Part shown: one piece after another, positions 1 through 64,000 of the stretch
How the letters are laid out: every line of letters starts with the position of its first letter
Numbering within the stretch: the stretch's first letter is position 1
DNA from: Candidatus Dormiibacterota bacterium
Lineage (GTDB): Bacteria; Chloroflexota; Dormibacteria; Aeolococcales; Aeolococcaceae
Assembly: GCA_003162415.1 (NCBI GenBank)
Contig: PMOL01000012.1
Span: 16,728 to 80,727, forward strand
Direction of reading: 5' to 3'
DNA length: 64,000 nt
The notes under the pieces: generated by a model
What the model saw: the letters and a program-made list of their open reading frames with translations, nothing else
Told to the model about the DNA's origin: nothing
Database searches by the model: none
Translations under genes and position numbers: made by a program

Positions 1-180
1 AAAGGAAACATCCAGGGCGGTATCGTCGACTTCGACGGTCCGGTCCCATACAGCAACGTCATGCTCGTCTGCAATCGGTGCGACAAGACGACGCGGATCG
101 CGCACGGTGTGAACGAGCTCGGCCGTCGCGTGATCGTCTGTAAGAAGTGCGGCGAGACGTACGACAGGGCGCAGGTCTGA
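1..180 (+). CDS. rplX: 50S ribosomal protein L24, C-terminal part (5' end outside window)
   Basis: Frame 1 is open from base 1 to TGA 178-180: ...[57 protein letters not shown]24-like C-terminus; stop overlaps the L5 ATG (TGATG); canonical L24-L5 order; carries CxxC...CxxC. Confidence 0.8.
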
Positions 181-743
181 TGGCCGTTCAGACTGCAGAG
201 CTGCCCCGCATGCAACGGCGCTACATCGACGAGATCGTGCCGACGCTGGTTGCGGAGTTCCGCTACCTCAACGCCATGCAGGTGCCGTCCATCGTGAAGG
301 TGGTCATCAACATCGGGCTGGGTGAGGCGATCACCAACGCGCGGGCCATCGACGCGGCCATCGCGGACCTGAAGTTGATCACCGGGCAGGCGCCGATCGT
401 CATCCGGGCGAAGAAGTCGGTGGCGGCGTTCAAGCTGCGCGAGGGGATGCCCATCGGTGTCAAAGTGACGCTGCGCGGCCGGCGCATGTTCGACTTCCTG
501 GACAAGTTGCTCAACGTCGCGCTCCCGCGCATTCGAGATTTCCGCGGCGTCGACCCGAAGGCGTTCGATGGCCATGGCAATTACACCCTCGGGTTGCGCG
601 AGCAACTCGTCTTTCCGGAGATCGACTACGACAAGATCGACAAGCTTCGCGGGCTTGAGGTATGCATCGTGACCACCGCTCGCACCGACGCGGAAGGCCG
701 CTCACTTCTCACCGGGCTCGGCATGCCCTTCAGGAAGAACTGA
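180..743 (+). CDS. rplE: 50S ribosomal protein L5
   Basis: Start moved to ATG 180 ([21 protein letters not shown]...); the tracked GTG 147 lies inside rplX. L5-like ...[10 protein letters not shown]... and operon position. Confidence 0.95.
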
Positions 744-746
744 CCG

Positions 747-932
747 ATGGCAAAGAAGTCCCTGATCGCCAAGGCGAACCGGCCGGCCCGGTACTCCACG
801 CAGGCGCACCACCGTTGCGGCGTGTGCGGTCGCCCGCGTGCCTACATGCGCAAGTTCGGCATGTGCCGCATCTGTTTCCGCCAACTCGCCAGCATCGGAC
901 AGATACCTGGCGTTCAGAAGAGCTCGTGGTGA
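747..932 (+). CDS. rpsN: 30S ribosomal protein S14, zinc-binding type Z
   Basis: 61 aa with [22 protein letters not shown] (CxxC...CxxC); sits between L5 and S8. Confidence 0.95.
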
Positions 933-935
933 CCC

Positions 936-1331
936 ATGACCAGTGACAGCATCGCGGACATGCTCACCCGCATCCGCAACGCCAACCAGGCCCATCACCG
1001 CACCGTGGAGATCCCGGTGTCGAAGATGAAGGTCGAGATCGCGCGCGTGCTCACCGAGGAGGGCTTCGTCGACGGGTACGAGGTCTCCGGGGAAGCGCCG
1101 ATGCAGGTGCTCACGGTCACCCTCAAGCCGGGGAGCCCACGCGGACGCGCGCTTTCCGGCTTGCGCCGGATCAGCCGCCCGGGTCTTCGCGTCTACGCTC
1201 GGAAGTCCGAGATCCCTCGGGTTCTGGGTGGCCTCGGTGTCGCGATCATCTCGACCTCGCGCGGATTGATGACCGGACGCGCCGCGCAGCGCGCCGGATT
1301 GGGCGGCGAAGTCGTCGCGTTCGTCTGGTGA
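936..1331 (+). CDS. rpsH: 30S ribosomal protein S8
   Basis: 131 aa; classic S8 N-terminus MTSDSIADMLTRIRNA; operon order. Confidence 0.95.
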   Translation: MTSDSIADMLTRIRNANQAHHRTVEIPVSKMKVEIARVLTEEGFVDGYEVSGEAPMQVLTVTLKPGSPRGRALSGLRRISRPGLRVYARKSEIPRVLGGLGVAIISTSRGLMTGRAAQRAGLGGEVVAFVW

Positions 1332-1338
1332 GTTTCTG

Positions 1339-1893
1339 ATGTCGCGCATTGGCAGGCTTCCAATCCCCGTCCCGGATGGGGTTGAGGTCGCCCTCGAGAA
1401 GGGGAATCGCCTCAGCGTCACGGGCTCGCGCGGAACGTTGCAGCGCACCTTCGCGCCCTCGATGCTGATCAACGTCGAGACCGGCGTCATCACCGTCAAC
1501 CGTCCCTCCGACGCTCGCCTCCATCGCTCCCTGCACGGGCTGACCCGGACGCTGGTCGCCAACATGGTGCAGGGCGTCAGCGGCGGCTTCACCCGGGACC
1601 TCGACCTGGTGGGGGTCGGCTTCCGAGCCGCGCGCCAGGGCGGTGACCTGATCCTGACCCTGGGCTACTCCCACCCGATCCGGTACACCCCGCCCGAGGG
1701 GATCAATATCGAGGTGCCGGTACCGACCCAGATCTCGATCAGCGGATCGGACAAAGAGGTGGTCGGACAGGTGGCTGCCAAGATTCGATCCTTCAGGAAG
1801 CCGGAGCCGTACAAGGGGAAGGGGATCCTGTATCGCGGCGAGAAGCTGCGCCGGAAGGCCGGCAAGTCGGGCAAGGCCGGCAAGACCAAGTAA
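1339..1893 (+). CDS. rplF: 50S ribosomal protein L6
   Basis: 184 aa; MSRIGRLPIPVPDGVEV... typical L6; operon order. Confidence 0.95.
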   Translation: MSRIGRLPIPVPDGVEVALEKGNRLSVTGSRGTLQRTFAPSMLINVETGVITVNRPSDARLHRSLHGLTRTLVANMVQGVSGGFTRDLDLVGVGFRAARQGGDLILTLGYSHPIRYTPPEGINIEVPVPTQISISGSDKEVVGQVAAKIRSFRKPEPYKGKGILYRGEKLRRKAGKSGKAGKTK

Positions 1894-1928
1894 CCAGATC
1901 TGTATAAGAAAGTAGAAGGCTGATCAGC

Positions 1929-2303
1929 ATGTTCACGAAGCACGATCGACGCGCCGCCCGCGCTCGGCGCCACCGCCGCGTGCGCAAGCACGTGAACGGA
2001 ACGGCCACGCGCCCACGGCTCGCGGTGTTCCGGAGCCTCCGGCACATCGGCGCGCAGCTCGTCGATGACGAGAACGGCCGCACCCTGGTGGCTGCCTCGA
2101 CCACCGAGCCGGCGCTGCGCGCGGTGCTCGGCGACGCCAACGCGTGCACGACCGCCGGGGCCACCGCGATCGGCAAGACGATCTCGGAGCGAGCCAAGGC
2201 GGCGGGAGTCGACACCGTCGTGTTCGACCGCGCCGGTTACCTCTTCCACGGGCGGGTCAAGGCCCTCGCCGAGGCAGCCCGCGAGGGCGGGTTGAAGTTC
2301 TAG
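1929..2303 (+). CDS. rplR: 50S ribosomal protein L18
   Basis: 124 aa; basic N-terminus then [20 protein letters not shown]; operon order. Confidence 0.95.
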
Positions 2304-2891
2304 ATGGGAATGCGCATGGATCGCCGCGATGATCGCGGCAGCGAGTTTCAGGAGAAGATCGTCTCGCTCAACCGGGTCGCGAAAGTGGTCAAGGGCGGAC
2401 GTCGGTTCTCGTTCAGCGCGCTCGTGGTCGTCGGTGACGGCAAGGGCCGTGTCGGCGCCGGGCTCGGCAAGGCCGGCGAGGTGCCGGACGCGATCCGCAA
2501 GGGTGTCGACGACGCCAAGAAACACATGATCACGGTGCCGATGGTCGGTACGACCATCCCGCACGAGGTGCGCTACAAGCTTGGCGCCGCCAAGGTGATG
2601 CTCAAGCCGGGAGTCCCGGGCACGGGCGTCATCAGCGGGAGCTCGATGCGCGCTGTGGTCGAGGCCGCGGGGATCAAGGACATCCTCACCAAGAGCCTGG
2701 GCACCGACAATCCCATCAACGTCGTTCGCGCCACCGTCTCGGCACTCGCAAGCCTGCGAACCCTGGCGTCGGTCGCCGAGCTTCGCGGGCGGACCCCGGA
2801 GCAGATCGTCGGGAGCCGCAAGATGGCCGACCGCATGCTCGGCCGGACCCCGGCAGTGCCCGAGATCCCCGCCGTCGAGGTGGTGCCATGA
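2304..2891 (+). CDS. rpsE: 30S ribosomal protein S5
   Basis: [32 protein letters not shown] (S5 dsRBD-like core). Start could also be ATG 2310 or 2316. Confidence 0.95.
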
Positions 2892-3133
2892 GCACGGTGC
2901 GTGTCACCTACCGCAAGAGCTCCATCGGCTACGCCTGGGATCAAAAGGCCACCGTGGCGGCGCTCGGCCTGCGCAAGCTCAATCACACCGTCGAGCACGA
3001 GGCCACCGCGTCGATTCGCGGCATGGTCCACAAGGTTCGCCACCTGGTTGCCGTCAACGGCGAGCCGGCCGACTCCCCGGCGGGCGTCGCCCTGCTCCAG
3101 GAGCTTGCAACGGAATCGGAGAACGCGGCGTGA
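2888..3133 (+). CDS. rpmD: 50S ribosomal protein L30
   Basis: [31 protein letters not shown]; ATGA overlap with rpsE stop. 81 aa, longer than the usual ~60 aa. Confidence 0.85.
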
Positions 3134-3873
3134 AGCTTCATGAGTTGAGCCCTGCGAAGGGCAGCCGCCGGCCGCGGAAACGCGTCGGTCGCGGCCAGGG
3201 CGCCGGACAGGGCAAGACCAGCGGCCGTGGCCAGAAGGGCCAGGGCTCGCGCTCGAGCGTCGGGCTCCCCACCGGCTTCGAAGGCGGCCAGATGCCGCTC
3301 AAGCAGCGGCTCCCGAAGCTTCGCGGTTTCCACAATCGCTGGCGTCACGAATACGTCGTGGTCAACCTCGGCAAGCTCGTTCGCTTCGAGAAGGACACCG
3401 TGGTCGACCCCGATGTGCTCAGTGAGGCGGGATTGATCCCGCGCGTGTCCTCGCCGGTGAAGGTGCTCGCAGCCGGTCACCTCGGACATGCGCTGACCCT
3501 TCGCGTGCATCGGATCTCGGCAGCGGCACGCACTGCAGTCGAGTCCGCCGGTGGCTCCGTCGAGCTGCTCGGCCCGCAGCCCCCCGCCGAGGGTGCGGAA
3601 CCCGTCGGCAAGCGCGAGCTGCGCAAGGCCGCTGCGGTGGTCGCCCGCGCGGAACTGCTCAGCCGCCCGTCCACGCCGCGCGAACCGGTCGCCAAACCCG
3701 ACGGCAAGAAACGTGCCAAGGGAGCAGGCAGCGAGGCTGCAACCCAGCCCAAGCCCGCGCGACGCGAGCGCGGCGGTAAGAGCCGAGCTGTCAGCGACGA
3801 TACCGGCGCGGCGCCCGAAGCCGAGCGGGACGCACCCCAGGACAACGAGGCGGAGACCGAGGACACGGAGTGA
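3130..3873 (+). CDS. rplO: 50S ribosomal protein L15 with ~100-aa low-complexity C-terminal tail
   Basis: N-terminal ~147 aa is L15-like ([37 protein letters not shown]...), followed by an A/E/K/P/R-rich tail. GTG start overlaps rpmD stop. Confidence 0.9.
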   Translation: MKLHELSPAKGSRRPRKRVGRGQGAGQGKTSGRGQKGQGSRSSVGLPTGFEGGQMPLKQRLPKLRGFHNRWRHEYVVVNLGKLVRFEKDTVVDPDVLSEAGLIPRVSSPVKVLAAGHLGHALTLRVHRISAAARTAVESAGGSVELLGPQPPAEGAEPVGKRELRKAAAVVARAELLSRPSTPREPVAKPDGKKRAKGAGSEAATQPKPARRERGGKSRAVSDDTGAAPEAERDAPQDNEAETEDTE

Positions 3874-5195
3874 ACCTCCTCGAGGCGCTCGGTCAGGCGA
3901 TCCGGATCCCGGAGCTGCGACGCAAGCTGCTCTTCACCCTCGGATTGCTGGGTGCCTTCCGGATCCTCGCGGCCATCGCCATCCCCGGGACGAACCCGGT
4001 GGCGCTCGCCAAGCTGTTCTCCGGGAACACGCTCCTCGGTCTGCTCAACCTGTTCAGCGGTGGCGGCCTGCAACGCTTCACGTTGGTTGCGCTCGGGTTG
4101 AACCCGTATATCAACGCCACGATCATCATGCAGCTGATGACGGTCGTCTCCGTCCGGCTCAAGGAGCTGAGCAAGGAAGGCGAGATCGGACGCAAGAAGA
4201 TCACTCGCTACACGCGCTGGCTCACGGTTCCGCTGGCCATGCTCCAGGCGTTCGGATATCTCGCGCTGTTCACCAACCCGAGCACCGGCCCGATCATCTC
4301 CAACCCGACTCCGGCAACCGAGATCAGCATCATTCTCACGCTGACCGCGGGCACGATCATCGCCATGTGGCTCGGTGAGCTGATCACCGAGTACGGCGTC
4401 GGCAACGGCGTGTCGCTGATCATCTTCGTGGGCATCATCGGCCGGCTTCCGGCGGCGATCGTCGGCTACGGCGGTACCGGCGGCACCGGGCACATCATTC
4501 AGATCGTGGTGATGGCGATCATCGCGGTTGCGGTGACGGCCGCGGTCATCGAGGTGCAGCAGGCGCAACGAAAGATTCCGGTGCAGTCGGCCCAACGCGT
4601 CCTCAACGTGCGCACCGGTCAGGCATCACAGGGGCGGCGCAACTTTCTGCCACTGCGAGTCAACGCCGCGGGGGTCATCCCGATCATCTTCGCGATCTCG
4701 ATCATGACCTTCCCGACCATCTTCGCCAACCTCTTCCAGAGCAGTGGCGGATGGACAGAAACGGCTGCCCAGTGGATCACCAACAACTGGCAGGCGACCG
4801 GCGGCAACATCTTCCTCAACGTGGTGTACAACGCCATCTACTTCCTGCTCGTGATGGGGTTCACCTACTTCTACACGGCTATCGTGTTCGACCCCGTGGA
4901 CGTGTCCGACAACCTCAAGAAACAGTCGACGTTCATCCCGGGCATTCGCCCCGGCAGGAGCACCGCCGAGTATCTCGGCAAGGTCATGGGGCGGATCACC
5001 CTCGCCGGCGCGCTCTTCCTGGCGATGATCACGGTGGTGCTGCCGCTGTTCACTGCCGTCCTCACCGGCGTCCCCTCGACCAGCCTCTATCTCGGCGGCA
5101 CGGCCATCCTCATCGTCGTCGGCGTTGCCCTCGACACCATGAAACAGATCGAGACCCAGCTGCTGATGCGCCAGTACAAGGGATTCATCAAGTGA
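3870..5195 (+). CDS. secY: Preprotein translocase subunit SecY
   Basis: 441 aa polytopic membrane protein following L15: ...GIRPGRSTAEYL...GGTAILIVVGVALDT... Confidence 0.97.
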   Translation: MNLLEALGQAIRIPELRRKLLFTLGLLGAFRILAAIAIPGTNPVALAKLFSGNTLLGLLNLFSGGGLQRFTLVALGLNPYINATIIMQLMTVVSVRLKELSKEGEIGRKKITRYTRWLTVPLAMLQAFGYLALFTNPSTGPIISNPTPATEISIILTLTAGTIIAMWLGELITEYGVGNGVSLIIFVGIIGRLPAAIVGYGGTGGTGHIIQIVVMAIIAVAVTAAVIEVQQAQRKIPVQSAQRVLNVRTGQASQGRRNFLPLRVNAAGVIPIIFAISIMTFPTIFANLFQSSGGWTETAAQWITNNWQATGGNIFLNVVYNAIYFLLVMGFTYFYTAIVFDPVDVSDNLKKQSTFIPGIRPGRSTAEYLGKVMGRITLAGALFLAMITVVLPLFTAVLTGVPSTSLYLGGTAILIVVGVALDTMKQIETQLLMRQYKGFIK

Positions 5196-5202
5196 TCGCC
5201 AG

Positions 5203-5793
5203 ATGATCGCCTTGATGTTCGGACCGCCGGGGAGCGGCAAGGGGACCCAGGCATCGCGCGTCGCGGTCCGCCTCGGCATCTCGCACGTCGCAGCCGGGGA
5301 CATGCTGCGCGATGAGGTCGCTCACGACACGCCGCTCGGCCACGAGGCCAAGCCGATCATGAACGCCGGGGGGCTGGTGCCCGACGACCTGGTGGTCAGG
5401 ATGATCGAGAGCCGCCTGAACGAGCCCGATGCCACCCAGGGCGTCCTTCTCGATGGATTCCCACGGACCGTGCCTCAGGCGATCGCGCTCGACGCCATGC
5501 TTGCCGCCCGGAAGGACCGGGTTGCCTGGGTGGTCGCCCTCGAGGTCCCCGACGAGGAGCTCAAGACGCGGATCCTCAAGCGCGCCACGACCGAGGGTCG
5601 CAGCGACGACACCGCCGAAGGGTTGGCCCAGCGCCTGATCGTCTACCGCCAGGACACCGCCCCGGTGCTCGAGCACTACCGTGCCGAAGGCACCCGAATC
5701 GTGGCGATCAACGGCGTCGGTGACATCGACGCCATCACGGGACGGATCATGGAATCGCTCAGCCACGACGGCGCGGCGGTGAAGACGGCTTGA
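5203..5793 (+). CDS. adk: Adenylate kinase
   Basis: P-loop GPPGSGKGTQ, LLDGFPRTVPQA; canonical secY-adk-map order. Confidence 0.95.
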   Translation: MIALMFGPPGSGKGTQASRVAVRLGISHVAAGDMLRDEVAHDTPLGHEAKPIMNAGGLVPDDLVVRMIESRLNEPDATQGVLLDGFPRTVPQAIALDAMLAARKDRVAWVVALEVPDEELKTRILKRATTEGRSDDTAEGLAQRLIVYRQDTAPVLEHYRAEGTRIVAINGVGDIDAITGRIMESLSHDGAAVKTA

Positions 5794-6584
5794 GCCCGCA
5801 CGGCGTGGACAGCTTCCGCCTGAAGCGACCCGATGAGATCGAGAAGATGCGGGTCTCAGGGAAGATCCTCGGGGCCTGCCTCGCGCAGCTGGCACGCTCG
5901 GTCCGAGCGGGGATGACCACGCTCGACCTCGACCGCGAGGCGGAGACGTTCATCCGGGATCATCACTGCATCCCCGGCTTCCTCGGGTACGACGGATTCC
6001 CCAACTCGCTCTGCGTCTCCATCAACGACCAGGTCGTTCACGGCATCCCCGGTCCCCAGGTGATCAACGACGGCGACCTGGTCTCGCTCGACTGCGGCCT
6101 GATCCTGGACGGATGGTGGGCCGACAGCGGGCTGTCGGTCGGCTGTGGCGAGGCGTCGCCCGAGGTGCAGCGTCTCATCGACACCACTCGCCAGGCGCTC
6201 GACCTCGGCATCGCAGCGGCCCGGCCGGGCAACCACATCGGTGACATCGGTGCCGCGGTCCAGACCTTCGTCGAAGCCAACGGCTATTCGGTGGTCCGCC
6301 AGTACGTCGGCCATGGGATCGGCCGGGACATGCATGAACTTCCTCAGGTGCCCAACTACGGGAATCCCGGAACCGGCAACCTCATCAAGCCCGGGTACTG
6401 CATCGCGATCGAGCCGATGGTCAACATCGGACGCCCGGAGACGCGCGTCCTCGACGACGACTGGACGGTGGTGACCACCGACGGAAAGCTGTCCTGCTAC
6501 TTCGAGCACACGGTCGCGATCACCGAGTCCGGCCCGGAGGTGCTGACTCTGCGCCCCGACCCGGTCCTGGCGGACGTCCAGTGA
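5790..6584 (+). CDS. map: Type I methionine aminopeptidase
   Basis: ...VVHGIPG...SLDCG...YVGHGIGRDMHE...AIEPM...FEHTV metal-ligand pattern. TTG start as tracked; exact start uncertain. Confidence 0.95.
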   Translation: MSPHGVDSFRLKRPDEIEKMRVSGKILGACLAQLARSVRAGMTTLDLDREAETFIRDHHCIPGFLGYDGFPNSLCVSINDQVVHGIPGPQVINDGDLVSLDCGLILDGWWADSGLSVGCGEASPEVQRLIDTTRQALDLGIAAARPGNHIGDIGAAVQTFVEANGYSVVRQYVGHGIGRDMHELPQVPNYGNPGTGNLIKPGYCIAIEPMVNIGRPETRVLDDDWTVVTTDGKLSCYFEHTVAITESGPEVLTLRPDPVLADVQ

Positions 6585-6599
6585 TAGGAGGCGTCGATT

Positions 6600-6629
6600 T
6601 GCCTGCTGGCCAAGGCGGGGTTTATACTC
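6600..6629 (+). promoter_or_regulatory. Candidate sigma70-type promoter for the rpmJ-rpsM-rpsK-rpsD-rpoA-rplQ unit
   Basis: TTGCCT (6600-6605), 18-bp spacer, TATACT (6624-6629) in the 190-bp map/rpmJ gap. Implies a ~140-nt leader. Confidence 0.35.
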
Positions 6630-6773
6630 ATCACCTCGGGCTCTCGCATGAGCCTGGTTCGGCGCGCACGCATCGGGTACCGCCGGCACCAGCGTCACGG
6701 ATCGCCCCCGGGACGCATCGAGCATTTGCCATCGGCTCCCTACGCCGCCAACCATGAGGAATTCGTTACCAGG

Positions 6774-6887
6774 ATGAAGGTCAGAGCATCGGTCAAGCGC
6801 CTGTGCGAGCACTGCAAAGTCATCAAGCGCCACGGGGCGGTGCGAGTGATCTGCGTGAACCCGAAACACAAGCAGCGGCAGGGGTAA
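6774..6887 (+). CDS. rpmJ: 50S ribosomal protein L36
   Basis: 37 aa [37 protein letters not shown] (C..C..C..H). The tracked ORF 6648 start is an artefactual N-terminal extension. Confidence 0.92.
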
Positions 6888-6897
6888 GCGACAAGTA

Positions 6898-7284
6898 ATG
6901 GCACGGATCGCCGGCGTTGACGTCCCCCGAGACAAGCGTATCGAGATCGCGCTCACCTACATCTATGGGATTGGCCCGACCACCGCAAAGCGAATGCTGT
7001 CGCTCGCCGGTGTCCCGGCCGATACACGCACCAAGGATTTGAGCGACGCGCAGGTCGGCAAGCTTCGCGACGTCATCGCCAAGCAACTCCAGGGTCGGGT
7101 GGAAGGCGACCTCCGCCGCCAGATCGCGCTCAACATCAAGCGGCTCACCGAGATCGGCACCTACCGTGGCCTTCGCCACCGGCGCGGGCTCCCGGTTCGC
7201 GGCCAGCGCACCCGGACCAACGCACGCACGCGTCGCGGTCCGAAGAAGACGGTTGGTGTCCGCCGCAAGAAGGCGACCAAGTAA
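6898..7284 (+). CDS. rpsM: 30S ribosomal protein S13
   Basis: [26 protein letters not shown]... classic S13. Confidence 0.96.
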
Positions 7285-7287
7285 GTC

Positions 7288-7683
7288 ATGGCCAAGAAAA
7301 AGAAGGTCGTCCGAACCCGCCGCCGCGAGCGCAAGAACATCGCGGTCGGTCAGGCGCACGTCCTGGCGACATTCAACAACACCATCGTCAGCCTCACCGA
7401 TCCCGACGGCAACGTCATCGCCTGGGGATCGGCCGGTGCGCAGGGCTTCAAGGGCTCGCGCAAGAGCACGCCGTTCGCGGCGCAGGTCACTGCTGAAGCG
7501 GCTGCGCGCCGCGCGATGGAGCATGGCCTCAAGTCGATCGAGATCTTCGTGAAGGGTCCGGGGGCCGGCCGCGAAGCGGCCATCCGGAGCCTCCAGGCAA
7601 GCGGGCTCGACGTCAGCGCCATCTCCGATGTCACCCCGATTCCTCACAACGGCTGCCGCCCCCCCAAGCGGCGCCGGGTATAG
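7288..7683 (+). CDS. rpsK: 30S ribosomal protein S11
   Basis: ...[30 protein letters not shown]...[13 protein letters not shown]. Confidence 0.96.
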
Positions 7684-7691
7684 GGGATTCG

Positions 7692-8321
7692 ATGGCCAAT
7701 CAAGCGGGTCCTGTCTGCCGTCTCTGCCGCCGCGAGGGCGCCAAGCTCTATCTCAAGGGCGCCAAGTGCGTCACCAACTGCACGTTCGACAAGCGCAGTG
7801 GTCTGCTCCCTGGACAGCACGGGCTTGCCCGTCGCCGCAAGCCGAGCGACTACGGCATCCAGCTCCGCGCCAAGCAAAAGGCGCGCCGCATCTACGGTGT
7901 CCTCGAGACCCAGTTCCGGCGCTACTTCGAGCGCGCCGAGGGCGCTGAAGGGGTCACCGGTACCGTGCTCCTGCAACAGCTCGAGCGCCGCCTCGACAAC
8001 ATCGTCTACCGGCTCGGGCTCGCCAGCTCGCGCCGCGAGGCGCGCCAGCTCGTCAGCCATCGCCACTTCAAGGTCAACGGCCGGGCGCTCAACATCGCGT
8101 CAGCGCAGCTCCGCCCCGGCGACGTCGTCGAGGTCCGGGAGCGCAGCCGCAAGATGCTCGTGCTCGAGAATGCCCAGTCGCTGGTGTCCGGCCGGCAGGT
8201 CCCCGAGTGGCTGACCCTCGATGCCGCGGCGCTCCGGGGCACGGTCACACGTTTACCCGAGCGGCATGAGATGGAACAACAAATCGAAGAGCAGCTCATC
8301 GTGGAGTACTACTCGAGATGA
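7692..8321 (+). CDS. rpsD: 30S ribosomal protein S4
   Basis: CRLCRREGAKLYLKGAKC zinc-type N-terminus plus S4 RNA-binding domain (LDNIVYRLGLASSRREARQLVSHRHF). Confidence 0.96.
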   Translation: MANQAGPVCRLCRREGAKLYLKGAKCVTNCTFDKRSGLLPGQHGLARRRKPSDYGIQLRAKQKARRIYGVLETQFRRYFERAEGAEGVTGTVLLQQLERRLDNIVYRLGLASSRREARQLVSHRHFKVNGRALNIASAQLRPGDVVEVRERSRKMLVLENAQSLVSGRQVPEWLTLDAAALRGTVTRLPERHEMEQQIEEQLIVEYYSR

Positions 8322-8377
8322 CCATGCTCCGCGCCGGGATCGGCGCAACGTCCCTGTTCCCTGTAGAGGAGTCCTGA

Positions 8378-9352
8378 ATGGCAATTGACATGATGACCAC
8401 CCCCGCGGTCAAAGAGATCGAGAGCAGCGCCGATTACGGCAAGTTCGAGATCGAGCCGCTCGAGCCCGGATTCGGGGTCACGCTTGGCAACTCGCTTCGC
8501 CGCGTGCTCCTGTCGTCGCTCCCCGGCGCCGCGATCACCTCGGTGTCGATCGAGGGCATCGCCCACGAGTTCAGCTCGATCGAGAACGTCAAGGAAGACG
8601 TCACCGAGATCCTGCTCAACATCAAGGAGATCAACGTCCTCTCCCACAGCGCCGACCCGGTGCGCATCAGCCTTGACGTGCACGGCCCGCGGGACGTCAC
8701 CGCCGGCGATATCGAGACCACCAGCGACATCGAGATCCGCAACCCCGGCCAGCACATCGCCACCCTGGACTCGCCCAAGGCGCAGCTGCGCATGGACCTG
8801 ATGGTCGAGCGTGGCAAGGGCTACGTCACCGCCGAGCGCAACAAGAAGGAAGGCCAGGCGATCGGGGTGATCCCGATCGACGCCATCTTCACCCCCGTGC
8901 GCAAGGCGAACTTCTTCGTCGAGAAGACCCGCGTCGGCCAGGAGACGGAGTGGGACAAGCTGGTCGTCGAGGTGTGGACCGACGGGACGCTCGCGCCAGT
9001 CGAGGCCGTGAGCCGCGCCGCCGGCCTGTTCACCGACCACCTCGGCCTCTTCGTCCGGTTCGGCGACAACCTCGCCGCTCCGCAGCAGCGCCAGGCGCGC
9101 GGCAACGATCTTCCCAGCCGCCTCGCCGACGTGCCGATCGAGGATCTCGAGCTCAGCGTGCGCGCGCTCAACTGCCTCAAGGCGAACGACATCACCAAGG
9201 TCGGCCAGCTGGTCGCGATGAAGCAGGAAGAGCTGCTGACCCTGCGCAACTTCGGTCAGAAGTCGCTCGACGAGATTCGCGAGAAGCTCGTGCAGCGCGA
9301 GCTGGTCACCCCCGAAGAGCTGGACACGCTGTTCCAGCCGATGGCGAGGTAA
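8378..9352 (+). CDS. rpoA: DNA-directed RNA polymerase subunit alpha
   Basis: 324 aa; NTD ...GVTLGNSLRRVLLSSLPGAA...; CTD ...LELSVRALNCLKANDITKVGQLV... Confidence 0.97.
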   Translation: MAIDMMTTPAVKEIESSADYGKFEIEPLEPGFGVTLGNSLRRVLLSSLPGAAITSVSIEGIAHEFSSIENVKEDVTEILLNIKEINVLSHSADPVRISLDVHGPRDVTAGDIETTSDIEIRNPGQHIATLDSPKAQLRMDLMVERGKGYVTAERNKKEGQAIGVIPIDAIFTPVRKANFFVEKTRVGQETEWDKLVVEVWTDGTLAPVEAVSRAAGLFTDHLGLFVRFGDNLAAPQQRQARGNDLPSRLADVPIEDLELSVRALNCLKANDITKVGQLVAMKQEELLTLRNFGQKSLDEIREKLVQRELVTPEELDTLFQPMAR

Positions 9353-9364
9353 CCGGAACCACTC

Positions 9365-9718
9365 ATGCGACATCGCATCGCCGGTCGGAAGTTTGGGCGC
9401 AGCGCGGCGCATCGCCAGTCGATGACGCGCAACCAGGTGACCTCTCTGCTGCGCTACGGACGCATCACGACCACCGAGGCGAAGGCCAAGGAGTTGCGCC
9501 GTTGGGTCGAGCGCGTCATCACCGACGCCAAGCCCGACGACCTCAACGCACGCCGCAAGGTCGCGCTCTACGTCAACGACCGAGAGGTCTCGAACAAGCT
9601 CTTCTCGACGTACCTCGAGCGCTACAAGGAACGGCCCGGGGGCTACACCCGGGTCGTCAAGCTGCCGCCGCGCCATAGCGACGCTGCCCCGATGGCGATC
9701 ATCGAGCTGGTCGAGTAG
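9365..9718 (+). CDS. rplQ: 50S ribosomal protein L17
   Basis: MRHRIAGRKFGRSAAHRQSMTRNQVTSLLRYGRITTT... Confidence 0.96.
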   Translation: MRHRIAGRKFGRSAAHRQSMTRNQVTSLLRYGRITTTEAKAKELRRWVERVITDAKPDDLNARRKVALYVNDREVSNKLFSTYLERYKERPGGYTRVVKLPPRHSDAAPMAIIELVE

Positions 9719-9731
9719 GAACGAGCCACTC

Positions 9732-10541
9732 GTGCCCACCTACAGCTTCACCCTCGAGTACGACGGCACCGACTTCGCCGGCTGGCAGATCCAGCCGAGC
9801 GTGCGGACCGCCATGGGCGCGTTCAACGACGCGCTCCGTGCTCTGACTTCCGAAGCGCCCGCGCTCACCGCTGCGGGACGCACCGACTCCGGCGCACATG
9901 CGCACGGACAGGTGGTCGGATGCACGCTCGAGCGAGATTGGGCACCCGATGAGCTTCGCAATGCGCTCAACGCGACGCTCCCCGCCGACCTCGCAGTGCG
10001 CAATGTCGCGATCCGCAATGTCGGGTTCGATGCGCGCCGCGACGCGGTCGACCGCACCTACCGCTACCTGATCGTCTGCAGAGAGGGCCGCTCGCCCGTG
10101 ATGCGCCGCAACGCGTGGACCGTACGCGGACCACTCGACATCGACGCGATGCGCCGTGCTGCTGCTCACCTGGTCGGCAAGCATGATTTCGCCGCGTTCG
10201 GGAGCTCGCCCCGCGTCGGTGGCAGCACCGTCCGTCAGGTCACCTCGGTAACTATTGAACACGCGGCGTTCGGCAGCGATGAGTCACAGCAACCTGGTGA
10301 GCCGGTTCTCGAGAGCATCGCCATCACCGTGCACGCGGATGCGTTTCTGCGGGGCATGATGCGGTCGTTCACCGGCGCGCTCGTGAAGATCGGCTGGGAG
10401 CGCGCCACCCCGGAGTGGCTCGCATCTCTCGTCGACACCGCGACCTCGCGCGATCCGTCCGTCTCGGTGGCACCGGCACGCGGGTTGCACCAGTGGTCGG
10501 TGCGCTATGAGCTGACCCCTGGCCAGGAGCTCGCCGCATGA
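9732..10541 (+). CDS. truA: tRNA pseudouridine(38-40) synthase TruA
   Basis: ...YDGTDFAGWQIQP...AAGRTDSGAHAHGQV (catalytic Asp motif). Confidence 0.92.
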   Translation: MPTYSFTLEYDGTDFAGWQIQPSVRTAMGAFNDALRALTSEAPALTAAGRTDSGAHAHGQVVGCTLERDWAPDELRNALNATLPADLAVRNVAIRNVGFDARRDAVDRTYRYLIVCREGRSPVMRRNAWTVRGPLDIDAMRRAAAHLVGKHDFAAFGSSPRVGGSTVRQVTSVTIEHAAFGSDESQQPGEPVLESIAITVHADAFLRGMMRSFTGALVKIGWERATPEWLASLVDTATSRDPSVSVAPARGLHQWSVRYELTPGQELAA

Positions 10542-11011
10542 CCAGCATACTGACCTACCAGGCCAAGCCCGCCGAGCTCGAGCAGCGATGGTTTCTCGTG
10601 GACGCCCGGGGGCAGACACTCGGACGCCTGGCGGCCAACATCGCGCGTGTGCTGCGCGGCAAGCATCGCCCGGAATTCACGCAGCACATCAACACCGGCG
10701 AGCACGTCATCGTCATCAATGCGCGCGACATCGTGGTCACGGGGCGCAAGCGCACGCTCAAGAAGTACGACCGCTACTCGGGATATCCGAGTGGACGGCG
10801 AGTGCGTACCTTCGACGAGGCCATGGCCGTCGACGCGACCTTCCCGATCATGCACGCCGTCCGCGGGATGCTGCAGCACAACACCCTCGGTGCCGAGCAG
10901 CTCACCCATCTTCGCGTCTACGCGGGCTCGGAGCACAAACATGAGGCCCAGCGACCGCAGCCGATCACCTTCGGCGAGCTAGGGGAGATCATCGTTGCCC
11001 GCACCAGTTGA
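10538..11011 (+). CDS. rplM: 50S ribosomal protein L13
   Basis: ...[34 protein letters not shown]... Confidence 0.96.
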
Positions 11012-11396
11012 GGCATACAAGCAGGCCACCGGCCGTCGCAAGACGGCGGTCGCACGCGTGCGCATCGTCCCCGGTGATGGTGTCATCGTTGTCAATAACC
11101 GCCCACCCAGCGAGTACTTCGGCCGGCGCGACCTCGAGACCGTGGTCACGCAGCCTCTCCGCGTCACCGACACGACCGGACGTTTCGAGGTCTCGGTCAA
11201 GGTCTTCGGTGGCGGTATCGCGGGTCAGGCCGGCGCGGTGTGCCACGGGATCGCCCGTGCGCTGATCGCCGCCGATCCCGAGCTGCGCCCCGTGCTCAAG
11301 GCAGCGGGCTTGCTCACGCGGGATTCGCGGGAGAAAGAGCGCAAGAAGTACGGACTGAAGCGAGCACGGAAGGCGCCGCAGTACACCAAGCGGTAG
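10995..11396 (+). CDS. rpsI: 30S ribosomal protein S9
   Basis: ...[15 protein letters not shown]...ends RKAPQYTKR; TTG start; 17-nt overlap with rplM. Confidence 0.95.
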
Positions 11397-11397
11397 C

Positions 11398-12171
11398 GTG
11401 CAGGCTCCACCTACCACGCGGACGACGGTGCGGGCTCGTGTGCTCGGATGCCCGGTCGACATCGTCGACATGGCCACCACAGTGCAAACGCTCGTGGAGA
11501 TGGTGGAACGGCGCCGCGCAGATGCGACGTCGCATCCAGCGGTCGTGATCACGCTCAACCCCGAGATGGTGATGATCGCGCGGCGCAGCCCGGCATTCAG
11601 CGCGGTGCTCGAGTCCGCCTCGTTGGTGGTACCCGATGGGATCGGGCTGGTGCGAGCACTGCGGCGCCGCGGTCATCCCGAGGCCGAGCGTGTCGGCGGC
11701 GCCGACCTGATCGGCTCGTATCTTCCCGAAGCCGAACGCCACGCGCACCGCATCGCCCTGATCGGCGGTGCGCCGGGCGTGGCCGGAGCGGCGCGTGACC
11801 GCATGGTCGAAACCCATCCCGGGCTCCAGGTGGTCGCGGTGAGTGACGGGCCCCCTGGCAGCACCACTGCCTCCGAGGTGGAGACGGCACGGCCCGAGAT
11901 TGTCCTCGCGGCCTTCGGCGCCGGCCGCCAGGAACTGTTCCTGGATCGCTACCTCGGCCCGATCGGCGCGGGGACCGGTATCGGAGTCGGCGGATCCCTC
12001 GATTACCTTGCCGGCCGCGTGCGGCGAGCGCCGACGCTGGTGCGCCGGGTCGGCCTCGAGTGGGCGTGGCGGCTGGCGGTGCAGCCATGGCGAGTGCGGC
12101 GGCAGTCCGTGCTCCCCGTGTACTGGTGGCTCGAGCGCCGCGAGGCCGCTGCCCTTCGCGCCAAACCGTGA
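11398..12171 (+). CDS. WecG/TagA/CpsF-family (GT26) glycosyltransferase
   Basis: ...LGCPVDIVDM...VITLNPEMVMIA...VVPDGIGLV...AFGAGRQELFL...GVGGSLDYLAGRVRRAP..LEWAWRL, the GT26 motif order. Confidence 0.8.
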   Translation: MQAPPTTRTTVRARVLGCPVDIVDMATTVQTLVEMVERRRADATSHPAVVITLNPEMVMIARRSPAFSAVLESASLVVPDGIGLVRALRRRGHPEAERVGGADLIGSYLPEAERHAHRIALIGGAPGVAGAARDRMVETHPGLQVVAVSDGPPGSTTASEVETARPEIVLAAFGAGRQELFLDRYLGPIGAGTGIGVGGSLDYLAGRVRRAPTLVRRVGLEWAWRLAVQPWRVRRQSVLPVYWWLERREAAALRAKP

Positions 12172-12178
12172 GCTCCGG

Positions 12179-12883
12179 ATGCTGAGCATCATCGTTCCGG
12201 CATACAACGAGGAACAGCGCCTTCCCGCGACGCTCACCCGGATGCGCGCATACCTCGACGGCCGCGACGAGCCCTACGAGGTCCTCATCGTCGACGACGG
12301 GAGCACCGACAACACCGTGGCGATGTCGCGGACCATCGCTGACGGCTGGCCGGAGCTCCAGGTGCTCGCACTGGAGCGGAACGCCGGCAAGGGCGCCGCG
12401 GTGCGCCTGGGCATGCTCACCGCCAGGGGCGAGCATCGCGTCTTCAGCGACGCGGACCTCAGCACGCCGATCGAGGAGGTCGAACGCCTGCGCGCGCAAC
12501 TGCACGGGAACTGCGCGGTGGCCATTGCATCGCGAGCCCTCCCGGAGTCGCAGATCGACATCCATCAACCCGGGCGACGCGAGGTGATGGGTCGCACCTA
12601 CAACCGCCTGCTTCGGCTCGCGGCGCTCCGTGGCCTGCACGACACGCAGTGCGGGTTCAAGGCGTTCACCGCCGACGCCGCGGTCGCGTGCTTCGAACCG
12701 CTGCGAACCTTGCGCTTCGGATTCGACGCCGAGGTGCTGCTCCGAGCCCGCCGGCTTGGCTGGACGGTCGCTGAGGTGCCGGTCCGCTGGGAGCACAAGG
12801 AGGACTCGCGCGTGAGCGCGATGCGGGACTCGATCGGCACTCTTTACGACCTGCTGCGTCTACGGTTCATTGTCCGGCGATAA
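12179..12883 (+). CDS. Family 2 glycosyltransferase (polyprenyl/dolichyl-phosphate sugar synthase-like)
   Basis: Start set at ATG 12179: MLSIIVPAYNEEQRL...LIVDDGSTDNT...FSDADLSTP...TQCGFKAF. The upstream part of tracked ORF 11843 overlaps the GT26 gene out of frame. Confidence 0.85.
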   Translation: MLSIIVPAYNEEQRLPATLTRMRAYLDGRDEPYEVLIVDDGSTDNTVAMSRTIADGWPELQVLALERNAGKGAAVRLGMLTARGEHRVFSDADLSTPIEEVERLRAQLHGNCAVAIASRALPESQIDIHQPGRREVMGRTYNRLLRLAALRGLHDTQCGFKAFTADAAVACFEPLRTLRFGFDAEVLLRARRLGWTVAEVPVRWEHKEDSRVSAMRDSIGTLYDLLRLRFIVRR

Positions 12884-12890
12884 TCGGTAG

Positions 12891-13994
12891 GTGAGAACCG
12901 CCCAGCGAGCCATGACGTCGGGTCACATCGACGTTCGGGTTGCCGGCGCCCCAATTGTCGGGCTGCGGTTTCACCTCGACTCCCGCGCCGCCGATCTCGA
13001 CGAACGTGCCGACGAGCTGGAGCGCCGGCTGATCGAGGTCGGCGTCCAGCGCGCCAACCTCATGGTTCGGCTTCGTGGTGTCGAGGAAGCGCGGCAGCAG
13101 GCGCTCGAGGTGCTCCCCGGCATGGGATCGCCGGCCATCATCGCCGAGATCGCAGCCACCTTCGCCGAGGGACTCGAGATGAGCACCGAGCTCACCCGTC
13201 TCGAGACCCGCGCCGAGGGGATCCGCGCCCGCCTCGGAGACGTCACCTCGGAGCAGGCGGTCCTGCGGACCATGAGCCGCCAGCTCTCGCAGGTGCCCGG
13301 GGAGTCGGTAGCCGATCCAAATCAGCGCGCCAGCCAGTACAGCCAGGCAGCCCGTCAGATCTATGAGATCGCCGATGTGGAGCACGCCGAGACCGCACGG
13401 CTCATCCTCGAGGGCCCGATGCAGCGCCTTGCGGATGCGGCCCTGGAGGCGGAGCTGATCGGCAGAAGCCTGGTCCGTGAACCGGCGACGGCGGTCGGCG
13501 CGAGCTCACGGTGCCGGACCGCTGCCGCCGAGGCCTCGGAGCAGCTCAGCGAGGTCATCGCGGGACTCCTGCCGCTCGCAGAGGAGCGGGGGCTCGTGGG
13601 GGCCGTACGCGACCTCCTCGCCGCATGGAGCGATCGAGGCGCCGTGCTCCTCCACATCCTCGGGAGCGAGCGCCGGATGCCATCGCTCGCGGAGATCACG
13701 ATGTACCGGATCATGGAGCAGGCGATCGACAACGCCCTGGCGCACGGGCGTCCGCAGCGGGTGGACGCGATCATCTCGTTCCTCCCGCGCCTCGTCGTCG
13801 GCGTGGTGAAGGATGACGGCGACGGATTCGACGTCAATGCCACCGACGCCCGGATGGGACGCACAGCGGGCCTCGGGCTCATCCAGATGCGCGAGCGGGC
13901 GGTAGTGGTCGGGGGTCGGGTCCAGGTGCGCAGCGGGCTCGGGCTCGGCACGGAGGTCCGCGTCACCATCCCTGACAGCCGCGCGACGACCTAG
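12891..13994 (+). CDS. Soluble DegS/NarX-type (HisKA_3-like) sensor histidine kinase, no adjacent response regulator
   Basis: No TM segment; coiled-coil N-half; candidate H-box IYEIADVEHAETARLILEG. C-terminal HATPase_c: MYRIMEQAIDNALAHG...DDGDGFD...GLGLIQMRERA...GTEVRVTIP. Confidence 0.65.
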   Translation: MRTAQRAMTSGHIDVRVAGAPIVGLRFHLDSRAADLDERADELERRLIEVGVQRANLMVRLRGVEEARQQALEVLPGMGSPAIIAEIAATFAEGLEMSTELTRLETRAEGIRARLGDVTSEQAVLRTMSRQLSQVPGESVADPNQRASQYSQAARQIYEIADVEHAETARLILEGPMQRLADAALEAELIGRSLVREPATAVGASSRCRTAAAEASEQLSEVIAGLLPLAEERGLVGAVRDLLAAWSDRGAVLLHILGSERRMPSLAEITMYRIMEQAIDNALAHGRPQRVDAIISFLPRLVVGVVKDDGDGFDVNATDARMGRTAGLGLIQMRERAVVVGGRVQVRSGLGLGTEVRVTIPDSRATT

Positions 13995-14038
13995 CGACGG
14001 GGGCGACGCGCGGGGAATCGCCGGGTAGCATCGCGGTC

Positions 14039-14398
14039 ATGTCCTCGACGCAGCGAAACTTCCGCCTCACCACGTCCGCCGGCAAGACAGTCGTTGCAGC
14101 GGTCGTGATGGCCGACACACCCTGGCAGCGCTTCATCGGCTTGATGGGCAAGCGCGAGCTCGCCGCCGACGCAGGCCTCTGCCTGCGCCCGTGCAGCTCC
14201 ATCCACATGTTCTTCATGCGCTTCCCCGTCGATGTCGCGTTCATCGACACCGACGGGAAGGTCGTTCACATGTACAACGGGCTCCGACCTTGGCGGGTCT
14301 CGCGGATCGTGCGCCGCGCGAAAGCGGCGATCGAATTGCCGAGCGGTGCGCTGGCGCGCGCGGGCGTCGGTGTGGGAGACCTCCTGACAATGTCCTGA
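14039..14398 (+). CDS. DUF192-family protein
   Basis: ...VMADTPWQRFIGLMGK...LCLRPCSSIHMFFMRFPVDVAFID.DGKVV...AIELPSG, typical DUF192 pattern. Confidence 0.75.
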   Translation: MSSTQRNFRLTTSAGKTVVAAVVMADTPWQRFIGLMGKRELAADAGLCLRPCSSIHMFFMRFPVDVAFIDTDGKVVHMYNGLRPWRVSRIVRRAKAAIELPSGALARAGVGVGDLLTMS

Positions 14399-14443
14399 TT
14401 CGGTACGGTCGCCTTCGCCACAAAGCGTGATTGGAGGAACGAC

Positions 14444-15184
14444 GTGTACCAGGGATTGCTTGCCGAGACCGTGACCGTTGTCGGTCACAACGACGACGAG
14501 ATCGGCGCGTACCTCGCCAGGCCGCTCGGCCCAGGGCCGTTTCCAGGTGTGCTGGTGATCCACCATGCCCCCGGCTGGGACACGGCGACCAAGGAGATCG
14601 CTCGGCGCTTCGCGTACGAGGGGTACATCGCGATCTGCCCGAACCTGTACCACCGCTTCGGCCCGGATCTTTCGACCGACGACGCCGCTGCCGCGGCCCG
14701 CGCCGGGGGATGGGTCACCACCGAGCAATTCCTCGCCGATGCGGCCGGCGCGTTGCGGCATGTCAGGGGCCTGCCGGTGAGCAACGGCAAGGTTGGCGCG
14801 ATCGGGTACTGCTCGGGAGGGCGGCAGTCATTTCTGGCGGCCTGCGAGCTCCCCGTCGACGCCGCGATCGATTGCTACGGAGCGTTCGTCGTCAACGGCT
14901 CGCCACCCGAGATGCCGCTCAGGATGGAGCCGGTCATCGACCGCGCACCGAAGATCTCCTGCCCGATCCTCGGGCTCTTCGGCGTCGAGGACACGAGGCC
15001 GTCACCCGACGAGGTGGCGCAGATCGACGCCGAGCTGACCCGGCTCGGCAAGGAGCATGAGTTCCACTCGTTCCAGAATGCGGGCCACGGGTTCTTCGCC
15101 GTCGATCGGACGATGTACCGGGTCGAGGCCGCCGTCGAGGGTTGGCGGCTCATCCTCGATTTCTACGGCCGCCACCTGGCCTGA
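14444..15184 (+). CDS. Dienelactone hydrolase family protein
   Basis: ...PFPGVLVIHHAPGWD...VGAIGYCSGGRQSF (nucleophile elbow)...FQNAGHGFF. Confidence 0.8.
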   Translation: MYQGLLAETVTVVGHNDDEIGAYLARPLGPGPFPGVLVIHHAPGWDTATKEIARRFAYEGYIAICPNLYHRFGPDLSTDDAAAAARAGGWVTTEQFLADAAGALRHVRGLPVSNGKVGAIGYCSGGRQSFLAACELPVDAAIDCYGAFVVNGSPPEMPLRMEPVIDRAPKISCPILGLFGVEDTRPSPDEVAQIDAELTRLGKEHEFHSFQNAGHGFFAVDRTMYRVEAAVEGWRLILDFYGRHLA

Positions 15185-15197
15185 GGGGGAGATTCAC

Positions 15198-15455
15198 ATG
15201 TGCTCGTATGTCGTTGAGAAGACCGCGCTGACCGGGAGCGCCAAAGCAGCAGGTACCTGGTCGCCGATCAACACCGCCGTCGTCTCCGTTGACCATCCCT
15301 TCCACGCACCCGTCGAGCATGCGCTGATCGTCGATTTCACCAATGCGGGCCGGCCGGTGAGTGAGCGGGTCGCCCTGGAGCTGAGCGTCGCCTCCGCACG
15401 GGAGTTGATCGCGTGCATGCAGACGGCGCTGGACGCGTTCGGGGAGGGCGGTTAG
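15198..15455 (+). CDS. Small hypothetical protein (85 aa)
   Basis: ATG 15198 preceded by GAGGGGGA RBS: MCSYVVEKTALTGSAKAAGTW... No family recognised. Confidence 0.5.
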   Translation: MCSYVVEKTALTGSAKAAGTWSPINTAVVSVDHPFHAPVEHALIVDFTNAGRPVSERVALELSVASARELIACMQTALDAFGEGG

Positions 15456-15548
15456 CGGCGGGCTCGAACCGGGAGCATCGCCGCACGCGCTGCTACTCAC
15501 GGCGAGTTGTCCCGCGCGCGTCCCCCATGAGCAGGCATACGTGCACGA

Positions 15549-16187
15549 GTGCTCGCCGCGCTCGCCCGGCTCTTCCTCGACGCCGTCGCCCCCAGGCGAT
15601 GCGCCGGATGCGATGCCGTCTGCGATGAGTCGATCTGCGCGAACTGTGGCGCCGCCATGTCCGCGATGCCGTTCCCGCCCGTTCGGCGCATGCGCCATGG
15701 CAGCGGGTTCGCGGCGTTCGACTTCGTCGAGCCGGTCCGGGCGGTCCTGCACCGGGGCAAGTACGGCGGCGATCGTCAGGCGCTGTCTGAACTGGCCGCG
15801 ATGACTTCGCGGCGGCTCGGCGGCCCGAGGCTGTTCACCCCCGACGCCGTCATCGCCGTCCCGCTCGGTCATCGCCGGCGCCGGCAACGCGGGTACAACC
15901 AGTCAGAGATCATCGCGGAGGCCGTCGCTGACACGCGAGACGTCCCTGTGCTCGGCGACCTGGCTAGGATCCGCGAGACGCCACCCCAGAGCGCCCGCGA
16001 CGAGGCGGCCCGACGCGACAATGTGGCCGGGGCGTTCGCCTGGACCGGGAGCGATCTCGCCGGCGCCTACGTCTGGCTCGTCGACGACGTGCTCACCACC
16101 GGCGCCACCGTGGAGGCAGCGGCGGCCGTACTCGCTCACGCGGGAGCCTCGCTGGTCGACGTCGTGGTGGTGGCCGCGGTTTCGTGA
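15549..16187 (+). CDS. ComF-family phosphoribosyltransferase-domain protein
   Basis: N-terminal Cys cluster CAGCDAVCDESICANCG and C-terminal PRTase motif VWLVDDVLTTGATV; conserved position upstream of secA. Confidence 0.75.
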   Translation: MLAALARLFLDAVAPRRCAGCDAVCDESICANCGAAMSAMPFPPVRRMRHGSGFAAFDFVEPVRAVLHRGKYGGDRQALSELAAMTSRRLGGPRLFTPDAVIAVPLGHRRRRQRGYNQSEIIAEAVADTRDVPVLGDLARIRETPPQSARDEAARRDNVAGAFAWTGSDLAGAYVWLVDDVLTTGATVEAAAAVLAHAGASLVDVVVVAAVS

Positions 16188-16205
16188 AAGGCGAGGGCTG
16201 CCACA

Positions 16206-19163
16206 ATGGACGGGAGTATGTCCATCTTCCGAAAGCCGATCAACAAGGTCCTCGGCGACCCCGTGAAGCGCGAGATCAAGCGCTACCAGGGGGTCGTGGA
16301 CCTCATCAACGAACTCGAGGCCGAGATGTCGGGGCTCACCGACGAGGCGCTCCGGGAGAAGACCCGCGAATTCAGGGAGCGCCTCGGGATTGAGGGAATC
16401 GACATCACCCACGGTCAGTCCTTCACGGCCGGTCTCGGCGAGGAGACCGAGGAGATGGCCATGGAGCGGATCGAGGAGCAGGAGCGAGACGCTGCACGCC
16501 GCCAGGCGCTCGACGACCTCCTGCCCGAGGCCTTCGCGGTCGTCCGCGAGGCGTCCAAGCGCACCCTCGGCATGCGCCACTTCGACGTTCAGCTGATCGG
16601 TGGCATCGTGCTCCATCAGGGCCGGATCGCCGAGATGAAAACCGGTGAAGGCAAGACGCTGGTGGCGACCCTCGCGCTCTACCTCAATGCGCTCGAGAGT
16701 CGTGGCGCGCACCTCGTGACCGTCAACGATTACCTGGCGCGACGCGACGCCGGTTGGAATGCGGGGCTGTACCACTTCCTCGGGCTGTCGGTCGGTGTCA
16801 TCGCCGGGCAGGACCTGTCCTACGTCTACGACCCGGACTTCGTCGACGACACGCACCCGGATCCGCGTCTGCAACATCTCCGGCCGTCCACCCGTCGCGA
16901 GGCGTACGCCGCCGACATCACCTACTCGACCAACAACGAGCTGGGCTTTGACTACCTGCGCGACAACATGGCGCAGAAGCTCGACCGATGCGTGCAACGC
17001 CGCCTGCGCTTCGCGATCGTCGACGAGGTGGACTCGATCCTCATCGACGAGGCTCGGACGCCACTGATCATCAGCGGGCAGGCGAGTGAGGCAACCGACA
17101 AGTTCTACACGTATGCGCGGCTGATCCCGCGGCTCGTCGCCGAGGACGACTACACGATCGACGAGAAGACCAAATCGGCGACGCTCACCGAGGAGGGCGT
17201 CGACAAGATCGAGAAGTGGACCGGGATCTCCAACGTCTACGAGATGGAGCACGCCGCGGAGGCGCATCAGATCAACCAGGCGCTGCGTGCGCACGCGCTC
17301 TGGCTCCGCGACCGCGACTACATCGTGCGCGACGGCGAGGTGATCATCGTCGACGAGTTCACCGGGCGCACGATGCCGGGACGCCGCTGGTCTGATGGTC
17401 TTCACCAGGCGATCGAGGCCAAGGAAGGCGTTGCGGTTCAGCAGGAGACGGTCACCCTCGCGACGATCACGTTCCAGAACTTCTTCCGCCTCTACGACAA
17501 GCTGGCGGGCATGACCGGTACCGCGCTCACCGAGGCCGAGGAGTTCCACAAGATCTACACCCTCGAGGTCGTGCCGATCCCCACGCACCGGCCGATGGTG
17601 CGTCTCGACGAACCCGACCTCATCTACAAGGGTGAGGAGGGCAAATATCGCGCTGTCGTCGATGAGATCGCGGAGCGGTACAAGAAGGGACAGCCGATCC
17701 TCGTGGGGACGACGAGCATCGAGAAGAGCGAGCGGTTGAGCCGCCAGCTCGACAAGCTGGGTGTCCAGCACTCGGTGCTCAACGCCAAGCTGCACGAGAG
17801 GGAGGCGGATGTCATCGCCAACGCTGGTCAGCGTGGGAGCGTCACGATCGCAACCAACATGGCCGGACGCGGTACCGACATCGTGCTCGGCGAGGGTGTC
17901 GCCGATGTCGGCGGCCTGTACATCATCGGGACCGAGCGCCACGAATCGCGGCGCATCGATAACCAGCTCCGCGGCCGCGCGGGCCGCCAAGGCGATCCCG
18001 GGGAGTCACGCTTCTTCTTATCCTTCGAGGACGACCTGATGCGCGTCTTCGGTGGCGAGCGCATGCAGGGCTTCATGGGCAAGCTCGGCGTCGACGAGGA
18101 CACACCGCTCGAGTCGAAGCTCGTGTCGCGGCAGATCGAAGGAGCGCAGGCGCGCGTCGAGGGACAGAACTTCGACAGCCGCCGTCACGTCGTCGAGTAC
18201 GACGACGTCATGAACAAGCAGCGCGAGATCATCTACGGCGAGCGTCGCAAGATTCTCGAAGGAACCGACACGCGCGCGAACTTCATCTCGATGGTCGAGC
18301 ACGTGGTGACGGCTGAGGTGCCGACCTTCTGCGAGGGACGGCATCGCGAGGCCTGGGATTTCGAGGGGCTCTGGACGCAGATGCGCATGTTCGCCGCAGG
18401 CTTACCGCCGTTTTCCGAGGTCAGCATGGACAGCCTCGGGAATTCCGTCGAGGAGGTCACCGAGACGCTCAGCGGCGAGTTGATCGGACTCTACGAGGAG
18501 AAGGAGCAGGAGTACGGCGCGGAGTTGCTCCGCGAGGTTGAGCAGAGCGTGATGCTCCAGGTGATCGACGCTCGGTGGCTTGCGTATCTGACCCAGATGG
18601 ATCACCTCCGTGAGGGCATGGGCTTCCAGGCCTACGGTCAGATGGATCCTCTGGTCGAGTACAAGGCTGCGGCGTTCACCGCGTTCCAGGACCTCACCGA
18701 GGACATCCAGCGCGAGATCGTCCGAGCCCTGCTCAACGTCCAGATCCGGCGTGTGGATCCCAACGAGACTGCGTTGCCCGACGACGCCGATGCTGGTGAG
18801 GTCGCGGCAATCCCGGCACCCACCGCCGGAGCTGCTGAGGCGACTGCACCGCCATCGCCGCGGGCGGATCGACCGGGTGGCGCCACCGACGGTGCGCAGG
18901 TACCCCCGGCTCGGCCGGCCGCTGCGCTGGCGAGCGGAGCGCTCGCGCGTGCCACCGCACCACGTGTGTCGGCACCGGTGGTGAGCAAGCCCATCGTGCG
19001 CAATATCGTCGAGTCGTCCTCGGAGGGGACGCGACGCGCGGATGGCAGCAACGGTAACGGCGCGACCAACGGTGCGAGCGGGACGCCTCAAGGCAAGGTT
19101 GGGCGAAACCAGGCATGCCCCTGCGGGTCCGGGAAGAAGTACAAGTACTGCCACGGGCGCTGA
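16206..19163 (+). CDS. secA: Preprotein translocase ATPase SecA
   Basis: [11 protein letters not shown] (Walker A), [30 protein letters not shown]-terminal zinc motif [15 protein letters not shown]. Long A/P-rich linker before the zinc finger. ATG 16218 is an alternative start. Confidence 0.97.
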
Positions 19164-19226
19164 CGGGCGGCAACTGCCGCGCGTGAAGAGCTGCGAGGAG
19201 ACCGCTCGCGCGTGCGAGCCGGCGGT

Positions 19227-21572
19227 TCAGCCGGCCAGCTTCTGCGGGAGACGTGGGAGCGCGGGGCCAGGCATCGCAATGCGCAGCGGTATTCGCGCTG
19301 CGGCGGCGAGATCGAATTCCTCGGCCGGGACGGGCCGGCCCATCAGGTAGCCCTGGGCCGCGTCGCAACCGAGGTCGTCGACCAGCTCGAGGGCATCGAG
19401 GTTTTCAATTCCCTCCGCGACGATGCGCAGGCCCAGTGAATGGGCGAGGTCGACTGTCGAGCGAATGATCGACACCGCGCGCTTGTCCTCAGGCGCGCCG
19501 GTGAGAAAGGTGCGGTCAAGCTTCAGCTCGCTGACCGGCAGCCGGCGTATGTACGTCAGTGAGCTGAACCCGGTGCCGAAGTCATCGATGGACAGCTCGA
19601 CCCCGAGTGCGCGCAGCCGCTCGAGGACGAGCAGTGCCTGCTCGGGGTCGGCGATGAACGAGTCCTCGGTGATCTCAAGGATCAGGCGATTTGGCTTCAC
19701 CTTGCGCTTGGCGATCAGCACAGCGATCTTGTCGGGCAACTCGTCGTCGCGAAGGCTGGCGGCCGAGATGTTGACCGAGACCCGCACGTCGTATCCCGCC
19801 ATCGACCATCGCGACTGCTGGACCAAGGCCTGGTCGAGCACGTCCATGGTGAACGGGCCCATGAGGCCGGCATCCGCGATCAGGCCGAGGAACGTGACCG
19901 GCGGCAGGACGCCGCGCGACGGATGGCGCCAGCGCGCCAGCGCCTCTGCCCCGGTGACCAATCCGGATGCGAGGTCGAGGATCGGCTGGTAGAAGAGCAC
20001 GATCTCCCCGAGGCGTAGCGCATCGCGCAGATCCTCCATGAGCTGGAGCCGCTCGCGGGCGTTCTGGTCGTAGTCCGACGAGTACACCTGCCATGGGGCA
20101 TGGGAGCGTTTGGCCGCGAACATGGCCACATCGGCTTTCTGGAGCAGGGTCTCGGGTGCGGTGCCGTGCTCGGGTGCCAGGGCGATGCCGATGCTCGCAT
20201 CGACGCGAAGGCTCATGCCCTCCAGCTGAAACGGCTGTCTCAAGACTTCGCGAACACGTGTTGCCACCTCGACCGCCGCCGCAGCATCAACCGGTGCCGA
20301 GAGCACCAGGCCAAACTCGTCGCCACCGAGGCGTGCGAGCGTTCCGCTGCTTCCCACGGCATCGGTGAGACGAGGGCCGAGCTGGCGCAGGACATCGTCG
20401 CCGACGTGGTGGCCAAGGCTGTCGTTGATCTCCTTGAATCGGTCGAGATCGATCATCAGTACAGCAGTCGTGGCTTCGGCCTCGGATTCGAGGCATGCGG
20501 CGAGGCTCTCGAAGAAAAGCCGTCGATTTGGCAGGCCGGTCAGCTCGTCGGTTCGGGCCTCTCGCCGGCTGTCCGCGAGCGCGCGGAGCTGCCGAAACGC
20601 ATAGGCGGATCGGGCGATGGCGATCAGGAGGGTTGCGACGGCCAGGATCACCCCGAGGGAGATCGATCGTCCGGCCGCATACACCACGATTCCCAGCGAA
20701 CTGAGCAGGAAGAGGACCGGAACCACGTTGGTTGGTCGAATGGCCGAAATGCTCTTGGCAGCCGACACCCCCATACCCTGCCAGGCTGCGAAGGCCATCA
20801 GAAACGTGCCGATGAGATACAGGCTGTCCAGCGGCGTACCCGTGACGTACGTATTCGTGGTTACTTGCAGCACGAAAACGCTGTCGGCGGCCGCGAACAG
20901 AACGAGTCCGGCGCCGAGAGTCCACCAGAGGCGTCCCGGGCGCCAGCCTCGAACGGCAAACACCGCGACGACCATGGTGACGAGGACCATGTCGCCGATC
21001 GGATACGCGATGTTCGTGGCGACGGTTGCGTTGCTAACCCCAGTGCTCGCCTTGATGATCGGAGCGATCACCAGGGTGGACTCGAGCGCGGCGACCCCGA
21101 GAGCAGCGATCAGACCGTCGATCCAGATGGTCTTCGACGTATGTGGGACGGTCTCCCGCACCAGGAGGCCAATGCCGGGGAAGGCGAACACAAAAAACGA
21201 CAGGAAGCAGGCGTCGGATATCGAGGGATAGGGGAGTGGGGTGAAGTACTGCACCCAGCCGGTCCAGAGGACCGACCCGGCGGTGAAGAACCACAGGCCG
21301 ACTGCCAGAGCTCCCCAGCCCCAGCGCCCGCGCCGTCGCGCGATTGCCCGCCAGGTGCACAGTGTCGCGCAGCCCACATATCCGACATTGGCGACCCAGA
21401 CATCAAAGAAGTAATCCGACGTTCCGGGTTTGCGAAGAATCGTCGACCCGAGGTACAGCAGGGTGAGAACGCCAGTGACCAGCCCGAGGGGCAGCACGCC
21501 TCGGGGCCAGCGGCGTCCCGTCGCGGGGATCCCCAAGGCGAGTCGGCGCAAGGCTGAACCCTCCGGCATCAC
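19227..21572 (-). CDS. Polytopic membrane GGDEF-EAL (c-di-GMP turnover) protein
   Basis: ~330-aa N-terminal multi-TM domain, then RTDELTGLPNRR...GGDEFGLVL (GGDEF intact), EALARWRHP...DDFGTGFSSL...AEGIE (EAL intact). Confidence 0.9.
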   Translation of the reverse strand: MMPEGSALRRLALGIPATGRRWPRGVLPLGLVTGVLTLLYLGSTILRKPGTSDYFFDVWVANVGYVGCATLCTWRAIARRRGRWGWGALAVGLWFFTAGSVLWTGWVQYFTPLPYPSISDACFLSFFVFAFPGIGLLVRETVPHTSKTIWIDGLIAALGVAALESTLVIAPIIKASTGVSNATVATNIAYPIGDMVLVTMVVAVFAVRGWRPGRLWWTLGAGLVLFAAADSVFVLQVTTNTYVTGTPLDSLYLIGTFLMAFAAWQGMGVSAAKSISAIRPTNVVPVLFLLSSLGIVVYAAGRSISLGVILAVATLLIAIARSAYAFRQLRALADSRREARTDELTGLPNRRLFFESLAACLESEAEATTAVLMIDLDRFKEINDSLGHHVGDDVLRQLGPRLTDAVGSSGTLARLGGDEFGLVLSAPVDAAAAVEVATRVREVLRQPFQLEGMSLRVDASIGIALAPEHGTAPETLLQKADVAMFAAKRSHAPWQVYSSDYDQNARERLQLMEDLRDALRLGEIVLFYQPILDLASGLVTGAEALARWRHPSRGVLPPVTFLGLIADAGLMGPFTMDVLDQALVQQSRWSMAGYDVRVSVNISAASLRDDELPDKIAVLIAKRKVKPNRLILEITEDSFIADPEQALLVLERLRALGVELSIDDFGTGFSSLTYIRRLPVSELKLDRTFLTGAPEDKRAVSIIRSTVDLAHSLGLRIVAEGIENLDALELVDDLGCDAAQGYLMGRPVPAEEFDLAAAARIPLRIAMPGPALPRLPQKLAG

Positions 21573-21795
21573 AAGCGTTCCTTGTGAGCACTTCCTGGTG
21601 TGATCCGCGCGGTGGTCATGAGCCGCCGCATGGCTGGAGCGGGTTCCAGCGTATCGACCGATTTCGTTTGAATCCGCCCGGCGGCGTTACGGAATCGAAA
21701 GGCGTGGTGCCGAACCCTCTCCGCCCTACCATCAGGTGTCACGTCACGCTGGCGCAGAGCGAGCGGTGACAGACCGGCCTGAGGAGGTATCCTCG

Positions 21796-22401
21796 ATGTC
21801 CATCGACCCAGCCAAGACCGCCGTCGTACTCATCGAGTATCAGAACGACTTCACCTCCGAGGGTGGCGTTCTGCACGGAGCCGTCGAGGCTGTGATGGAG
21901 AAGACCGGCATGCTCGCGAACACCGAGCGCGTCGTTGAAGCCGCCCGGTCGGCCGGGGCGACCATCATGCATGCGCCGATCATGTTCGCCAAGGGATACA
22001 ACGAGATCAGCGCGCACCCCTACGGCATCCTCAAAGGCGTCGTCGACGGCAATGCGTTCGTGAAGGGCACCTGGGGCGCCGCGATCACCGAGGAGCTCGA
22101 CCCGCAGGAGGGCGACATCGTCATCGAGGGCAAGCGCGGGCTCGACACATTCGCGAGCACGAATCTGGATTTCATCCTGCGCAGCAAGGGAATCTCGACG
22201 ATCGTCCTGGGCGGCTTCCTGACCAACTGCTGCGTCGAGTCGACCATGCGCAGCGGCTACGAGAACGGCTACGAGGTGATCACGCTCAGCGACTGCGTCG
22301 CGGCCACATCGGCGGAGGAGCACGACAACGCTCTCAAATACGACTATCCGATGTTCTCCAAACCGATGACGTCTGAGCAGCTCATCGCTGAGCTCAGCTA
22401 G
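21796..22401 (+). CDS. Isochorismatase-family cysteine hydrolase
   Basis: Start at ATG 21796 behind GAGGAGG: MSIDPAKTAVVLIEYQNDF...KRGLDTFASTNL...GGFLTNCCVESTMR (Asp-Lys-Cys triad pattern). Confidence 0.85.
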   Translation: MSIDPAKTAVVLIEYQNDFTSEGGVLHGAVEAVMEKTGMLANTERVVEAARSAGATIMHAPIMFAKGYNEISAHPYGILKGVVDGNAFVKGTWGAAITEELDPQEGDIVIEGKRGLDTFASTNLDFILRSKGISTIVLGGFLTNCCVESTMRSGYENGYEVITLSDCVAATSAEEHDNALKYDYPMFSKPMTSEQLIAELS

Positions 22402-22460
22402 CTCCCGAGCCACCGCTCGCGGGGGGCGTCCGCCCCGGCGGCGTCCCGCTCTGCACGGCT

Positions 22461-22496
22461 CTCTAACATTGTGCGATAATTCGAACAGTGTTAGAG
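22461..22496. promoter_or_regulatory. 36-bp near-perfect palindrome, candidate TetR operator overlapping -10 and start codon
   Basis: CTCTAACATTGTGCGA-TAAT-TCGAACAGTGTTAGAG (14/16 arm matches). GATAAT at 22475-22480 sits 7 nt before GTG 22488, suggesting a leaderless, autoregulated transcript. Confidence 0.5.
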
Positions 22497-23096
22497 ATAC
22501 CTACTCGTGATAGACGCGCCGAACGGCGCGATGCCGTCATCGCCGAGATCCTCGACGTGGCGTGGGAGATCGCGCGGACCGAGGGCCTCGCCGGGCTCTC
22601 CCTCCGAGACCTCGCCGCCAAGATCGGCATGCGGCCGCCGTCGCTGTACTGGTACTTCGAATCGAAGCGCGCGATCTACGACGCGATGTTCGTTCAGGGC
22701 AACCAGCAGCTGCTCGCGCGCCTCAGCGAGCAGGAGTGGCCCGACGATCCTCGAGCGGCGCTTCGCCTCTGCGCGCGCCTGTTTGTCGAATTCAGCATGG
22801 AGGACCTTCCGCGCTATCAACTGCTCTTCCTGCGGACCATCCCGAACTTCGAGCCCTCGGCCCACGCGTACGCGGTCGCGATGCAGGTCTATGAGCAGAT
22901 GCGCGATCGCTTTGCGGGAGCCGGGCTCGTCGGCTCTGCCGCATTCGACATATGGACTGCCCTGGTGAGCGGTCTCTCCGCACAGCAGATCGCCAATGAC
23001 CCGGACGGAGACCGGTGGCTGCGACTGATCGACGAGGTGGTCGACATGTACGTCGACCACATAACCGCTCCATCAAGACAAAGGAAGCGCACATGA
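22488..23096 (+). CDS. TetR/AcrR-family transcriptional regulator
   Basis: N-terminal HTH ...ILDVAWEIARTEGLAGLSLRDLAAKIGMRPPSLYWYFESKRAIY... Confidence 0.9.
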   Translation: MLEIPTRDRRAERRDAVIAEILDVAWEIARTEGLAGLSLRDLAAKIGMRPPSLYWYFESKRAIYDAMFVQGNQQLLARLSEQEWPDDPRAALRLCARLFVEFSMEDLPRYQLLFLRTIPNFEPSAHAYAVAMQVYEQMRDRFAGAGLVGSAAFDIWTALVSGLSAQQIANDPDGDRWLRLIDEVVDMYVDHITAPSRQRKRT

Positions 23097-23869
23097 CCGC
23101 AACAACCATCCCGGCGGGGACAACCACTCCCGCTGATGTCACGGCGATTCCGACGCTCGGTCACACCGAGGCGATGGGGCTTGCCGGCACCGAGTTCGCC
23201 CGGATGATCGATCTGCTGCGCACGCTGCGCTCTGATGAGTGGTCAACGGACACCGTGTGCAACCTGTGGAACGTGCGCTCGATGGTGGCGCATGTCGTCG
23301 GCATGGCTGATGCGCAGGCGTCGTTCCGCCAGTTCGCCCACGATTTTGGAGAGGCGCGAAAGCGCAGCGGTGGCGCCATGATCGACGCGCTCAATGCGTC
23401 CCAGGTACGCGACAGAGTGGACATGACACCCGAGCAGCTCGTCGATCGGCTCGCATCGGTCGCGCCCAAAGCGCTTCGATCGCGGCGTCGCACCCCCGCC
23501 GTCATGCGCAAGATGGTGCGATTCAAGCAGGACCCGCCGTTCGCGACCGAGCGCTGGCCTTACGGCTTCCTGGTCGACACGATCTTCACGCGCGACACGT
23601 GGGTGCATCGCCTCGATATCTCACGCGCCACCGGGCGTGAGATGACCGTCACCGAGGAGCATGACGGTCGCATCGTCGCCGGCGTCGTCGCGGAGTGGGC
23701 GCACCGCCACGGCAAGCCCTTCACGCTGAATCTCAGAGGCGCTGCGGGCGGTAGCTGGCGTGCCGGCGACGGCGGCCAACTCATCGAACTGGATGCGCTC
23801 GAGTTCTGCTGGACGGTCGCGGGTCGGGCAGAGGGCGACGGGCTGCTCGCCACGCCCGTTCCGTTCTAG
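23093..23869 (+). CDS. DinB-like / mycothiol-dependent maleylpyruvate-isomerase N-terminal-domain protein
   Basis: ATG 23093 overlaps the TetR stop (ATGA). ...LRSDEWSTDTVCNLWNVRSMVAHVVG...TRDTWVHRLDI, the TIGR03083-type pattern. Confidence 0.7.
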   Translation: MTATTIPAGTTTPADVTAIPTLGHTEAMGLAGTEFARMIDLLRTLRSDEWSTDTVCNLWNVRSMVAHVVGMADAQASFRQFAHDFGEARKRSGGAMIDALNASQVRDRVDMTPEQLVDRLASVAPKALRSRRRTPAVMRKMVRFKQDPPFATERWPYGFLVDTIFTRDTWVHRLDISRATGREMTVTEEHDGRIVAGVVAEWAHRHGKPFTLNLRGAAGGSWRAGDGGQLIELDALEFCWTVAGRAEGDGLLATPVPF

Positions 23870-23885
23870 GCGAATGCCGCCTTGG

Positions 23886-24908
23886 TCAGCGCATCCGGAT
23901 GAACGACGCGTTGCTCCGGTACTCGCCGAGCGAGCGCGCGTCCATGTACGACATGGAGCTGCGCAGCCCGGCCACGTAGCGCTGGATCACGTCGGCGACC
24001 CGGCCCTTGTAGGCGACGATCGACTCGGCGCCCTCGATGTACTCGGGATCCTCACCGGCGAATTCCTGCTGCACCGAAAATGAGGCTGCGCCGCGCATGA
24101 TCTTGAACTTCTTCCCGTCGACCACGATCACCCGCCCCGGCGCCTCGTAGGTCCCGGCGAGCGCCGAGCCGACCATCACCGCATCCGCGCCGAGCGCAAG
24201 GAGCTTGCACATGTCAGCAGGGTTGCGCACCCCGCCATCGGCGATGATGAGCGCGTGCCGGCGCACCTGCGCACATTCGTAGACGCTGTAGAGCGTCGGC
24301 GCGTGCACACCGGTTTCGGTGCGCGTCTCGCACACCGAGCCCCCCGCAATCCCCACACGGATCGCGTCAACGCCCTGGTCGTCGAGCCACCGGAACGTCT
24401 CGGCGGACGCGACGTTCCCGGCGATCATGAACGCCGCGGTGCCCTGGTCGCGGATCCAGCGCACCGCATGGGCGACCTGCTCGTGCGCGCCGTTGGCCGT
24501 GTCCAGGCACACGATGCGGCAGCCGGTCTCGACGATGCGCGCAAAGCGTTCGCGGTAGTCGCCGGTCACGCCGAGCGCAGCGGCGAGGGGCCCGCCCGTA
24601 GCCGCGACCTCACGAAGCTCTGCCGCCTGCTCGTCGATGGACTGGAAGCGAGGGAGGATGCCGAGGGCGCCGTCCTGGCCCAAGGCACGGCACATGTCGA
24701 CGCCGCAGACATCCGGCATCGGCGATCCGATCAACGGAACGGTCAGCCGCAGCGGTCCAAAGTCCACCACCGGCGAGGCCTCGGTCCGGTGCGCGAGCGT
24801 CGAGCGGACACGCGGCACCAGCGACACGTCATCGAAATCGAACGCCCGGGGCATCTCGGTAAAGAGGTCGCCGATGGCTTCGGCCGATACGGCGGCAACG
24901 GTTTGCAT
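23886..24908 (-). CDS. IMP dehydrogenase/GMP reductase family protein (no CBS pair)
   Basis: Start set at ATG 24908 (MQTVAAVSAE...): FDFDDVSLVPR...IGSPMPDV...GIAGGSVCETR (catalytic Cys loop)...IADGGVRNPADMCKLLALGADAVMVGS. The tracked N-terminal 56 aa overlap prfB and look non-coding. Confidence 0.8.
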   Translation of the reverse strand: MQTVAAVSAEAIGDLFTEMPRAFDFDDVSLVPRVRSTLAHRTEASPVVDFGPLRLTVPLIGSPMPDVCGVDMCRALGQDGALGILPRFQSIDEQAAELREVAATGGPLAAALGVTGDYRERFARIVETGCRIVCLDTANGAHEQVAHAVRWIRDQGTAAFMIAGNVASAETFRWLDDQGVDAIRVGIAGGSVCETRTETGVHAPTLYSVYECAQVRRHALIIADGGVRNPADMCKLLALGADAVMVGSALAGTYEAPGRVIVVDGKKFKIMRGAASFSVQQEFAGEDPEYIEGAESIVAYKGRVADVIQRYVAGLRSSMSYMDARSLGEYRSNASFIRMR

Positions 24909-24933
24909 GACTTCATTGTGGAATACTCGTGAG

Positions 24934-26053
24934 ATGACCGAGCTTGCAGAACGCGCCACCGACGTCGCCGCCCGTATTGCTGAGCTCCAGGGGCATCTTT
25001 GACCTCGACGGCAAACGCGTCCGTCTGAAGGAACTCGACCAGGAGATCGCCGCGCCGGACCTGTGGGACGACCCACGGAATGCGGCCGCGCTCAACCAGG
25101 AAGCCTCGCGCATTCGTGACGACCTCAGCACTTGGGAATCGCTGACCCAGCGTGCCAGCGATACGCGCGAGCTCGCCTCGATGGTCGAAGCGGAGCCGGA
25201 CGCGGCGATGACCCACGACATCGAGACGGAGCTCGCGGCCCTCGAGAAGGAGATCGGCCGTCGCCAGATCGAGCTCCTCTTCAGCGACCCGTACACCGAC
25301 CATGTCGCCCTGATCGGCATCCATGCGGGTGCCGGTGGCACCGACTCCCAGGACTGGGCGCAGATGCTCCTGCGCATGTACCTCCTCTGGGCGGAGCAAC
25401 ATCGCATGCCGGTCGAGTTCCTCGAGGAATCCGTGGGCGACGAGGCGGGCATCAAGTCCGCGACCATTCGTGTGTCCGGACCGCGCGCCTACGGCCTGCT
25501 CAAGGGGGAGCACGGCGTGCACCGTCTGGTCCGCATCAGCCCCTTCGATGCCGCCCACCGAAGGCATACGTCCTTTGTGCTCGTCGAGGTGACCCCCGAG
25601 ATCGAGGACACCGTCACCGTCGAGATCGACCCGGACGACGTCCGCACCGACGTCTTCCGTTCGAGCGGCGCCGGTGGGCAGCACGTCAACAAGACGTCCT
25701 CGGCGGTGCGGTTGACGCACATCCCCACCGGTGTCGTGGTCACCTGCCAGAACGAGCGGTCACAGCAGCAGAACCGGGACGTCGCCTGGCGGGTCCTGCG
25801 CTCGCGGTTGCTGGCGCTGCAGCAGGCGGCCCACGCGCAGAAGGTCGCCGATCTCAAGGGCGAGTTGATAGCGGCCGAGTGGGGGAGCCAGATCCGCTCC
25901 TACGTGCTCCAGCCGTACACGATGGTCAAGGACCACCGGACCGAGGTGGAGGTCGGCAATGCCCAGGGGGTGCTCGACGGGGACATCGACCCGTTCATCG
26001 AGGGATACCTGCACTGGGCGGCGCGCGAGGGCGCAGAATCGAAGGCATCCTGA
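24934..26053 (+). CDS. prfB: Peptide chain release factor 2, programmed +1 frameshift at CTT TGA C (24997-25003)
   Basis: Frame 0 MTELAERATDVAARIAELQGHL stops at TGA 25000-25002. The +1 frame continues DLDGKRVRLKELDQE... with the SPF tripeptide (RISPFD) and GGQ (SGAGGQHVNKT). An SD-like AGGGG lies 3 nt upstream of CTT, as in E. coli prfB. Confidence 0.92.
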
Positions 26054-26205
26054 TCGGACGGATCCCGGCCACCAATCCCTAAACGGAAGTGACCAATCTG
26101 TGAAACATCGCGGGAGTCTGCCGGAACCCCGGTTTATACTGGCCGCCGACCCAGCAACGATCCCAGAAGCCATCTTATGAAGACATCGCCCCAGGGGGCA
26201 GCCTG

Positions 26206-26961
26206 GTGAGCGTGGCGGTCGCGGAGCGATCTGCGGCACCCCCTCAGCACGCGCTGCGCCCGGTTATCTCGTTTCACGGCGTGAGCAAGGTCTACCCGAA
26301 TGGAACGGAGGCCCTGCGCGACGTTGATCTGGCGATCCATCAGGGCGACTTCTGCTTCCTGGTGGGCCCCAGTGGCGCCGGCAAGTCAACTCTGGTGCGC
26401 TTGCTGATCCGCGACGAGGCGCCCTCGACGGGCCGGATCTTCATCGACGGGCAGGAAGTGAGCCGGATGTCGCACCGCAAGCTGCCCAAGCTGCGGCGCA
26501 AGTTCGGCATCGTGTTCCAGGACTACAAGCTGCTCACACGCCGAACCGTGGCACAAAACGTGGCATTCGCCCTCCAGGTGACCCGGCCCGGCCAGCGACA
26601 TATGCGCGAGAAGGTGGAGGAGGTCCTCTGGATCGTCGGTCTCGAGGACAAGCTCGACAAGTTCCCGGACGAGCTGAGCGGTGGTGAGCAGCAGCGCGTG
26701 GCCATCGCCCGTGCGCTGGTGCACCGGCCCCGCATCTTCCTCGCCGACGAGCCCACCGGCAACCTCGACCCCGATACCTCGTGGGGCATCGTGCAGCTCC
26801 TCCTCCAGATCAATCACCGCGGGACGACCGTGCTCATGGCGACGCACAACCGCGAGGTGGTCGACCTCGTGCGGCGCCGCGTCATCGCCATCGACAACGG
26901 CCGGGTGGTCAGGGATGAGGCCGAGGGCAGTTACCTGCGCGAAGGAACCGCCACCCTGTGA
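26206..26961 (+). CDS. ftsE: Cell-division ABC ATPase FtsE
   Basis: [35 protein letters not shown]; followed by ftsX; classic prfB-ftsE-ftsX order. Confidence 0.93.
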
Positions 26962-27851
26962 GGCAGGTCCTCGCCTCGCTGTGGTTCGCACTCCACAGCG
27001 CGGGACAGAACTTCAGGCGCAACCTCGGCGTCTCGCTCGCGGGCGTCTTCACGATGGGCCTGATCATCTTCCTGGTCGGCGGATCGCTCCTCTTCACGCA
27101 TTCGGTCGACACCGTGCTCCAGGGGCAGGAGCAGAACGCCAGCCACCTGAAGATCTACCTGTCCGACAACGCGTCGCTGGCGGCGATCACGAACTTCGAG
27201 AGCCGGCTCAAGCACGACCCACGGGTGATCTCGGTCACCTTCGAAACCAAGGACCAGGCCCAGCAGCAGGCGTCGCAGAACCCATCGATCAAGAGCGCGC
27301 TCGCGGTGCTCGGCAGCAACCCGCTGCCCGCGTCGCTGAACCTCGACGTCCGCAAGCTCACTTACCTGAGCCAGTTCAACGCCGAGGCAAAGGCAATGCC
27401 GATCGTCGACAGCACCACGCCGACCGACTACAACTCCGACGTCATCGGCAAGCTGAACACGGTCATCACGGTGATTGAGTGGGTCGGGGCGATCATCGCG
27501 ATCATTCTCCTGACCATCAGCATCGTGATCATCATGAATACGATCCGAACCGCGGTGTACTCACGGCGAACGGAGATCGAGATCATGAAACTGGTCGGTG
27601 CGACCGACTGGTTCGTCCGCTGGCCGTTCATCCTGGAGGGGATGCTCGGCGGGTTGCTGGCCGCGATATTCTCTGGGGCGGTGGTGTTCGGCGCGTACCG
27701 CCTCTTCGTGCAGGCGGCGCAGGGCAACCTGCTCAGCGTGCCCTTCGACACGCGCTACACGATCACTCTGCTCATCGTCCTCCTGGTCGGCGGTGTCGCG
27801 GTCGGCGCCTTCGGGAGCTTCCTCGGCGTTCGCCGGTTCCTTTCGGCGTGA
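26958..27851 (+). CDS. ftsX: Cell-division permease-like protein FtsX
   Basis: One TM, periplasmic domain, then three C-terminal TMs (...RTEIEIMKLVGATDWFVRWPFILEG...). Confidence 0.9.
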   Translation: MRQVLASLWFALHSAGQNFRRNLGVSLAGVFTMGLIIFLVGGSLLFTHSVDTVLQGQEQNASHLKIYLSDNASLAAITNFESRLKHDPRVISVTFETKDQAQQQASQNPSIKSALAVLGSNPLPASLNLDVRKLTYLSQFNAEAKAMPIVDSTTPTDYNSDVIGKLNTVITVIEWVGAIIAIILLTISIVIIMNTIRTAVYSRRTEIEIMKLVGATDWFVRWPFILEGMLGGLLAAIFSGAVVFGAYRLFVQAAQGNLLSVPFDTRYTITLLIVLLVGGVAVGAFGSFLGVRRFLSA

Positions 27852-27902
27852 CCCCGACGGCCATCGCGCCGTCCGTCTCCCCGATCTGAGGCGCTGGCGC
27901 CA

Positions 27903-29342
27903 ATGGCTCGAAGGACCCCCCCGATATACTCAGGGTTAGTGGCCGAACGATTTGACATCGCCATTCTCGGGGGCGGGATGGGCGGCTACCCCGCGGCGAT
28001 CCGCGCCGCCCAGCTGGGCCTCAGCGTGGTGCTGGTGGAGGAGGACAAGGTCGGCGGCACGTGCCTCCACCGAGGCTGCATCCCGGCCAAGGCATTGCTC
28101 CAGAGCGCCGCGCTCCTCGATGAGCTGCGGCACGCTGATACCTTCGGGGTCACCACCGGCGACGTGCACTTCGACTACTCGGTCGCCGGGCGCCGCCGCG
28201 ACCAGGTGGTCAGCCAGCTGCACAAGGGCGTGCAGTTCCTGCTTCGCAAGAACAAGGTGAGTGTCGTCAGCGGCCGGGGCCGCCTCGACGGTGCCGGGCG
28301 CCTGGTGGTCACGCCGCCGGCTGGGGACGCGGTTGAGATCGAGGCCGGTTCGGTGATCATCGCCACCGGCTCTCGACCCAAGCAGCTGCCCGGCAACCCC
28401 GCGGACGGCGCGGTGATCCTCACCAGCGACGAGGCTCTCAGGATCGACCGGGTGCCGGCCTCCGCGATCGTGCTCGGCGCGGGCGCGGTGGGCGTCGAAT
28501 TTGCGTCGCTCTACCGCAGCTGCGGCGCCGAGGTGACCATCGTCGAGATGCTGCCGAGCCTCGTACCGCTGGAGGACGCCGCCGTGGGCGGCGAGCTCCG
28601 CAAGCAGTTCGAGGCTCGGGGCATCACCTGCCTCACCGGGCACCGTCTCGACCTCGGGTCGATCGAGCGCAACGAGGGCGGCGTCGCCGTGACCGTCGCC
28701 GGCGAGGACGGCAAGGAGCAACGCCTCCAGGCCGAGCTGCTGCTGGTCGCCGTCGGCCGGGCAGCCAACGTCGAGAACATCGGCATCGAGGGGACCGGGG
28801 TGGTCGTCGATCGCGGGGTCATCGCCGTCGACTCGATGCTGCGAACCGGGGAAACCGGCGTCAGCGCCGTGGGCGACGTCGTGGGCGGCTTCCAGCTGGC
28901 CCACAAGGCGCTGCACGAGGGGGTCCTCGCCGTCGAGGCCATCGCCGGCCGCGATCCGCACCCGCTCGACCCCCGCCTCGTGACCCGGACCACCTACTGC
29001 ACGCCGCAGATCGGGTCCATGGGTCTCAGCGAAGCTGAGGCGCAGGCGGCCGGGTACGAGGTCGCCACCGGAGTGATGCCCTTCCGTGGGAACGGGCGCG
29101 CGCTCATCTGGGGTGAGAGCGGCGGATTCTGCAAGGTCGTCGCCGACAAGGCGGACGGGACCGTGCTCGGCGTTCACATCATCGGCCACGAGGTGACCGA
29201 GCTCATCTGGGGACCGGCCCTCGGTGGTCTGCTCGAAACCACCGCGTTCGAGATGGGACACGCGGTCGCGCCACACCCTACACTCAGCGAAGTGCTCTCA
29301 GAAGCTGCCCTTGCCGTGAGTGGCGAGGCAATCCACATTTGA
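27903..29342 (+). CDS. lpdA: Dihydrolipoyl dehydrogenase (E3)
   Basis: FDIAILGGGMGGYPAAIRAAQ, redox disulfide GGTCLHRGCIPAK, ...HAVAPHPTLSE. GTG 27939 (VAERFDIAILGGG) is a likely true start, possibly leaderless. Confidence 0.9.
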   Translation: MARRTPPIYSGLVAERFDIAILGGGMGGYPAAIRAAQLGLSVVLVEEDKVGGTCLHRGCIPAKALLQSAALLDELRHADTFGVTTGDVHFDYSVAGRRRDQVVSQLHKGVQFLLRKNKVSVVSGRGRLDGAGRLVVTPPAGDAVEIEAGSVIIATGSRPKQLPGNPADGAVILTSDEALRIDRVPASAIVLGAGAVGVEFASLYRSCGAEVTIVEMLPSLVPLEDAAVGGELRKQFEARGITCLTGHRLDLGSIERNEGGVAVTVAGEDGKEQRLQAELLLVAVGRAANVENIGIEGTGVVVDRGVIAVDSMLRTGETGVSAVGDVVGGFQLAHKALHEGVLAVEAIAGRDPHPLDPRLVTRTTYCTPQIGSMGLSEAEAQAAGYEVATGVMPFRGNGRALIWGESGGFCKVVADKADGTVLGVHIIGHEVTELIWGPALGGLLETTAFEMGHAVAPHPTLSEVLSEAALAVSGEAIHI

Positions 29343-29411
29343 GCGGCTGTGGAGCGTCGAAGCACCGCCGCCGGCGTCAGCTTCGTCCGGAGGGATGATC
29401 GACACGTGGCC

Positions 29412-30416
29412 ATGACTCGAACTGAAACCAAGGCGCGCGCCGGCCTCGACGCAGAGACGCTCCGGCTCATGTACCGGCACATGCTGAGATCGCGTCTGCT
29501 GGACGAGCGGCTCTGGGTCCTGAATCGCCAGGGGCGCGCACCCTTCTGGATCTCCGCCGAGGGGCACGAGGCGGTTCAGGTCGCCTTTGGCATGAACCTC
29601 AAGCCCAAATACGACTGGGTGGCGCCGTATTACCGCGATCTGGCGCTGACCCTGGTGCTCGGCATGACTCCGAAGGATCACATCCTGTCGGTGCTGCAGC
29701 GCGCCGCGGATCCCAACAGCGGCGGCCGCCAGATGCCGGCACACTATGGGTGCAGGCGTCTCAACATCATCACCACGGGGTCGCCGGTCGGTACGCAGCT
29801 GCTGCACGCGACGGGGATCGCCCTGGCGTCGCGCATGCGTGGCGAGGACGCGGTGACCCTGACGTCGATCGGCGAGGGTGGCACCAGCGAGGGCGACTTT
29901 CACGAGGCCATGAACTTCGCCGCGATCCACAAGCTCGCGGTGATCTTCCTGGTCGAGAACAACGGTTTCGCCATCAGCGTGCCGTGGCAGAAGCAGATGC
30001 CGACGCAGGATGTCGCGGACCGAGCCAAGGGATACGGCATCCCCGGTGTGATTGTCGATGGGTGCGACGCCATCGCCTGCTATCGGACGGCGCGCGAGGC
30101 GGTCAAGCGGGCGCGCCGCGGCGACGGGCCGACGCTCGTCGAAGCGAAGGTGCTGCGTCTGACCTCCCACAGCTCCGACGATGATCAACGTCGCTACCGC
30201 AACGCCGCGGACCTCGAGGCGGACAAGGAGCGCGACTCCCTGCATCGGTTCAAGGCGACGCTCGAGGAGCTCGGCGTCCTGCACCCGGGTGACGCCGAGG
30301 AGTTGCGCAGCGAGCTGGTGCTCGAGCTGGATCGAGCCACCGACGAGGCGGAGGTATCGCCCTTCCCGTCAGCCGACACGGCCATGCTCCACGTGTACTC
30401 CGAGACGGGGGACTGA
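29412..30416 (+). CDS. 2-oxoacid dehydrogenase E1 component, alpha subunit (TPP-dependent)
   Basis: Start set at ATG 29412. TPP motif GEGGTSEGDFHEAMNFAAIHKLAVIFLVENNGFAIS. Substrate (branched-chain, pyruvate or acetoin) not assignable by eye. Confidence 0.85.
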   Translation: MTRTETKARAGLDAETLRLMYRHMLRSRLLDERLWVLNRQGRAPFWISAEGHEAVQVAFGMNLKPKYDWVAPYYRDLALTLVLGMTPKDHILSVLQRAADPNSGGRQMPAHYGCRRLNIITTGSPVGTQLLHATGIALASRMRGEDAVTLTSIGEGGTSEGDFHEAMNFAAIHKLAVIFLVENNGFAISVPWQKQMPTQDVADRAKGYGIPGVIVDGCDAIACYRTAREAVKRARRGDGPTLVEAKVLRLTSHSSDDDQRRYRNAADLEADKERDSLHRFKATLEELGVLHPGDAEELRSELVLELDRATDEAEVSPFPSADTAMLHVYSETGD

Positions 30417-30417
30417 C

Positions 30418-31401
30418 GTGCCTCAGAAGTCGTACATCGAAGCCATCCGCGACGGCATCCGCGAGGAGATGCGACGCGATGACCGGGTGATGATCCTCGG
30501 CGAGGATGTCGGTGCCAAGGGCGGCGTCTTCGGGGTCACCGAGGGCTTGCAGAAGGAGTTCGGCGAGTGGCGCGTGCTCGACAGCCCGCTCGCCGAGTCG
30601 TTGATCGTCGGAGTCGCGATCGGCGCCGCCATGAACGGCCTGCGCCCGATCGCGGAGATCCAGTTCCAGGACTTCATCATGCCGGCCGTCGACCAGATCA
30701 TCAGCGAGGCCGCGAAGATCCGTTACCGCAGCAACGGCGACTGGAACGTGCCGATGGTGCTGCGCTCTCCGTTCGGCGGGGGAGTGCACGGCGCGCTCTA
30801 CCACTCGCAGTCGATCGAGGCGATCTTCGCGCACATCCCCGGACTTCGCGTGGTCGTGCCGTCCAATCCCTACGACGCCAAGGGCATGATCGTCGCCGCG
30901 TTGCGCGACCCGGACCCGGTGCTGTACTTCGAACACAAGCGCTGCTATCGGGCGATCAAGGGCGAGGTCCCCGACGGCGAGTACACCGTGCCGCTCGACC
31001 GCGCGCGTGTGGTGCGCGAGGGCGAGGATATCGCCATATTCAGCTATGGCATGATGGTGCATGCGTCGCTCGAGGCTGGCGATCGCCTTGCTGCAGATGG
31101 GTTTTCCTGCGAGGTCGTCGACCTTCGTTCGCTCCGGCCGATGGACCGCACAGCCATCGTCGCAAGTGCGAGCAAGTGCGGCAAGGTCCTGATCGTGCAG
31201 GAGGCCAACCTCGCGGTGAGCGTCGCGTCGGAAGTGGCGGCGATCATCGCGGAAGACTGCTTCGACAGTCTCGATGCGCCGGTGATGCGTCTCGGCGGCC
31301 CGGAGATTCCGGCGATGCCGTTCTCGCCACCGCTCGAACAGTTCTACCTGGTGACTCCAGACAAGGTCGAGGCAAAGCTCCGCGAGCTGGCCGCGTACTG
31401 A
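30418..31401 (+). CDS. 2-oxoacid dehydrogenase E1 component, beta subunit
   Basis: GTG 30418, 1 nt after the alpha-subunit stop: VPQKSYIEAIRDGIREEMRRDDRVMILGEDVG..GGVFGVT..L...DSPLAES... The upstream 79 aa of tracked ORF 30181 are out-of-frame overlap. Confidence 0.9.
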   Translation: MPQKSYIEAIRDGIREEMRRDDRVMILGEDVGAKGGVFGVTEGLQKEFGEWRVLDSPLAESLIVGVAIGAAMNGLRPIAEIQFQDFIMPAVDQIISEAAKIRYRSNGDWNVPMVLRSPFGGGVHGALYHSQSIEAIFAHIPGLRVVVPSNPYDAKGMIVAALRDPDPVLYFEHKRCYRAIKGEVPDGEYTVPLDRARVVREGEDIAIFSYGMMVHASLEAGDRLAADGFSCEVVDLRSLRPMDRTAIVASASKCGKVLIVQEANLAVSVASEVAAIIAEDCFDSLDAPVMRLGGPEIPAMPFSPPLEQFYLVTPDKVEAKLRELAAY

Positions 31402-31428
31402 CCACACGAATACAAGGAATCTCGCGAA

Positions 31429-32913
31429 ATGGCCCTGACCGTCACGATGCCGCAGCTCGGTGAGAGTGTCACCGAAGGAACGATTGCGCGCTGGCTCAAG
31501 CAGCCCGGCGATGCGATCGCGAAATACGAGTCGATCGCCGAGGTGATCACCGACAAGGTGAACGCCGAGATTCCCGCGCCGGCCGACGGCGTGATGGCTG
31601 AGTTGATCGCACCCGAGGGCACGGTCGTCCCGGTGGGCCAGCCGATCTGTTCCATCGAGACAGCCGCAGGAGGCACGGACGCCGCTCCGCCGGCTCGGGT
31701 GCAGGAACCTGCCGCGGTGGCGGCGCCCGTGGAGCGCGCCGAGGCGACGCCCGATGCCACGCCCGATGCCGCGCCGGCGGTCTCTCCGGAGCAGCAGGCA
31801 GGAGCCGAGAGCGCGGTTGCCCCGATCCAGGATGCATTCACGGAAACGGCGGCTGATGCTCCGGCGGAGGCTCCGGCCACGCAGGAGGCAGCCGGCGGCA
31901 ACGGCCAGGCGGGTGGCTATCACGTGACCCCCGCCGTACGCATGCTGGTCCGCGAGCACGGCGTCGATCTGTCCCAGATCACCGGAAGCGGGATCGGGGG
32001 TCGGATCTCGAAGAAAGACGTTCTTGAGTACGTGCAGCGGCGGGACGCCGCAGGTGCCGGCTCGTCGGGTGCCGCACGCACGCCGGCCGGGGTCCCGGCT
32101 CCGGCGACTCCCCTGGCTATGGCGCCTCCGCCGGGACCCCAGCCGGCTTCGACCGCTTCGCCGGCGCCGGCACCTGCTGCATCCGCTGCTACGGCCTCCT
32201 TCACTGGGGCGGGGGAAGGGGAGACCGTTGTTCCGCTGACGCAGGTTCGCAAGGCCATCGCGGAGCACATGGTTCGGAGCAAGCAGACGTCGCCGCATGC
32301 GTACGTGATGGTTGAGGTCGACATGTCGGCGGTGTGGCGGATCCGCGATCGCGAGAAGGCGGCGTTCGAGGCTCGGCACGGTGTCAAGTTGACCTTCCTG
32401 CCGTTTGTGGCACGGGCGGTTGTCGAGGCTCTGCAGCGGCATGCCACGCTCAACGCGTCGTGGAGCGATGCGGGAGTCGTGGTCAAGAGGGCGATCAATC
32501 TCGGCATCGCGGTGGCGCTCGAGGACAACCTCATCGTTCCGGTGGTGCGCGATGCGGATCGTCTGAGCATCACCGGGCTCGCGACCACGATGGCCGACCT
32601 GGGGGCGCGGGCGCGCAGCAACCACCTCAAGCTCGACGAGATCCAGGGTGGTACCTTCACGCTCAACAACACCGGCGCGCTCGGTGCGGTGATGACTCAG
32701 GCGATCATCAATCAGCCGCAGGCGGCGATCATGACCATGGACCTGGTGGTGAAGCGACCGGTGGTCGTCGGCGATGCGATCGCGATCCGGCCGATCATGA
32801 ACCTGGGCCTTTCGTTCGACCATCGCATCAACGACGGGCTCCAGGCGACCCGTTTTGTCACGTCCGTCCAGAAGCTTCTTGAAGGATTGGACCCATCCGC
32901 GACCCTCGTTTAG
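31429..32913 (+). CDS. Dihydrolipoamide acyltransferase (E2)
   Basis: Lipoyl domain (EVITDKVNAEIPAP), A/P-rich linkers, subunit-binding domain (TPAVRMLVREHGVDLSQI), catalytic SFDHRINDG. Confidence 0.9.
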   Translation: MALTVTMPQLGESVTEGTIARWLKQPGDAIAKYESIAEVITDKVNAEIPAPADGVMAELIAPEGTVVPVGQPICSIETAAGGTDAAPPARVQEPAAVAAPVERAEATPDATPDAAPAVSPEQQAGAESAVAPIQDAFTETAADAPAEAPATQEAAGGNGQAGGYHVTPAVRMLVREHGVDLSQITGSGIGGRISKKDVLEYVQRRDAAGAGSSGAARTPAGVPAPATPLAMAPPPGPQPASTASPAPAPAASAATASFTGAGEGETVVPLTQVRKAIAEHMVRSKQTSPHAYVMVEVDMSAVWRIRDREKAAFEARHGVKLTFLPFVARAVVEALQRHATLNASWSDAGVVVKRAINLGIAVALEDNLIVPVVRDADRLSITGLATTMADLGARARSNHLKLDEIQGGTFTLNNTGALGAVMTQAIINQPQAAIMTMDLVVKRPVVVGDAIAIRPIMNLGLSFDHRINDGLQATRFVTSVQKLLEGLDPSATLV

Positions 32914-32941
32914 CCCGTCCTGGCTATCATCAGGAGGAACG

Positions 32942-33160
32942 ATGATCGAGCAAGGCGCTTTCGATGCATGGGGGCTCCGGACGCCACCGGCCTGGGCGCA
33001 GCGCGCTCTCCGCAAGGGCATCATCGACGAGAGCCGGTTTCACGCGCTGATCCGGGTCGCGTCCGAGGACCCGGCCGTCGCGCGCCGGACGCCTCGCCAC
33101 CCGGGATGCTGCTCCTGCAGGCGCCGGCCCACCCGGTCCTGCACGCGCTGGCGGGCGTAG
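32942..33160 (+). CDS. Possible small ORF (72 aa), doubtful
   Basis: ATG 32942 four nt after a perfect AGGAGG (32932-32937): MIEQGAFDAWGLRTPPAWAQRALRKGIIDESRFHALIRV... The C-terminal half is Arg/Cys-rich and looks non-coding. Confidence 0.25.
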   Translation: MIEQGAFDAWGLRTPPAWAQRALRKGIIDESRFHALIRVASEDPAVARRTPRHPGCCSCRRRPTRSCTRWRA

Positions 33161-33224
33161 CGGCCGCTTCGAACGCGCTCCGCCGGCCGGGCGTACAGGT
33201 GCCGGGTGGACCGGATTTCCGGGA

Positions 33225-33716
33225 TCAGCTGAGGGAGATCGCGATCTCCTCGAGGTCGTCGAGAGCTTCCTGGAGTCCGCCTTCCATTCCCGACGCGATG
33301 ACCATGTCGCGGATCTCGCTGCTCGGGTACTGCGTCAGAACGGCGAGCGTCGTCCGGCCGTTCTCCTGGGTGAATGAGACCGTCGTCACGGCCGCACCGG
33401 AACCCGGCATTCCCTCGAAGATGTCCGTCGAGACGATGCGCTCGTCAGGGACGACCTCACTGAATTCGCCGTGGAAGGCCACCTCGAATCCGGCGTTCGT
33501 GTTCATGGCGTAGCGCCACCTGCCGCCCACCCGCAGGTCGACCTCCGCGCTGGTGGCAATGCCGTGGTCGCCTGCCCACCAGCGCTTGATGAGCTCGGGG
33601 GTGGTCCAGGCCCGATAGACCAGGTGCTTGGGTGCGTTGAACTCACGCGTGGTCAGGATCTGCGTATCGGATGGAAGCGTCACCACCGCAGTCCCACTAG
33701 TCGCCGTCGCTGCCAT
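33225..33716 (-). CDS. SRPBCC/Aha1-domain (activator of Hsp90 ATPase homolog 1-like) protein
   Basis: ...REFNAPKHLVYRAWTTPELIKRWW...GGRWRY....FHGEFSEVVPDERIV.T; typical partner of an ArsR regulator. Confidence 0.8.
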   Translation of the reverse strand: MAATATSGTAVVTLPSDTQILTTREFNAPKHLVYRAWTTPELIKRWWAGDHGIATSAEVDLRVGGRWRYAMNTNAGFEVAFHGEFSEVVPDERIVSTDIFEGMPGSGAAVTTVSFTQENGRTTLAVLTQYPSSEIRDMVIASGMEGGLQEALDDLEEIAISLS

Positions 33717-33717
33717 G

Positions 33718-34077
33718 TCAGTCCTCCTTTTTCTTGAACTCTTGGTCCTTCAACTCTTCCAGCACATCGTCCAGACGCTCGAATCGACGCGACCAGGACG
33801 CCTCGTAGGCCTTCACCCAGTCATGGATCGGCTTCAGGTGCCGCCCGTTGAGGCAGTACACCCGTTGCCGGCCCACGTCGCGCACGTCGACAAGGCCCAC
33901 CTCTCGGAGCACTCGCAGGTGCTTGGAGACGAGCGGTTGGGGCAGGCCGAGCACGGCCACGAGGTCGTTGACGGGGCGCTCGCCCGCGGACAACAGATCG
34001 AGGATCTGCCGCCGCCGGGGTTCGGCCACCGCGTTGAAGGCGTCCGTCGTGGTTGCTGCCCGAGCCATGGCGGCCAT
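33718..34077 (-). CDS. ArsR/SmtB-family transcriptional regulator
   Basis: Start set at ATG 34077: ...FNAVAEPRRRQILDLLSAGERPVNDLVAVLGLPQPLVSKHLRVLREVGLV... The tracked 292-aa ORF has an artefactual extension. Confidence 0.85.
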   Translation of the reverse strand: MAAMARAATTTDAFNAVAEPRRRQILDLLSAGERPVNDLVAVLGLPQPLVSKHLRVLREVGLVDVRDVGRQRVYCLNGRHLKPIHDWVKAYEASWSRRFERLDDVLEELKDQEFKKKED

Positions 34078-34078
34078 T

Positions 34079-34098
34079 ATATGCCGATATCGGCATAT
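34079..34098. promoter_or_regulatory. Perfect 20-bp palindrome, candidate ArsR operator
   Basis: ATATGCCGAT|ATCGGCATAT begins 2 nt upstream of the ArsR ATG, in the 80-bp gap after the P5CDH stop. Confidence 0.5.
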
Positions 34099-34157
34099 GT
34101 CAAACCAAGCAGCAGGGACGGTGGAAGGGGTGGACTTAGGAAATGCGGCGCGCGGGC

Positions 34158-35780
34158 TCAGTCGGGATCCTGGTGCGGGTAGCGCCAGTCGGTCGGAGGC
34201 ACGAACGTCTCCTTGATGACCCGGGGGGACACCCAGCGAAGCATGTTCAGCGCCGACCCGGCCTTGTCGTTGGTCCCGCTCATCCTGGCGCCGCCAAAGG
34301 GCTGCTGACCCACGACCGCGCCGGTCGGTTTGTCGTTGACGTAGAAGTTGCCGGCGGCGTAGCGAAGGTGCTCCGACGCCTCGTCGATGGCGGCCCGGTC
34401 GTTCGCGAACACGGCGCCGGTCAGCGCGTAGGGCGAGGTGGTGTCGACCAGATCGAGGACTGACGGCCAGTCCGAATCGGCGTACGGGAACACCGTGAGG
34501 ATCGGACCGAAGAGCTCGCGCTGCATCAGGTCGTGACGCGGATTCGAGGTCGCGAGGATCGTGGGATGGACGAACCAGCCGACCTCGGCGTCGCACTCGC
34601 CGCCCGCGACCAGGGTGAGCTCCGGATCCGTTCGTGCCGCGGCGAGGACCGCCTCGTGCTTGCGGAAGCTCGCCTCATCGATCACCGCGCCCATGAAGGT
34701 GCTGAACTCCGCCGGGTCACCGACCGGGATCGCCTCGGTGGCGGCGGCCAGCGGATCACGCAGCCGGTCCCAGACCGAGCGGGGGATGTAGGCACGCGAT
34801 GAGGCGGAGCACTTCTGCCCCTGGTACTCGAAGGATCCGCGGAGCAGCCCGACGAGCAGCGCGTCGGCGGACGCTGACGCGTGTGCGAGCACGAAGTCCT
34901 TGCCACCGGTCTCGCCGACCAGTCGCGGGTATGTCTTGTAGGTGCCGAGGTTGGCCGCGACTGTGTTCCACAGATGCTGAAAGGTGTCGGTCGACCCGGT
35001 GAAGTGGATGCCGGCAAGCGACGGGTGCTTGACCGCGACCTCCGAGACGGCGGCGCCGGGAGCTGCGATCATGTTGATGACGCCCGGCGGCAGACCTGCT
35101 GCCTCGAGGATCTCCATGATCACCTGCGCGGCGAGCAGCGCCGTGGTCGCCGGCTTCCAGACCACCGTGTTGCCCACGATTGCGGGAGCGACCGCCAGAT
35201 TCCCCCCGATCGAGGTGAAGTTGAAGGGGCTGATTGCGAGCACGAAGCCCTCGAGCGGCCGGTGATCCATGCGGTTCCAGATGCCCGGGGATGACACCGG
35301 CTGGTTGTCCTGAAGGTCACGGCCGTAATGCACGTTCCAGCGCCAGAAATCGATCAGCTCGCAGGCGGCGTCGATCTCTGCCTGATGGATGCTCTTGCTC
35401 TGCCCCAGGATCGTCGCGGCATTGAGACGGTCACGGAAGGGGCCGCTCAGGAGGTCGGCGGCGCGGAGGAACACGGAGGCGCGCGTCTCCCAGGGCGCGG
35501 TCGACCAGTCGTGGTGGGCGGCGAGCGCCGCGTCGACGGCCGCCCGGACGTCGTCGGTGGTCGCGGTCGCCGCCTCCACCATCGTCAGGGAGTGGCGGTG
35601 TGGAGCGGTGACCGAGATCCGTTCGCCATGGCCGTCGAAGGTGCGCCCCCCGATATGAAGCGGAACCCGGTGTGGCGCAGCTGCCTGCATGTCGTGGATG
35701 ACGGCGCGGAGGCGGGCTCGCTCGGGTGTCCCCGGAGCGTACAGGCGGACAGTCTCGTTGATCGGGGGCTGAGAACTCAT
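34158..35780 (-). CDS. pruA: L-glutamate gamma-semialdehyde (delta-1-pyrroline-5-carboxylate) dehydrogenase
   Basis: 540-aa aldehyde dehydrogenase: ...FNFTSIGGNL..., ETGGKDF, catalytic FEYQGQKCSASSR. Confidence 0.88.
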   Translation of the reverse strand: MSSQPPINETVRLYAPGTPERARLRAVIHDMQAAAPHRVPLHIGGRTFDGHGERISVTAPHRHSLTMVEAATATTDDVRAAVDAALAAHHDWSTAPWETRASVFLRAADLLSGPFRDRLNAATILGQSKSIHQAEIDAACELIDFWRWNVHYGRDLQDNQPVSSPGIWNRMDHRPLEGFVLAISPFNFTSIGGNLAVAPAIVGNTVVWKPATTALLAAQVIMEILEAAGLPPGVINMIAAPGAAVSEVAVKHPSLAGIHFTGSTDTFQHLWNTVAANLGTYKTYPRLVGETGGKDFVLAHASASADALLVGLLRGSFEYQGQKCSASSRAYIPRSVWDRLRDPLAAATEAIPVGDPAEFSTFMGAVIDEASFRKHEAVLAAARTDPELTLVAGGECDAEVGWFVHPTILATSNPRHDLMQRELFGPILTVFPYADSDWPSVLDLVDTTSPYALTGAVFANDRAAIDEASEHLRYAAGNFYVNDKPTGAVVGQQPFGGARMSGTNDKAGSALNMLRWVSPRVIKETFVPPTDWRYPHQDPD

Positions 35781-35824
35781 CGCGGCGATTGTGGCGCAGC
35801 GAGTGTGTAGAGTGAGAGAGCGCC

Positions 35825-36763
35825 ATGGACCAGATCCGCTTGCGTCCCGTTCCCGTGGCCGATCCTCGACCGCTGCATCAGCGGCTCCTCCCCGAGGGCG
35901 TCGATCGGCGGCCTGAGTGGCTCACCGTCAAGCTCCCAGCCGGGGATGGGTACTCGCAGATCAAGGGGATCATGCGAGGCCAGAACCTCAACACCGTCTG
36001 CGAGGAGGCTCGGTGCCCGAACATCGCCGAATGCTGGGGCCATGGGACCGCGACCTTCATGATCCTTGGCGACGTCTGCACCCGCGCCTGTGCCTTCTGC
36101 GCGGTGAAGAGCGGCAAGCGCGGCGGGGACATCGACTGGGATGAGCCGCGCCGGGTGGGCGAGGCGGTCAGGTCGATGGGGCTGCGTCATGCGGTGGTCA
36201 CCTCAGTCGATCGTGACGACCTCGCCGACGGGGGCGCCGGTGTATTCGCGGCGACGATACGCTCGATCCGGGCGCTGTCGTCCGGGACAACCATCGAGGT
36301 GCTCACACCTGATTTCCAGGGCGACCATGGAGCGCTGCGCACGGTCATGGACGAGGTTCCCGAGATCTTCAACCACAACGTCGAGACCGTCGGCCGCCTT
36401 TATCGACGGGTCCGGCCGAAGTCGGAGCTCGAGCGCAGCCTCGAGCTGCTCCGCGTGGCCAAGCGCATCGAGCCGCAGAGCCGAACCAAGTCAGGTCTCA
36501 TGGTCGGGCTCGGCGAGGAGATGCATGAGGTCAAGGAGCTCCTCGACCAGATGCGCGCCCACGACATCGAGATCATCACCATCGGCCAGTACCTGCGCCC
36601 GTCGCTCAAGCATCACCCCCTGATCCGCTACTGGCATCCCGACGAGTTCGCTGAGATGAAGGCATACGGCAAGTCGCTGGGGTTCAAGCACGTCGAATCG
36701 GGGCCGCTGGTGCGTTCCAGCTACCACGCCCACGAGCAGGCGGTCGCTGCCCACGCCGGGTGA
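35825..36763 (+). CDS. lipA: Lipoyl synthase
   Basis: [13 protein letters not shown] and radical-SAM CTRACAFC clusters; ...MVGLGE...SSYHA. Confidence 0.95.
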
Positions 36764-36770
36764 GCGAACC

Positions 36771-37505
36771 ATGAGCGTGCCGGTACTCCGCTGGGCCTGG
36801 CTGGGTACCGTCAGCTACGGCGACGCCTGGGCCCTGCAGCGCCAGGTCGCGCTGGCGCGCCGCTCGGGTGGCCTGGACGACGACGCCGTGCTCCTGCTCG
36901 AGCATCCGCCCGTCTACACCATGGGCCGCCAGGGCGAGGCGCGTCATCTCGGCGCCGGGCCGGATGCGCTCCGGGGCGCCGGCGCCGAATTCCTCGAGGT
37001 CGATCGCGGCGGGTCGGTTACTTTCCATGGGCCTGGCCAGCTGGTCGCCTATCCGATCGTCCGTCTGGCCGGCATCTTCCCGATCCCCGGGCATACGGCC
37101 CACGGCGACGTCGACCGCTATCTGCGCGCCCTCGAGGCCGGCCTCATCGCCACGGCTGCAACCTACAGCGTCGACGTCACCCGGCGTTCACCGTTCACCG
37201 GCGTCTGGTCCGGCCAGCGCAAGCTCGGCGCAATCGGCGTGAAGCTTGCCGCTGGGGTCACCACCCATGGTGTCGCGCTCAACGTGGCGACCGACCTCAG
37301 CTGGTTCGACCGGATCACACCCTGCGGCATTGATGGTGCCGGGGTGGCTTCGCTCGAGACCCTCGGAGCCAGGGATCACACCCCGGCGGAGGTGGCGCCG
37401 GTGCTCGCCGCCGCCCTCGCCTCGGCTTTCGGCTGCCGTCTCGAAACTGCCGGGCCGCTGGCTGCGCTGGTGCGCCCTGCGGCGCGCGAGGCGACAGCCG
37501 CCTGA
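36771..37505 (+). CDS. lipB: Octanoyltransferase LipB
   Basis: ...RGGSVTFHGPGQLVAYP...RKLGAIGVK...ITPCG... Confidence 0.9.
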   Translation: MSVPVLRWAWLGTVSYGDAWALQRQVALARRSGGLDDDAVLLLEHPPVYTMGRQGEARHLGAGPDALRGAGAEFLEVDRGGSVTFHGPGQLVAYPIVRLAGIFPIPGHTAHGDVDRYLRALEAGLIATAATYSVDVTRRSPFTGVWSGQRKLGAIGVKLAAGVTTHGVALNVATDLSWFDRITPCGIDGAGVASLETLGARDHTPAEVAPVLAAALASAFGCRLETAGPLAALVRPAAREATAA

Positions 37506-37644
37506 GGATCGCCGCCTCGGCGGCGAACCCGACTGGACAGGCTCTCGGCTAATTCTCAGCGTCGTCTCCGCGCGCTCTCAGGGCGCGAATCCGGGGTTCT
37601 GGTTGGATGAATCCCATCCCCCGGACACACCAAGGAGACACCAG

Positions 37645-37944
37645 ATGACCCACGTCACGGCGCTCAGGAACAGCGTCCTGTGTGGCCTCGCCGTCGTGGC
37701 GGTCGCAGGATGCGGCGCCGCACGGCTCACCACCAACACCGGCACCGGCCCCGCCGTGCCGAGCGCCATCGCCCCCGTGACCGGGACCGCAGCACCGCCC
37801 GCCGCGACGTCGACCACGACGCCGGACACGAGCGGCATCAACCAGCAGATCAGTGGCATCAACAGCCAGCTCAGCACCATCAATGGGCAGCTCAACGCGG
37901 CCGGGGCGGGGCTGAGCACGAGTGAAGGAGACCCATCCCAGTGA
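37645..37944 (+). CDS. Small lipoprotein with C-terminal GINxQ(I/L)S repeats
   Basis: ATG 37645 after AAGGAGA. Lipobox LAVVAVAGC, P/T/A linker, then SGINQQISGINSQLSTINGQLN. The upstream part of tracked ORF 37246 overlaps lipB. Confidence 0.6.
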   Translation: MTHVTALRNSVLCGLAVVAVAGCGAARLTTNTGTGPAVPSAIAPVTGTAAPPAATSTTTPDTSGINQQISGINSQLSTINGQLNAAGAGLSTSEGDPSQ

Positions 37945-38684
37945 ACGCTCGAGTCGTTGCATGTGGCATCGCCACGCTGACCGTGACCGCCGGCTTCGGG
38001 CTCGCGGGCTCGATCGCGGTGGACGCAGCCGGCACGCCCACGCCGTCACCAACCGCAACCCCGATCACGGTGCCGAACACCGCGGCGCTGGCGACGCTCA
38101 AAGAGCATTGCAACGTCGCGGTGCAACGCCGTCTCGCCACGCTCGCCGCCGACAACACGTTCGTCAAAGACTCGCTGGCAGTGAGCACCACAGACCGGGC
38201 AACGCTCGAAGGGCAGATCAGCGCTGATGAGACAGGCCTCGCCGCGCTCGACAAGACCATCCAGGGCGACACGAGCTATCACCAGACATGGACTGACTGC
38301 CAGACCATCGTCACCGGGTATCGCGCGTATGTCCTCGAGGATCCCAAGATCCACGAGGTCATCGCTGCCGACGGTGTCACCAAGGTCGACGCGACCTTTG
38401 CAACGCTGATCCCCGAGCTGCAGTCGTTGATAGACACCTCACCGGTCTCGGCGACTGTCAAAGCTCAGGCGCAGGCGGATCTCGACGATCTGACCAGCAA
38501 GGTCGACGCATCGCACACGTCGATCTCCGGCGTCTCCACTTCGGTGATCGACCTCATGCCGCCAGGCTGGCCAGGCAATCAGGTCGACCTGAAGAGCGCG
38601 CAACAGAACATCAAGACCGCGCACTCCGATCTCGATGGGGCGGCGGCTGACGCCAACCAGATCATCAAGTTGCTCGGCGCATAA
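37941..38684 (+). CDS. Secreted helical protein, unknown function
   Basis: GTG start overlaps the preceding stop (coupled). Signal peptide VNARVVACGIATLTVTAGFGLAGS..., P/T linker, ~200 aa predicted helical. No family recognised. Confidence 0.6.
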   Translation: MNARVVACGIATLTVTAGFGLAGSIAVDAAGTPTPSPTATPITVPNTAALATLKEHCNVAVQRRLATLAADNTFVKDSLAVSTTDRATLEGQISADETGLAALDKTIQGDTSYHQTWTDCQTIVTGYRAYVLEDPKIHEVIAADGVTKVDATFATLIPELQSLIDTSPVSATVKAQAQADLDDLTSKVDASHTSISGVSTSVIDLMPPGWPGNQVDLKSAQQNIKTAHSDLDGAAADANQIIKLLGA

Positions 38685-38707
38685 CACCCATCTCCCCTCA
38701 AGCCGTG

Positions 38708-38734
38708 AGGGCGGCTCCAGTGCGGGGCCGCCCT
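38708..38734 (+). terminator. GC-rich hairpin after the secreted-protein gene
   Basis: AGGGCGGC-N11-GCCGCCCT (8-bp stem) 24 nt after the stop. No U-tract, as is common in high-GC genomes. Confidence 0.3.
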
Positions 38735-38876
38735 TGCGGTCGTCGAACAAACGTTCCACTATGCAAATCGCAAACAAATCGGTAGGATCGCGACCACAGG
38801 ACGTCCATCTGTTCGGTCCGACTCACCCTACGTCACATCAAACCCCCGAACCCGGTGGACGCCCCGGGGGAGCGTC

Positions 38877-39209
38877 ATGGCCACCTTCGTCCGAAACCGC
38901 GTCCTCAATCAAATGGTGTGGTCAGCAGAAGAAGAGCGTCAGCGTGTTCAGCGGCGCGAGACGCTCTGCGAGCTCGACGGGCTGCTCACTCAGCTGGAAG
39001 AGGTAAATCTTCGTGGTGGGCCGATCCCCACGCGGGTCCTCGTCGCGCTCCGGCGGCGCGGCGTCTCGTTCCGGCCGCGGACCTGCGCTGCCGAGCTCAT
39101 CGAAGCGGTATTCGTTGTGCAGGAACGCTTCATGCGCCAGCCCGACGGAGTGCATCGCGACATGGCGTCGACAACGGCCGGCGAACTGAGCAGACGCCTC
39201 GCGTCCTGA
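38877..39209 (+). CDS. Hypothetical protein (110 aa)
   Basis: ORF with plausible composition: MATFVRNRVLNQMVWSAEEERQRVQRRETLCELDGLL... No family recognised. Confidence 0.4.
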   Translation: MATFVRNRVLNQMVWSAEEERQRVQRRETLCELDGLLTQLEEVNLRGGPIPTRVLVALRRRGVSFRPRTCAAELIEAVFVVQERFMRQPDGVHRDMASTTAGELSRRLAS

Positions 39210-39225
39210 CAGCTACGCTGATCGG

Positions 39226-39930
39226 GTGGACGTCGATGCCGCCCGCCGCGCGGCCGGGGAAGCCGCGGTGCCATTGGTCGAGGACGGTATGCGCGTCGGT
39301 CTTGGAACCGGGTCGACGGCACGCTGGTTCATCCTCGGCCTCGCCGAGCGGGTCCGTCAGGGCCTGACGATCCGCGCGGTCGCAACCTCGCTGGCGAGCG
39401 CGTCGCTGGCGACCGAGGGAGGCATCCTCGTGGAGGAGCTTGGGCCCGACGGTCTCGACATCGCCGTCGACGGCGCCGACAGCGTCGACCCGGCGCTGCG
39501 CCTGATCAAGGGCCGGGGTGGGGCGATGCTGCGCGAGAAGATCGTCGCTGCCTCGGCGGCGCGGTATGTGGTTATTGTCGACGACAGCAAATACATGCCC
39601 GGCCTGTGCGGCCAGGTTCCTGTCGAGGTGATCCCGTTCGGAGGCGCCAGGACGCTCCGGACGCTCGCCCAACGAACGTCGATGGCATTCGCATTTCGCA
39701 CCGGCCCCGATGGACAGCCCTTCATCACCGACAACGGCAATCTCGTGGCCGACAGCGAATACACGGAGGTGACCGATCCACCGGCGCTGGCGGAGATGAT
39801 CCGCTCCGTCCCCGGGGTTGCCGGTGACGGGCTCTTCCTCGGGATGACGGATCTCGTGCTGATCGGGCACGGCGATGGGAGCGTCGAGCAATTGACCGCT
39901 CCTGGAGATACAGTCGCCTCGGGCGGATAG
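39226..39930 (+). CDS. rpiA: Ribose-5-phosphate isomerase A
   Basis: GLGTGSTARWF, DGADSVD, KGRGGAMLREK. The last 10 nt run into tRNA-Val. Confidence 0.9.
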   Translation: MDVDAARRAAGEAAVPLVEDGMRVGLGTGSTARWFILGLAERVRQGLTIRAVATSLASASLATEGGILVEELGPDGLDIAVDGADSVDPALRLIKGRGGAMLREKIVAASAARYVVIVDDSKYMPGLCGQVPVEVIPFGGARTLRTLAQRTSMAFAFRTGPDGQPFITDNGNLVADSEYTEVTDPPALAEMIRSVPGVAGDGLFLGMTDLVLIGHGDGSVEQLTAPGDTVASGG

Positions 39931-39994
39931 CTCAGCTGGTTAGAGCGCCTCGCTTACACCGAGGAGGTCGCGGGTTCGATCCCTGCTCCGCCCA
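39921..39994 (+). tRNA. tRNA-Val (anticodon TAC)
   Basis: GGGCGGA/TCCGCCC acceptor, D arm GCTCAGCTGGTTAGAGC, anticodon arm CCTCG-CTTACAC-CGAGG, T arm GCGGG-TTCGATC-CCTGC. CCA not encoded. Confidence 0.9.
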
Positions 39995-40075
39995 CGTCCG
40001 GTCGCCGCCAGCGACAGGTCGCGATGTGTCCGCGACGCGTCACGCTCTCGAAAGGGTGCAGGGGCGACGATCACC

Positions 40076-40104
40076 GCGGTTGGTTGCGGTTGGTCGCGGT
40101 TGGA
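40076..40104 (+). promoter_or_regulatory. Three direct GCGGTTGG(T/A) repeats at 10-bp phasing upstream of the efflux operon
   Basis: GCGGTTGGT t GCGGTTGGT c GCGGTTGGA at 40076, 40086 and 40096, 23 bp upstream of GTG 40127. The geometry fits OmpR/PhoB-type response-regulator sites. Confidence 0.4.
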
Positions 40105-40126
40105 CGTGTTTTGGGAGTTATGCATT

Positions 40127-41620
40127 GTGAGACGGCGTTTGCTGAGCAAGCCCTCCATCATCGGCATCGCCGTGGTGCTGGTCGCCGCCGGCGTGGGAGC
40201 GTTCTTTTTCACGCGCGGCGCCGCGGCGACCGCCTCGTACCGGACCGGCGTCGCAACGCTTGGGACGGTGACGCAGACGGTGTCGTTGTCAGGGAACCTC
40301 GCTCCCGACGGCGAGACCGATCTCGACTTCGCCGGTGCGGGGAAGGTGACCGCTGTGAACGTTCAGTCGGGACAGGCGGTCGCCGCCGGCCAGGTGCTGG
40401 CGACCCAGGATCCGACGACCGTTGACGCAAGCCTGACCCAGGCGGAGGCCACCCTTGCATCGGCGCAGGCGAACCTGACACAAGCCGAGGCAGGCACGTC
40501 CGCCTCCAACCTCGTGCAGGCCGAGGCTCAGGTCAGCAGCTCATACGTCTCATATCAGAACGCCGTGACCAGCCTGGCCGACACCAAAGCCGTAAATGCG
40601 CAGATGGTCGCGCAGTCCTACAGCGCCTATACGACTGCGCAGGCATCGGCCACCGCCGCGGGCTGCACAGCCTCTGACACCACACCGCCCTGTCCACAGG
40701 ACGAGGCCGCGGTCACTCAGGCCTATCAGGCGTGGCAGGCGGCAGAGGTCAAGAGCACGCAGGCCAATGACCAGGCCCAGGGTCAGGTCAACTCCGACAA
40801 GGTGCAGTGGCAGAACGCGAAGTCGTCGCTCGCAGCTCTTGGGAGCACATCGACGACGACAGCAGCACAGATCGCGGTTGCACAGAGTCAGGTCCAGATC
40901 GATGAGGTCAACCTGAGCAGTGCGCAGGCCGCGGTCGCGGCGGCCACGCTCAAGGCGTCGACGGGCGGCACCGTCGAAGAGGTCAACCTCACTACTGGGC
41001 AACAGATTTCGAGCGGTGGCACCGGCGGCGCCTCGTCCGCGAGCGGGACCGCGACGCATGCCATCGTCATCATCACCCCGGGGGTCTTCGAGGTGACCGG
41101 TTCGGTGAGCGACGCACTGGTCAACGAGATCGCGGTGGGACAGACTGCACAGGTCGTGGCCGCCGGGTCGAGCACAGCGGTCGCGGGCAAAGTGACCTCG
41201 GTCGCCGAGGCCGCGACGGTCACATCGGGCGTTGCGACCTTCCCGGTGACAGTCGTGCTGAGTGGCGCGAATCCCGCGCTGCGTCCGGGGATGTCCGCAT
41301 CAGTGAGCGTGGTCATCAACCAGGTCGTCGGTGTCATCACGGTGCCCACCAGCGCCGTGCACACGACCGGCGCGGGCAGCACGGTGACGCTGTTCGTCAA
41401 CGGCAAGCCGGTTCCCACCCCGGTGACCGTCGGCGCGTCCGATGCCACCCTCACCCAGATCCTCACCGGGGTCAAGGTGGGTGACCAGGTGGTCATCGCG
41501 ACCATCACCAGCACGATTCCGTCGTCCACCACCGGGACCGGGCGCAGCCTCACCGGCGGCGGCTTCGGGGGAGGCGGTTTCGGCGGCGGTGGTGGCGGCG
41601 GGGTTCGCGCCGGAGGGTGA
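40127..41620 (+). CDS. HlyD/MacA-type periplasmic adaptor (membrane fusion protein) with Gly-rich tail
   Basis: Start set at GTG 40127 (GGGAG RBS 9 nt upstream); the tracked TTG 40100 lies inside the repeats. N-terminal TM anchor, long Q/A coiled-coil hairpin, beta-barrel domains, C-terminal GGGFGGGGFGGGGGGG. Confidence 0.8.
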   Translation: MRRRLLSKPSIIGIAVVLVAAGVGAFFFTRGAAATASYRTGVATLGTVTQTVSLSGNLAPDGETDLDFAGAGKVTAVNVQSGQAVAAGQVLATQDPTTVDASLTQAEATLASAQANLTQAEAGTSASNLVQAEAQVSSSYVSYQNAVTSLADTKAVNAQMVAQSYSAYTTAQASATAAGCTASDTTPPCPQDEAAVTQAYQAWQAAEVKSTQANDQAQGQVNSDKVQWQNAKSSLAALGSTSTTTAAQIAVAQSQVQIDEVNLSSAQAAVAAATLKASTGGTVEEVNLTTGQQISSGGTGGASSASGTATHAIVIITPGVFEVTGSVSDALVNEIAVGQTAQVVAAGSSTAVAGKVTSVAEAATVTSGVATFPVTVVLSGANPALRPGMSASVSVVINQVVGVITVPTSAVHTTGAGSTVTLFVNGKPVPTPVTVGASDATLTQILTGVKVGDQVVIATITSTIPSSTTGTGRSLTGGGFGGGGFGGGGGGGVRAGG

Positions 41621-41621
41621 T

Positions 41622-42302
41622 GTGACCGCAGAGATCATTCGGCTTGCCGATGTGAGCAAAATCTATGGCAGTGGAGATGCGACGGTTCACGCCGTCGACC
41701 ATGTGTCGCTCTCGGTCAAGGAGGGGGATTTCCTTGCGGTGATGGGCCCTTCCGGGTCCGGCAAGTCGACGCTCATGCACATCCTCGGATGTCTCGATAT
41801 CCCGACGAGCGGTGAGTATCTGTTCGCCGGCGAGGACGTGAGCCGCATGGATGAACGCGAGCTCGCCAGCATTCGCAATCGCCGCATCGGTTTTGTCTTC
41901 CAGCAGTTCCACCTGCTCTCGTCGATGTCGGCATGGCGCAACGTGGAGCTCCCGTTGCTCTACCGGGCAGCGAAGGATCGCAGGCAGATGGCGATGAACG
42001 CGCTTGCGCAGGTGGGACTGACCGACCGCATCACGCACCGGCCCAATGAACTCTCCGGTGGCCAGCAGCAACGCGTCGCAATCGCGCGGGCGCTGGTGAC
42101 CGACCCGACCATGATCCTTGCGGACGAGCCCACGGGCAATCTCGATTCCAAGGCGAGCCGGGAGGTCCTCGACATCCTGACCGGGCTCAACAAGTCGGGC
42201 CATACCATCGTCCTGATCACACACGACCCGAATGTCGCGGGCGTCGCGGAGCGCGTTGTCGAGATGGCGGACGGACGCCTTCGCGACCGGGTTGCCGCAT
42301 GA
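41622..42302 (+). CDS. MacB/LolD-type ABC transporter ATP-binding protein
   Basis: GTG 41622, 1 nt after the adaptor stop: [11 protein letters not shown]...GPSGSGKST...[15 protein letters not shown]...[11 protein letters not shown]. Confidence 0.92.
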
Positions 42303-43516
42303 ACCTCCTGCGCACGTTCGACACGGGCATGCGTGGCCTGCTCGGTCACCGCCTGCGCTCGATCCTGACGACGCTCGGCATCCTCTTCGGCGTCGCGGCA
42401 GTGATCTGCACCGTCGGCATCGGCACGGCTTCGGCTGATTCCGTCAACTCGCGAATCGCGGCGCTGGGCACCAACCTCCTCACCGTCTCGCCGGGAAGCA
42501 CGACGAGCTTCGGTGTGCGTGGGGGATCAGGATCTGCGAACACGCTGACCATGGAGGACGTCGCGGGGCTCGCGGACAAGCAGGATGCCCCTGACGTTGC
42601 TGCGGTTGCGCCGGTGGTCTCGGGGACGGCCACGCTCGTGAGCACGAGCACCAACTGGTCGACGACGGTGAACGGCAGCAGCCCCGGATGGCTCGTGACC
42701 AACGCTCGGTCCCTCGCAGCCGGGGTCTTCTTCACGCAGCAGCAGGTCAACCAGCACGCCCAGGTTGTCGTCCTCGGCACCACGACCGCGCAGGACCTCG
42801 GAGTCACGGTCGGCTCGCAGGTGACCATCTCGGGTGCGCCGTTCGATGTCGTCGGCATCTTGACCGCGACCGGCAGCACCGGGTTCACCAACAACGATGA
42901 CCTGGCGGTCGTTCCGATCACCACGGCTCAGGACCAGATCACCGGTGGCAGCCCCGATTCGGTGCAGCGAATCCTGCTGAGCGCAACGAGCAGCGCGACC
43001 ATCGGCTCCGCCTACCTCGAAGCCGATCAACTGCTGCTGCAGACGCACCACATCACCAACACCGCGACGGCGGATTTCAACATCACCTCCGCGTCGACGC
43101 TCGCGAGCACCGCGGCCTCGGTGACCACGACCCTCACCATCCTGCTCGCCAGCGTGGCCGCAATCTCCCTGCTCGTCGGAGGCATCGGCGTGATGAACAT
43201 CATGCTGGTGTCGGTCACCGAGCGGACCCAGGAGATCGGGCTGCGCAAGGCGCTCGGGGCGACTCCTCGAGACCTGCTCCGTCAGTTCCTCATCGAAGCG
43301 GCCACGCTGAGCTTCATCGGAGGCGTGCTCGGTGTCGGAGCGGGTCTGCTCGCCGGATTCCTGGTGCCGCGCCTCGCCGGCATCGCGGTGACCATCACGG
43401 CGACTCCGGTGATCATCTCCGTTTGCGTTGCGGCCGGAGTTGGCCTGATCTTCGGTGTCTACCCGGCGGCGCGCGCCGCTCGACTTGCGCCGATTGCCGC
43501 ATTGCGAGCCGAATGA
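42299..43516 (+). CDS. MacB-type ABC permease (FtsX-like fold with large periplasmic domain)
   Basis: N-terminal TM, ~220-aa periplasmic domain, three C-terminal TMs with ...[28 protein letters not shown]... Confidence 0.9.
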
Positions 43517-43553
43517 AGCTTGAACGCAGTCATCCTGTTGGGAGAAAGACCTC

Positions 43554-44366
43554 ATGAACCGTGCCATTCTCGGCGCCGCAGGCGTCATGGCCAGCCTTGG
43601 TATCGCCGCCTGCGGGAGCGCCGCCGCCAGTGGAGGGACGACCCCCTCCGCGTCGCCGTCAACCGGCGGTAGAGGCGCCTTCACACGAAACGCGGCCTTC
43701 GGACAGCTCGTCCAGATCAAGACGTCAACACTGATCCTCAGCAGCAGTACCGGTGATGCGACGGTGACGTACGCTCCGACTACCACGATCACCCAGACGA
43801 GCACCGGGTCTCTCGCGAACATCACCTCGGGCATGTGCATCACTGCGACCGGTACCAAAGACGCGACCGGGACGCTGACCGCGACCACGGTCCTCCTGAG
43901 TGCGCCCGTGAGCGGCTCCTGCACCACCGGGGGATTTGGCGGAGGCGGCACGTTCTCGCCCCCCGCCGGTGCGACTCCTCGGCCGAGCTTCTCGCCGCCC
44001 GCCGGCGCCGCCGGTCTCACCGCTGCGCGTGGCCTCGTCAAGTCAGTGACCGGGACCTCGGTCACGCTCACCGAGTCAACCGGCACCGTGCTGACCATCA
44101 ACGTCCCGACCACCGTGAGGGTGACCACATCGACCGTGATCAAGGCCACGGCGCTCCAGACCGGTGAGTGCGTGACCGCGATCGGGCCGAAGGACAGCGC
44201 CGGGACGGTTGCGGCACGATCGCTGACGATCACGCCCCCGACGGCCACCGGCTGCACTGCGGGCTTCGGCCGCGGCGGCTTCGGGGGCGGCGGCGGGTTT
44301 GGCGGAGGCGGTGGTGGCTTCGGAGGCGGCGGTGGCTTCGGCGGCAGTGGCTCAACGAGCGCCTAG
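43554..44366 (+). CDS. Secreted protein with two DUF5666-like beta repeats and Gly-rich spacers/tail
   Basis: Lipoprotein-like signal (LGIAAC). Repeats GQLVQIKTSTLILSS...ITATGTKDATGTLTATTVLL and GLVKSVTGTSVTLTES...VTAIGPKDSAGTVAARSLTI. Tail GGFGGGGGFGGGGGGFGGGGGFGG. Confidence 0.6.
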   Translation: MNRAILGAAGVMASLGIAACGSAAASGGTTPSASPSTGGRGAFTRNAAFGQLVQIKTSTLILSSSTGDATVTYAPTTTITQTSTGSLANITSGMCITATGTKDATGTLTATTVLLSAPVSGSCTTGGFGGGGTFSPPAGATPRPSFSPPAGAAGLTAARGLVKSVTGTSVTLTESTGTVLTINVPTTVRVTTSTVIKATALQTGECVTAIGPKDSAGTVAARSLTITPPTATGCTAGFGRGGFGGGGGFGGGGGGFGGGGGFGGSGSTSA

Positions 44367-44379
44367 CCTGGAGAACTGA

Positions 44380-45048
44380 GTGCGTGTACTCGTAGCAGAG
44401 GACGATCGCGGGCTCCGCGAGGTCCTGGTCCAGGGCCTCGAGGAGGCCGGCTACTTCGTCGACGCCGTCGCGGCGGGCGACGAGGCGATCGAACAGCTGC
44501 GCTTTTACGAGTACGACGTCGCCGTGATCGACTGGCGGATGCCTCGAGTCAGCGGCCTCGAGGTCGTCGCGTGGGCCCGCCGCCACAACCGCCCGACGGC
44601 CATGTTGATGCTGACCGCACGCGACACGCCGTCTGACCGGATCGAGGGACTCGATGCCGGAGCCGACGACTACCTGATCAAGCCGTTCGACTTCGGCGAG
44701 CTCGTGGCCCGGATACGGGCATTGCAGCGTCGACCCCGCAGCGTCGACGGTCCGGCGATCACGCGCGGAGCGCTGACCCTGGACCCCGCCCGGCGAGAGA
44801 TCGACGTCCACGGGACCCCGGTGAACCTGACGTCGACCGAGTTCAACATCCTCGAGCTGTTGCTCCGGCGGTCGCCGGCAGTCGTCGACCGCAAGGCCAT
44901 CGCCGAGCACGCCTGGCGCGACGAGACGCAGCCCCTCGGGTCCAACGCAATTGACGTCCAGATGAGCCGGCTGCGCGCCAAGCTGCCCAACACCGGTATC
45001 CAGATCGTGACGGTACGGGGCTCGGGGTACCGACTGGAGGAGGCATGA
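44380..45048 (+). CDS. OmpR/PhoB-family response regulator
   Basis: VRVLVAEDD...DVAVIDWRMP...LMLTARD; winged-helix ...TSTEFNILELL...VTVRGSGYRL. Confidence 0.92.
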   Translation: MRVLVAEDDRGLREVLVQGLEEAGYFVDAVAAGDEAIEQLRFYEYDVAVIDWRMPRVSGLEVVAWARRHNRPTAMLMLTARDTPSDRIEGLDAGADDYLIKPFDFGELVARIRALQRRPRSVDGPAITRGALTLDPARREIDVHGTPVNLTSTEFNILELLLRRSPAVVDRKAIAEHAWRDETQPLGSNAIDVQMSRLRAKLPNTGIQIVTVRGSGYRLEEA

Positions 45049-46409
45049 ACCGGCGCCTCGAGCGGGTCAATGTCGCCTCGCTGCGGGTGGCGCTGATCAG
45101 CACCGGAGTCGTGGCTGTCGTCTACGCCATCGTTTCGATGGCCGTCGTGGTCTTCGTCACGAACAATCTGACCGCCCAGGTTGACAGTCGGCTGAGCAGC
45201 TCGCTGACCACCTACGCAGCCAACCCCCCTGACTTCACGACCGCCGGTGCGGTGAGCGACACTGGGGGAGGAGGACTCGACTCGCCGACGCTCGTCTGGA
45301 TGATCTACCCGCCGGGGGCACTGCCCTTGGGCGTGACTCAAGTGACGAGTGTCGCTGACCGCACCGCGCTCCCCGCGGCGGACGCCAGCATCACTGATCC
45401 GACCACTATCAGCATCAAAGGCGTGGACGTGCGGATTGCCGGGGCCTCCCTCGCCTCCATCCGGGTGCGCACGCCGTTCGGCCCCGTGGTGAGCTCGGCG
45501 CGCCTGGTCGTCGGCTACAACGTCGAGTCCGTTTCCCAGGCGCGGTCGTCTCTGGCAGTTACCGAGGCCGCAGCCGGGGTGATCGTGCTGCTGCTGGTAT
45601 TCGGCGGCACGCTGTTCGTCGGCCGGCGGGTCGGCGCCCCGATCGAACTTGCCCGGCAGCGCCAGCTCGAGTTCACCGCCGACGCCTCTCACGAGTTGCG
45701 GACGCCTCTTGCCGTGATCGAGGCGCAGACCAGCCTGGCGCTCAACCACGACCGGGACCCGGCCTGGTATCGGCATGCCTTCGAGCGGGTCGGCTCCGAG
45801 AGCGGCAGGATTCGCCGCCTGGTCGACGACCTGCTTTGGCTCGCGCGCGTTGACACGCCCCAGGGACGTCCGGCTGCGGAGCCGGTCGAGGTCGGCGTGG
45901 TGGTCCACCAGTCCGCTGAACGGTTCGCGGCGGTGGCTGAGAGCCGCGGGATCACGCTCCAGGTGTCGGTCGGCTCGGGACCGCTGGTGATCATGGGTTC
46001 GTCCGAGTGGCTGGATCGGCTGCTCGGAGTGCTCCTCGACAACGCCTTCAAGTACGCCCCCCAGGGCGGTGTCGTGGCCGTGAGCGTCGGCGCCGATGGC
46101 AACCGGGTTCGCCTGGCGGTCGAGGACTCCGGCCCGGGTATCCCGGATGACGAACGCCCCAAGATCTTCGATCGCTTCCATCGAGCCGAAGCACAGGGCG
46201 GCTATGGATCCGGGCTCGGACTGGCGATCGCGGATGCCGTCGTCCGGCACACCCATGGCCGCTGGGAGGTGAACACCTCGACGCTCGGGGGCGCTAGGAT
46301 GGCCGTCGGCTGGGCTCGTGTCCTGACCAGCTCCAAGGATCCTGGCGAGCCGGATCCGCCGGTCAGCTGGACGGTCCCGGCAGCCCCGCCGCCCCCCGCT
46401 GAGGCCTAG
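45045..46409 (+). CDS. Sensor histidine kinase (two TM, HAMP-like, HisKA, HATPase_c)
   Basis: FTADASHELRTPLAVI (H-box), ...LLDNAFKYAP..., EDSGPGIP, GSGLGLAIA. Overlaps the RR stop. Confidence 0.9.
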   Translation: MNRRLERVNVASLRVALISTGVVAVVYAIVSMAVVVFVTNNLTAQVDSRLSSSLTTYAANPPDFTTAGAVSDTGGGGLDSPTLVWMIYPPGALPLGVTQVTSVADRTALPAADASITDPTTISIKGVDVRIAGASLASIRVRTPFGPVVSSARLVVGYNVESVSQARSSLAVTEAAAGVIVLLLVFGGTLFVGRRVGAPIELARQRQLEFTADASHELRTPLAVIEAQTSLALNHDRDPAWYRHAFERVGSESGRIRRLVDDLLWLARVDTPQGRPAAEPVEVGVVVHQSAERFAAVAESRGITLQVSVGSGPLVIMGSSEWLDRLLGVLLDNAFKYAPQGGVVAVSVGADGNRVRLAVEDSGPGIPDDERPKIFDRFHRAEAQGGYGSGLGLAIADAVVRHTHGRWEVNTSTLGGARMAVGWARVLTSSKDPGEPDPPVSWTVPAAPPPPAEA

Positions 46410-46523
46410 CGACGGGCCGCCCCGCGAGATCGGGGAGGGGAAAAACCCAACTCCGGGTGGCACAATTCGGCCAGTTCGTGCCATCATAGTCCGAAACCAA
46501 CCGAGTCTGGAGGAGGCCGGAGC

Positions 46524-47252
46524 ATGACCAAGGGAGCTATGGCGGCGCTGAGCGCGGGGGTTGCCGTCTTCGGGTTCGACCCTGAACCTGGGACCCCAGC
46601 GAGCCGGGCGTTGCACGTGCTCACCATGAAACGGACCCTTCCGACGGGCGATCTCGGCCCCAGGGAGCGGTTCCCTGAGGCGGCGGTGCGCGCCGCCGGC
46701 GAGGCCGGCATCGATCTCGGAGGCCGGCGTGGCGCCCGCGGTGCCCAGCGTCTCCACCTGGTAGGCGTCGACGACGATCCGGCGCGGGCTCGGAGCGTCA
46801 CCGTCTGGTACTACGCGGCCGCGCCCTACGGGGCGGTCCCAGGCCCGGGTGTCTGGTCGCCAACGGGTCGAGGGCTGCACCTCGACGCTCCCGGGGCCAC
46901 AGCCCTGCGTGCCGCCCTCGACCGGCTTCGGGCCGACACCCGTCAGCTCGCCGGTGCCGCGGCCCTGGTTGGGGACGTGTTCACCGGGGACGACCTGCTT
47001 CGCCTCCACGTGGCTCTGCACGGTGGGCCCGAGGGCAGCGAGCGAACCTTCCGGCGGCGCATCCAGGAGTTGCGCGATTCCGGCGTGCTCCGCCCCGTCC
47101 GCGACACCGAGGTGGCCGCACTGCGCCTCCGGGTGCCTCGATTCCGCTCGCCCGCGGGAACCGGGGGCAGGCCCCCCGAGCTCCTCCGCTACTCGGGTGC
47201 CGGTGGCGAGGACGAGCAGCTGGCAGCGCTCAGGGCACGTCGGGCGGGCTGA
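46524..47252 (+). CDS. Nudix-like domain protein with degenerate Nudix box and C-terminal winged-helix (NrtR-like architecture)
   Basis: GDLGPRERFPEAAVRAAGEAGI resembles GX5EX7REUXEEXGU but lacks the catalytic Glu pair. C-terminus FTGDDLLRLHVALHG...TFRRRIQELRDSGVL is wHTH-like. Assignment by eye only. Confidence 0.4.
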   Translation: MTKGAMAALSAGVAVFGFDPEPGTPASRALHVLTMKRTLPTGDLGPRERFPEAAVRAAGEAGIDLGGRRGARGAQRLHLVGVDDDPARARSVTVWYYAAAPYGAVPGPGVWSPTGRGLHLDAPGATALRAALDRLRADTRQLAGAAALVGDVFTGDDLLRLHVALHGGPEGSERTFRRRIQELRDSGVLRPVRDTEVAALRLRVPRFRSPAGTGGRPPELLRYSGAGGEDEQLAALRARRAG

Positions 47253-47259
47253 TCCGGCG

Positions 47260-47727
47260 CTACCCGGCGTCGGCGGGCCAGTCGGGCTCGGCGCTGGTCA
47301 GGACCAGCGTCACCGGCCCGTCGTTGACGAGGTCGACAGCCATATGGGCGCCGAAGGTGCCCGTCTCGACGTGGTGCCCGAGCTGCCGTAGCGCCGCGAC
47401 GAAGCCTTCGTAGAGCTCGGCGGCCCGCTCAGGCGTCGCGGCGCGCACGAAGGACGGGCGGTGGCCGCGGGAGGTTTCCGCGTGCAGCGTGAACTGGCTC
47501 ACGACCAGGACGGCGCCGCCGGAGGTCGCCAGGTCGAGATTCATCCGGCCGTCGGCGTCGGAGAAGATCCGGAGCGTTGCGATCCTGCCGGCGAAGCGCT
47601 GCGCGACCGCCTCGTCGTCGTTGGGGCCGACCGAGAGCAGGACGCAGAGCCCCGCCTCGATGGCGCCCACCGTCGCCGAACCGACGTCGACCCGGGCACG
47701 GCTGACCCGCTGAACGACCGCCCTCAC
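47260..47727 (-). CDS. dtd: D-aminoacyl-tRNA deacylase
   Basis: GTG 47727: VRAVVQRVSRARV...LLVSQFTLHA...RPSF...NDGPVTL. The tracked upstream extension is an artefact. Confidence 0.9.
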   Translation of the reverse strand: MRAVVQRVSRARVDVGSATVGAIEAGLCVLLSVGPNDDEAVAQRFAGRIATLRIFSDADGRMNLDLATSGGAVLVVSQFTLHAETSRGHRPSFVRAATPERAAELYEGFVAALRQLGHHVETGTFGAHMAVDLVNDGPVTLVLTSAEPDWPADAG

Positions 47728-48371
47728 TCGAGGAAGCGCAGGCCGCGCCACATCCGCATTGCTTCCGCCTCGGCTTCGAGAAAGCTCGGCCGTGAATCGC
47801 GCATGCCATGCACGAGGAAGCTCCAGGCCCGGCGTTCGCCGTCGGCGCCGTCGATGGTCCCGAAGGCGCTGCCGAGCGCACGTGGCGGGTACATCTCGAT
47901 CCGGTTGCCGTCGCGCATCCGCTTGAAGATCGGGCGGCGCACCAGGATCGACTCGAGCGCCCGCCGGTCCGTGAGCCTGCCGTTCCGGAGGTCGACGATG
48001 CGCAGCTTGGCGATCGGGTTGTCCGGGTCGCGGATGTCGACCCTGCACGAGAAGCGCTCGGAGAGATCGCGGAGCACAAAGACGAGCGCGAGCGCGTCGG
48101 TCTCGTCGCCGGCAACGCGAATGAATCCGGCGGCGGAGAGATTGGTCCCCTGCGGGTCATCGCGGAGATCAGCGGCCACGGCCTGCTCGAAGAAGAGTTG
48201 GGCGAAAAGATCGGTCGACGCGGCGTCAGCCAGCCAGGGGAGCTGGTCGCGCCATTCCCGGCTGGTGATGAGGTCGGTGAACCGGTCCTGTAATCGATCC
48301 CGGTCGGCTGCTGCGACCCCGCGCACGCGAACGTGGATGACCCGGGCCATGCTTTGATTGTACGGGCGCAT
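47724..48371 (-). CDS. Hypothetical protein translationally coupled to dtd
   Basis: 215 aa (or from M8, MARVIHVRVRG...). Its stop overlaps the dtd GTG (GTGA). No family recognised. Confidence 0.55.
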   Translation of the reverse strand: MRPYNQSMARVIHVRVRGVAAADRDRLQDRFTDLITSREWRDQLPWLADAASTDLFAQLFFEQAVAADLRDDPQGTNLSAAGFIRVAGDETDALALVFVLRDLSERFSCRVDIRDPDNPIAKLRIVDLRNGRLTDRRALESILVRRPIFKRMRDGNRIEMYPPRALGSAFGTIDGADGERRAWSFLVHGMRDSRPSFLEAEAEAMRMWRGLRFLE

Positions 48372-48430
48372 CCGTGGCCCAAACGCGCCATGGGGAGCGC
48401 AGGGCGTGCCGCTACACTGCGTCGCGGATC

Positions 48431-48506
48431 GCCGAGGTAGCTCAGTTGGTAGAGCACAGGTCTGAAAAACCTGGTGTCGACAGTTCGATTCTGTCCCTCG
48501 GCACCA
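48431..48506 (+). tRNA. tRNA-Phe (anticodon GAA), CCA encoded
   Basis: GCCGAGG/CCTCGGC acceptor, D arm GCTCAGTTGGTAGAGC, anticodon arm CAGGT-CTGAAAA-ACCTG, T arm GACAG-TTCGATT-CTGTC, then ACCA. Confidence 0.92.
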
Positions 48507-48566
48507 CTATTTCGAATACAAAGCTGCACCTTGTGAGCGCAATACGACCACAGATTTGTGTGAAAT

Positions 48567-48588
48567 GACACCTTCGCTGACACCTTCG
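48567..48588 (+). repeat. Tandem GACACCTTCG-ct-GACACCTTCG motif (candidate integrase arm-type sites)
   Basis: Two exact 10-mers, 61 bp after tRNA-Phe and ~95 bp before the integrase start. An inverted copy lies at 58630-58648. Confidence 0.5.
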
Positions 48589-48681
48589 TGAAAGTTTCTC
48601 GCTAGAATCAAAGCGATTCGGCGGAGGTTTCGGGCGACCGAAGCGCTGCTGAAGTGGCTGGCTCGTGGAGGTGATCTGGCG

Positions 48682-49872
48682 GTGGACCCCAATGTCCCGG
48701 TGGCTACAGAACCAGGCCGGTCTCGCGCCCACAGGCGGCGCGACCCCGGCGACGGCTCGATCTTCCAGCGGAGCGATGGTCGCTGGGTCGCCCGGCTCAG
48801 GGACTCAGCAGGACGTCCCCGCTACCTCTACGCGAAGGATCGCGCCCACGCCAAGCAACGCCTTACCGAAGCGCAGACGGTGGTCCACACGGGCCAGCCG
48901 CTCCCAGACCAACGCCTGACCTTTGGGAGGTATCTCCTGGACTGGGTCGCCGGGCTAGGCGCTGGCGTCAAGCCACGGACCGTCGCCTACTACGAGACGT
49001 ACGTGCGCCGGCACCTGCTTCCGAGCGACCTGGCCCAAAAGCCCCTGGCTCGCCTTGAGCCGGCCGATCTGCGCCGGCTCTACGCGACGAAGCTGAGCTC
49101 AGGTCTCAGTTCAACCTCCGTGCATCACATCCACGCGGTCATCCATGTCGCGCTCCAACGTGCTGTGGACGACGGCATCTTGGGGCGCAACGTCGCCGCC
49201 CTCGTGGGGCGCTCGAATCGGCCCAAGGTCCGGCACGTCGAGATGACCACCATTGCTGCGGGTGATGAGCCCCGACGCTTTCTCGAGGCAGCCAAAGGAG
49301 AGCGTTTGGAGGCTCTTCTGGTCCTCGCGCTCACGACCGGGATGCGGCGCGGCGAGCTGCTGGCGCTTCGCTGGAAGGACGTGGATCTCGAGCGGGGGGT
49401 ATTGGCTGTGACCGGGTCGCTCCAAGGCGAGTCACGTCCGACCCTTAGCATCGCAACCCCGAAGTCAGGCAAGTCTCGGTCGGTCGCCCTGGGGACCGTC
49501 GCAGTGACCGCCCTCCGAGAGCATCGCAAGCGGCAAGCGCAGGAGCAACTTCTTGTAGGCGGCGAATGGCGCGAGGTCGGGTTGGTCTTCTCGACGGAGT
49601 ACGGCGACTTCCTTTCTCCGACCACGCTGCGGTTGGCGCTACGGCGCGCGCTTACTCGGGCGGGTCTCCCAACCATCCGGTTCCACGATCTGCGCCATAG
49701 CGCGGCTACTCTAATGCTGAGCCGCGGCGTACATCCGAAGATGGCGTCGGAAATGCTCGGCCACTCGACAATCGCGATCACGCTCGACCTGTACTCCCAT
49801 GTCACGGCGAACATGCAGCGTCAGGCTGCCGACGCCATCGACGCCGCACTTGCGGATCCGGCAACGCCCTAA
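48682..49872 (+). CDS. Tyrosine-type site-specific integrase (intact)
   Basis: 396 aa; N-terminal SAM-like/core-binding region; catalytic residues present: TGMRRGE (Arg), HDLRHS (His-x-x-Arg), LGHS (His), LYSH (Tyr). Confidence 0.92.
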   Translation: MDPNVPVATEPGRSRAHRRRDPGDGSIFQRSDGRWVARLRDSAGRPRYLYAKDRAHAKQRLTEAQTVVHTGQPLPDQRLTFGRYLLDWVAGLGAGVKPRTVAYYETYVRRHLLPSDLAQKPLARLEPADLRRLYATKLSSGLSSTSVHHIHAVIHVALQRAVDDGILGRNVAALVGRSNRPKVRHVEMTTIAAGDEPRRFLEAAKGERLEALLVLALTTGMRRGELLALRWKDVDLERGVLAVTGSLQGESRPTLSIATPKSGKSRSVALGTVAVTALREHRKRQAQEQLLVGGEWREVGLVFSTEYGDFLSPTTLRLALRRALTRAGLPTIRFHDLRHSAATLMLSRGVHPKMASEMLGHSTIAITLDLYSHVTANMQRQAADAIDAALADPATP

Positions 49873-49924
49873 GCCACGCGACGCATCAGGCGGGGATGGC
49901 GCCTAACTGACGATTTCGGCGCCA

Positions 49925-49941
49925 GCGGTTTCGTAAACCGC
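49925..49941 (+). repeat. tRNA-Thr(CGU) anticodon stem-loop-like 17-mer (repeat copy 1)
   Basis: GCGGTTTCGTAAACCGC is identical to 53651-53667. It lies 53 bp after the integrase stop and 4 bp before the GTG of the next ORF. Confidence 0.5.
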
Positions 49942-49944
49942 GAG

Positions 49945-51180
49945 GTGGTCGACGCCAGCGACTCGATCGCCTTTGCCGCCGGCGCTCGACTCGTCCTCTC
50001 CGATCCGCAGCACCTTTATGTGCCGCAGGCGCAGGAGCGGGTCGAGGCATCCCTGCTCCACATCCCGCCGGCAGATCACTTTCTCGCCCCCTTCACGAAC
50101 ATCGCTGCCGGCGCCCTGATCCTGAGCCCTCTGTCCTCCGTTGATCTCGCAACCGAGACCTCGATCGTGGTGGTCATCTCCACCGTGCTCTTCGCGTTCG
50201 CCCTGCTGTTGATGCGGCGTCTGCTGGCACCAGTGTCGTCACGGCCCATGCGGCTGGCGATCGCGGCGGCCACGGTGATGTGCATCCCGGCTGTGGAGGC
50301 TGTCGTGCAGTGGGATTCGCTCTTGACGGTGGCGCTGCTGGGTTCGGTGCTACTCGCCGAGCGACGCCGCTACGACTGGGCGGGCCTGCTCCTCGCGACC
50401 CTGGTCCTCAAACCGCAGGTGGTCTGGCTCGTCGTGGCCGCCGTCGTCGCCGCCCGGTCATGGCGCTATCTCGGAGGGCTCGTCCTCGGTTGCGCTGTCT
50501 GGCTTGCGGTCAGCACCTTCATCGCTGGACCAGCGGCGCTGGTTGCGCTCGCCCAACTGATCGGCAGCAGCTACCCCGGCCAGGCTGGCATCGGCGTCGG
50601 CATTCCCTCGCTCATCTTGGCAGCGACGGGTAACGGAGTCATAGCCTTCATCGCCGCCGGGGGGCTCGGTGTCATTGCGGCTGCGGGATTACTCTCGCGC
50701 CGGGAACTGTTCCGCGGCCGGCCGCTCGCTGCCGTTGCGATCGGTGTGTCGCTGTCGCTGCTGTGCTCCCCGCATGTCAGCCTCGAAGACCTCATGCTCC
50801 TGACCGTGCCGGTTGCATTCATCGCGCGAAGGTGGCCGAAGGTTGCGCTCGGCGAAGCCCTCGCGATCAGCGCAGCGGAACTTGTCCAACTCCAGTTCGC
50901 GGTTGGCGACCGCCATCTCCAGCCGGTTGTGCTTGCGATCATCGCGTCGTCGGCGGTGCTTGCGCTCCTTCCTCCGCGCGATCTGGCATCGCCGGTGCCC
51001 ACGCACAGCGCGAGTCTCCAACTGACTCCGGTCTCTGGCGCCATCGGCGGGTTGATGGAGTTGATGGTCGTGGATACCAGAGCGCTGCCTCAGTCGCGCT
51101 CCGATCGACCAACGCTGGGTGACTTGGCGACACGGCCCCGTAACGGTCCGGATCGCGACTCTGCGCCCGCCCTAGGCTAG
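49945..51180 (+). CDS. Polytopic membrane protein, GT87/DUF2029-like glycosyltransferase, apparently lacking the usual N-terminal TM
   Basis: ~10 TM segments; ...LVLKPQVVWLV... The loop-1-like motif DASDSIAFAAGARLVLSDPQHLY begins at residue 3. Confidence 0.55.
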   Translation: MVDASDSIAFAAGARLVLSDPQHLYVPQAQERVEASLLHIPPADHFLAPFTNIAAGALILSPLSSVDLATETSIVVVISTVLFAFALLLMRRLLAPVSSRPMRLAIAAATVMCIPAVEAVVQWDSLLTVALLGSVLLAERRRYDWAGLLLATLVLKPQVVWLVVAAVVAARSWRYLGGLVLGCAVWLAVSTFIAGPAALVALAQLIGSSYPGQAGIGVGIPSLILAATGNGVIAFIAAGGLGVIAAAGLLSRRELFRGRPLAAVAIGVSLSLLCSPHVSLEDLMLLTVPVAFIARRWPKVALGEALAISAAELVQLQFAVGDRHLQPVVLAIIASSAVLALLPPRDLASPVPTHSASLQLTPVSGAIGGLMELMVVDTRALPQSRSDRPTLGDLATRPRNGPDRDSAPALG

Positions 51181-51185
51181 GCCCC

Positions 51186-52565
51186 GTGCCGCGAGCTACG
51201 ACTCCGCTCTCGACGCGCTGGGCTGAAACGCGTGCGGGGACTCGCCTCGCCACACGGGTCTCGGTCGGCTCCGGAGACGCCACGTTACTGGCGACGGTCG
51301 CGATCGTCCTGGCGCTCATGATCAGCGCGGGATCGAGCAATCCGGCAGCGCTGTTGCTGCTGGCGATCGCATCGGCTCTGCTCATCGCCGCCCGGTCGAT
51401 GGTCGCGGCCGAACCATCGAAAGCCACTTGGGTAGCGGCGATCGCCTGTTGCGCACTCGCCTTCTTCTTCAACACCGATCTCTTCGGAGGACCTGAGGTG
51501 TTCTGCGCTGCTGCAGTGGTCATCGGTGTGGTGATCGCGCTGGCATGGCGATTTCGCAGTGGCGTCGCACTAGCAGCAGCAGCCGCGGTCGCCGCCGCGA
51601 CGCTGCCGTGGCATTGGGGAGTTGGGCTCTTTGATGTCTTCCGCATCGAAGCCGCGGCCGCGCAGAGTTTGCTGCACGGCGGCAACCCATACAGCGCGAC
51701 CATCTACGACCGTGTCCCGATCGCGCCCGGCGTTGTGGTGATCGGTCCCGAGCATCTCCCATACGGACCAACCGTGGCCGCCGCATCGCTGCCCGGCGCG
51801 CTCGTGGGAGATATCCGCGTGGCGTCGGTGCTGTGGGCGATCGCTGCGGCTGGCGCCGTGCTTCTCGTGGCACGTCAGGGGCTGCTCTCGCCGGCAAGCC
51901 AGCGACTCCTGCTCGTACTCACGGTCGCCTTCCCGCTCATACCATCGATGGTCGTGACCGCCTGGCCCGAGACACTGATGGTCGCGACGTTCGGACTCAG
52001 CCTCGCGCTCTTCCGGCGCCATCCAGTCTGGATGGTGGTGGCGATCGCGGCCTGCCTGCTGGTCAAACCGACAGCGCTGGTGCTCTTCTTCCCGTTCTTT
52101 ATCTGGTCCCCGGCGTGGCGCTTGCGGATCGTCGCCGGCAGCCTCCTCGCTCTGGCGGTCATGCTGATCTGCAGCATCGGTGTCGGCATCCCGGCGGTGG
52201 TGTTCGCCACGTTGGTGCGTCATTTCTGGGAGCCGGTGTACTACGACGGGCTGACAGTTGGAGCAGTTGTCCACAATCTGGGCGGAGGCCCACTTCCGGG
52301 ATGGGTCTTCCCCGGAGCGGTCGCGGTGGCGTGCCTCGCAGTGCTGCGAGTCCGGCCCCGAGACACGGCGGATCTCTGCGTCACCGCAGCTTTCCTCTTC
52401 ATGGTGTCAACCGCGTTCGCCTCATATGCGCGATTCAACTTCTACTACGTAGTCGCAGCGGTGCTCCTATTCGCACTTGGCTCCCGCGGCGTCTCCCCCG
52501 AACCGGTGAGCCGCCCATCCCGCGGCGTCAATCCTGCCCGAGTAGCGGCCGTGATCCCAGCCTGA
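51186..52565 (+). CDS. GT87/DUF2029-family polytopic glycosyltransferase (GT-C type)
   Basis: Multi-TM; DVFRIEAAAAQSLLHGGNPY (first-loop Asp motif), ...YGPTVAAASLP..., LLVKPTALVLFFPFF. Confidence 0.65.
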   Translation: MPRATTPLSTRWAETRAGTRLATRVSVGSGDATLLATVAIVLALMISAGSSNPAALLLLAIASALLIAARSMVAAEPSKATWVAAIACCALAFFFNTDLFGGPEVFCAAAVVIGVVIALAWRFRSGVALAAAAAVAAATLPWHWGVGLFDVFRIEAAAAQSLLHGGNPYSATIYDRVPIAPGVVVIGPEHLPYGPTVAAASLPGALVGDIRVASVLWAIAAAGAVLLVARQGLLSPASQRLLLVLTVAFPLIPSMVVTAWPETLMVATFGLSLALFRRHPVWMVVAIAACLLVKPTALVLFFPFFIWSPAWRLRIVAGSLLALAVMLICSIGVGIPAVVFATLVRHFWEPVYYDGLTVGAVVHNLGGGPLPGWVFPGAVAVACLAVLRVRPRDTADLCVTAAFLFMVSTAFASYARFNFYYVVAAVLLFALGSRGVSPEPVSRPSRGVNPARVAAVIPA

Positions 52566-52576
52566 GGCTCGAGCAG

Positions 52577-53305
52577 TTGCGAACCGTAGTCGTGATGCCC
52601 GCGTATAACGCGGCCAAGACGCTCGAGACGACGCTGACGAGGATTCCCCAGGGCATCGTTGACAGAATCATCCTCGTCGACGACGGCAGCCTGGATGGCA
52701 CCGCGGCGCTCGCGGCGTCTTTGGACCTCGTGGTGATCTCGCATCCACACAACGCGGGCTACGGTGCCAACCAGAAGACCTGCTACATCGAGGCACTCCG
52801 CGACGGCGCGGATGTCATCGTCATGCTGCACCCGGACGGTCAGTACGATCCCGTCATCCTCGACGACATGGTTGAGGTCATCCGCAGCGGGCGCGCCGAC
52901 GTCGTGCTCGGCTCACGCTTTTTCACCCCCGGTGGCGCCCGCGCCGGTGGCATGCCCTGGTGGAAACGCCTTGCCAACCGTTTCCTCACCCGCTACGAGA
53001 ATGGCGTGCTTGGGCTTGGACTCACCGAGTACCACACCGGCTATCGCGCGTACAGCCGCAAGTTCCTTACCACCGTGCCGTTTCTGCGCAACTCCAACGA
53101 TTTCGTCTTCGACACCCAGATCCTCACCCAGGCTGCATCGTTCAAGTTCAAGGTTGCCGAGGTCCCTGTCACGACCAAGTACTTCGACGACGCGTCGTCG
53201 GTGAATTTTCGCGTCTCGCTGATCTACGGGCTCAAGACCGTGTGGACCGTCAACCGCTACGTGCTCCATAGCCTCGGGCTTCGCTCGCGCCGCTACTCCC
53301 GATAG
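52577..53305 (+). CDS. Family 2 glycosyltransferase (polyprenyl-phosphate sugar synthase-like)
   Basis: Start near TTG 52577, GTG 52592 or ATG 52595: VVVMPAYNAAKTLE...ILVDDGSLDGT...MLHPDGQYDP...GYRAYSRKFL. The rest of tracked ORF 51833 is out-of-frame overlap. Confidence 0.85.
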   Translation: MRTVVVMPAYNAAKTLETTLTRIPQGIVDRIILVDDGSLDGTAALAASLDLVVISHPHNAGYGANQKTCYIEALRDGADVIVMLHPDGQYDPVILDDMVEVIRSGRADVVLGSRFFTPGGARAGGMPWWKRLANRFLTRYENGVLGLGLTEYHTGYRAYSRKFLTTVPFLRNSNDFVFDTQILTQAASFKFKVAEVPVTTKYFDDASSVNFRVSLIYGLKTVWTVNRYVLHSLGLRSRRYSR

Positions 53306-53650
53306 TCAGCACGCCGCACTTCCGTGCCGAAGGAGCTGACGTTCCCTACTGTCCAGAGGCCGATTCCAACCCCTACGGGCACCGACGCCACCCGAACGAC
53401 ATTCGCGAGGGTCAACCTCATTTAGTCGATGCTAGTGGCCTGGAGTTCGACGAGCGGGTTCTGGCCCTCAGCAGGACGCTGAACGCGGCCGTACATGTGC
53501 TGCCCCAACTTTGAGAGGTTTGAAGGTGGTGCTCGTTCTGTCGGGGCCTTTCGGCTCGCCTCGCCCTCGCGCTCCACCCCCGTTTATGCCGCTTGCCCTG
53601 GCTTTACACCCCCATTATTGAGATTGTGGAACGGTTTTCCCGCACTCGTT

Positions 53651-53700
53651 GCGGTTTCGTAAACCGCTGGCCGGGAGTTCGAATCTCCCCGTCGGCTCCA
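53651..53700 (+). repeat. 3' half of a tRNA-Thr(CGU) gene (repeat copy 2; att-site-like remnant)
   Basis: GCGGT-TTCGTAA-ACCGC (anticodon CGT), TGGCC, GGGAG-TTCGAAT-CTCCC, CGTCGGC-TCCA. No matching 5' acceptor or D arm upstream, so it is not a functional tRNA. Confidence 0.7.
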
Positions 53701-53808
53701 TTGATCGCAATACGATTTCGAGGTCACGGCGCCCCCAACTGAGGCATTCGATTCGCCGATAAATGCCTAGTGACTACTACTGTGACGACTACCAGCGTCC
53801 AGCTACGC

Positions 53809-54111
53809 TCAGATTGGTCTGGCGAGGAGGGTTTCCAAGCGTGCTGCGGCGTCCCGATGAAGGTTGGGCAAGACGCCTGCATACGTATTCGCAGTGAGGG
53901 CAATCGTGCTGTGACCGAGGATGCTGCTCACCGTCTTGAGATCCGTGCCCGACGCAAGCAAGAGCGTGGCGCATCCGTGCCGGAGGCTGTGGAAAGTCCC
54001 CGTATCTACGGGGCGGGTACAACCGATCATGGGCCTGCTCCCACGCCTCGCAGACCGCACACCTTGCCCAATGCGTCCAGCGGAGCCGATGACCGTGCTG
54101 GCACACCTCAC
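53809..54111 (-). pseudogene. Truncated tyrosine integrase (C-terminal catalytic fragment only)
   Basis: ...TFHSLRHGCATLLLASGTDLKTVSSILGHSTIALTANTYAGV... keeps HxxR, His and Tyr but lacks the ~250-aa N-terminal part. Its 3' end faces repeat copy 2. Confidence 0.75.
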
Positions 54112-54196
54112 CTGACCACACCAGTCACATATTCCCCTGACCCAGGAATAGGTGGGACCCGTGCAATGTTGAGGACCAGTGTCCAGCTAGATCCCC

Positions 54197-54883
54197 TCAG
54201 GACAGGCCCTCCAGGGTGCCAGCTATGAGATCAGGCCCTCCTGTGGCGTCGACGAGCATGTGCTTGGTACCGCAGGTGGCACAGATGAACGCTGCGTCGA
54301 GGGGGTGACCGCAGCGACAGGCCCACCCTATGCGTCGAGCCGGGTTGCCCGCCACGACTGCGTGAGCAGGTACGTCACGCGTCGCCACCGCACCGGAACC
54401 AACCATTGACCAGGCGCCGATGCGGACACCGCCAACCACCACCGCATGCGCTCCGATGGCGGCTCCCCGCTCGACCGACACCCCCGAGACCACCCAGTCA
54501 GCGTCGGCCTTGAGCGACCCGTCCGGCGCCGCCGCCCGGGGATAGCGGTCATTGGTCAGGCAGACGCCCGGTCCGATGAACACCTCATCGTCAAGCACAG
54601 CACCGTGGTACAGGAGGGCGTTGTTCTGTATCTTGCAACGACTGCCAACCTGCACGTCGAGATCGATTAGCACGTTTTCGCCGATGATGCAATCGTCGCC
54701 GACGGAGGCGCCGCGGCGGAGGTGTGATCGAGCCCATATCCGAGTACGCAACCCGATTGTGACCCCACTCTCGATGTCCGCTGTCGGATGGAACAGTGGG
54801 GAGCGAGTTTCTGGGGAGCCATGAATCTCGGGCGCGGGAGCCTGTCCAGGACCTTTGGCAGACGTCTCGTCTACAGAGCTCAA
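54197..54883 (-). CDS. Left-handed beta-helix (hexapeptide-repeat) sugar N/O-acetyltransferase with C-terminal Cys4 ribbon
   Basis: Hexapeptide repeats IGENVLIDLDVQVGSRCKIQNNALLYHGAVLDDEVFIGPGVCL..., ...GNPARRIG, then CRCGHPL...CATCG. Confidence 0.85.
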   Translation of the reverse strand: MSSVDETSAKGPGQAPAPEIHGSPETRSPLFHPTADIESGVTIGLRTRIWARSHLRRGASVGDDCIIGENVLIDLDVQVGSRCKIQNNALLYHGAVLDDEVFIGPGVCLTNDRYPRAAAPDGSLKADADWVVSGVSVERGAAIGAHAVVVGGVRIGAWSMVGSGAVATRDVPAHAVVAGNPARRIGWACRCGHPLDAAFICATCGTKHMLVDATGGPDLIAGTLEGLS

Positions 54884-55668
54884 GTCGGATCACCTCGAGG
54901 CATGGGGGCTCGGCACCGACGGAACCGTGCCTCGACTGTGCTCCCTCGTGCAGCGCAGACGATGACGGCGATGCAACATCTCGGCGCAGGCTGGTTCCCG
55001 AGGCGGCACGGGCTCCACCGCCGACGATCTCCAGGACGTGGAGGTCGGCAGCGCTGATGGGCCTTCACGGTCCTCGTCGCCTTCTATCAGAGGCTGCACG
55101 CACGTCACGTCGGTAGTGCTGTCGTCAAGTCTTCGTCGACGCCACCTGGCGCCAGTGGCGCTGTCCGGACTGGACGGCGGCGGCGAACTCCGTGGACACC
55201 ACGGAAGGCGGCGGGGCGGGACACCGGCGGAACCTCGTCAGACGGCGTGGTTAACCATCGATCCCGAAGGGCGAGCCACCTCCCATCGCGGGCGTGGTCC
55301 GTAGCGGGAGCGATGTCGCCGGAGCACGCGACGCGCCGGGATCATGGCAACCGGTGACGTGCGGCCGGGATCGTCGTAACGCATGATCGCCGGCTGTCGA
55401 ACGAGCAGCACGTGCGCGCTCGGTTTCGTGGTCGTCTGTACGCAGGCAGACCGACGGAAGGGCGACACCTGGACACGGGCGACGCCAGTCAACCCGTCCA
55501 CCCGTATCGGTGCCGCCGTGCGTCTCGTTCCGGAATCGTGCTCCCGGTATCAGCACGAGCACGGCGCGGAGGACGAGTGCATCCGTCGCTGGGCGGACTA
55601 ATGCCAATGGCGTCACAGTCGCGCATCGAAGCGGGACCGCGGAGTCGGCCGGCCATAGGCTGTGCCGA

Positions 55669-57330
55669 GTGGCGGACGTACGGACGATCTCATTGGTGTC
55701 CCGCGCCGGCTCGAGGCGCCTGCCGGCATTCGGTGTCGTCGTCGGCATCACGGGCGCGGCCGCGCTCATCTCCTTCGTGGCTACGCTGGTGCGGCTACCC
55801 ACGCTGCTCGCGGCGGTCTATCGGTTCAGCGACGCCCCTGAGCTGAGCTACATCGCGCAGGGGCTAGCGACGGGCCACGGCCCGCAGCTCCTGCCAACTC
55901 AGACGTCGATCGGCGTCATCTGGTTCGACGAGCTGCTCCAGTGGCTGCCGTTCCGCGCCGGCGTCGAGTACTGGACCGGACCCGTCCTCACAGTGGCGAT
56001 GGGGCTGCTCCTCGTCCGCACCGCCCACCTTGTGTTGGGCCGCAAGGGAACGCTCCTCACCTCGGTAATGCTCCTCGTCCTTCCGACCGTGGTGCTCTGG
56101 CCGCTGCTGTTTCCCGACAACCACGTCACCACGTATGCGGCGGCGGTGCTGCTCGGTTGGCACCTCGTCCTCGATTTGCGCCACCGGCGCAGCGTCTGGC
56201 GCTCCGCGATCGTTGGCACCGTCGTCGGCATCGGGGTCGTCACCGATCCACAGCTGCTGGCTTTCGGTCTCGTCCCCTATATCGCGACCGTGGCGGTGCT
56301 GCGGCGGCGGGTCACGGCACCTCAGGTGCGCTCGTTGCTCGTCACGTTGTGTGGAGCGCTGGTGGCCATCGGGCTCGCGTTTGTCGTGATGAACGCTCAG
56401 GGGATCCGCACCATCGCGATCCTGCCCGGCGGCAGCGGTCTGAGCGGCGTGGTCCGAGGCATCGGACTCGCTGTCCAGACGCTCGCGTGGACCATCGGCG
56501 GAGAGTGGTACGGCGACACGATGTCCGTTGTGGCCGTGGGCCTCTGTGTCGCCGCCGCGTTCAGCCTCGTGGCACTCGTTGTGGTCGGCGTTCGTAAGCG
56601 AGCGGGCGCCGAGCCGGGCTTCGCGTCACTGGACATCTCGTTTGCCGGTTTCGGGCTGTTTTGGGGCATGGACTTCGCATTCCTCGTCGGCGCTTTCGTC
56701 TTCCTCGGTTACGGTGCCGGCGGAGCTCCGATGCAAGGTCACTACCTAGTCGGATGCTATGTCGCAGCAGCCGCCCTGATCCCGGCGATTGCCGTGCGTT
56801 ATGGCCCCAAGTCGCTGACGAGGTGGCGCTCAGGTGCCGGGGCTGCAGCGCTCGGCGCCGTGGGCGTGTTCAGTCTGTTCGCTGTCAACAACGCGGTGAG
56901 CACAGCGACCTTCGACGCGTCGCTGTTCTACGACCGTCTTCAGGTGCCGGCGGCCGCAGACCCGTTGCCGGTGCTGCTGGAACACGGACTGACTCACGGA
57001 TACGCGGGGTACTGGGAGTCGTATGACCTCGACTGGCGATCCGATGGGGTCCTGTCGGTATGGCCGCTGCTCGGTGGTGCGGCGTGCGCTGGTGGGACCG
57101 GGAACCTGTGCCCCTATGCCTTTGCCCCGAAAGGCGAGTACACGCCCACCGCCGGGCAGACCTTCGTGATCACGCCGTGGACGGGGGGCGAAAGCTGCGG
57201 GCGTTCCTTGCCGTCAGTGGCGATCTTCGGGCCACCGGAAGCCGTGTACAGGCGCGGCCCGTACACCATCTCCGTGTACGGGTACGACGTGGCCTCGCGG
57301 TTGTCGAAGGACGCGAGCTTGTTCTGTTAA
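55669..57330 (+). CDS. ArnT/PMT-like (GT-C fold) polytopic glycosyltransferase
   Basis: Start provisionally at GTG 55669 (tracked ORF begins at 55510). >10 TM segments; first-loop motif YRFSDAPELSYIAQGLATGHG; soluble Cys-containing C-terminal domain. Confidence 0.7.
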   Translation: MADVRTISLVSRAGSRRLPAFGVVVGITGAAALISFVATLVRLPTLLAAVYRFSDAPELSYIAQGLATGHGPQLLPTQTSIGVIWFDELLQWLPFRAGVEYWTGPVLTVAMGLLLVRTAHLVLGRKGTLLTSVMLLVLPTVVLWPLLFPDNHVTTYAAAVLLGWHLVLDLRHRRSVWRSAIVGTVVGIGVVTDPQLLAFGLVPYIATVAVLRRRVTAPQVRSLLVTLCGALVAIGLAFVVMNAQGIRTIAILPGGSGLSGVVRGIGLAVQTLAWTIGGEWYGDTMSVVAVGLCVAAAFSLVALVVVGVRKRAGAEPGFASLDISFAGFGLFWGMDFAFLVGAFVFLGYGAGGAPMQGHYLVGCYVAAAALIPAIAVRYGPKSLTRWRSGAGAAALGAVGVFSLFAVNNAVSTATFDASLFYDRLQVPAAADPLPVLLEHGLTHGYAGYWESYDLDWRSDGVLSVWPLLGGAACAGGTGNLCPYAFAPKGEYTPTAGQTFVITPWTGGESCGRSLPSVAIFGPPEAVYRRGPYTISVYGYDVASRLSKDASLFC

Positions 57331-57497
57331 GGGCGTCACCTAGGACGACGAACGAAGGTCACGGAATCGACACCCGGCTCGGGGCGGTGGTGAGGCGCTA
57401 CCGCCTTGGAATCCGCACGATGACCGCCTCGTCGCCGTCCCGAACGCGCCATCCCTTCGAGCGGAGACGGTATGGACGAACTCACCGAGTTCCGTGG

Positions 57498-57539
57498 CGT
57501 AAACCGCTGACCGGGAGTGCGAGTCTCCTGCCGGCTACA
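57498..57539 (+). repeat. Diverged tRNA-Thr 3'-half-like repeat (copy 3)
   Basis: CGTAAACCGCTGACCGGGAGTGCGAGTCTCCTGCCGGCTACA aligns with 53658-53700 with 5 substitutions and 1 indel. Direct orientation, 3.8 kb apart. Confidence 0.6.
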
Positions 57540-58131
57540 GGGGCGTCGCGAAGAGCTCGGACGTGAGGCCGCCGACAGGCTCGAGGCACTCATCGGCGGG
57601 GAGTCTCCGCAGAAGCCGTCCCGAGCCGCCATATTTGGCCTGATGTCCGAGGAGCCAACCGACGAGACGATCGCGTTTCTATTCGATCTCGCGCGAGAGA
57701 CGCCCGATCGCGTCATCGACCAACTCAAGTCGCTCCAAGGGCGCGTCACTCAGTCGTTTACTACTGGGACCGTTCTAATCGCGTTTGCCGCCTTCGCCAC
57801 TGTCCCCGGCAGTCATCTGACCCATGCAACCCTTGGTGCCTTGGCAATGGCCGGACTCTCTTACGTATTCTTGACCGTTATTGCCATCCTCACGTTGCTA
57901 CCGAGTTGGGGGTACGGCTTGCCCGCTCCTCCCACACTCTGGAACGATTACCGCACGTACAAGGTGAGATCGATTCAGGAGGCGTTCATCGAAAGGTTGC
58001 GGCTCGACTGGCCCACCGCCAAGAACAAGATCAACGACGCCAAATGGGCTAGTCGTATAGCTGTCTTGTGCGTCGTCGCCGAGGTAATCGCTCTCGCTGT
58101 CGGCCTTGTGCTGTCGCGGGTGAATACCTAG
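57517..58131 (+). CDS. Uncharacterised three-TM membrane protein
   Basis: N-terminal helical region (ETIAFLFDLARETPDRVIDQLKSLQGR), TMs at TGTVLIAFAAFATV, GALAMAGLSYVFLTVIAILTLL and ASRIAVLCVVAEVIALAVGLVL. Start uncertain (57517 or ATG 57643). Confidence 0.5.
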   Translation: MRVSCRLQGRREELGREAADRLEALIGGESPQKPSRAAIFGLMSEEPTDETIAFLFDLARETPDRVIDQLKSLQGRVTQSFTTGTVLIAFAAFATVPGSHLTHATLGALAMAGLSYVFLTVIAILTLLPSWGYGLPAPPTLWNDYRTYKVRSIQEAFIERLRLDWPTAKNKINDAKWASRIAVLCVVAEVIALAVGLVLSRVNT

Positions 58132-58629
58132 AAGCTAGCGAGGAGGTGGCTCACCAAATGGGATCCGCTGTGGGTCGGGCACGGGTGCTCTCGGTTCCGG
58201 GGTCGGGTGCCGAGGTTCGTCCCGGTGGCCGGGCTCGGGATGCGGCTCCCTGGTGGGTTGCCGTGGCTGCTGTGGCTCCCGAGGATCACGCTGCCGGGCT
58301 ATCACGCTCCGTAGGTTACGCTGCCCGTCAGGATTTCCGCGACAGTGCCAAGACAACTCTGATCTTGACCACTTAGTTAACCGCTTTTCGGGGTGATACA
58401 CAGGGGTAACGCGAGCGGTTTAGGCACCAGTCGCTCGCTCCGACGCCCTAGCTCACCTAGGTGGTGTTATCGCCCCGCTCGCCGACCATCCGTCCTGATC
58501 TTCGCGTAGAACTACACGCATCCCAAGTGGCTCGATGCGCACGAGTCCAGCGACACCCGCTGCGCTCGGCCGGGAAGCAGATCCTCGTCCTGCTAGCGTC
58601 CCCTTTCTTGACGCCGACCCGCCACGTGT

Positions 58630-58648
58630 AGGTGTCAGCGAAGGTGTC
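58630..58648 (-). repeat. Inverted copy of the tRNA-Phe-proximal tandem motif
   Basis: AGGTGTCAGCGAAGGTGTC is the exact reverse complement of 48567-48585 (19/19). Confidence 0.55.
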
Positions 58649-58855
58649 TTCTGGCGAGCCGATGCGGCAGCAAGTGCGTTTCGCGAGTACAGGCGGAGTT
58701 CACGCGCAGCCGACGGACCAGGTTTGGTGCACCTGAGTTGGGCGTTGCGTCCATCCCTGGCCGGCGCCTCTGTGGAGGGTGCCGGCAGAGCAGCACCAGG
58801 TTCCTCGTCAAGCGCTAATACGTCCCCTTGATCCATCTAGCCGTTGTCGATTCCG

Positions 58856-58937
58856 GCCGGGTTGCGGCGTGAAGGGCTCGGCGGTCTCAAAAACCGCCGA
58901 GGACAACCTCGTGAGGGTTCGACTCCCTCTCCCGGCA
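58856..58937 (+). tRNA. tRNA-Leu(CAA)-like element, degenerate D arm (possible pseudo-tRNA)
   Basis: Acceptor GCCGGG(T)/(T)CCCGGC, anticodon arm GCGGT-CTCAAAA-ACCGC, long variable arm CGAGG-ACAA-CCTCG, T arm GAGGG-TTCGACT-CCCTC, discriminator A, no CCA. The D stem has a C:C mismatch and a short loop. Confidence 0.4.
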
Positions 58938-59465
58938 CGTTGTTACATAAAGGATTTCGGCTTGACGAGGCCCCTCTCCTGACCACCCGTCGGGCCAGTT
59001 TATAGCCACGCGTGTAGCCACTGGGCGCAACGAACGGGCAGGACGACTGCTGCGATCCGGTCCCACAAGGATGGATGCCGTGGGGGCGCTCGATAGAGGC
59101 GCATCGGGCAGAAGGATAGATGGCGACATCGGGCCTCGGGTTCAAGTGAAGGGTCCGCGACGCGCACCCGGAGCGAGCCCCCATCTAGGGAAGCAACCCT
59201 CGAATGGGAATGAGCTTCAGGGGTTTCGCGGCCACCCATACCCGGTCGCTATCACGCCCGCCTGCCGACCCCTAGAAGTGCATGACACGTCTGAGCACAT
59301 CGCTCGCCAGTTCGAGCAGCCGCGCACGGATCGACAAGCGGCGGACGTCAGGGACCATGTCGGGTGCCAGCGTGACTGACGGGTAAGCCAACGCACCACC
59401 GTTGCCGCCCACGCTGGTAGACCCGCAGGTGCCTGGTGCTGCTACTGTCCCGAATCGTGCTGGGA

Positions 59466-59813
59466 ATGAGGAAGGCGTGGACGTGCGCCCTCGTCGCGGT
59501 AACTAGCTGCTGCCTAATGGCCGACAGCTGCAGTGGCTCGGACACGGTGATCGAACCGACGCCCATAGTCACGTCGCCTGCAGCGACGGCCCACCCGACT
59601 GCGCCCCTCGTACCAGCGCCCGCAACCAAGGCTCCTACCGCAGCGCCATTACCCGTAACCTCTGGGTTCAACCACGCAGCAGCAAGGGCAGCGGGCGCGA
59701 CGGCAATCTGCAAGGACGGTACCTGGAGTTACAGCGCCCACCGCTCAGGGACGTGCTCTGGTCACCACGGCGTCAGTTGGTGGACGGGAAACCTTGGGCC
59801 TGCTGGACCGTAG
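59466..59813 (+). CDS. Secreted DUF3761-domain protein
   Basis: Start at ATG 59466 (MRKAWTCALVAVTSCCLMA signal), P/A/T linker, C-terminal CKDGTWSYSAHRSGTCSGHHGVSWW. Confidence 0.7.
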   Translation: MRKAWTCALVAVTSCCLMADSCSGSDTVIEPTPIVTSPAATAHPTAPLVPAPATKAPTAAPLPVTSGFNHAAARAAGATAICKDGTWSYSAHRSGTCSGHHGVSWWTGNLGPAGP

Positions 59814-60033
59814 AGGTGGCACATCATGCCGCCATCCTGGCCCTCTCACGCGGGAGAGCTTCACCGGCACGAGTGTTGATGACGTGCCCGGCGTCGCGGT
59901 GGAGGCGTACGTCGTCGAGGAGCGAATGGACGAGCCCGACCCGCCTCGTGAGTCCTCGTTCCCCGTCACGCGCCTGGGCAAGCTCCCGCCGGGATTCGGC
60001 GCCCGCCGCTTGGAGCAGCCCGGGGGTAGTGGG

Positions 60034-60354
60034 TCAGTTTGAAATCGAACGTCGCCGCGCGCGAGAGTCGACCCACCAAGAAGCGCCGTAGCAGAGGAAC
60101 ATCGAGACCAGGCCTACCGACCCGATGTCGTTGCCCACAACGCTGGCCGAGTTGGTCGCTAGCAGACTGAACTCGGTTATCACTCCGGCGCTCCCGACGA
60201 TCTGGGCTGCGCCAATCCACCTCTGGGCTGCCGGGGCCTTGGGAAGCCGTCGGCCCAGACGAGAGATAAGAGGTCGCGCGTTGATCAACATCCAGACACC
60301 GTTGAGCATGATCACAACGAGGACCAGGCCCCCGAGCAGGTAGGCGATGTCCAT
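60034..60354 (-). CDS. Small three-TM membrane protein, unknown function
   Basis: MDIAYLLGGLVLVVIMLNGVWMLI..., ...IGAAQIVGSAGVITEFSLLA..., ...VGLVSMFLCYGASWWV. Divergent from the kinase operon. Confidence 0.5.
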   Translation of the reverse strand: MDIAYLLGGLVLVVIMLNGVWMLINARPLISRLGRRLPKAPAAQRWIGAAQIVGSAGVITEFSLLATNSASVVGNDIGSVGLVSMFLCYGASWWVDSRARRRSISN

Positions 60355-60568
60355 ATCACTGAGCCTAGTCCATCTGGAATTGACTTATGGGAGGAGTGAG
60401 ACGATCTCCTTGATCCCCGCCCGGTAGTAGGCTCGCCTTCAACCCGAAACCCATTCCCTTCCTGAAGAGGCCCCTGGCGGCGTGCCGGGGGTCTCTCGCT
60501 TGCGCGGGGTCAGCACGAGGACCCGTTGACCTTGGGGGTGACCGAACTGCGTTACGCTGTCGCCGCCT

Positions 60569-61342
60569 GTGAGCATCACGCGCGATCAACTCGAGCGCCT
60601 CGATCGACGACACCCCGACCCGCCGGCGCTCGCAATTACCCATGCCGGGCCCCCGCTGGTTAACTCCTTAGCAAGTCCGCACAAGTTCGTCTGCAGCAAT
60701 TCGCGCACGTACTGGACCAAACGGAAAACACAACGCGCGTTGGGCGTTGAGCTGATCGCTGGCAGGCTGGCGCATCTGATGGAGGTCGGCCCCAACGCTC
60801 GGCCAGTCATGGTGCCGCAGGCGGCCCTCCCTTCCGATCACTCTGCAGACCACTGCGAGGGACTCTGCGTGGGCTTCGTGGCCGTGCCTGACACCGTGAA
60901 CACCAAGGACCTCCCGACATTCCTGGCTCAGGGTGGCGTCTTCAATCCCGATTCCCTCAACGCGGCTAGCAGGGCGCGGGTCATCGCCTTTCGCGCATGG
61001 ATCGGTGCCGGAGACGCCCAGGCGCTCATACAGTTCAAGACAGGGAAACTCTTGTCCATCGACCATGGTGATGCGCTGGACGTGGCAAGCAGTTCGGTCG
61101 ATGCGCAAGGTGTTAGCGTCTCCGGCGTTGCGGACGATGTTGGCAGAGACGCGAGGCTGGCACGGGTCACTGTTGAGCGCATTGAGAACGTGTCGGAGCA
61201 CGAACTCCTTACCGCTGTGGCTGACGTACCGGATGAGCCCGGCTGGAATTTGGATCTAGACGCCCGTCTCAAGATCGCCGAGTGGCTCGCCAACAGGCGC
61301 GGTAAGATACGTGAGGTGATGTCAAAGTGGTCAATCAAGTAA
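60569..61342 (+). CDS. HipA-family-like (PI3/4-kinase fold) protein kinase
   Basis: ...SRTYWTKRKTQRALGVELIAGRLAHLMEVGPNARPV (nucleotide-binding Lys strand plus helix), ...FRAWIGAGDAQALIQFKTGKLLSIDHGDAL (catalytic-loop Asp; IDHG as DFG equivalent). Recognised by eye only. Confidence 0.6.
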   Translation: MSITRDQLERLDRRHPDPPALAITHAGPPLVNSLASPHKFVCSNSRTYWTKRKTQRALGVELIAGRLAHLMEVGPNARPVMVPQAALPSDHSADHCEGLCVGFVAVPDTVNTKDLPTFLAQGGVFNPDSLNAASRARVIAFRAWIGAGDAQALIQFKTGKLLSIDHGDALDVASSSVDAQGVSVSGVADDVGRDARLARVTVERIENVSEHELLTAVADVPDEPGWNLDLDARLKIAEWLANRRGKIREVMSKWSIK

Positions 61343-62121
61343 TTCAACCAGGCTACTTTTCGCTGCTTCGTTGGCGATCGGATGCGACCCGGGACGAGGC
61401 ACGGAATGTCGCGGTTATCCTCGTCGATGCTGAGGGGATGATTGGAGGGCTGCGGGCCACGGATTCTGTGGCGTCGATTAGTCCTCACCTTGCTGAGCAG
61501 GGACTTCTCGACACCCTTATCCATGGCCTCCAGGCGCGACTCGAAGGCCCGGAAAGACCGGATCTCGCCGAACTGCGACGCATGCACCTATCGCTCCAAG
61601 AGTCGCTGTACCTGACGGAACCCAAGCCGTGCGCTGTTGTCGATGTCGAGCAAACGCTAAACATCCTTTTCAAGGCTTATGTCAAGCGTCCGAGCTTTCC
61701 GAGCGGTCGCACCAAGGGCAAGTTGCTCGTGCAAATCGTCAAAAGGCTGCGTGCCGAGAAGCTCGACGTCCGCCGCGATGCATATGTGGATGACTATCAA
61801 TTTGACGCACTGGTTCGAAACGGAAAAGGTCCGGTCGCTCTGAATGTTCTGACCTTCGCTCAGGCCGCGCGAAAGGACTGGAGAGAGGCTGAGTACGATG
61901 CAAGCCACTTCATCTTCAGCGTCGAGCGAACAGGGCTTCCTGCCGTCGCTTTGTTGGAGGCACCCGGGGACGACTCGCCCGGCACGACACAGGTTCCCTA
62001 CGAGCGGGTAAACCGTTGGTACTCAGACGCCGGGGTGCCCGTCCTAGGACCGGAGGCGGTGATACTCGAGCCACGGCTGGTGATGGAGTCGGCCCACAGC
62101 GTAGCGCCGGCCGCCCGCTAA
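61327..62121 (+). CDS. DUF3037-like protein (N-terminal DUF3037 signature, uncharacterised C-terminal half)
   Basis: GTG start overlaps the kinase 3' end by 16 nt. GYFSLLRWRSDATRDEARNVAVILVDAEG matches the Y-x-R-x(6-8)-E-x-x-N-V-G-V-I-L pattern of DUF3037. Confidence 0.6.
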   Translation: MVNQVIQPGYFSLLRWRSDATRDEARNVAVILVDAEGMIGGLRATDSVASISPHLAEQGLLDTLIHGLQARLEGPERPDLAELRRMHLSLQESLYLTEPKPCAVVDVEQTLNILFKAYVKRPSFPSGRTKGKLLVQIVKRLRAEKLDVRRDAYVDDYQFDALVRNGKGPVALNVLTFAQAARKDWREAEYDASHFIFSVERTGLPAVALLEAPGDDSPGTTQVPYERVNRWYSDAGVPVLGPEAVILEPRLVMESAHSVAPAAR

Positions 62122-62158
62122 GGTCACCCAAATCGCGCTCGGTGTAGCCTCGTGGTCA

Positions 62159-62980
62159 GTGCCACACTCCCTCGTCTGTCGAATCTGTGGTGCGGCGCTG
62201 CCGGCGACACCAGACTATTTCTACGCCCGTGGTGACACTGGAAAGCTCCGCTCCGACTGCAAGCCGTGCTTTCGCGCAGCGAAGACAGCGCGCGACCTCA
62301 GTGACCCCGAGCACCGACGAGCAGCTGCCCGCAAGAGCTACCACAAGGCGGAGCCCGACGGACGGAAGAAGGGCGTGGCGGCCAAGATACGGGCGCGCGA
62401 AGCTAACCCGCCGCTATACGCGGCGATCGCCGAACGGTACGAGACCCGACACCTAGCCGAGCGGACTTCGCGCCGGAAGGAGTGGCTCTCGGCCCATCGC
62501 AAGGAGGAGAACGCCAAGTCACGGGCCTGGTACTACGCCAACCGCGAGCGCGCCATCGCAACGGCATGCGCCTGGCAAGAGGGGCACCGCGAGCAACACA
62601 AGGCGAATGTGGTGAACGTTCGTACTCGACGGAGGGGCGCACCTGGTGCTGGCTTCTCTGGCCGCGCCTTCGCGGCACTGGTGGAGACGTATGGTGGGCT
62701 ATGCGCTTATTGCAGCGACCCCCTCGGTGACGATTACGAGCCGGACCACGTTGTCGCCTTAGGGCGCGGGCGAGGTGGACACAACGTGATCGACAACATC
62801 GTGCCTGCGTGCAAGCCTTGTAACCGCGCGAAGTCTTCCAAAACGGTGGAGACGTGGCTCGAGATCCTCCTGCGAGAGGGACTCGGGGCGAACATCCACC
62901 CGCTCGCGCTACCGGTGCTGCAAGCAAACGCGCCGGCGGCTGTCTGGCTTCGAGTCCTTGCCGCACGGACGGTCCCATGA
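62159..62980 (+). CDS. HNH endonuclease with N-terminal zinc ribbon and basic helical region
   Basis: CRICGAAL...CKPC; C-terminal CAYCSDPL...EPDHVVALGRGRGGHNVIDNIVPACKPCNRAKS (HNH/His-Me finger). Confidence 0.85.
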   Translation: MPHSLVCRICGAALPATPDYFYARGDTGKLRSDCKPCFRAAKTARDLSDPEHRRAAARKSYHKAEPDGRKKGVAAKIRAREANPPLYAAIAERYETRHLAERTSRRKEWLSAHRKEENAKSRAWYYANRERAIATACAWQEGHREQHKANVVNVRTRRRGAPGAGFSGRAFAALVETYGGLCAYCSDPLGDDYEPDHVVALGRGRGGHNVIDNIVPACKPCNRAKSSKTVETWLEILLREGLGANIHPLALPVLQANAPAAVWLRVLAARTVP

Positions 62981-63219
62981 GCCGCTTAGTCCCCGCGGAC
63001 GAGCCCTGGGTCGCATTCCTCGGTTTTGGGCCGGAGATGCGCGCGCGACCAGATGATGGTCTCATCCACTATCGGGGCGCGGGTCGGTTTCTGGGGCCGC
63101 GAACCCTCTGTGGGAAGCTTGGCCGTCGGCGCTGGAAAGGTAGCGGGCGGCTCTGTCGTGAGTGCGATGCCCTGGCTGGACCTCCTGATCGCACTGTCCA
63201 GCGACCCGACTCAAACTGA
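62977..63219 (+). CDS. Small Cys-containing protein coupled to the HNH gene
   Basis: ATG 62977 overlaps the HNH stop (ATGA): MSRLVPADEPWVAFLGFGPEMRARPDDGLIHYRGAGRFLGPRTLCGK...CRECDAL. No family recognised. Confidence 0.4.
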   Translation: MSRLVPADEPWVAFLGFGPEMRARPDDGLIHYRGAGRFLGPRTLCGKLGRRRWKGSGRLCRECDALAGPPDRTVQRPDSN

Positions 63220-63809
63220 CGCACTACACGCAGACGAGGTATCTAGTCCTGCGCTGATGCCCTAGACGGCCGGCGCTCGTCGGACAGGGTGCTAAAGACC
63301 CACACCCGACTCCAAAGCCTGAGCATAGGGTCACTCCGGCGCGAGCGATCAGCCTTACGCGCCAGGGGGAGGGGCAATCGGTGGCGCGGGCGGCGATGGC
63401 GGTGGCGGCGGGTGGGGACTGCGGGTCACGGCGAGCACCACAATCACAAACACCGCGACGATGGCCAACGCCGCGATGAGCAGGAACAAAAGAGGGATCG
63501 GGGCGCTAACGATTTCCGTGATGCTCGATCCTACGCTGCCCTCGCACGGCTACGTCACACAAGGGCGGAGGGCCCGGGGGCTGCGCTACTGGGGGGCGGG
63601 GTCGGATGGCGAGTCGAGGCGACAGCGATGACGATAGCGACCTGGACCGGAATGCTTGGCGAGCGCGACGGCTGGCGCTGCCCGAAGTCGACCAGCACCT
63701 CGGTGGCTGATGATCTGGCGCCACTCCCAAAAGACACGCACAGGCCTCGCAGCCAGCCATCGTAGCGACGTGAAATGTCCCCTACTTGAGAGGTTTGGGA
63801 AAGGCCGAT

Positions 63810-63998
63810 CTATCCGCCCATGTCATGCGCCAACTGCGCGCAAGCCGTCGAGGGGATGGATGTATCGCTGTACAGCGCCACGTGATAGCTGACGCCCCCG
63901 TTAGATATGTCCGTCTGACAAATTAGGGGACCGAGATGGTGATCTCCGTCCACAATAGAAATGCTTCCCCCGTTGGCTATTGACGAGAATGAGTTGAC
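63810..63998 (-). CDS. 3' end of an unidentified reverse-strand ORF entering from beyond the window
   Basis: Open frame from the window edge to TAG (63810-63812): ...VNSFSSIANGGSISIVDGDHHLGPLICQTDISNGGVSYHVALYSDTSIPSTACAQLAHDMGG. Not in the ORF track because no start lies in the window. Confidence 0.25.
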   Translation of the reverse strand, partial: VNSFSSIANGGSISIVDGDHHLGPLICQTDISNGGVSYHVALYSDTSIPSTACAQLAHDMGG

Positions 63999-64000
63999 GA

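Follow-up and report, generated by a model that had tools for sequence, protein, structure and literature searches.

A variable insert with an integrase and putative envelope-glycosylation genes next to tRNA-Phe in a Candidatus Dormibacterota bacterium

Next to the tRNA-Phe gene of an uncultured soil bacterium of Candidatus Dormibacterota, a little-studied lineage, lies a variable insert of ~10 kb that carries an integrase and five surface-sugar decoration genes. We read this segment (~48.5–58.7 kb of the window, i.e. of the whole 64-kb stretch of DNA analysed) as a decayed mosaic island that is probably no longer mobile, and its cargo fits polyprenyl-phosphate-dependent envelope glycosylation. 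Genomic islands of this kind are already known and ordinary, and this one is a further example. The genes follow the tRNA in the order integrase, GT87a, O459, GT2, integrase stub, acetyltransferase (HEXA) and O606 (Table 1). We consider it fairly probable that the segment is what now occupies an integration hot spot 3' of tRNA-Phe.

Table 1. Features of the segment and its borders, with positions in the window
Feature	Position	Strand	Evidence or remark
tRNA-Phe(GAA)	48431..48506	+	ARAGORN; Rfam 73.9 bits
Arm-type motif GACACCT-N5-GACACCT (left, P' arm)	48567..48585	+	61 nt past tRNA end
Tyrosine integrase, intact, 396 aa	48682..49872	+	PF00589 E=1e-27
tRNA-Thr(CGU) anticodon-arm copy, 19 nt, CAGCGGTTTCGTAAACCGC	49923..49941	+	Directly before GT87a start codon
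GT87a, GT-C glycosyltransferase, 411 aa	49945..51180	+	PF09594 E=2.6e-10
O459, divergent GT87-like membrane protein, 459 aa, multi-TM	51186..52565	+	Family-level GT87 matches
GT2, PpgS/DPM1/AglJ-like, 242 aa	52577..53305	+	PF00535 E=2.7e-19
tRNA-Thr(CGU) perfect 50-nt 3' fragment, att-type relic	53651..53700	+	Metagenome matches
Second tyrosine integrase, C-terminal stub, 73 aa	53809..54030	-	PF00589 E=5.6e-10
HEXA, left-handed beta-helix acetyltransferase, WlbB/QdtC/FdtD class	54197..54883	-	PDB matches
O606, GT-C-fold membrane protein, 553 aa	55669..57330	+	AlphaFold + Foldseek
tRNA-Thr 3' fragment, degenerate, CGTAAACC...	57498..57540	+	Begins within anticodon loop
162-aa protein, 2 predicted TM	57643..58131	+	Gene call in L083
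Right-end landmark (inverted arm-motif copy, ~70 nt spacer, hairpin)	58630..58735		
tRNA-Leu(CAA)-like candidate gene	58856..58938	+	ARAGORN; just outside slot

The integration site and its use in relatives

The left flank is conserved across 80 related genomes (loci numbered with the prefix L), in contrast to the sequence 3' of tRNA-Phe, which is hypervariable, with ORF clusters that are nearly all unique to one species. The preliminary description of a variable mosaic island with an integrase at tRNA-Phe holds. In the distant relatives L064 and L076, conserved genes begin 10–55 nt after the tRNA gene. None of the island's genes occurs within 10 kb in L001, the closest relative whose sequence continues beyond the tRNA (core flank 88.1% identical at the nucleotide level). 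The intact integrase begins 176 nt after the end of tRNA-Phe, as first described, and the RxxR, HxxR and Y motifs are readable in its translation. Orthologues (79–97% aa identity) are found directly 3' of tRNA-Phe in L008, L016, L020, L029, L039 and L071, and the cargo beside them differs: L016 has an AIPR protein, L008 a resolvase and L020 a PadR regulator.

Islands of relatives use the 3' 45 nt of tRNA-Phe (48462–48506), from the anticodon loop to CCA, as their att core. Perfect repeats of these 45 nt lie 4.6–6.5 kb downstream in L026, L077 and L080, where they bound inserts, and the arm motif stands exactly 142 nt upstream of every one of these attR repeats. The window contains two copies of the motif, against 0.02 occurrences expected, and they mark the two ends of the segment. 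About 12 relatives have it at the identical +61 position. The right-hand copy (58630–58648) is inverted and forms part of a landmark that includes the hairpin AGGTTTGGTGCACCT (58720–58734). The same structure recurs 0.17–5.4 kb from tRNA-Phe in seven relatives, namely at 174 nt in L014, at 1.5 kb in L029, where it encloses the integrase only, and at 4–5.4 kb in five further species (L007, L020, L022, L013 and L008); in the island studied, the distance is 10.2 kb. Based on these positions, we infer that the landmark is an element end or an ancestral flank. The empty tRNA-Phe site anticipated in the preliminary description was encountered in near-empty form, in L014.

The right limit first proposed, 58937, is roughly right in view of the landmark, but low-GC3 atypical DNA runs on beyond the slot and the window end to at least 73 kb. 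The best Rfam match of the tRNA-Leu-like candidate found there is the tRNA-Sec model, at 34.3 bits and under the gathering score, and it has no relatives in the related loci compared.

No second tRNA-Phe att core (attR), even degenerate, was found in the window or to about 73 kb. The whole island is therefore probably not excisable, and the initial proposal that it mobilises surface-glycan variation is not borne out. An island that is still active, with the landmark hairpin or the tRNA-Leu-like gene serving as a non-canonical right end, appears very unlikely. The intact integrase, the perfect 19-nt arm motif at each end and the hairpin stem CAGGT/ACCTG, which equals the tRNA-Phe anticodon stem, are in line with activity. 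The integrase gene also shares 90.7% nucleotide identity with its L016 counterpart, well above the 81% of the core, a difference that points to possible exchange. Nevertheless, the two arm motifs are mutually inverted, whereas they are direct in the attR-bearing relatives, and the similarity between landmark and att core extends over only about 10 nt. Moreover, a second sample harbours a collinear, 98.6% identical segment in which nothing points to an alternative junction, and in L014 the landmark adjoins the tRNA without any integrase.

The window derives from a metagenome scaffold, and an assembly or binning chimera might thus be envisaged. This is scarcely credible, as the independent JGI contig from that other sample aligns end to end (98.6% nt identity over 11 kb) and spans all junctions between the flank gene and the landmark. 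Genes identical to O606 and GT87a are also present in Logan read assemblies. Given the collinearity with the independent contig, the island is not an assembly artefact.

The segment resembles known tRNA-associated islands (pheV/pheU of Enterobacteria; actinomycete integrative elements at tRNA 3' ends) by its tyrosine integrase adjoining the tRNA 3' end, the extent of the att core, its sporadic presence among relatives with cargo different in each genome, and the tandem accretion and decay seen in relatives. Unlike those islands, it has no attR in the window, contains the nested relic of a second, tRNA-Thr-specific element, carries cargo that is in part vertically inherited in a subclade, and belongs to an uncultured Dormibacterota lineage. 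It also lacks genes for conjugation or replication.

Two blocks of glycosylation genes

The cargo falls into block A (49.9–53.3 kb), with GT87a, O459 and GT2, and block B (53.7–57.5 kb), with HEXA and O606. Block A looks like an operon, with 5 nt between GT87a and O459 and 11 nt between O459 and GT2. GT87a has ~7 or more TM segments and passes the PF09594 cutoff (40.9 bits versus 25), and this family is present in 33 of its 33 homologues. O459 alone remains below the family threshold (Pfam GT87 E=0.011). However, 10 of the 16 members of its family match GT87 (best 4e-7), and HHalign aligns this family with that of GT87a over 230 columns (88% probability, E=3e-6). Judging from this similarity, O459 is probably a divergent GT87 paralogue. 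Mycobacterial GT87 proteins, e.g. Rv2181 and PimE, are polyprenyl-phosphomannose-dependent mannosyltransferases. GT87a and O459 are, like them, multi-TM proteins with a K-P-(Q/T) motif region in common, but the host lies outside the actinobacteria, and the presence of a PIM/LM/LAM pathway does not follow.

GT2, which has no TM segment in our scan, is a putative member of the polyprenyl-phosphate-sugar synthase class. Its best NCBIfam matches are PpgS (4.9e-26), then AglJ and dolichyl-P-hexose transferase, all far under equivalog cutoffs, and its best PDB match is the DPM synthase 5MLZ (2e-8). The two GT87-like enzymes and the polyprenyl-phosphate-sugar-synthase-like GT2 of the preliminary description thus stand, and the combination of a GT2 synthase with GT-C enzymes belongs to the polyprenyl-phosphate-dependent class.

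In block B, HEXA and O606 form a divergently arranged pair. The hexapeptide acetyltransferase reported initially is present, but its closest PDB match is WlbB (3MQG, 1.1e-37), with FdtD and QdtC next; further matches are 4MZU (9e-27) and 3FS8 (3e-17). Its NCBIfam NeuD/PglB/VioB score is 93.6 bits, under the cutoff of 160.8. Based on these similarities, HEXA would be a soluble, cytoplasmic N-acetyltransferase of nucleotide-linked amino sugars, and not the analogue of phage Oac that it had been taken for. O606 has no Pfam or PDB match at the sequence level. Its AlphaFold2 model (pLDDT 89.8, pTM 0.91) retrieved only GT-C proteins among the top 19 Foldseek hits (STT3, AglB, PglB, AftA and ArnT, the latter with TM scores of 0.47–0.51), in agreement with its initial labelling as ArnT/PMT-like. 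This high-confidence model shows that O606 has the GT-C fold, and the protein would be a membrane glycosyltransferase whose family has no name yet. All of 64 diverse family members have Asp55, which lies in the loop following TM1, and a Cys-rich C-terminal domain of ~110 residues would be located outside the membrane. Downstream of this block, the 162-aa protein has no Pfam or PADLOC match.

The cargo is reminiscent of multi-component glycosylation systems (GtrABC; CsbB/GtcA/YfhO; GtlA/GtlB; PpgS/Rv3632/Rv3779), which likewise combine a polyprenyl-phosphate-sugar synthase of the GT2 type with GT-C-fold transferases, and GT2 resembles PpgS in being short and soluble. Unlike in those systems, there is no flippase or small membrane partner in the segment, three GT-C genes accompany one GT2 gene, and no protein reaches an equivalog score. 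Partner enzymes for the acetyltransferase were not found within the segment either.

In gtr islands and prophages, a GT2 synthase and a GT-C transferase adjoin an integrase at a tRNA gene. The segment has this layout, and, like the serotype-conversion modules of Shigella and Salmonella phages (gtrABC + oac), it carries glycan-modifying genes whose content varies among close relatives. Its integrase also has distant viral relatives (27–44% identity). Nevertheless, a phage remnant with gtr/oac-like genes altering the phage receptor seems highly improbable. No phage structural, lysis or replication gene was called in 48.5–58.7 kb, and IMG/VR has no contig encoding an O606 or O459 relative. A GtrA-like protein is absent, since the TM scan of ORFs detected no small ORF with 3–4 TM segments anywhere in 48.4–64 kb; the initial statement that there is no GtrA-type flippase was correct. 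Unlike phage Oac, a membrane O-acetyltransferase (Acyl_transf_3), the acetyltransferase is WlbB-like and predicted to be soluble. Furthermore, Dormibacterota are sister to Chloroflexota within Terrabacteria, most lineages of which are monoderm (PMC10608941), and in our view the host probably has no LPS or O-antigen, unlike the hosts of serotype-conversion modules. 'O-antigen seroconversion' is therefore an analogy of logic only. Phage-receptor masking, raised in the preliminary description, would be a speculative role. The logic of gtr-type modules has been reviewed (PMC8035078).

Relics of a second element and age of the cargo

The truncated integrase of the preliminary description corresponds to a stub that covers positions 128–168 of the 172 of PF00589. 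It is 48% identical to the intact integrase over 60 aa and 45–58% identical to integrases flanking tRNA-Thr genes or fragments in L128, L136 and L151. Three tRNA-derived repeats are indeed present, but they come from tRNA-Thr(CGU), not tRNA-Phe, i.e. from a different element. The first, the 19-nt copy at 49923–49941, shares a 17-nt exact repeat with 53651–53667 in the second and matches full tRNA-Thr genes; its first 13 nt are also present after the integrase of L020, which then diverges. A 36-nt core of the second fragment has exact matches in at least 120 metagenome contigs, mostly within full tRNA-Thr(cgt) genes. The third was aligned with tRNA-Thr by eye and is 90% identical over 31 nt to 53658–53688. 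These fragments and the stub are probably relics of a decayed second element that targeted tRNA-Thr.

The glycosyltransferase genes might instead be host genes of an ancestral envelope-biosynthesis locus beside the integrase and never cargo, which we deem unlikely. The HEXA-O606 pair of L080 and L002 is 90–92% identical to that of the island, about as divergent as the core flank (88.6–91.6%), and the pair is therefore an old resident rather than a recent acquisition. No tRNA-Thr fragments are found beside it in these two genomes. Homologues of O606, O459 and GT87a (45–72% identity) also occur elsewhere as single genes in ordinary chromosomal settings, and a tandem GT87 pair is among the non-island contexts. 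Against an ancestral locus, tblastn searches of the 80 related loci gave no GT87a match (E<=1e-5), only weak GT2 matches (27–30%) in three distant loci, and two loci each for O459 and HEXA-O606. These genes are lacking in L001, and the gene order of the island was not found in relatives. Any module common to several genomes differs in orientation and position in each. In addition, att-type tRNA-Thr fragments and the integrase stub separate the blocks, which are bracketed by the arm motif of the intact integrase.

Composition bears on both sides. Core GC3 is 0.846 +/- 0.037, and the genes of the island have values of 0.70 to 0.84 (z -0.3 to -3.9). GT2 (0.84) and O606 (0.82) are within the core range, and GC3 is lowered in the integrase, GT87a, O459 and HEXA genes (z -1.6 to -3.9). 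The compositional shift that the preliminary description had proposed to look for is real but modest, and small for the glycosyltransferase genes.

A model for the island

In the reading that we favour, an integration hot spot, a resident tyrosine integrase family of this Dormibacterota clade would target tRNA-Phe, with the last 45 nt of the gene serving as att core, and its elements would carry the GACACCT-N5-GACACCT arm motifs. The cargo slot would extend from the integrase to the conserved right-end landmark, with a content that varies from species to species. Here it holds block A and block B, the latter adjoining the second-integrase stub and sitting between tRNA-Thr(CGU) att fragments of the decayed tRNA-Thr-targeting element. 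The island would have lost its attR and is probably fixed.

Multi-component transmembrane glycosylation requires a GT-A synthase, a flippase and a GT-C enzyme; a soluble GT-A can pair with a separate membrane partner, and a single flippase encoded elsewhere can serve several GT-A/GT-C pairs (PMC8035078). PpgS, itself a GT2, acts with Rv3779 in modifying arabinogalactan via polyprenyl-P-GalNAc (PMC3485146). In our model, GT2 would transfer a sugar from a nucleotide donor to polyprenyl phosphate on the inner side of the membrane, and the lipid-linked sugar would cross the membrane via a flippase encoded elsewhere. Outside the membrane, the GT-C enzymes would then attach the sugar to an acceptor of the envelope, which may be a glycan, a lipoglycan or a glycoprotein, and the acetyltransferase may provide an N-acetylated amino-sugar nucleotide in the cytoplasm. 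If this model is correct, the net effect would be an envelope decoration specific to the species or strain.

Variable DNA downstream of tRNA-Phe

The gene directly upstream of tRNA-Phe has relatives of 56-96% identity in 80 species-representative genomes, most of them labelled Candidatus Dormibacterota or Dormibacteria. The left flank, comprising tRNA-Val, a response regulator, a histidine kinase, two small genes and tRNA-Phe, is kept in all close relatives. The DNA that follows tRNA-Phe is different in nearly every one of the 80 species, and the gene order of the segment past tRNA-Phe is not common to these loci, in agreement with the mosaic island proposed in the preliminary description. The intact tyrosine integrase reported there next to the 3' end of tRNA-Phe is confirmed, with catalytic RxxR, HxxR and Tyr motifs readable in its translation. 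Orthologues (79-97% aa) are found directly 3' of tRNA-Phe in six species (L008, L016, L020, L029, L039 and L071), beside unrelated cargo such as AIPR and large helicase genes in L016, a resolvase gene in L008 and a PadR regulator gene in L020. Furthermore, the att core formed by the last 45 nt of tRNA-Phe (CTGAAAAACCTGG...CCA) recurs as a perfect repeat 6.5 kb downstream in both L026 and L077 and 4.6 kb downstream in L080. These repeats are attR sites; L011 has a degenerate copy. The search for empty sites in relatives was successful as well, since conserved genes start 10-55 nt past tRNA-Phe in the distant relatives L064 and L076, and L014 is near-empty. Thus, based on the varying content after the tRNA, the integrase orthologues, the attR sites and the empty sites, the tRNA-Phe locus is an integration hot spot.

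Among these orthologues, the one closest to the window integrase, in the palsa_871 MAG (L016; ~180-1320 nt after tRNA-Phe, 90.7% nt identity), seems frameshifted. The island of L016 codes for an AIPR abortive-infection protein and an 1118-aa helicase-like protein, and hence the hot spot holds defence-type cargo elsewhere.

Features of the tRNA-Phe-proximal segment and related elements, in window coordinates (third-position GC, GC3, of conserved host DNA: 0.846 +/- 0.037)
Feature	Coordinates	Strand	GC3	Details
Second GT2-family gene	11843-12883			conserved part of the window; 26% identity to island GT2, tblastn E=3.5e-9
tRNA-Phe(GAA)	48431-48506			ARAGORN; Rfam 73.9 bits
(T)CGAATACGA motif, copy 1	48507-48520			just downstream of tRNA-Phe
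Arm motif, copy 1	48567-48585	+		61 nt past tRNA-Phe
Tyrosine integrase	48682-49872		0.76	396 aa; starts 176 nt past tRNA-Phe; PF00589 E=1e-27
tRNA-Thr copy, 19 nt	49923-49941			tRNA-Thr positions about 25-43
GT87a, GT87 enzyme	49945-51180		0.78	multi-TM; PF09594 40.9 bits vs cutoff 25
O459, divergent GT87-like protein	51186-52565		0.76	459 aa; multi-TM; 5 nt downstream of GT87a; GT87 alone E=0.011
GT2	52577-53305		0.84	242 aa; without TM segments; 11 nt downstream of O459
tRNA-Thr fragment, perfect	53651-53700			contains the 36-nt core
(T)CGAATACGA motif, copy 2	53701-53715			just downstream of tRNA-Thr-type site
Second integrase, C-terminal stub	53809-54030	-		last 73 aa; PF00589 positions 128-168 of 172
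HEXA, hexapeptide-repeat acetyltransferase	54197-54883	-	0.70	
Extra intergenic sequence	55019-55558			~540 nt
O606, membrane protein	55669-57330		0.82	553 aa
tRNA-Thr fragment, degenerate	57498-57540			
Landmark	58630-58735			inverted arm motif and hairpin
Arm motif, copy 2	58630-58648	-		
tRNA-Leu(CAA)	58856-58938			ARAGORN
HNH endonuclease	62159-62980			last of three overlapping genes; weak PtuB-like HNH match

The ends of the element could be approached through a short motif, GACACCT-N5-GACACCT. In the window and in about a dozen relatives, whether or not these have an integrase, it is situated 61 nt past tRNA-Phe. Each attR repeat is likewise preceded by the motif, identically oriented and at a distance of exactly 142 nt, from which we infer that these are integrase arm-type sites. 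The 64-kb window contains two copies (0.02 expected), the second of which is inverted and followed ~70 nt further on by a conserved hairpin, AGGTTTGGTGNACCT. The landmark made up of this inverted copy and the hairpin is situated 174 nt from tRNA-Phe in L014, the near-empty site, which is devoid of integrase, 1.5 kb away in L029 with the integrase alone in between, 4.0-5.4 kb away in L007, L020, L022, L013 and L008, and 10.2 kb away in the window. We therefore took the integrase-to-landmark interval, here 49.9-58.6 kb, as the cargo slot, near the limits proposed earlier. The tRNA-Phe core was not detected a second time in the window or up to ~73 kb (both strands, ≤25% mismatches), which makes canonical excision of the whole segment unlikely. 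The landmark was also considered as a decayed attR; its resemblance to the att core is confined to a short stretch.

Several relatives without integrase (L001, L002, L013, L018 and L022) retain the left arm, including the arm motif, over the first 60-180 nt after tRNA-Phe. In L001, homology ends 4 nt inside the integrase ORF, which suggests that its integrase was deleted rather than that the site was never occupied. A (T)CGAATACGA motif closely follows tRNA-Phe-type as well as tRNA-Thr-type att sites in the window, recurs at L109 and other tRNA-Thr loci, and is present within the P arms at the attR sites of L026, L077 and L080; it may be a shared binding site for an accessory protein or the integrase. 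Just past the landmark, the predicted tRNA-Leu(CAA) lacks an encoded CCA, and it has a D stem of 3 bp and a U-U mismatch in the acceptor stem. In Rfam, it scores best against the tRNA-Sec model (34 bits, below the gathering score of that model), and the related loci (2.3 Mb) contain nothing similar. The sequence may represent either a pseudo-tRNA or a tRNA carried by the island.

Nested relics and history of the cargo

The truncated integrase in the segment is borne out as a C-terminal stub, and the three tRNA-derived repeats are present as described earlier. The source of the latter can now be specified: all derive from tRNA-Thr(CGU), as indicated by their common anticodon arm, GCGGT-TTCGTAA-ACCGC, and by tRNA genes in metagenomes. 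At least 120 metagenome contigs from soil and peat contain the exact 36-nt core of the perfect fragment. Most have it inside a complete tRNA-Thr(CGU) gene and the others as a fragment beginning with GGTTTCG, as is typical of att sites. In two contigs, a tRNA and fragment pair or a fragment pair are separated by 10.7 and 3.1 kb, respectively. Integrases adjoining tRNA-Thr sites in three loci (L128, L136 and L151) are 45-58% identical over 60 aa to the window stub. Because of the tRNA-Thr match and of the similar integrases found at such sites, the stub and the perfect and degenerate fragments appear to be relics of a tRNA-Thr-targeting element nested inside the tRNA-Phe slot. None of the 80 related loci contains the tRNA-Thr fragments; L020 shares the first 13 nt of the 19-nt copy, located behind its integrase, and differs from there on.

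Repeated tRNA arms between genes could also be viewed as attC-like sites of an integron-like cassette array. We rejected this possibility, since the fragments are att relics of the ordinary kind, derived from tRNA-Thr elements and widespread in metagenomes, the genes of the segment face both directions, and the module formed by HEXA and O606 is found in relatives without such sites.

This module (54245-57343) is present in opposite orientation in L080 and L002, with 90-92% nucleotide identity, for core flanks that are 88.6% (L080) and 91.6% (L002) identical. The pair has diverged along with the genome. In L080, it starts ~450 nt past the attR repeat, outside the newest insert. Relatives of O459 in L005 and L030 are 72-74% identical, compared with 80% for the core, and they are inverted with unrelated neighbour genes. 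By tblastn on the 80 related loci, GT87a had no match (E≤1e-5) and GT2 only weak ones (27-30%, three distant loci). Distant homologues of O606, O459 and GT87a are single genes in ordinary contexts, one of which has a tandem GT87 pair. Identity between the integrases of the window and of L016 is 90.7%, for a core identity of 81%; elsewhere, integrase divergence roughly tracks that of the core. An independent contig from another sample carries the whole island, collinear and 98.6% identical, which rules out an assembly chimera and shows short-term stability.

The cargo modules common to relatives (54245-57343 and 51235-52493; L080, L002, L005 and L030) are all oppositely oriented in the window, and the integrase retains its usual orientation despite these flips. 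Inversion of the whole slot between the inverted 19-nt motifs was rejected as stated, because the integrase inside that interval keeps its canonical orientation. The sequence between HEXA and O606 includes ~540 nt missing from the otherwise collinear copies of L080 and L002, with no ORF, repeat or terminal inverted repeat to account for it.

Cargo-gene GC3 values have z-scores of -0.3 to -3.9, and overall GC is 65.4% vs 67.1% for the core. Past 57.5 kb, the genes have GC3 values of 0.65-0.79 up to 73 kb, including an IS110 transposase gene, and therefore atypical DNA extends beyond the slot. A conserved right flank was not reached on the source scaffold up to 73 kb, with no match to the flanks of the relatives. 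The DNA from 57344 to 64000 and on to ~73 kb (L083 and L094) carries low-GC3 genes without assigned function. Among them are an overlapping set of three genes, the last coding for an HNH endonuclease, a HAD hydrolase gene, the IS110 transposase gene (~67.8-68.8 kb) and a gene for a Kelch-repeat protein. PADLOC yielded a generic HNH match and nothing else among the downstream genes.

Glycosyltransferases, acetyltransferase and an unnamed GT-C family

Two GT87-like enzymes had been proposed. GT87a exceeds the PF09594 threshold, while O459 alone remains below it (16 bits) and joins the group through its family: GT87 is matched by 10 of 16 family members (best 4e-7), and HHalign relates the family to that of GT87a with 88% probability (E=3e-6, 230 columns including the K-P-Q/T region). 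The GT2 protein has PpgS (4.9e-26), AglJ, dolichyl-phosphate hexose transferase and ArnC as its best NCBIfam matches, all far below equivalog cutoffs, and the DPM synthase 5MLZ (2e-8) as its best solved relative. From sequence, it is a putative member of the polyprenyl-phosphate-sugar synthase class of GT2 enzymes. The window codes for a second GT2-family protein in its conserved part.

The hexapeptide acetyltransferase is indeed present in the segment. HEXA matches WlbB (3MQG, 1.1e-37), a WxcM/FdtD-like protein (4MZU, 9e-27), a related N-acetyltransferase (7S43, 1.5e-23) and QdtC (3FS8, 3e-17), which are soluble enzymes that N-acetylate nucleotide-linked 3-amino sugars. Its close similarity to these solved members argues for a nucleotide-amino-sugar N-acetyltransferase of the WlbB/QdtC class. 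The proposed analogy with phage Oac does not hold, as HEXA is of the soluble hexapeptide-repeat type and not of the membrane Acyl_transf_3 type.

O606 had no match in Pfam, NCBIfam or the PDB by sequence, whether searched as a single protein or as a 64-member profile. None of its 38 close homologues has a Pfam domain, and the only one with a named source is a Dormibacteraeota MAG protein. The family comprises at least 606 clusters at 50% identity in a profile search, and one distant member has a PMT_2 match below threshold (E=8e-4). A shallow alignment first gave an AlphaFold model of O606 of low quality (pLDDT 60), and the model built from a 64-sequence alignment reached a pLDDT of 89.8 and a pTM of 0.91. 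Among PDB structures, the top 19 Foldseek matches of the latter are without exception GT-C enzymes (STT3, AglB, PglB, AftA and ArnT), with the best global TM-scores (0.47-0.51) for ArnT. The catalytic acidic residue of GT-C enzymes is in the loop after the first helix; Asp55 of O606 is located in that loop and is invariant throughout the broad family (64-sequence alignment). The last 110 residues fold into a small mixed domain that carries four conserved cysteines and is predicted to be outside the membrane. Based on the model, O606 is a putative GT-C-fold transferase of an unnamed family. Of the ArnT/PMT-like assignment proposed for it, the GT-C fold stands, and membership of the Pfam PMT/PMT_2 families (GT83/GT39) does not.

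The 1418-aa protein P0206 has a YfhO (GT-C) domain fused with a full-length O606-family domain. This fusion connects the unnamed family to known teichoic-acid glycosylation enzymes. In another Dormibacterota genome (L085, 8732-12993), an O606 homologue of 72% identity is encoded between a gene for an Acyl_transf_3 membrane acyltransferase and a GT87 gene. This group adjoins an HNH/DUF222 gene and makes up a second surface-glycan cluster with a different layout.

A putative glycan-decoration island

The GT2 gene forms a compact group with two GT87-type GT-C genes, and the third GT-C gene is paired with the amino-sugar N-acetyltransferase gene. By analogy with multi-component transmembrane glycosylation, in which several GT-A/GT-C pairs can use one flippase (PMC8035078), and with the PpgS/Rv3779 precedent (PMC3485146), we propose that GT2 would make a lipid-linked monosaccharide at the cytoplasmic face of the membrane, that a flippase encoded elsewhere in the genome would translocate it, and that the GT-C enzymes, acting outside the membrane, would transfer the sugar to a polymer of the envelope. 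As noted earlier, there is no obvious GtrA-type flippase gene in the segment: beyond the three large membrane proteins, no ORF of the 48.4-64 kb region has more than two hydrophobic segments, which leaves no candidate for a GtrA- or Wzx-type flippase, and none of the proteins scanned matches GtrA in Pfam; a flippase may be encoded elsewhere. Promoter and terminator scans revealed nothing exceeding chance.

The segment was initially likened to the gtr/oac seroconversion modules of phages. It has the GT-C part and a putative GT-A part of Gtr-like systems, whose flippase is not in the segment. However, the prophage context of such modules is absent, with no phage genes called; a pattern-seeded scan of limited sensitivity found no IMG/VR viral contigs with the O606 or O459 families; and the acetyltransferase is of the wrong class. 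The segment thus does not qualify as a phage module of this type. Dormibacterota are sister to, or within, Chloroflexota, in the mostly monoderm Terrabacteria (PMC10608941). From this placement the host is probably devoid of LPS, which makes an O-antigen an unlikely acceptor. A plausible but speculative role is the masking of phage receptors.

Our analyses lead to the verdict that the segment works like a tRNA-linked genomic island with Gtr-like glycan-decoration genes. As in such islands, the integrase lies at a tRNA, the distribution is sporadic and relatives have empty sites; an attR is also expected, which L026, L077 and L080 have and the window does not. Genomic islands that vary surface glycans are already well known, and our general understanding of them or of such glycosylation systems is unchanged. 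The novelty lies in the lineage, in a hot spot whose att and arm architecture can be defined, and in the unnamed GT-C family.

Cold and peat soils harbour Dormibacterota in abundance; we know of no cultured member of the phylum and of no experimental knowledge of its envelope. The clade is shown here to have a tRNA-Phe integration hot spot of the classical kind, for which an att core and arm motifs can be specified, and the gene sets that differ between species at this site include those for envelope glycosylation. One cargo gene belongs to a sizeable GT-C family without name or model. These findings are of use for MAG annotation and for the choice of targets in heterologous glycobiology. A bolder and rather improbable reading is that the integrase, arm motifs and landmark constitute a dedicated Dormibacterota slot for swapping envelope-decoration and defence genes among lineages, and that O606 founds an uncharacterised family of envelope-decorating GT-C enzymes in a presumably monoderm host. 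If both the slot and the O606-family readings are true, the locus would offer a way to study surface variation and the dynamics between phages and their hosts in this phylum.

Follow-up and report, generated by a model that had tools for sequence, protein, structure and literature searches.

Islands at tRNA and tmRNA genes can accrete in tandem and then decay into CIMEs, as described for Streptococcus ICESt1-type elements and Dehalococcoides ssrA islands, and accretion followed by decay is a documented route to att-flanked units without an integrase (PMC5704250; PMC3146451). In such systems, direct repeats of the 3′ end of the target RNA split the region downstream of the integrase into units, some of them lacking an integrase; the cargo varies by unit, and the composite is inherited or moved as a whole. 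The locus described here, which lies in a window of 64,000 nucleotides (the whole stretch analyzed, from contig PMOL01000012.1 of a Candidatus Dormiibacterota bacterium), shares these features. In contrast to the CIME-type systems, however, the array is headed by tRNA-Phe whereas its repeats stem from another target, tRNA-Thr, of which it contains no complete gene; decay of the units is far advanced, and excision was not detected. With Islander-type islands (PMC4383910) the locus shares a tyrosine integrase adjoining a tRNA, an identity block that starts in the anticodon loop and extends to the 3′ end, a 3′ half supplied by the element, and a fragment displaced to the far end. It differs from them in that the displaced tRNA-Phe fragment is found on a different contig, C3, which puts it at a distance of ∼84 kb or more, assuming that C7 and C3 are neighbors, and in that tRNA-Thr is present as fragments only.

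In our judgment, elements of mixed tRNA specificity accreted in tandem in this array and then decayed. Three repeats derived from tRNA-Thr(CGU) would be the fossil att sites of tRNA-Thr(CGU)-specific integrative elements, nested in a mosaic block of the tRNA-Phe type (probability roughly 0.6).

Table 1. Features of the array and its borders (window coordinates)
Feature	Position	Strand	Basis or remark
tRNA-Phe(GAA), island attL; host 5′ part, element-borne 3′ part	48431-48506	+	ARAGORN; Rfam tRNA 73.9 bits
Arm-type motif GACACCTTCGCTGACACCT (P′ arm), between tRNA-Phe and integrase gene	48567-48585	+	
Intact tyrosine integrase, tRNA-Phe-associated family, 396 aa	48682-49872	+	Pfam Phage_integrase, E = 1e-27
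Copy 1, 17-nt tRNA-Thr(CGU) anticodon stem-loop, junction stump	49925-49941	+	exact match to start of copy 2
Membrane glycosyltransferase gene of the GT87 family, without its first 32 codons	49945-51180	+	Pfam GT87, E = 2.6e-10
459-aa protein	51186-52565	+	no match in Pfam or NCBIfam
GT2 polyprenyl-phosphate sugar synthase, PpgS/GtrB-like	52562-53305	+	Pfam Glycos_transf_2
Copy 2, complete element-type tRNA-Thr(CGU) 3′ half, GCGGT allele, CCA end	53651-53700	+	
CGCAATACGA box, right flank of copy 2	53706-53715	+	shared k-mer scan; common to P′ arm of Phe attL (48538-48547)
int′, tyrosine integrase remnant of ∼62 C-terminal codons (HxLRH ... GH ... Y), N-terminal side cut off	53812-53997	-	
Hexapeptide-repeat sugar acetyltransferase	54197-54883	-	Pfam Hexapep, E = 1.3e-20
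606-aa protein, coding-like composition (GC3 0.82)	55510-57330	+	no family match
Copy 3, decayed tRNA-Thr(CGU) 3′ part, starting inside anticodon loop	57498-57539	+	
Inverted perfect copy of Phe-type arm motif	58630-58648	-	
Hairpin CAGGTTTGGTGCACCTG, stem of tRNA-Phe anticodon arm	58719-58735	+	
Right boundary of conserved 10.2-kb block	58737-58738	.	metagenome contigs diverge
Pseudo-tRNA-Leu(CAA), outside the block; att remnant of an additional element	58856-58938	+	

The repeats, first noticed in a sequence-only reading, were confirmed at the positions given there and stand well above chance. The sequence GCGGTTTCGTAAACCGC forms copy 1 (49925-49941) as well as the opening of copy 2 (53651-53667, 17 nt); with up to two mismatches allowed, two matches to this 17-mer were found in the window versus 0.02 expected. 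Copy 2 starts with the anticodon stem-loop (CGT) and comprises the variable region, the T arm, and the acceptor 3′ strand up to the CCA end. It has no 5′ half, as had been claimed: ARAGORN calls no tRNA at copy 2, and the Rfam tRNA model reaches only 21.8 bits at 53622-53694. Copy 3 is a direct repeat of copy 2 at a distance of 3.8 kb and matches it at 28 of 31 positions without gaps (shuffle expectation 0.00). Over the full stretch, with one 1-nt gap, a manual count gives ∼84% identity (7 of 43 positions differ) instead of the ∼86% reported before. The identity starts at CGTAA, within the anticodon loop, and the T loop of copy 3 (TGCGAGT) violates the universal T-loop consensus. A dispersed repeat family does not account for these sequences, as Thr(CGU)-derived pieces in the genome are limited to the three copies and one 21-mer on C22. 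The repeats do partition the island, each copy being at a module boundary and homology breakpoints falling at the copies.

The tRNA-Thr(CGU) origin of the repeats is borne out by the genomic gene (C11:589608-589679), which, far from being unrelated, is identical to copy 2 at 43 of 45 aligned nucleotides. Both differences affect the 3′ side of the anticodon stem and are matched by compensatory changes on its 5′ side. Copy 2 is the exact 3′ half, plus CCA, of the GCGGT/ACCGC allele found in 23 of 42 congeneric species; the genome itself and 14 others carry the ATGGT/ACCAT allele, which differs in two compensatory stem pairs. Copy 2 ends in GGCTCCA, as do the attL sites of elements in the congeners G043 and G053. 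The encoded CCA is absent from the attR copies of these elements and from the genome's own tRNA-Thr gene, and tRNA-Thr genes of other congeners are mixed, some with and some without it. Copy 2 is of the element type.

The elements in G043 and G053 came to light when relatives were searched for Thr-bounded elements, as had been proposed. Each is intact, measures ∼10 kb, and occupies tRNA-Thr(CGU) by a crossover in the anticodon loop (tRNA-Thr at 500622 and repeat at 511152 in G043; 135836 and 126578 in G053). In both, the attR identity begins at TTTCGTAA, so that the anticodon-loop crossover suggested for the window is the right model. Islands with an anticodon-loop sublocation were reportedly described by Williams in 2002. 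The two elements share with the window the tRNA allele, the crossover region, and the CCA-bearing attL half, and their integrase is of the same broad family (sharing 37% identity with the window integrase and, over 58 aa, 66% with int′). Unlike the window repeats, they sit inside a genuine tRNA-Thr gene, possess an intact integrase pointing away from the tRNA, carry arm repeats of the GTACCCAC type, and have identical attL and attR cores (over 45 nt in G043). Further Thr attL- and attR-type junctions are present in metagenome contigs. Among the 42 congeners, neither an intact tRNA-Thr nor an undecayed Thr element was found at the locus of the window.

The fossil Thr sites are nested in one mosaic block of 10.2 kb (about 48507-58737) at tRNA-Phe, with the tRNA-Phe attL and Phe-type arm motifs as its limits. 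Orthologues of the intact integrase adjoin tRNA-Phe in G005, G004, and G011 (81-90% identity); further orthologues, in G034 (88%) and G033 (93-97%), were recognized by sequence identity. In 10 loci from 10 congeners, the arm motif precedes an integrase gene of this family by 100-160 nt; on C3 it precedes the canonical Phe attR by ∼110 nt. The form GACACC-N-CTGACACC is kept at the Phe-type integrase genes and in the C3 attR. The native 3′ half of tRNA-Phe sits displaced on C3 (304726-304770) and differs from the window version, which has T in the T loop, whereas five relatives and the displaced half have C. Judged by sequence comparison, the location of the orthologues, the arm motif, and the differing 3′ half show the intact integrase to be Phe-specific and assign the block to tRNA-Phe. 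Accretion at a tRNA-Thr gene does not fit this arrangement, because the array is not headed by an intact tRNA-Thr and its Thr sites are enclosed by a tRNA-Phe-delimited block.

At the right end, the hairpin CAGGTTTGGTGCACCTG and the inverted arm motif constitute a conserved module of 102-107 nt in total. This module occurs six times in the G005 island, directly after tRNA-Phe in G013, and, by a strict pattern, in 8 of the 42 congeners. Contigs from the runs X2, X4, and X5 match the window up to 58737 and then read ATTCGGCCTGGGCC..., a sequence absent from this assembly, whereas the X1 contig continues as the window does. Beyond the block, the pseudo-tRNA-Leu(CAA) is identical in its 3′ 59 nt to the genuine gene on C6 and diverged in its 5′ part; it does not pass the Rfam tRNA model, and paralogous halves are found on C22. 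Genome-wide, ∼50 tRNA 3′ fragments are present, several in arrays of mixed specificity, so that an arrangement earlier called unusual is not peculiar to this locus.

Copy 1 is identical to the start of copy 2, but it is a composite junction and not a simple copy of the repeat. The 11 nt on its left also occur in the 3′ flank of the G005 integrase, and the CGC on its right also occurs in the G012 GT87 gene. The homology to G005 stops after GCGGTTTCGTA, within copy 1, and that to the G012 gene begins at CGCGAGGTGG, with the last 3 nt of copy 1. The G012 homologue (88% nucleotide identity) starts with 32 extra codons, which encode a hydrophobic stretch resembling a membrane helix. Copy 1 is a stump at the junction of the integrase 3′ flank with a GT87 gene minus these codons. 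It does follow the intact integrase, at a distance of 52 nt from the stop codon (49870-49872) and not 53 bp as first given. In G005, where the integrase is 90% identical and adjoins tRNA-Phe, GCGGTTTCGTA is found 51 nt past the stop codon, and ATCTCCCCGTCGGC, which is the final 14 nt of the Thr half, follows after another 121 nt. A Thr half is thus split in G005 behind the same Phe-type integrase, suggesting an old age for the Thr landing pad at this position. Thr-like sequence past GCGGT is absent behind the integrases of G033 (the closest orthologue by identity) and G034, so that an ancestral half is indicated by G000 and G005 only. The homology breakpoints fall at or within the stem-loop: after nt 5 (G034), after nt 11 (G005), and after nt 14-17 (window).

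The sequence-only reading was partly supported: the tRNA origin, the boundaries, the crossover, and serial accretion, which is the best overall reading of the array, stood. It had also taken copies 2 and 3 as attL and attR of one element in a serially accreted array. In full, int′ would be the integrase of this Thr-specific element, read towards attL as in lambda-like layouts, and copy 1 the remnant of a further such element; this we consider improbable. The direct repetition, the start of the right-hand identity inside the anticodon loop, and the element-type CCA end of copy 2 agree with it, and a tRNA gene faced by its integrase exists in this genome at tRNA-Leu(CAA) on C6 and tRNA-Leu(CAG) on C3. 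However, int′ (53994-53812), which corresponds to aa 334-393 of the intact integrase (48% identity) and has its stop 110 nt from copy 2, is over 58 aa closest to the genome's own tRNA-Ser(UGA) integrase (81%, versus 66% for the G043 Thr integrase and 48% for the Phe integrase). In all three of these relatives the integrase gene points away from the tRNA, opposite to the layout of copy 2 and int′, and the pairing of int′ with copy 2 is weak. A k-mer scan detected no arm-type motif common to the right flank of copy 2 and the left flank of copy 3, and the CGCAATACGA box would be weak evidence on its own. Moreover, copies 2 and 3 have diverged, in contrast to the identical attL and attR of G043, and the unit between them contains host-like replacement DNA (54246-55152, the acetyltransferase region, 93.5% identical to C3:140863-141771).

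More doubtful still is a capture of cassettes, in which the 17-nt stem-loop (two 5-nt inverted arms and a 7-nt overlap) would be a working core for integrase-less circles. A 3.7-kb GT87/459-aa/GT2 cassette would then have copy 1 as its attL and the start of copy 2 as its attR, on an integron-like tRNA-Phe-island platform. This would explain the identical 17-mers at the ends, the inner-side identity that stops exactly at the stem ends, the breakpoints of three lineages at or within the stem-loop, and the lack of an integrase in the cassette. Yet the GT87 gene is truncated at a 3-nt microhomology, as an illegitimate deletion predicts, the site is missing behind the closest orthologues (G033 and G034), and the intact integrase belongs to a Phe-specific family with a different core stem (CAGGT/ACCTG); in the public runs compared with the window, cassette-free or alternative-cassette variants were not found. 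Least credible, and very improbable, is that a chimeric assembly or a chromosomal rearrangement joined a tRNA-Thr locus to tRNA-Phe, or that the 17-mer is a chance terminator hairpin. The genome consists of 22 contigs and is probably a MAG, since the best-matching run for this stretch is a peat metagenome; its genuine tRNA-Thr is located 462 bp from a contig end, and the displaced tRNA-Phe half is on a different contig. Against this stand the allele of copy 2, which is that of other species, the chance expectations (0.02 for the 17-mer, 0.00 for the 31-mer), and the metagenomes. X1 unitigs tile all junctions with zero mismatches, contigs of X2, a run of another study, span all three junctions, copy 2 occurs with both flanks in X2 and X5, and copy 3 is spanned in X1, X2, X3, and X4. 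The structure is not an assembly artefact.

Several independent metagenomes contain the 10.2-kb block as one piece, with ∼99% identity; contigs from six public runs were inspected, and four of these cover the whole block. A check for recombination between the copies, suggested earlier, revealed no joints in these contigs, although Logan contigs drop rare variants and missing excision joints are therefore weak evidence. A junction-specific 24-mer gave no match in metagenome and genome collections. On balance, we see no sign that the copies still recombine.

We infer the following order of events for the fossil att sites. An element-type tRNA-Thr 3′ half would have been present ∼52 nt behind the integrase stop codon before the G000 and G005 modules diverged, and may have served as a secondary attB (landing pad) at which Thr-specific elements recombined by crossover in the 7-nt anticodon loop. 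The elements, or the half itself, would have come from congeners with the GCGGT allele. During decay of the accreted units, a deletion at the CGC microhomology would have fused the first 17 nt of one half to the GT87 gene minus 32 codons, giving copy 1. The integrase beside copy 2 would have been reduced to 62 codons adjoining the host-like acetyltransferase patch, and copy 3 would have gained mutations at tRNA-invariant positions.

The cargo came from other species of the genus: the GT2 gene shows 91% nucleotide identity to the G012/G032 copy versus 86% to the C15 copy of its own genome. The corresponding GT2 gene is present in 40 of 42 congeners, and the window gene is a xenologue of a core gene. 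Its best NCBIfam match is PpgS and that of the acetyltransferase is the NeuD/PglB/VioB type, both under their cut-offs. Homologues of the 459-aa protein are found in other tRNA-Phe islands (73-79% nucleotide identity), one of them 1.3 kb from tRNA-Phe (G006). In temperate phages of Shigella and Salmonella, gtr serotype-conversion modules adjoin int-attP. Like these, the window combines a polyprenyl-phosphate sugar synthase, a membrane glycosyltransferase, and an acetyltransferase beside an integrase/att module; it differs in phylum, protein families (GT87 and unknown membrane proteins), gene order, and the absence of phage genes. By this analogy, the cargo suggests a function in altering surface glycans. 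The locus is a genome mosaic of an ordinary and well-understood type, apart from one twist that is slightly unusual. Today the copies mark the borders between modules of the envelope-glycan cargo, and they are passed on together with the block.

Three repeats derived from tRNA-Thr(CGU), termed copies 1–3, were recognized in the sequence-only reading, and all three are present in the window within a 10.2-kb mosaic block (∼48507–58737) at tRNA-Phe. ARAGORN called tRNA-Val, tRNA-Phe, and tRNA-Leu(CAA) in the window and no tRNA-Thr anywhere in it. Two matches to the 17-mer of copy 1 with at most two mismatches were found (0.02 expected), and the 31-mer core of copy 2 is repeated with three mismatches at 57498–57528 (expectation 0.00).

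Features of the tRNA-Phe locus and the genomic tRNA-Thr(CGU) gene (window coordinates unless a contig is named)
Feature	Position	Remarks
tRNA-Phe	48431–48506	Rfam 73.9 bits
Arm motif	48567–48585	between tRNA-Phe and integrase gene
Intact tyrosine integrase	48682–49872	Phage_integrase, E = 1e-27
Copy 1	49925–49941	identical to first 17 nt of copy 2 (53651–53667)
GT87 gene	49945–51180	glycosyltransferase family; cargo
459-aa protein		cargo; no family match
GT2 gene	52562–53305	glycosyltransferase family; cargo; PpgS/GtrB-like
Copy 2	53651–53700	3′ half of tRNA-Thr(CGU)
int′	53994–53812	minus strand; integrase C-terminal fragment; stop 110 nt from copy 2
Hexapeptide acetyltransferase		cargo
606-aa protein		cargo; no family match
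Copy 3	57498–57539	
Arm motif, perfect inverted copy	58630–58648	just left of 58737
Hairpin CAGGTTTGGTGCACCTG	58719–58735	stem of tRNA-Phe anticodon arm, different loop
tRNA-Leu(CAA) call	58856–58938	pseudo-tRNA
Genuine tRNA-Thr(CGU)	C11:589608–589679	462 bp from contig end

The proposed origin from tRNA-Thr(CGU) agrees with the genomic gene. Copy 2 is identical to this gene from TGGCC to GGCT; in the anticodon stem, two compensatory base-pair changes set the GCGGT/ACCGC form of copy 2 apart from the ATGGT/ACCAT form of the gene. In a comparison across 42 congeners, ATGGT/ACCAT is found in 15 (including this genome) and GCGGT/ACCGC in 23, indicating that copy 2 is the exact tRNA-Thr(CGU) 3′ half of other congeneric species; the stem is thus dimorphic in the genus, with a third form in G006. 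Copy 2 ends in GGCTCCA like the attL copies of the tRNA-Thr(CGU) elements in the congeners G043 and G053, and is therefore of the element-borne (attP/attL) type. The encoded CCA is absent from the attR copies of both elements and from this genome's own tRNA-Thr, and other congeners vary. About half of the examined tRNA-Thr(CGU) genes encode CCA, which may mark element-occupied sites.

Copy 2 lacks a 5′ half, so that no complete tRNA-Thr stands at the putative attL of the unit between copies 2 and 3; it scores 21.8 bits against the 29-bit threshold of the Rfam tRNA model and was not called by ARAGORN. Copy 3 is 84–90% identical to copy 2, with identity starting at CGTAA in the anticodon loop and extending to the tRNA 3′ end, and its start region is the same as in the attR of G043 and G053. 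Its T loop is altered to TGCGAGT and one nucleotide is missing, changes that fit a remnant no longer under selection. The other counter-case, a widespread dispersed repeat family unrelated to integration, does not apply either, as Thr(CGU)-derived pieces occur in the genome only at these three sites and as one 21-mer on contig C22. The same contig holds a hybrid fragment (C22:147535–147579) in which the anticodon arm is that of tRNA-Ala(CGC), whereas the T arm and acceptor end are of the Thr type. In the congener G007 (locus L031, G007:C63, positions 207–220 and 678–691), the last 21 nt of tRNA-Thr(CGU) are repeated 470 nt downstream, this second copy being the kind of remnant left by a crossover in the T loop. 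Beyond the genomic tRNA-Thr(CGU), the contig stops (C11:589680–590141) inside the C-terminal part of an HNH endonuclease-like gene on the minus strand, recognized by eye only and possibly belonging to a repeated gene family.

Elements specific for tRNA-Thr are found in the genus. The tRNA-Thr and its repeat lie at 500622 and 511152 in G043, and at 135836 and 126578 in G053. In both, attR identity begins at TTTCGTAA, within the anticodon loop, and further Thr attL- and attR-type junctions are present in metagenome contigs; the anticodon-loop crossover that the sequence-only reading had postulated is therefore an appropriate model. The G043 integrase is oriented away from its tRNA and shares 37% identity with the window integrase.

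The island itself is of a different specificity. As the Islander definition asks, the tyrosine integrase gene and the tRNA gene beside it, tRNA-Phe, are both intact. Integrase orthologues of 81–90% identity lie beside tRNA-Phe in G005, G004, and G011, for which alone this adjacency is established, and further orthologues are found in G034 (88%) and G033 (93–97%). An arm motif, GACACC-N-CTGACACC(T), is kept upstream of the genes of this integrase family in ten loci. Within the genus, tRNA-Phe is a hot spot for integration, and many relatives carry one to three downstream repeats of its 3′ part that start in the anticodon loop. On C7, the contig of the window, no tRNA-Phe 3′ fragment was found, and an island end of this kind on C7 was ruled out, the repeats being located on C3 and C20. 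A canonical displaced tRNA-Phe 3′ half with the native T-loop base and the arm motif in direct orientation ∼110 nt upstream lies at C3:304726–304770 (minus strand), and the window tRNA-Phe has a variant T-loop base, as expected for an element-supplied half. In G010, the sequence natively downstream of tRNA-Phe maps to C3:292.6–295.9 kb; together with the displaced half, this suggests that the tRNA-Phe island may be a large composite, measuring at least ∼84 kb should C7 and C3 abut. The C3 half implies such a link between C7 and C3 or else a rearrangement.

Contigs of X1, a peat metagenome and the likely source of the assembly, tile 48229–60473 with zero mismatches, and four metagenome runs from other studies (X2–X5) carry 48759–58737 with ∼99% identity. 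The junctions of all three copies are spanned in X2, that of copy 2 also in X5, and that of copy 3 also in X3 and X4. Directly after 58737, X2, X4, and X5 part from the window and continue into ATTCGGCCTGGGCC..., a continuation absent from this assembly. The right end of this conserved block is marked by a module of the arm motif and the hairpin, which has a fixed span of 102–107 nt and is found by a strict pattern in 8 of the 42 genomes. The tRNA-Phe island of G005 contains it six times, and in G013 it stands directly after tRNA-Phe. Unlike a canonical attR, the module is not followed by a Phe 3′ half. Its position at the right end places the Thr copies inside a block with Phe-type boundary sites. 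Transposon ends or inversion sites were rejected as an explanation of the 19-nt inverted repeat, which shows no target duplication, and loose ends in X1 are unlike an inverted junction. The direct repeat D7 (58737 and 60739) was dismissed as a second module, as it lacks a hairpin and is an intragenic chance match. An exact 24-mer junction pattern gave zero matches in metagenome and genome collections. A ∼60-nt repeat at 60434–60497 with a GC-rich hairpin is a small dispersed element that is also present at C20:356021, C22:145661, and C9:66964 and in the relatives G009 and G004.

Each Thr copy is a homology breakpoint. The 3′ flank of the integrase gene is shared with G005 through CCAGCGGTTTCGTA and divergent beyond, and in G034 the shared part stops after AGCGGT. 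The GT87 homologue in G012 (88% identity) is alignable from CGCGAGGTGG onward and has 32 extra N-terminal codons. The breakpoints in G005 and G012 define copy 1 as the junction where the integrase module meets a truncated gene, with CGC as a possible microhomology. The break in the window GT87 gene falls exactly at copy 1, and the codons missing from it encode, in the G012 homologue, a hydrophobic stretch resembling a first membrane helix. The window gene may have decayed to a pseudogene, or its translation may start from the GTG at 49945. In G005, GCGGTTTCGTA is located 51 nt past the integrase stop and is followed 121 nt later by ATCTCCCCGTCGGC, which corresponds to the final 14 nt of the Thr half. 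Of all the findings, this arrangement in G005 is the strongest indication that a complete Thr half formerly lay behind this integrase gene.

The GT2 gene is 91% identical to the G012/G032 copy versus 86% to the genome's own copy on C15. The G012/G032 copy belongs to a gene found in 40 of the 42 congeners, and the island GT2 gene is, by these identities, a xenologue. The acetyltransferase lies in a stretch (54246–55152) that is 93.5% identical to C3:140863–141771, and the island holds second, diverged versions of host glycan genes. Homologues of the 459-aa gene are found in other tRNA-Phe islands without Thr remnants, e.g. in G006. From the family names only, the cargo looks like envelope-glycan modification.

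We favor accretion followed by decay as the origin of the Thr copies, with a probability of roughly 0.6, in which the landing pad would have been a Thr half borne by a Phe-specific element. Precedents for accretion and decay are ICE/IME/CIME arrays and the ssrA islands of Dehalococcoides (PMC5704250; PMC3146451). As in accretion arrays and CIMEs, units flanked by att repeats of one specificity and devoid of recombination genes lie beside an integrase-bearing element; cassette 1 (49942–53650) has no integrase and cassette 2 only an integrase fragment. The locus differs from a CIME in that the resident integrase, whose family is tied to tRNA-Phe and has its own arm motif, does not share the Thr specificity needed for cis-mobilization. 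The sequence-only reading had likewise proposed accretion, but it had also paired copy 2 with int′ in an attL-int...attR layout. Copy 2 lies between the GT2 gene and int′; its right flank contains the box CGCAATACGA common to the Phe P′ arm. The nearest relative of int′ is the integrase at tRNA-Ser(UGA) on C18 (81% identity), ahead of the G043 Thr integrase (66%) and the Phe integrase (48%). Each of these three points away from its tRNA, opposite to int′, so that the pairing is not supported. Only 62 C-terminal codons of int′ are left, cut off near the start of the 909-bp stretch shared with C3, and the unit between copies 2 and 3 has no cognate functional integrase. Contigs of the metagenome runs X1–X6 contained no excision products or empty sites for this unit, although rare forms can be missed in contigs. 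The stricter layout is unlikely. No close relative of int′, nor of the flank of copy 2, turned up in the genus, where there were only ∼75% nucleotide matches to the conserved catalytic part, and relatives had no orthologue of window positions 57540–61500. Three candidate flank relationships were discarded: the G014 flank has merely an 11-mer in common with that of copy 2, the weak CTCGGACG match of the copy 3 right flank to the G043 attR is unconvincing as native tRNA-Thr downstream flank, and the flanks of the three copies share isolated 9-mers only rather than arm motifs.

Site-specific capture of cassettes at the 17-nt core appears improbable. Put more specifically, the Thr-like stem-loop ∼52 nt behind the integrase gene, perhaps with the CAGGT-N7-ACCTG hairpin module at the right end, would be a working core at which integrase-less glycan cassettes are captured and exchanged; we regard this as a long shot. 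If true, it would explain why homology breaks inside the stem-loop in three lineages and would define an integron-like platform with recombination sites mimicking tRNA anticodon arms. An integron-like platform has a conserved site, whereas only this genome and G005 have a Thr-like site behind the integrase among 10 orthologous loci; the public runs contained no cassette variants, and no joints between any two copies were present in contigs of X1–X6, which can miss rare forms. Artefact, rearrangement, or chance is the least credible source of the copies, given a very small probability here.

A genome-wide scan with all 50 tRNAs revealed ∼50 tRNA fragments, nearly all 3′ parts, matching ∼17 tRNA genes. 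They lie on C1, C3, C11, C14, C19, C20, and C22, many off the contig of the parent gene. Mixed-specificity arrays are found on C20 (Pro ×5, Phe, Gly, Thr(GGU), and Leu) and C22 (Ser, Leu, an Ala/Thr hybrid, Ser, and Leu), indicating that mixed arrays are a property of the genome not confined to this locus; on C20, five tRNA-Pro(GGG) halves precede the Phe half. The tRNA-Leu(CAA) call, located outside the block common to the other metagenome strains, is a pseudo-tRNA and att remnant: its 3′ 59 nt equal the gene on C6, its 5′ part is divergent, and the Rfam tRNA model rejects it. It was excluded as a native neighbor of tRNA-Phe, being found within 20 kb in none of 13 relatives. Related halves lie at C22:146399–146532 and C22:166808–166879. 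Partial tRNA genes are well documented as att remnants and rearrangement markers (PMC9897764; PMC4383910), and this ARAGORN call and similar ones should be read as att remnants in annotation (compare PMC9897764).

The locus is a clean worked example of att-site fossils as a record of mosaic-island assembly, and leaves current concepts unchanged. The GCGGT fossil allele and the GT2 xenologue point to other congeneric species as the DNA source, and the cargo suggests strain-level envelope-glycan variation in a peat bacterium. It suggests that a tRNA half on one element can act as the landing pad where elements of a different specificity integrate, a role that would account for the mixed-specificity tRNA-fragment arrays across the genome.

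Follow-up and report, generated by a model that had tools for sequence, protein, structure and literature searches.

A divergent HipA-like kinase/DUF3037 gene pair, probably a mobile toxin–antitoxin-type module, in a Candidatus Dormiibacterota genome

The stretch of DNA analysed here (64,000 nucleotides, referred to as the window) carries two overlapping genes, A and B, that with a probability of about 0.72 form a self-contained, horizontally mobile two-gene module of toxin–antitoxin type, belonging to the HipA-like kinase/DUF3037 class (PDC-M66, that is DS-6 or HipAD). The earlier note on this DNA had described these genes as part of a novel, uncharacterised system. The combination of a HipA-like protein with a DUF3037 protein is already known, as the PADLOC candidate PDC-M66 and as the validated system DS-6/HipAD, and the window pair is not a new system; it is a highly divergent, Actinomycetota-type branch that PADLOC models and Pfam thresholds overlook. 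The features of the region are as follows.

60034..60354, minus strand: predicted membrane protein, 106 aa, on the left flank of the cassette site (ORF, 95.5% conserved in contig L018)
60498..62129, plus strand: A-B cassette, 1632 bp (blastn and junction alignments against contig L018)
60569..61342, plus strand: gene A, HipA_2-type (HipA-like) protein kinase, putative toxin, 257 aa (ORF, homologues, profiles, AF2 model)
61327..62121, plus strand: gene B, DUF3037-family protein, putative antitoxin/regulator, 264 aa (ORF, 57 homologues, Pfam, AF2)
61357..61683, plus strand: predicted DUF3037 domain, B residues 11–119 (Pfam alignment, invariant columns)
61714..62031, plus strand: modelled PD-(D/E)xK (restriction-endonuclease-like) fold, B residues about 130–235 (Foldseek, residue table)
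62159..62980, plus strand: gene C, free-standing HNH endonuclease of phage type whose N-terminal part carries a CxxC...CxxC element, 273 aa (Pfam, phrog, tblastn)
62977..63219, plus strand: 80-aa 'Cys protein' ORF whose start overlaps the stop of C (ATGA); ORF only, coding status doubtful
63053..63265, plus strand: 70-aa ORF accompanying the HNH gene, a called gene in this stretch (exact sequence in a 3-member cluster spanning 3 assemblies)

The GTG at position 60569 was taken as the start of gene A because the first 100 amino acids of its product are kept among the homologues. Direct searches gave A no match in Pfam, NCBIfam or PADLOC (none at E ≤ 1 in Pfam, and a score below the PF20613 gathering threshold of 27 bits) and gave B only a sub-threshold match to DUF3037, and for this reason both families were assigned via alignments of homologues. 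At this level PF20613 (HipA_2) was matched by 7 of 13 close A homologues (best E 8.4e-7). A search with the A-family profile returned 622 representatives at E ≤ 1e-3, 98 of them at E ≤ 1e-30; its distant matches are PF20613 members, and 8 of 10 exceed the Pfam cut-off. Aligned with hhalign to a bona fide HipA_2 profile, the A-family profile reached a probability of 99.94% (E 2.4e-37) over 234 columns. The profile searches suggested in the earlier note were thus borne out at family level (PF20613 for A, PF11236 for B), and not for the two window proteins themselves, which lie below the Pfam thresholds and show no HipA_C. Sequence searches of the PDB with the A and B family profiles gave nothing useful, and tblastn searches of phage and plasmid collections matched neither A nor B; A did match phrog_3162 at 2.7e-6.

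The columns that are invariant in the A-family alignment comprise K51, E61, W144, D149, Q151, S163, D165, H166 and G167, followed toward the C-terminus by P221, W226, R233, L240 and R243, and the equivalent columns are also conserved in the bona fide HipA_2 alignment. All the HipA_2 motifs are found in A (CxDGxxYxxK, E-x-[IV]-x-G-R-L, W-x4-D-x-Q, S-[IV]-D-H-G and P-x4-W...R...W-L-x2-R-R). The key residues are K51, E61, D149, Q151, D165 and H166, with K51 placed within YWTK, D149 and Q151 within GAGDAQ, and D165-H166-G167 within IDHG. The kinase-like motifs that had been picked out earlier from the letters of A coincide exactly with these invariant positions.

The AF2 model of A (pLDDT 90.7, pTM 0.90) presents a bilobal kinase fold. 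The Foldseek matches of this model in the PDB were VPS34, PI4KIIalpha, Tel1/ATM, Fam20 and Helicobacter pylori CtkA (E 1.6e-4 to 1e-3, probability about 1.0, TM about 0.5); HipA itself was not within the top 50. The nearest solved folds are lipid kinases (PI3K/PI4K), and the catalytic-loop Asn is missing from A, two features that would suit a housekeeping or regulatory role for A, as a pseudokinase or as a kinase of small molecules, in a pair that is not a conflict system. This explanation is very improbable given the invariance of the Lys/Glu pair, the catalytic Asp and the DxG Asp, the patchy, MGE-linked distribution and presence/absence polymorphism of the pair, and the homology of A to the defence-validated kinase DS-6A. 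From its motifs and profile alignments A is predicted to be an active-looking small protein kinase within a divergent sub-branch of the HipA_2 (PF20613) lineage, in line with the HipA-family-like kinase proposed earlier.

Residues 11–119 of window B align to positions 1–118 of the 118 positions of PF11236 (DUF3037), at a sub-threshold score of 12.9 bits (cut-off 22.6, E 0.13). The same model was matched at E ≤ 1 by 35 of the 45 aligned B homologues (36–84% identical to B), with a best value of 9e-8, and seven B homologues carry a precomputed PF11236 annotation. B is therefore placed by sequence, at family level, among the DUF3037 proteins, as its N-terminus had suggested to the earlier reader. 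Within this domain an invariant hairpin is formed by S12, R15-W16-R17, T21-R22-D23-E24 and N27.

The AF2 model of B (pLDDT 93.2) consists of two domains, the C-terminal one being modelled as an alpha-beta-beta-beta-alpha-beta restriction-endonuclease core. The Foldseek matches in the PDB were AF1548 (3e-3), Hjc resolvases, Can2/Cdn1 and XisH, with probabilities of 0.9–1.0 and modest E-values, and those in BFVD were endonuclease-like phage proteins (down to 1.8e-5), two of them matching over the full length. The structural comparison proposed earlier for both proteins returned a kinase fold for A and a nuclease-like C-terminal fold for B. The nuclease fold and the invariant hairpin are also compatible with a B protein that is both sensor and inhibitor.

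The catalytic D...(D/E)-x-K set of the nuclease fold is not retained in window B, where the corresponding residues are V135, D160, N173 and L175. Most members of the B family keep D135, D160 and E/D173, and together with the fold itself this could speak for B as the effector, a PD-(D/E)xK nuclease that kills by DNA cleavage, with the kinase as its sensor or regulator. However, the Lys of (D/E)xK is replaced by Leu in 41 of 45 members, and window B and its closest relatives carry V/T135 and N173, two acidic residues of the fold being lost in the window's clade. Moreover, the tested homologues need the kinase Asp for defence, and loss of their DUF3037 gene is toxic (PMC13092281, PMC12548924), which is the opposite of effector behaviour; a nuclease effector is therefore improbable and this explanation was rejected. 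The PD-(D/E)xK domain is probably non-catalytic in the window's clade.

The overlap of 16 nt between A and B given in the earlier note was confirmed by the coordinates, and B is predicted from this arrangement to be co-transcribed with A and made by translational coupling. In all of the 12 informative related loci an A gene immediately precedes a B gene and the two overlap (by 4–22 nt), and the outcome was the same whether the search began from B or from A; a scan of the genome collection with the B profile returned 6 loci. The distribution of the pairs is patchy and MGE-linked. Their neighbours include GmrSD together with ResIII/RE_endonuc at one locus, an HD/HD_assoc dGTPase-like gene at another, a gene for a 1629-aa helicase-REase accompanied by an integrase, ArdC and RadC at a third, and, elsewhere, DNA methyltransferases and a TrwC relaxase. 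No recognised defence genes were found in the window's own neighbourhood of the pair. A search of the DNA upstream of A gave neither a consensus promoter nor a convincing palindrome or operator; an arrangement seen by eye (TTGACC, a 21-nt spacer and TACGCT, at 60526–60558) is unconvincing.

Comparison with contig L018 delimits the pair. This contig is otherwise 93–96% identical to the window and retains both flanks, the HNH gene and the 70-aa ORF, and where the window has the 1632-bp cassette it has 301 bp of unrelated sequence. Homology stops at about 60497 on the left and restarts at about 62130 on the right. The cassette ends showed no direct or inverted repeats of at least 8 nt, and no att-type repeats of tRNA-Leu were found. 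The A-B pair behaves as a mobile cassette with presence/absence polymorphism. The GC content of the region (0.58–0.63, against about 0.67 for the window) agrees with the low GC remarked on earlier. The divergent gene upstream of A encodes the 106-aa membrane protein, not an HTH antitoxin; a minus-strand gene of 106 aa also precedes the HNH gene in a JGI contig, and the membrane protein of the window is not part of the A-B system.

Gene C begins 37 nt past the stop of B, and its assignment as an HNH endonuclease was upheld (Pfam HNH 1.5e-8, phrog_1035 2.5e-23, and, by tblastn, 53 phage records that carry the annotation HNH endonuclease). The shared strand, the 37-nt gap, the ATGA overlap and the resemblance of the HNH domain to PtuB-type defence nucleases (5.6e-9) are what one would expect if kinase, DUF3037 protein, HNH nuclease and small Cys protein acted jointly as one conflict operon, the unit proposed in the earlier note. 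Conservation contradicts such a unit, and it is hardly credible. In 12 loci the A-B pair is present and HNH is not, and in L016, the closest A-B relative, a stretch of 187 bp corresponds to 2878 bp of the window genome in which HNH is included; conversely, HNH and the 70-aa ORF occur without A-B in L018, where the small ORF again follows the HNH gene, and likewise in the JGI contig. Among all A-B loci, HNH homologues and the small ORF are confined to the window's own genome. The neighbourhood survey thus sustained the kinase-DUF3037 pairing and not the co-occurrence of HNH. In addition, the best matches of C are phage homing-type HNH endonucleases.

The 80-aa ORF at 62977 does exist with its ATGA overlap, but it is not a called gene: the 70-aa ORF, which lies in another frame, is called on the record instead, and the protein collection contains the 80-aa ORF neither as such nor in a 121-aa form. 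By codon-position GC (0.73/0.61/0.63) it looks less like a gene than the 70-aa ORF does (0.65/0.56/0.71); no Pfam match was found for the latter. Across the two ORFs only 3 codons are changed with respect to L018, too few for dN/dS. In view of this double dissociation, neither the HNH gene nor the small ORF belongs to the A-B system; the two are a separate selfish unit, adjacent to the cassette by chance.

Pairs of a HipA-like kinase and a DUF3037 protein were reported in 2025–2026 to protect E. coli against phage (PMC13092281, PMC12548924). DS-6 of E. coli loses its protection upon the kinase mutation D139A (PMC13092281), and in the pair embedded in Retron-Sda1, which acts without the retron, defence is lost on deletion of the kinase, and deleting the DUF3037 gene causes toxicity (PMC12548924). 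The DS-6 proteins used for comparison were DS-6A (WP_000389051.1) and DS-6B (WP_000210934.1), taken from the DefensePredictor source (PMC13092281). The A-family profile aligned with DS-6A at 95.9% (hhalign, E 5.3e-9, 143 columns), and BLASTP of A against DS-6A gave about 22% identity (E 7e-6). The B-family profile aligned with DS-6B at a probability of 5.6%, which is not significant (E 0.0068), collinearly over 169 columns; B is tied to DS-6B because both match DUF3037, and the N-terminal hairpin motif is visible in DS-6B too.

Gene order and size are shared as well. In the DS-6 locus the kinase gene (2415–3164) and the DUF3037 gene (1591–2418) lie on the minus strand with a 4-nt overlap, so that in both systems the kinase gene is upstream of, and overlaps, its partner, on mobile DNA; the products measure 249 and 275 aa in DS-6 and 257 and 264 aa in the window. 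E. coli DS-6/HipAD is reportedly the subject of a further source, Brenes & Laub 2025. Unlike DS-6A, window A has a catalytic loop 9 residues shorter and without the Asn. Both B proteins have an extra C-terminal domain beyond DUF3037, modelled as a PD-(D/E)xK-like fold in window B and assigned in DS-6B, weakly, to DUF1829 (HHpred 0.78; PMC13092281), which was not detected in any B-family member. The hosts also differ, the window pair occurring in Actinomycetota/Chloroflexota metagenome genomes and DS-6 in Enterobacteria. PADLOC PDC-M66 and the Retron-Sda1 pair have the same two-family make-up as A-B. The PDC-M66A and PDC-M66B models do not match window A or B; at family level PDC-M66A matched 0 of 20 A members and PDC-M66B matched 2 of 45 B members, marginally (E 0.013). 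Unlike in Retron-Sda1, no reverse transcriptase or ncRNA lies near the window pair.

With HipBA and HipBST the module shares, by analogy, a putative Ser/Thr-kinase toxin of the PI3/4-kinase-like superfamily and a co-transcribed protein that would restrain it, and the window kinase is short and without the HipA N-terminal subdomain, like HipT. Contrary to canonical HipBA the toxin gene comes first, and contrary to HipBST there is no HipS. Canonical HipBA was considered as an assignment and rejected, as no HipA_C or HipA_N was found in A or 12 homologues, and no HTH HipB.

By analogy with the homologous pairs, the toxin–antitoxin or abortive-infection role suggested in the earlier note agrees with the published experiments (PMC13092281, PMC12548924), and DUF3037, then regarded as a domain without established function, now has an assigned role as putative antitoxin. 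Post-segregational killing offers a different role for the same genes: an addiction module that stabilises its mobile element, instead of phage defence. Homologous pairs do reside on elements with a TrwC relaxase or with integrase, ArdC and RadC, A-B acts as a mobile cassette, and toxicity follows when the DUF3037 partner is deleted (PMC12548924). Even so, this account is unlikely, since kinase-dependent phage defence has been measured for two homologous pairs (PMC13092281, PMC12548924) and restriction-type genes flank some loci on large chromosomal contigs. Addiction and phage-defence roles can coexist.

For the preferred reading, a kinase/DUF3037 toxin–antitoxin-type module, the tested homologues suggest the following course. 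B would bind kinase A and keep it inactive, probably through the invariant DUF3037 hairpin, and its nuclease-fold domain may be a DNA-binding part that serves autoregulation or sensing. The inhibition would be lifted when a phage infects the cell or when the element is lost. HipA and HipT act on aminoacyl-tRNA synthetases; by analogy, the freed kinase A would phosphorylate an essential host protein, and the resulting growth arrest may abort the infection. A more speculative variant, to which we give rather low odds, is drawn by analogy with HipS and HipT: DUF3037 might be a trans-acting stand-in for the missing N-terminal subdomain of the kinase, and the degenerate PD-(D/E)xK domain a sensor of DNA or nucleic acid that releases the kinase at phage DNA. 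If this were true, B would combine sensor and inhibitor in one protein, and the module would be a kinase switch triggered by DNA, possibly with a target other than a tRNA synthetase.

Because the type of system and its toxin–antitoxin logic are already published, no concept is changed by this pair. With it, the HipA-like/DUF3037 defence pair (HipAD/DS-6/PDC-M66), validated only recently, reaches into high-GC, Actinomycetota-type lineages of soil and wood, a branch that escapes PADLOC-DB 2.0.0 as well as Pfam thresholds. The presence/absence polymorphism delimits a minimal functional cassette of 1.6 kb that is directly clonable. Finally, conservation within B indicates which half of the protein carries the essential function, the hairpin being invariant and the nuclease-like acidic residues dispensable in the window's clade.

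The pair under study consists of a putative HipA-like kinase gene (A) and a DUF3037-family gene (B), followed by an HNH endonuclease gene (C) and a small ORF (D) in a region with a GC content of 0.58-0.63, against ~0.67 window-wide. The window belongs to a metagenome scaffold of 328,552 bp (WOOD18-1, scaffold_17), and coordinates in its own genome locus (L001) equal the window coordinate minus 51326. All four ORFs lie where the earlier note had placed them:

60569-61342, + strand: A, ORF of 257 aa
61327-62121, + strand: B, ORF of 264 aa, overlapping A by 16 nt
62159-62980, + strand: C, ORF of 273 aa, starting 37 nt past B
ATG at 62977, + strand: D, proposed ORF of 80 aa, overlapping the stop of C

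A single operon of four genes, as that note proposed, agrees with the short spacings on one strand but is less well supported than a two-gene unit. No homologue of C or D was found at any other A-B locus; the co-occurrence of an HNH gene with the pair, a check named in that note, is not seen at these loci. In the closest A-B relative (L016, with a B 84% identical to that of the window) the sequence that stands 187 bp after B is separated from B by 2878 bp in the genome of the window, and this difference in spacing places the HNH gene in an indel. A near-identical contig (L018; 95.5% identity to window 59359-60497 and 92.6% to 62130-63390) carries 301 unrelated bp in place of window 60498-62129, a stretch made up of exactly A and B with an upstream flank of 71 bp and a downstream one of 8 bp. 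A JGI contig lacking A-B shows the same order, with a 106-aa gene (- strand), the HNH gene and a 70-aa ORF. This double dissociation defines A-B as a discrete 1632-bp cassette, and the HNH gene with the 70-aa ORF as a separate unit. Half of the four-gene operon proposed in that note is a neighbour unrelated to the pair. The cassette is mobile; no repeats were found flanking it.

The HNH endonuclease C is of the phage type (Pfam 1.5e-8; phrog_1035 2.5e-23); it matches 53 phage records by tblastn and is PtuB-like in PADLOC (5.6e-9). The 80-aa Cys protein read from the sequence (D) is absent from the protein collection, which contains instead a 70-aa ORF at 63053-63265 (three members from three assemblies). 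Codon-position GC likewise speaks for the 70-aa ORF, and the substitutions relative to L018 that bear on the two ORFs are few. Divergence between window 62159-63390 and L018 3952-5183 is uneven, the HNH gene (65 of 273 codons changed, 34 of them non-synonymous) being far more diverged than the following 414 bp (9 substitutions).

Related loci, searched with profile HMMs of both families, revealed an A-family gene directly upstream of a B-family gene wherever the sequence was sufficient (L003-6, L007, L008, L009/L014, L010, L011, L012, L013, L015 and L016), with annotated overlaps of 4-16 nt. In the reverse direction, starting from the kinases P0077 and P0012, the next gene belonged to the B family (1.7e-98 and 4e-66) and overlapped the kinase gene by 13 and 22 nt, respectively. 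The recurrence of the kinase-DUF3037 pair, raised as a check in the earlier note, is thus seen in every informative locus and from either starting gene; the pairing is strict and, as judged from the overlaps, translationally coupled. The hosts are MAGs of Actinomycetota, Acidimicrobiaceae, Solirubrobacterales and Thermomicrobiaceae. In two Solirubrobacterales loci the B-family gene is divided into two ORFs (L011 5869-6761, L012 5950-6749) while the kinase gene looks intact, reflecting either long-read frameshift errors or decaying antitoxin genes.

Related pairs have neighbours of the kind usual on mobile and defence DNA: GmrSD with a ResIII/RE_endonuc enzyme at one locus, an HD/HD_assoc dGTPase-like gene at another, two DNA methyltransferases or a TrwC relaxase elsewhere, and at L013 a 1629-aa helicase-REase with integrase, ArdC and RadC. 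This last protein (L013 2047-6936, - strand), which adjoins the pair and combines SF1 helicase domains (AAA_11/AAA_12) with an MTES_1575 restriction-endonuclease domain, may itself be a defence gene.

The stretch 3' of the window tRNA-Phe (48431-48507), whose 3' end is matched by bases 1-39 of L018 (97%), is hypervariable between close relatives, since the distance from the tRNA to the 59359-60497 block is ~2.4 kb in L018 and ~10.8 kb in the window. A phage-integrase fragment (53809-54030, - strand, 73 aa, PF00589) and an IS110-family transposase beyond the window (~67760-68833; L001 16434-17507) are mobile-element remnants around this accessory stretch. A tRNA-Leu(CAA) (58856-58938, + strand) precedes the cassette by 1.6 kb, and a search of the 12 kb that follow it showed no att-like repeat of its 3' end. 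A 204-aa ORF (57517-58131, + strand) shows gene-like codon-position GC and hydrophobic C-terminal segments, with no significant match in Pfam, NCBIfam, PADLOC or PHROGs. The small DUF3761 protein at 59436-59813 (+ strand; Pfam 8e-12) has a C-terminal WWTG motif whose DNA is repeated within a gene of 246 aa that lies 6.4 kb further on, beyond the window (L001 14832-14855), which suggests a paralogous domain.

A alone has no match in Pfam, NCBIfam or PADLOC and a single full-length match in PHROGs, of unknown function (phrog_3162, 2.7e-6). Its close relatives are scarce (13-23 clusters among 5.8 billion), and an exhaustive profile search returned 622 representatives at E<=1e-3, with 98 at E<=1e-30. 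Several lines tie A to the HipA_2 family (PF20613, 'HipA-like kinase'): Pfam matches in 7 of 13 close homologues and in 9 of 10 distant profile matches (8 above the cut-off), a profile-profile alignment with distant PF20613 members (99.94% probability, E 2.4e-37, 234 columns), shared motifs and the predicted model. The kinase-like residues picked out in the earlier note are among the invariant columns (K51, E61, W144, D149, Q151, S163, D165, H166, G167), and these, together with the invariant C-terminal motif P221..W226..R233..L240..R243, are common to bona fide HipA_2 proteins. The confident AlphaFold2 model (pLDDT 90.7, pTM 0.90) lies nearest to PI3K/PI4K-type folds (VPS34, PI4KIIalpha), Tel1/ATM, Golgi casein kinase and H. 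pylori CtkA (E 1.6e-4 to 1e-3, TM ~0.5); HipA has long been placed in the PI3/4-kinase-like superfamily (Correia et al. 2006, as cited in PMC13092281). Pfam detects neither HipA_C nor HipA_N in A or its homologues, and on this ground A is no canonical HipA. The catalytic-loop Asn is missing throughout the family, as a pseudokinase would have it; sequence comparison shows this to be common to the entire HipA_2 group and no lesion of the window copy, and a predicted kinase fold with intact catalytic residues is better supported.

B aligns to the complete DUF3037 model with a sub-threshold score (E 0.13), and 35 of 45 aligned homologues match it at E<=1 (best 9e-8). The confident model (pLDDT 93.2) shows two domains:

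residues ~1-120: N-terminal DUF3037 domain, with an invariant hairpin (S12, R15-W16-R17, T21-R22-D23-E24, N27)
residues ~130-235: C-terminal domain, closest in fold to PD-(D/E)xK nucleases

Fold neighbours of the latter include AF1548, Hjc resolvases, Can2/Cdn1 and XisH, as well as phage endonuclease-like proteins, and BFVD contains two phage proteins whose match spans all of B (E 3e-10 and 1.4e-8). Such a fold, and the retention of D135, D160 and E/D173 by most family members, would suit B as a nuclease effector. This reading is less well supported: catalysis by B in this clade seems unlikely because the (D/E)xK Lys is Leu in 41 of 45 members and because window B and its two closest relatives carry V/T135 and N173. 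The domain may rather act in DNA binding or sensing.

Though described as uncharacterised in the earlier note, which read both families rightly off the raw sequence and was right in its guess at the kind of biology, the pair type is already published as PADLOC candidate PDC-M66, within Retron-Sda1 and as DS-6, later named HipAD. In Retron-Sda1, where the retron parts are dispensable, kinase deletion abolishes defence against phage Bas51 and removal of the DUF3037 partner is toxic (PMC12548924). DS-6 was validated, and the D139A change in its kinase abolishes defence; in AlphaFold3 predictions DS-6A and DS-6B form a complex, with weaker DNA binding (PMC13092281). Its kinase (249 aa) lies upstream of a 275-aa DUF3037 protein with a 4-nt overlap (PMC13092281 supplement). 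The A-family profile matches DS-6A (95.9%, E 5.3e-9), and A itself does so at 22% identity (BLASTP, E 7e-6); D139 would correspond to window D149 by the W-x4-D register, where aligners put a 9-residue gap. The B-family profile alignment with DS-6B is collinear and not significant (5.6%), and both contain the motif [YF]S[IL][VL]R[YW]...E[EA]xN[IV][GA]V. The DUF1829 domain, which HHpred assigns weakly (0.78) to DS-6B, was not detected in the B family, and PDC-M66 models detect neither window A nor window B.

By analogy with these tested homologues, A would be a toxin that B neutralises, probably via the invariant DUF3037 hairpin; infection or element loss would free the kinase, which would phosphorylate an essential host factor and stop growth. 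A purely addictive role, with which the mobility of the cassette and the toxicity of losing a DUF3037 partner agree, is less well supported alongside the defence phenotypes of the related kinases. A-B is a very divergent branch of an already known pair type and no conceptual surprise; its use lies in better detection models and in the definition of the minimal cassette.
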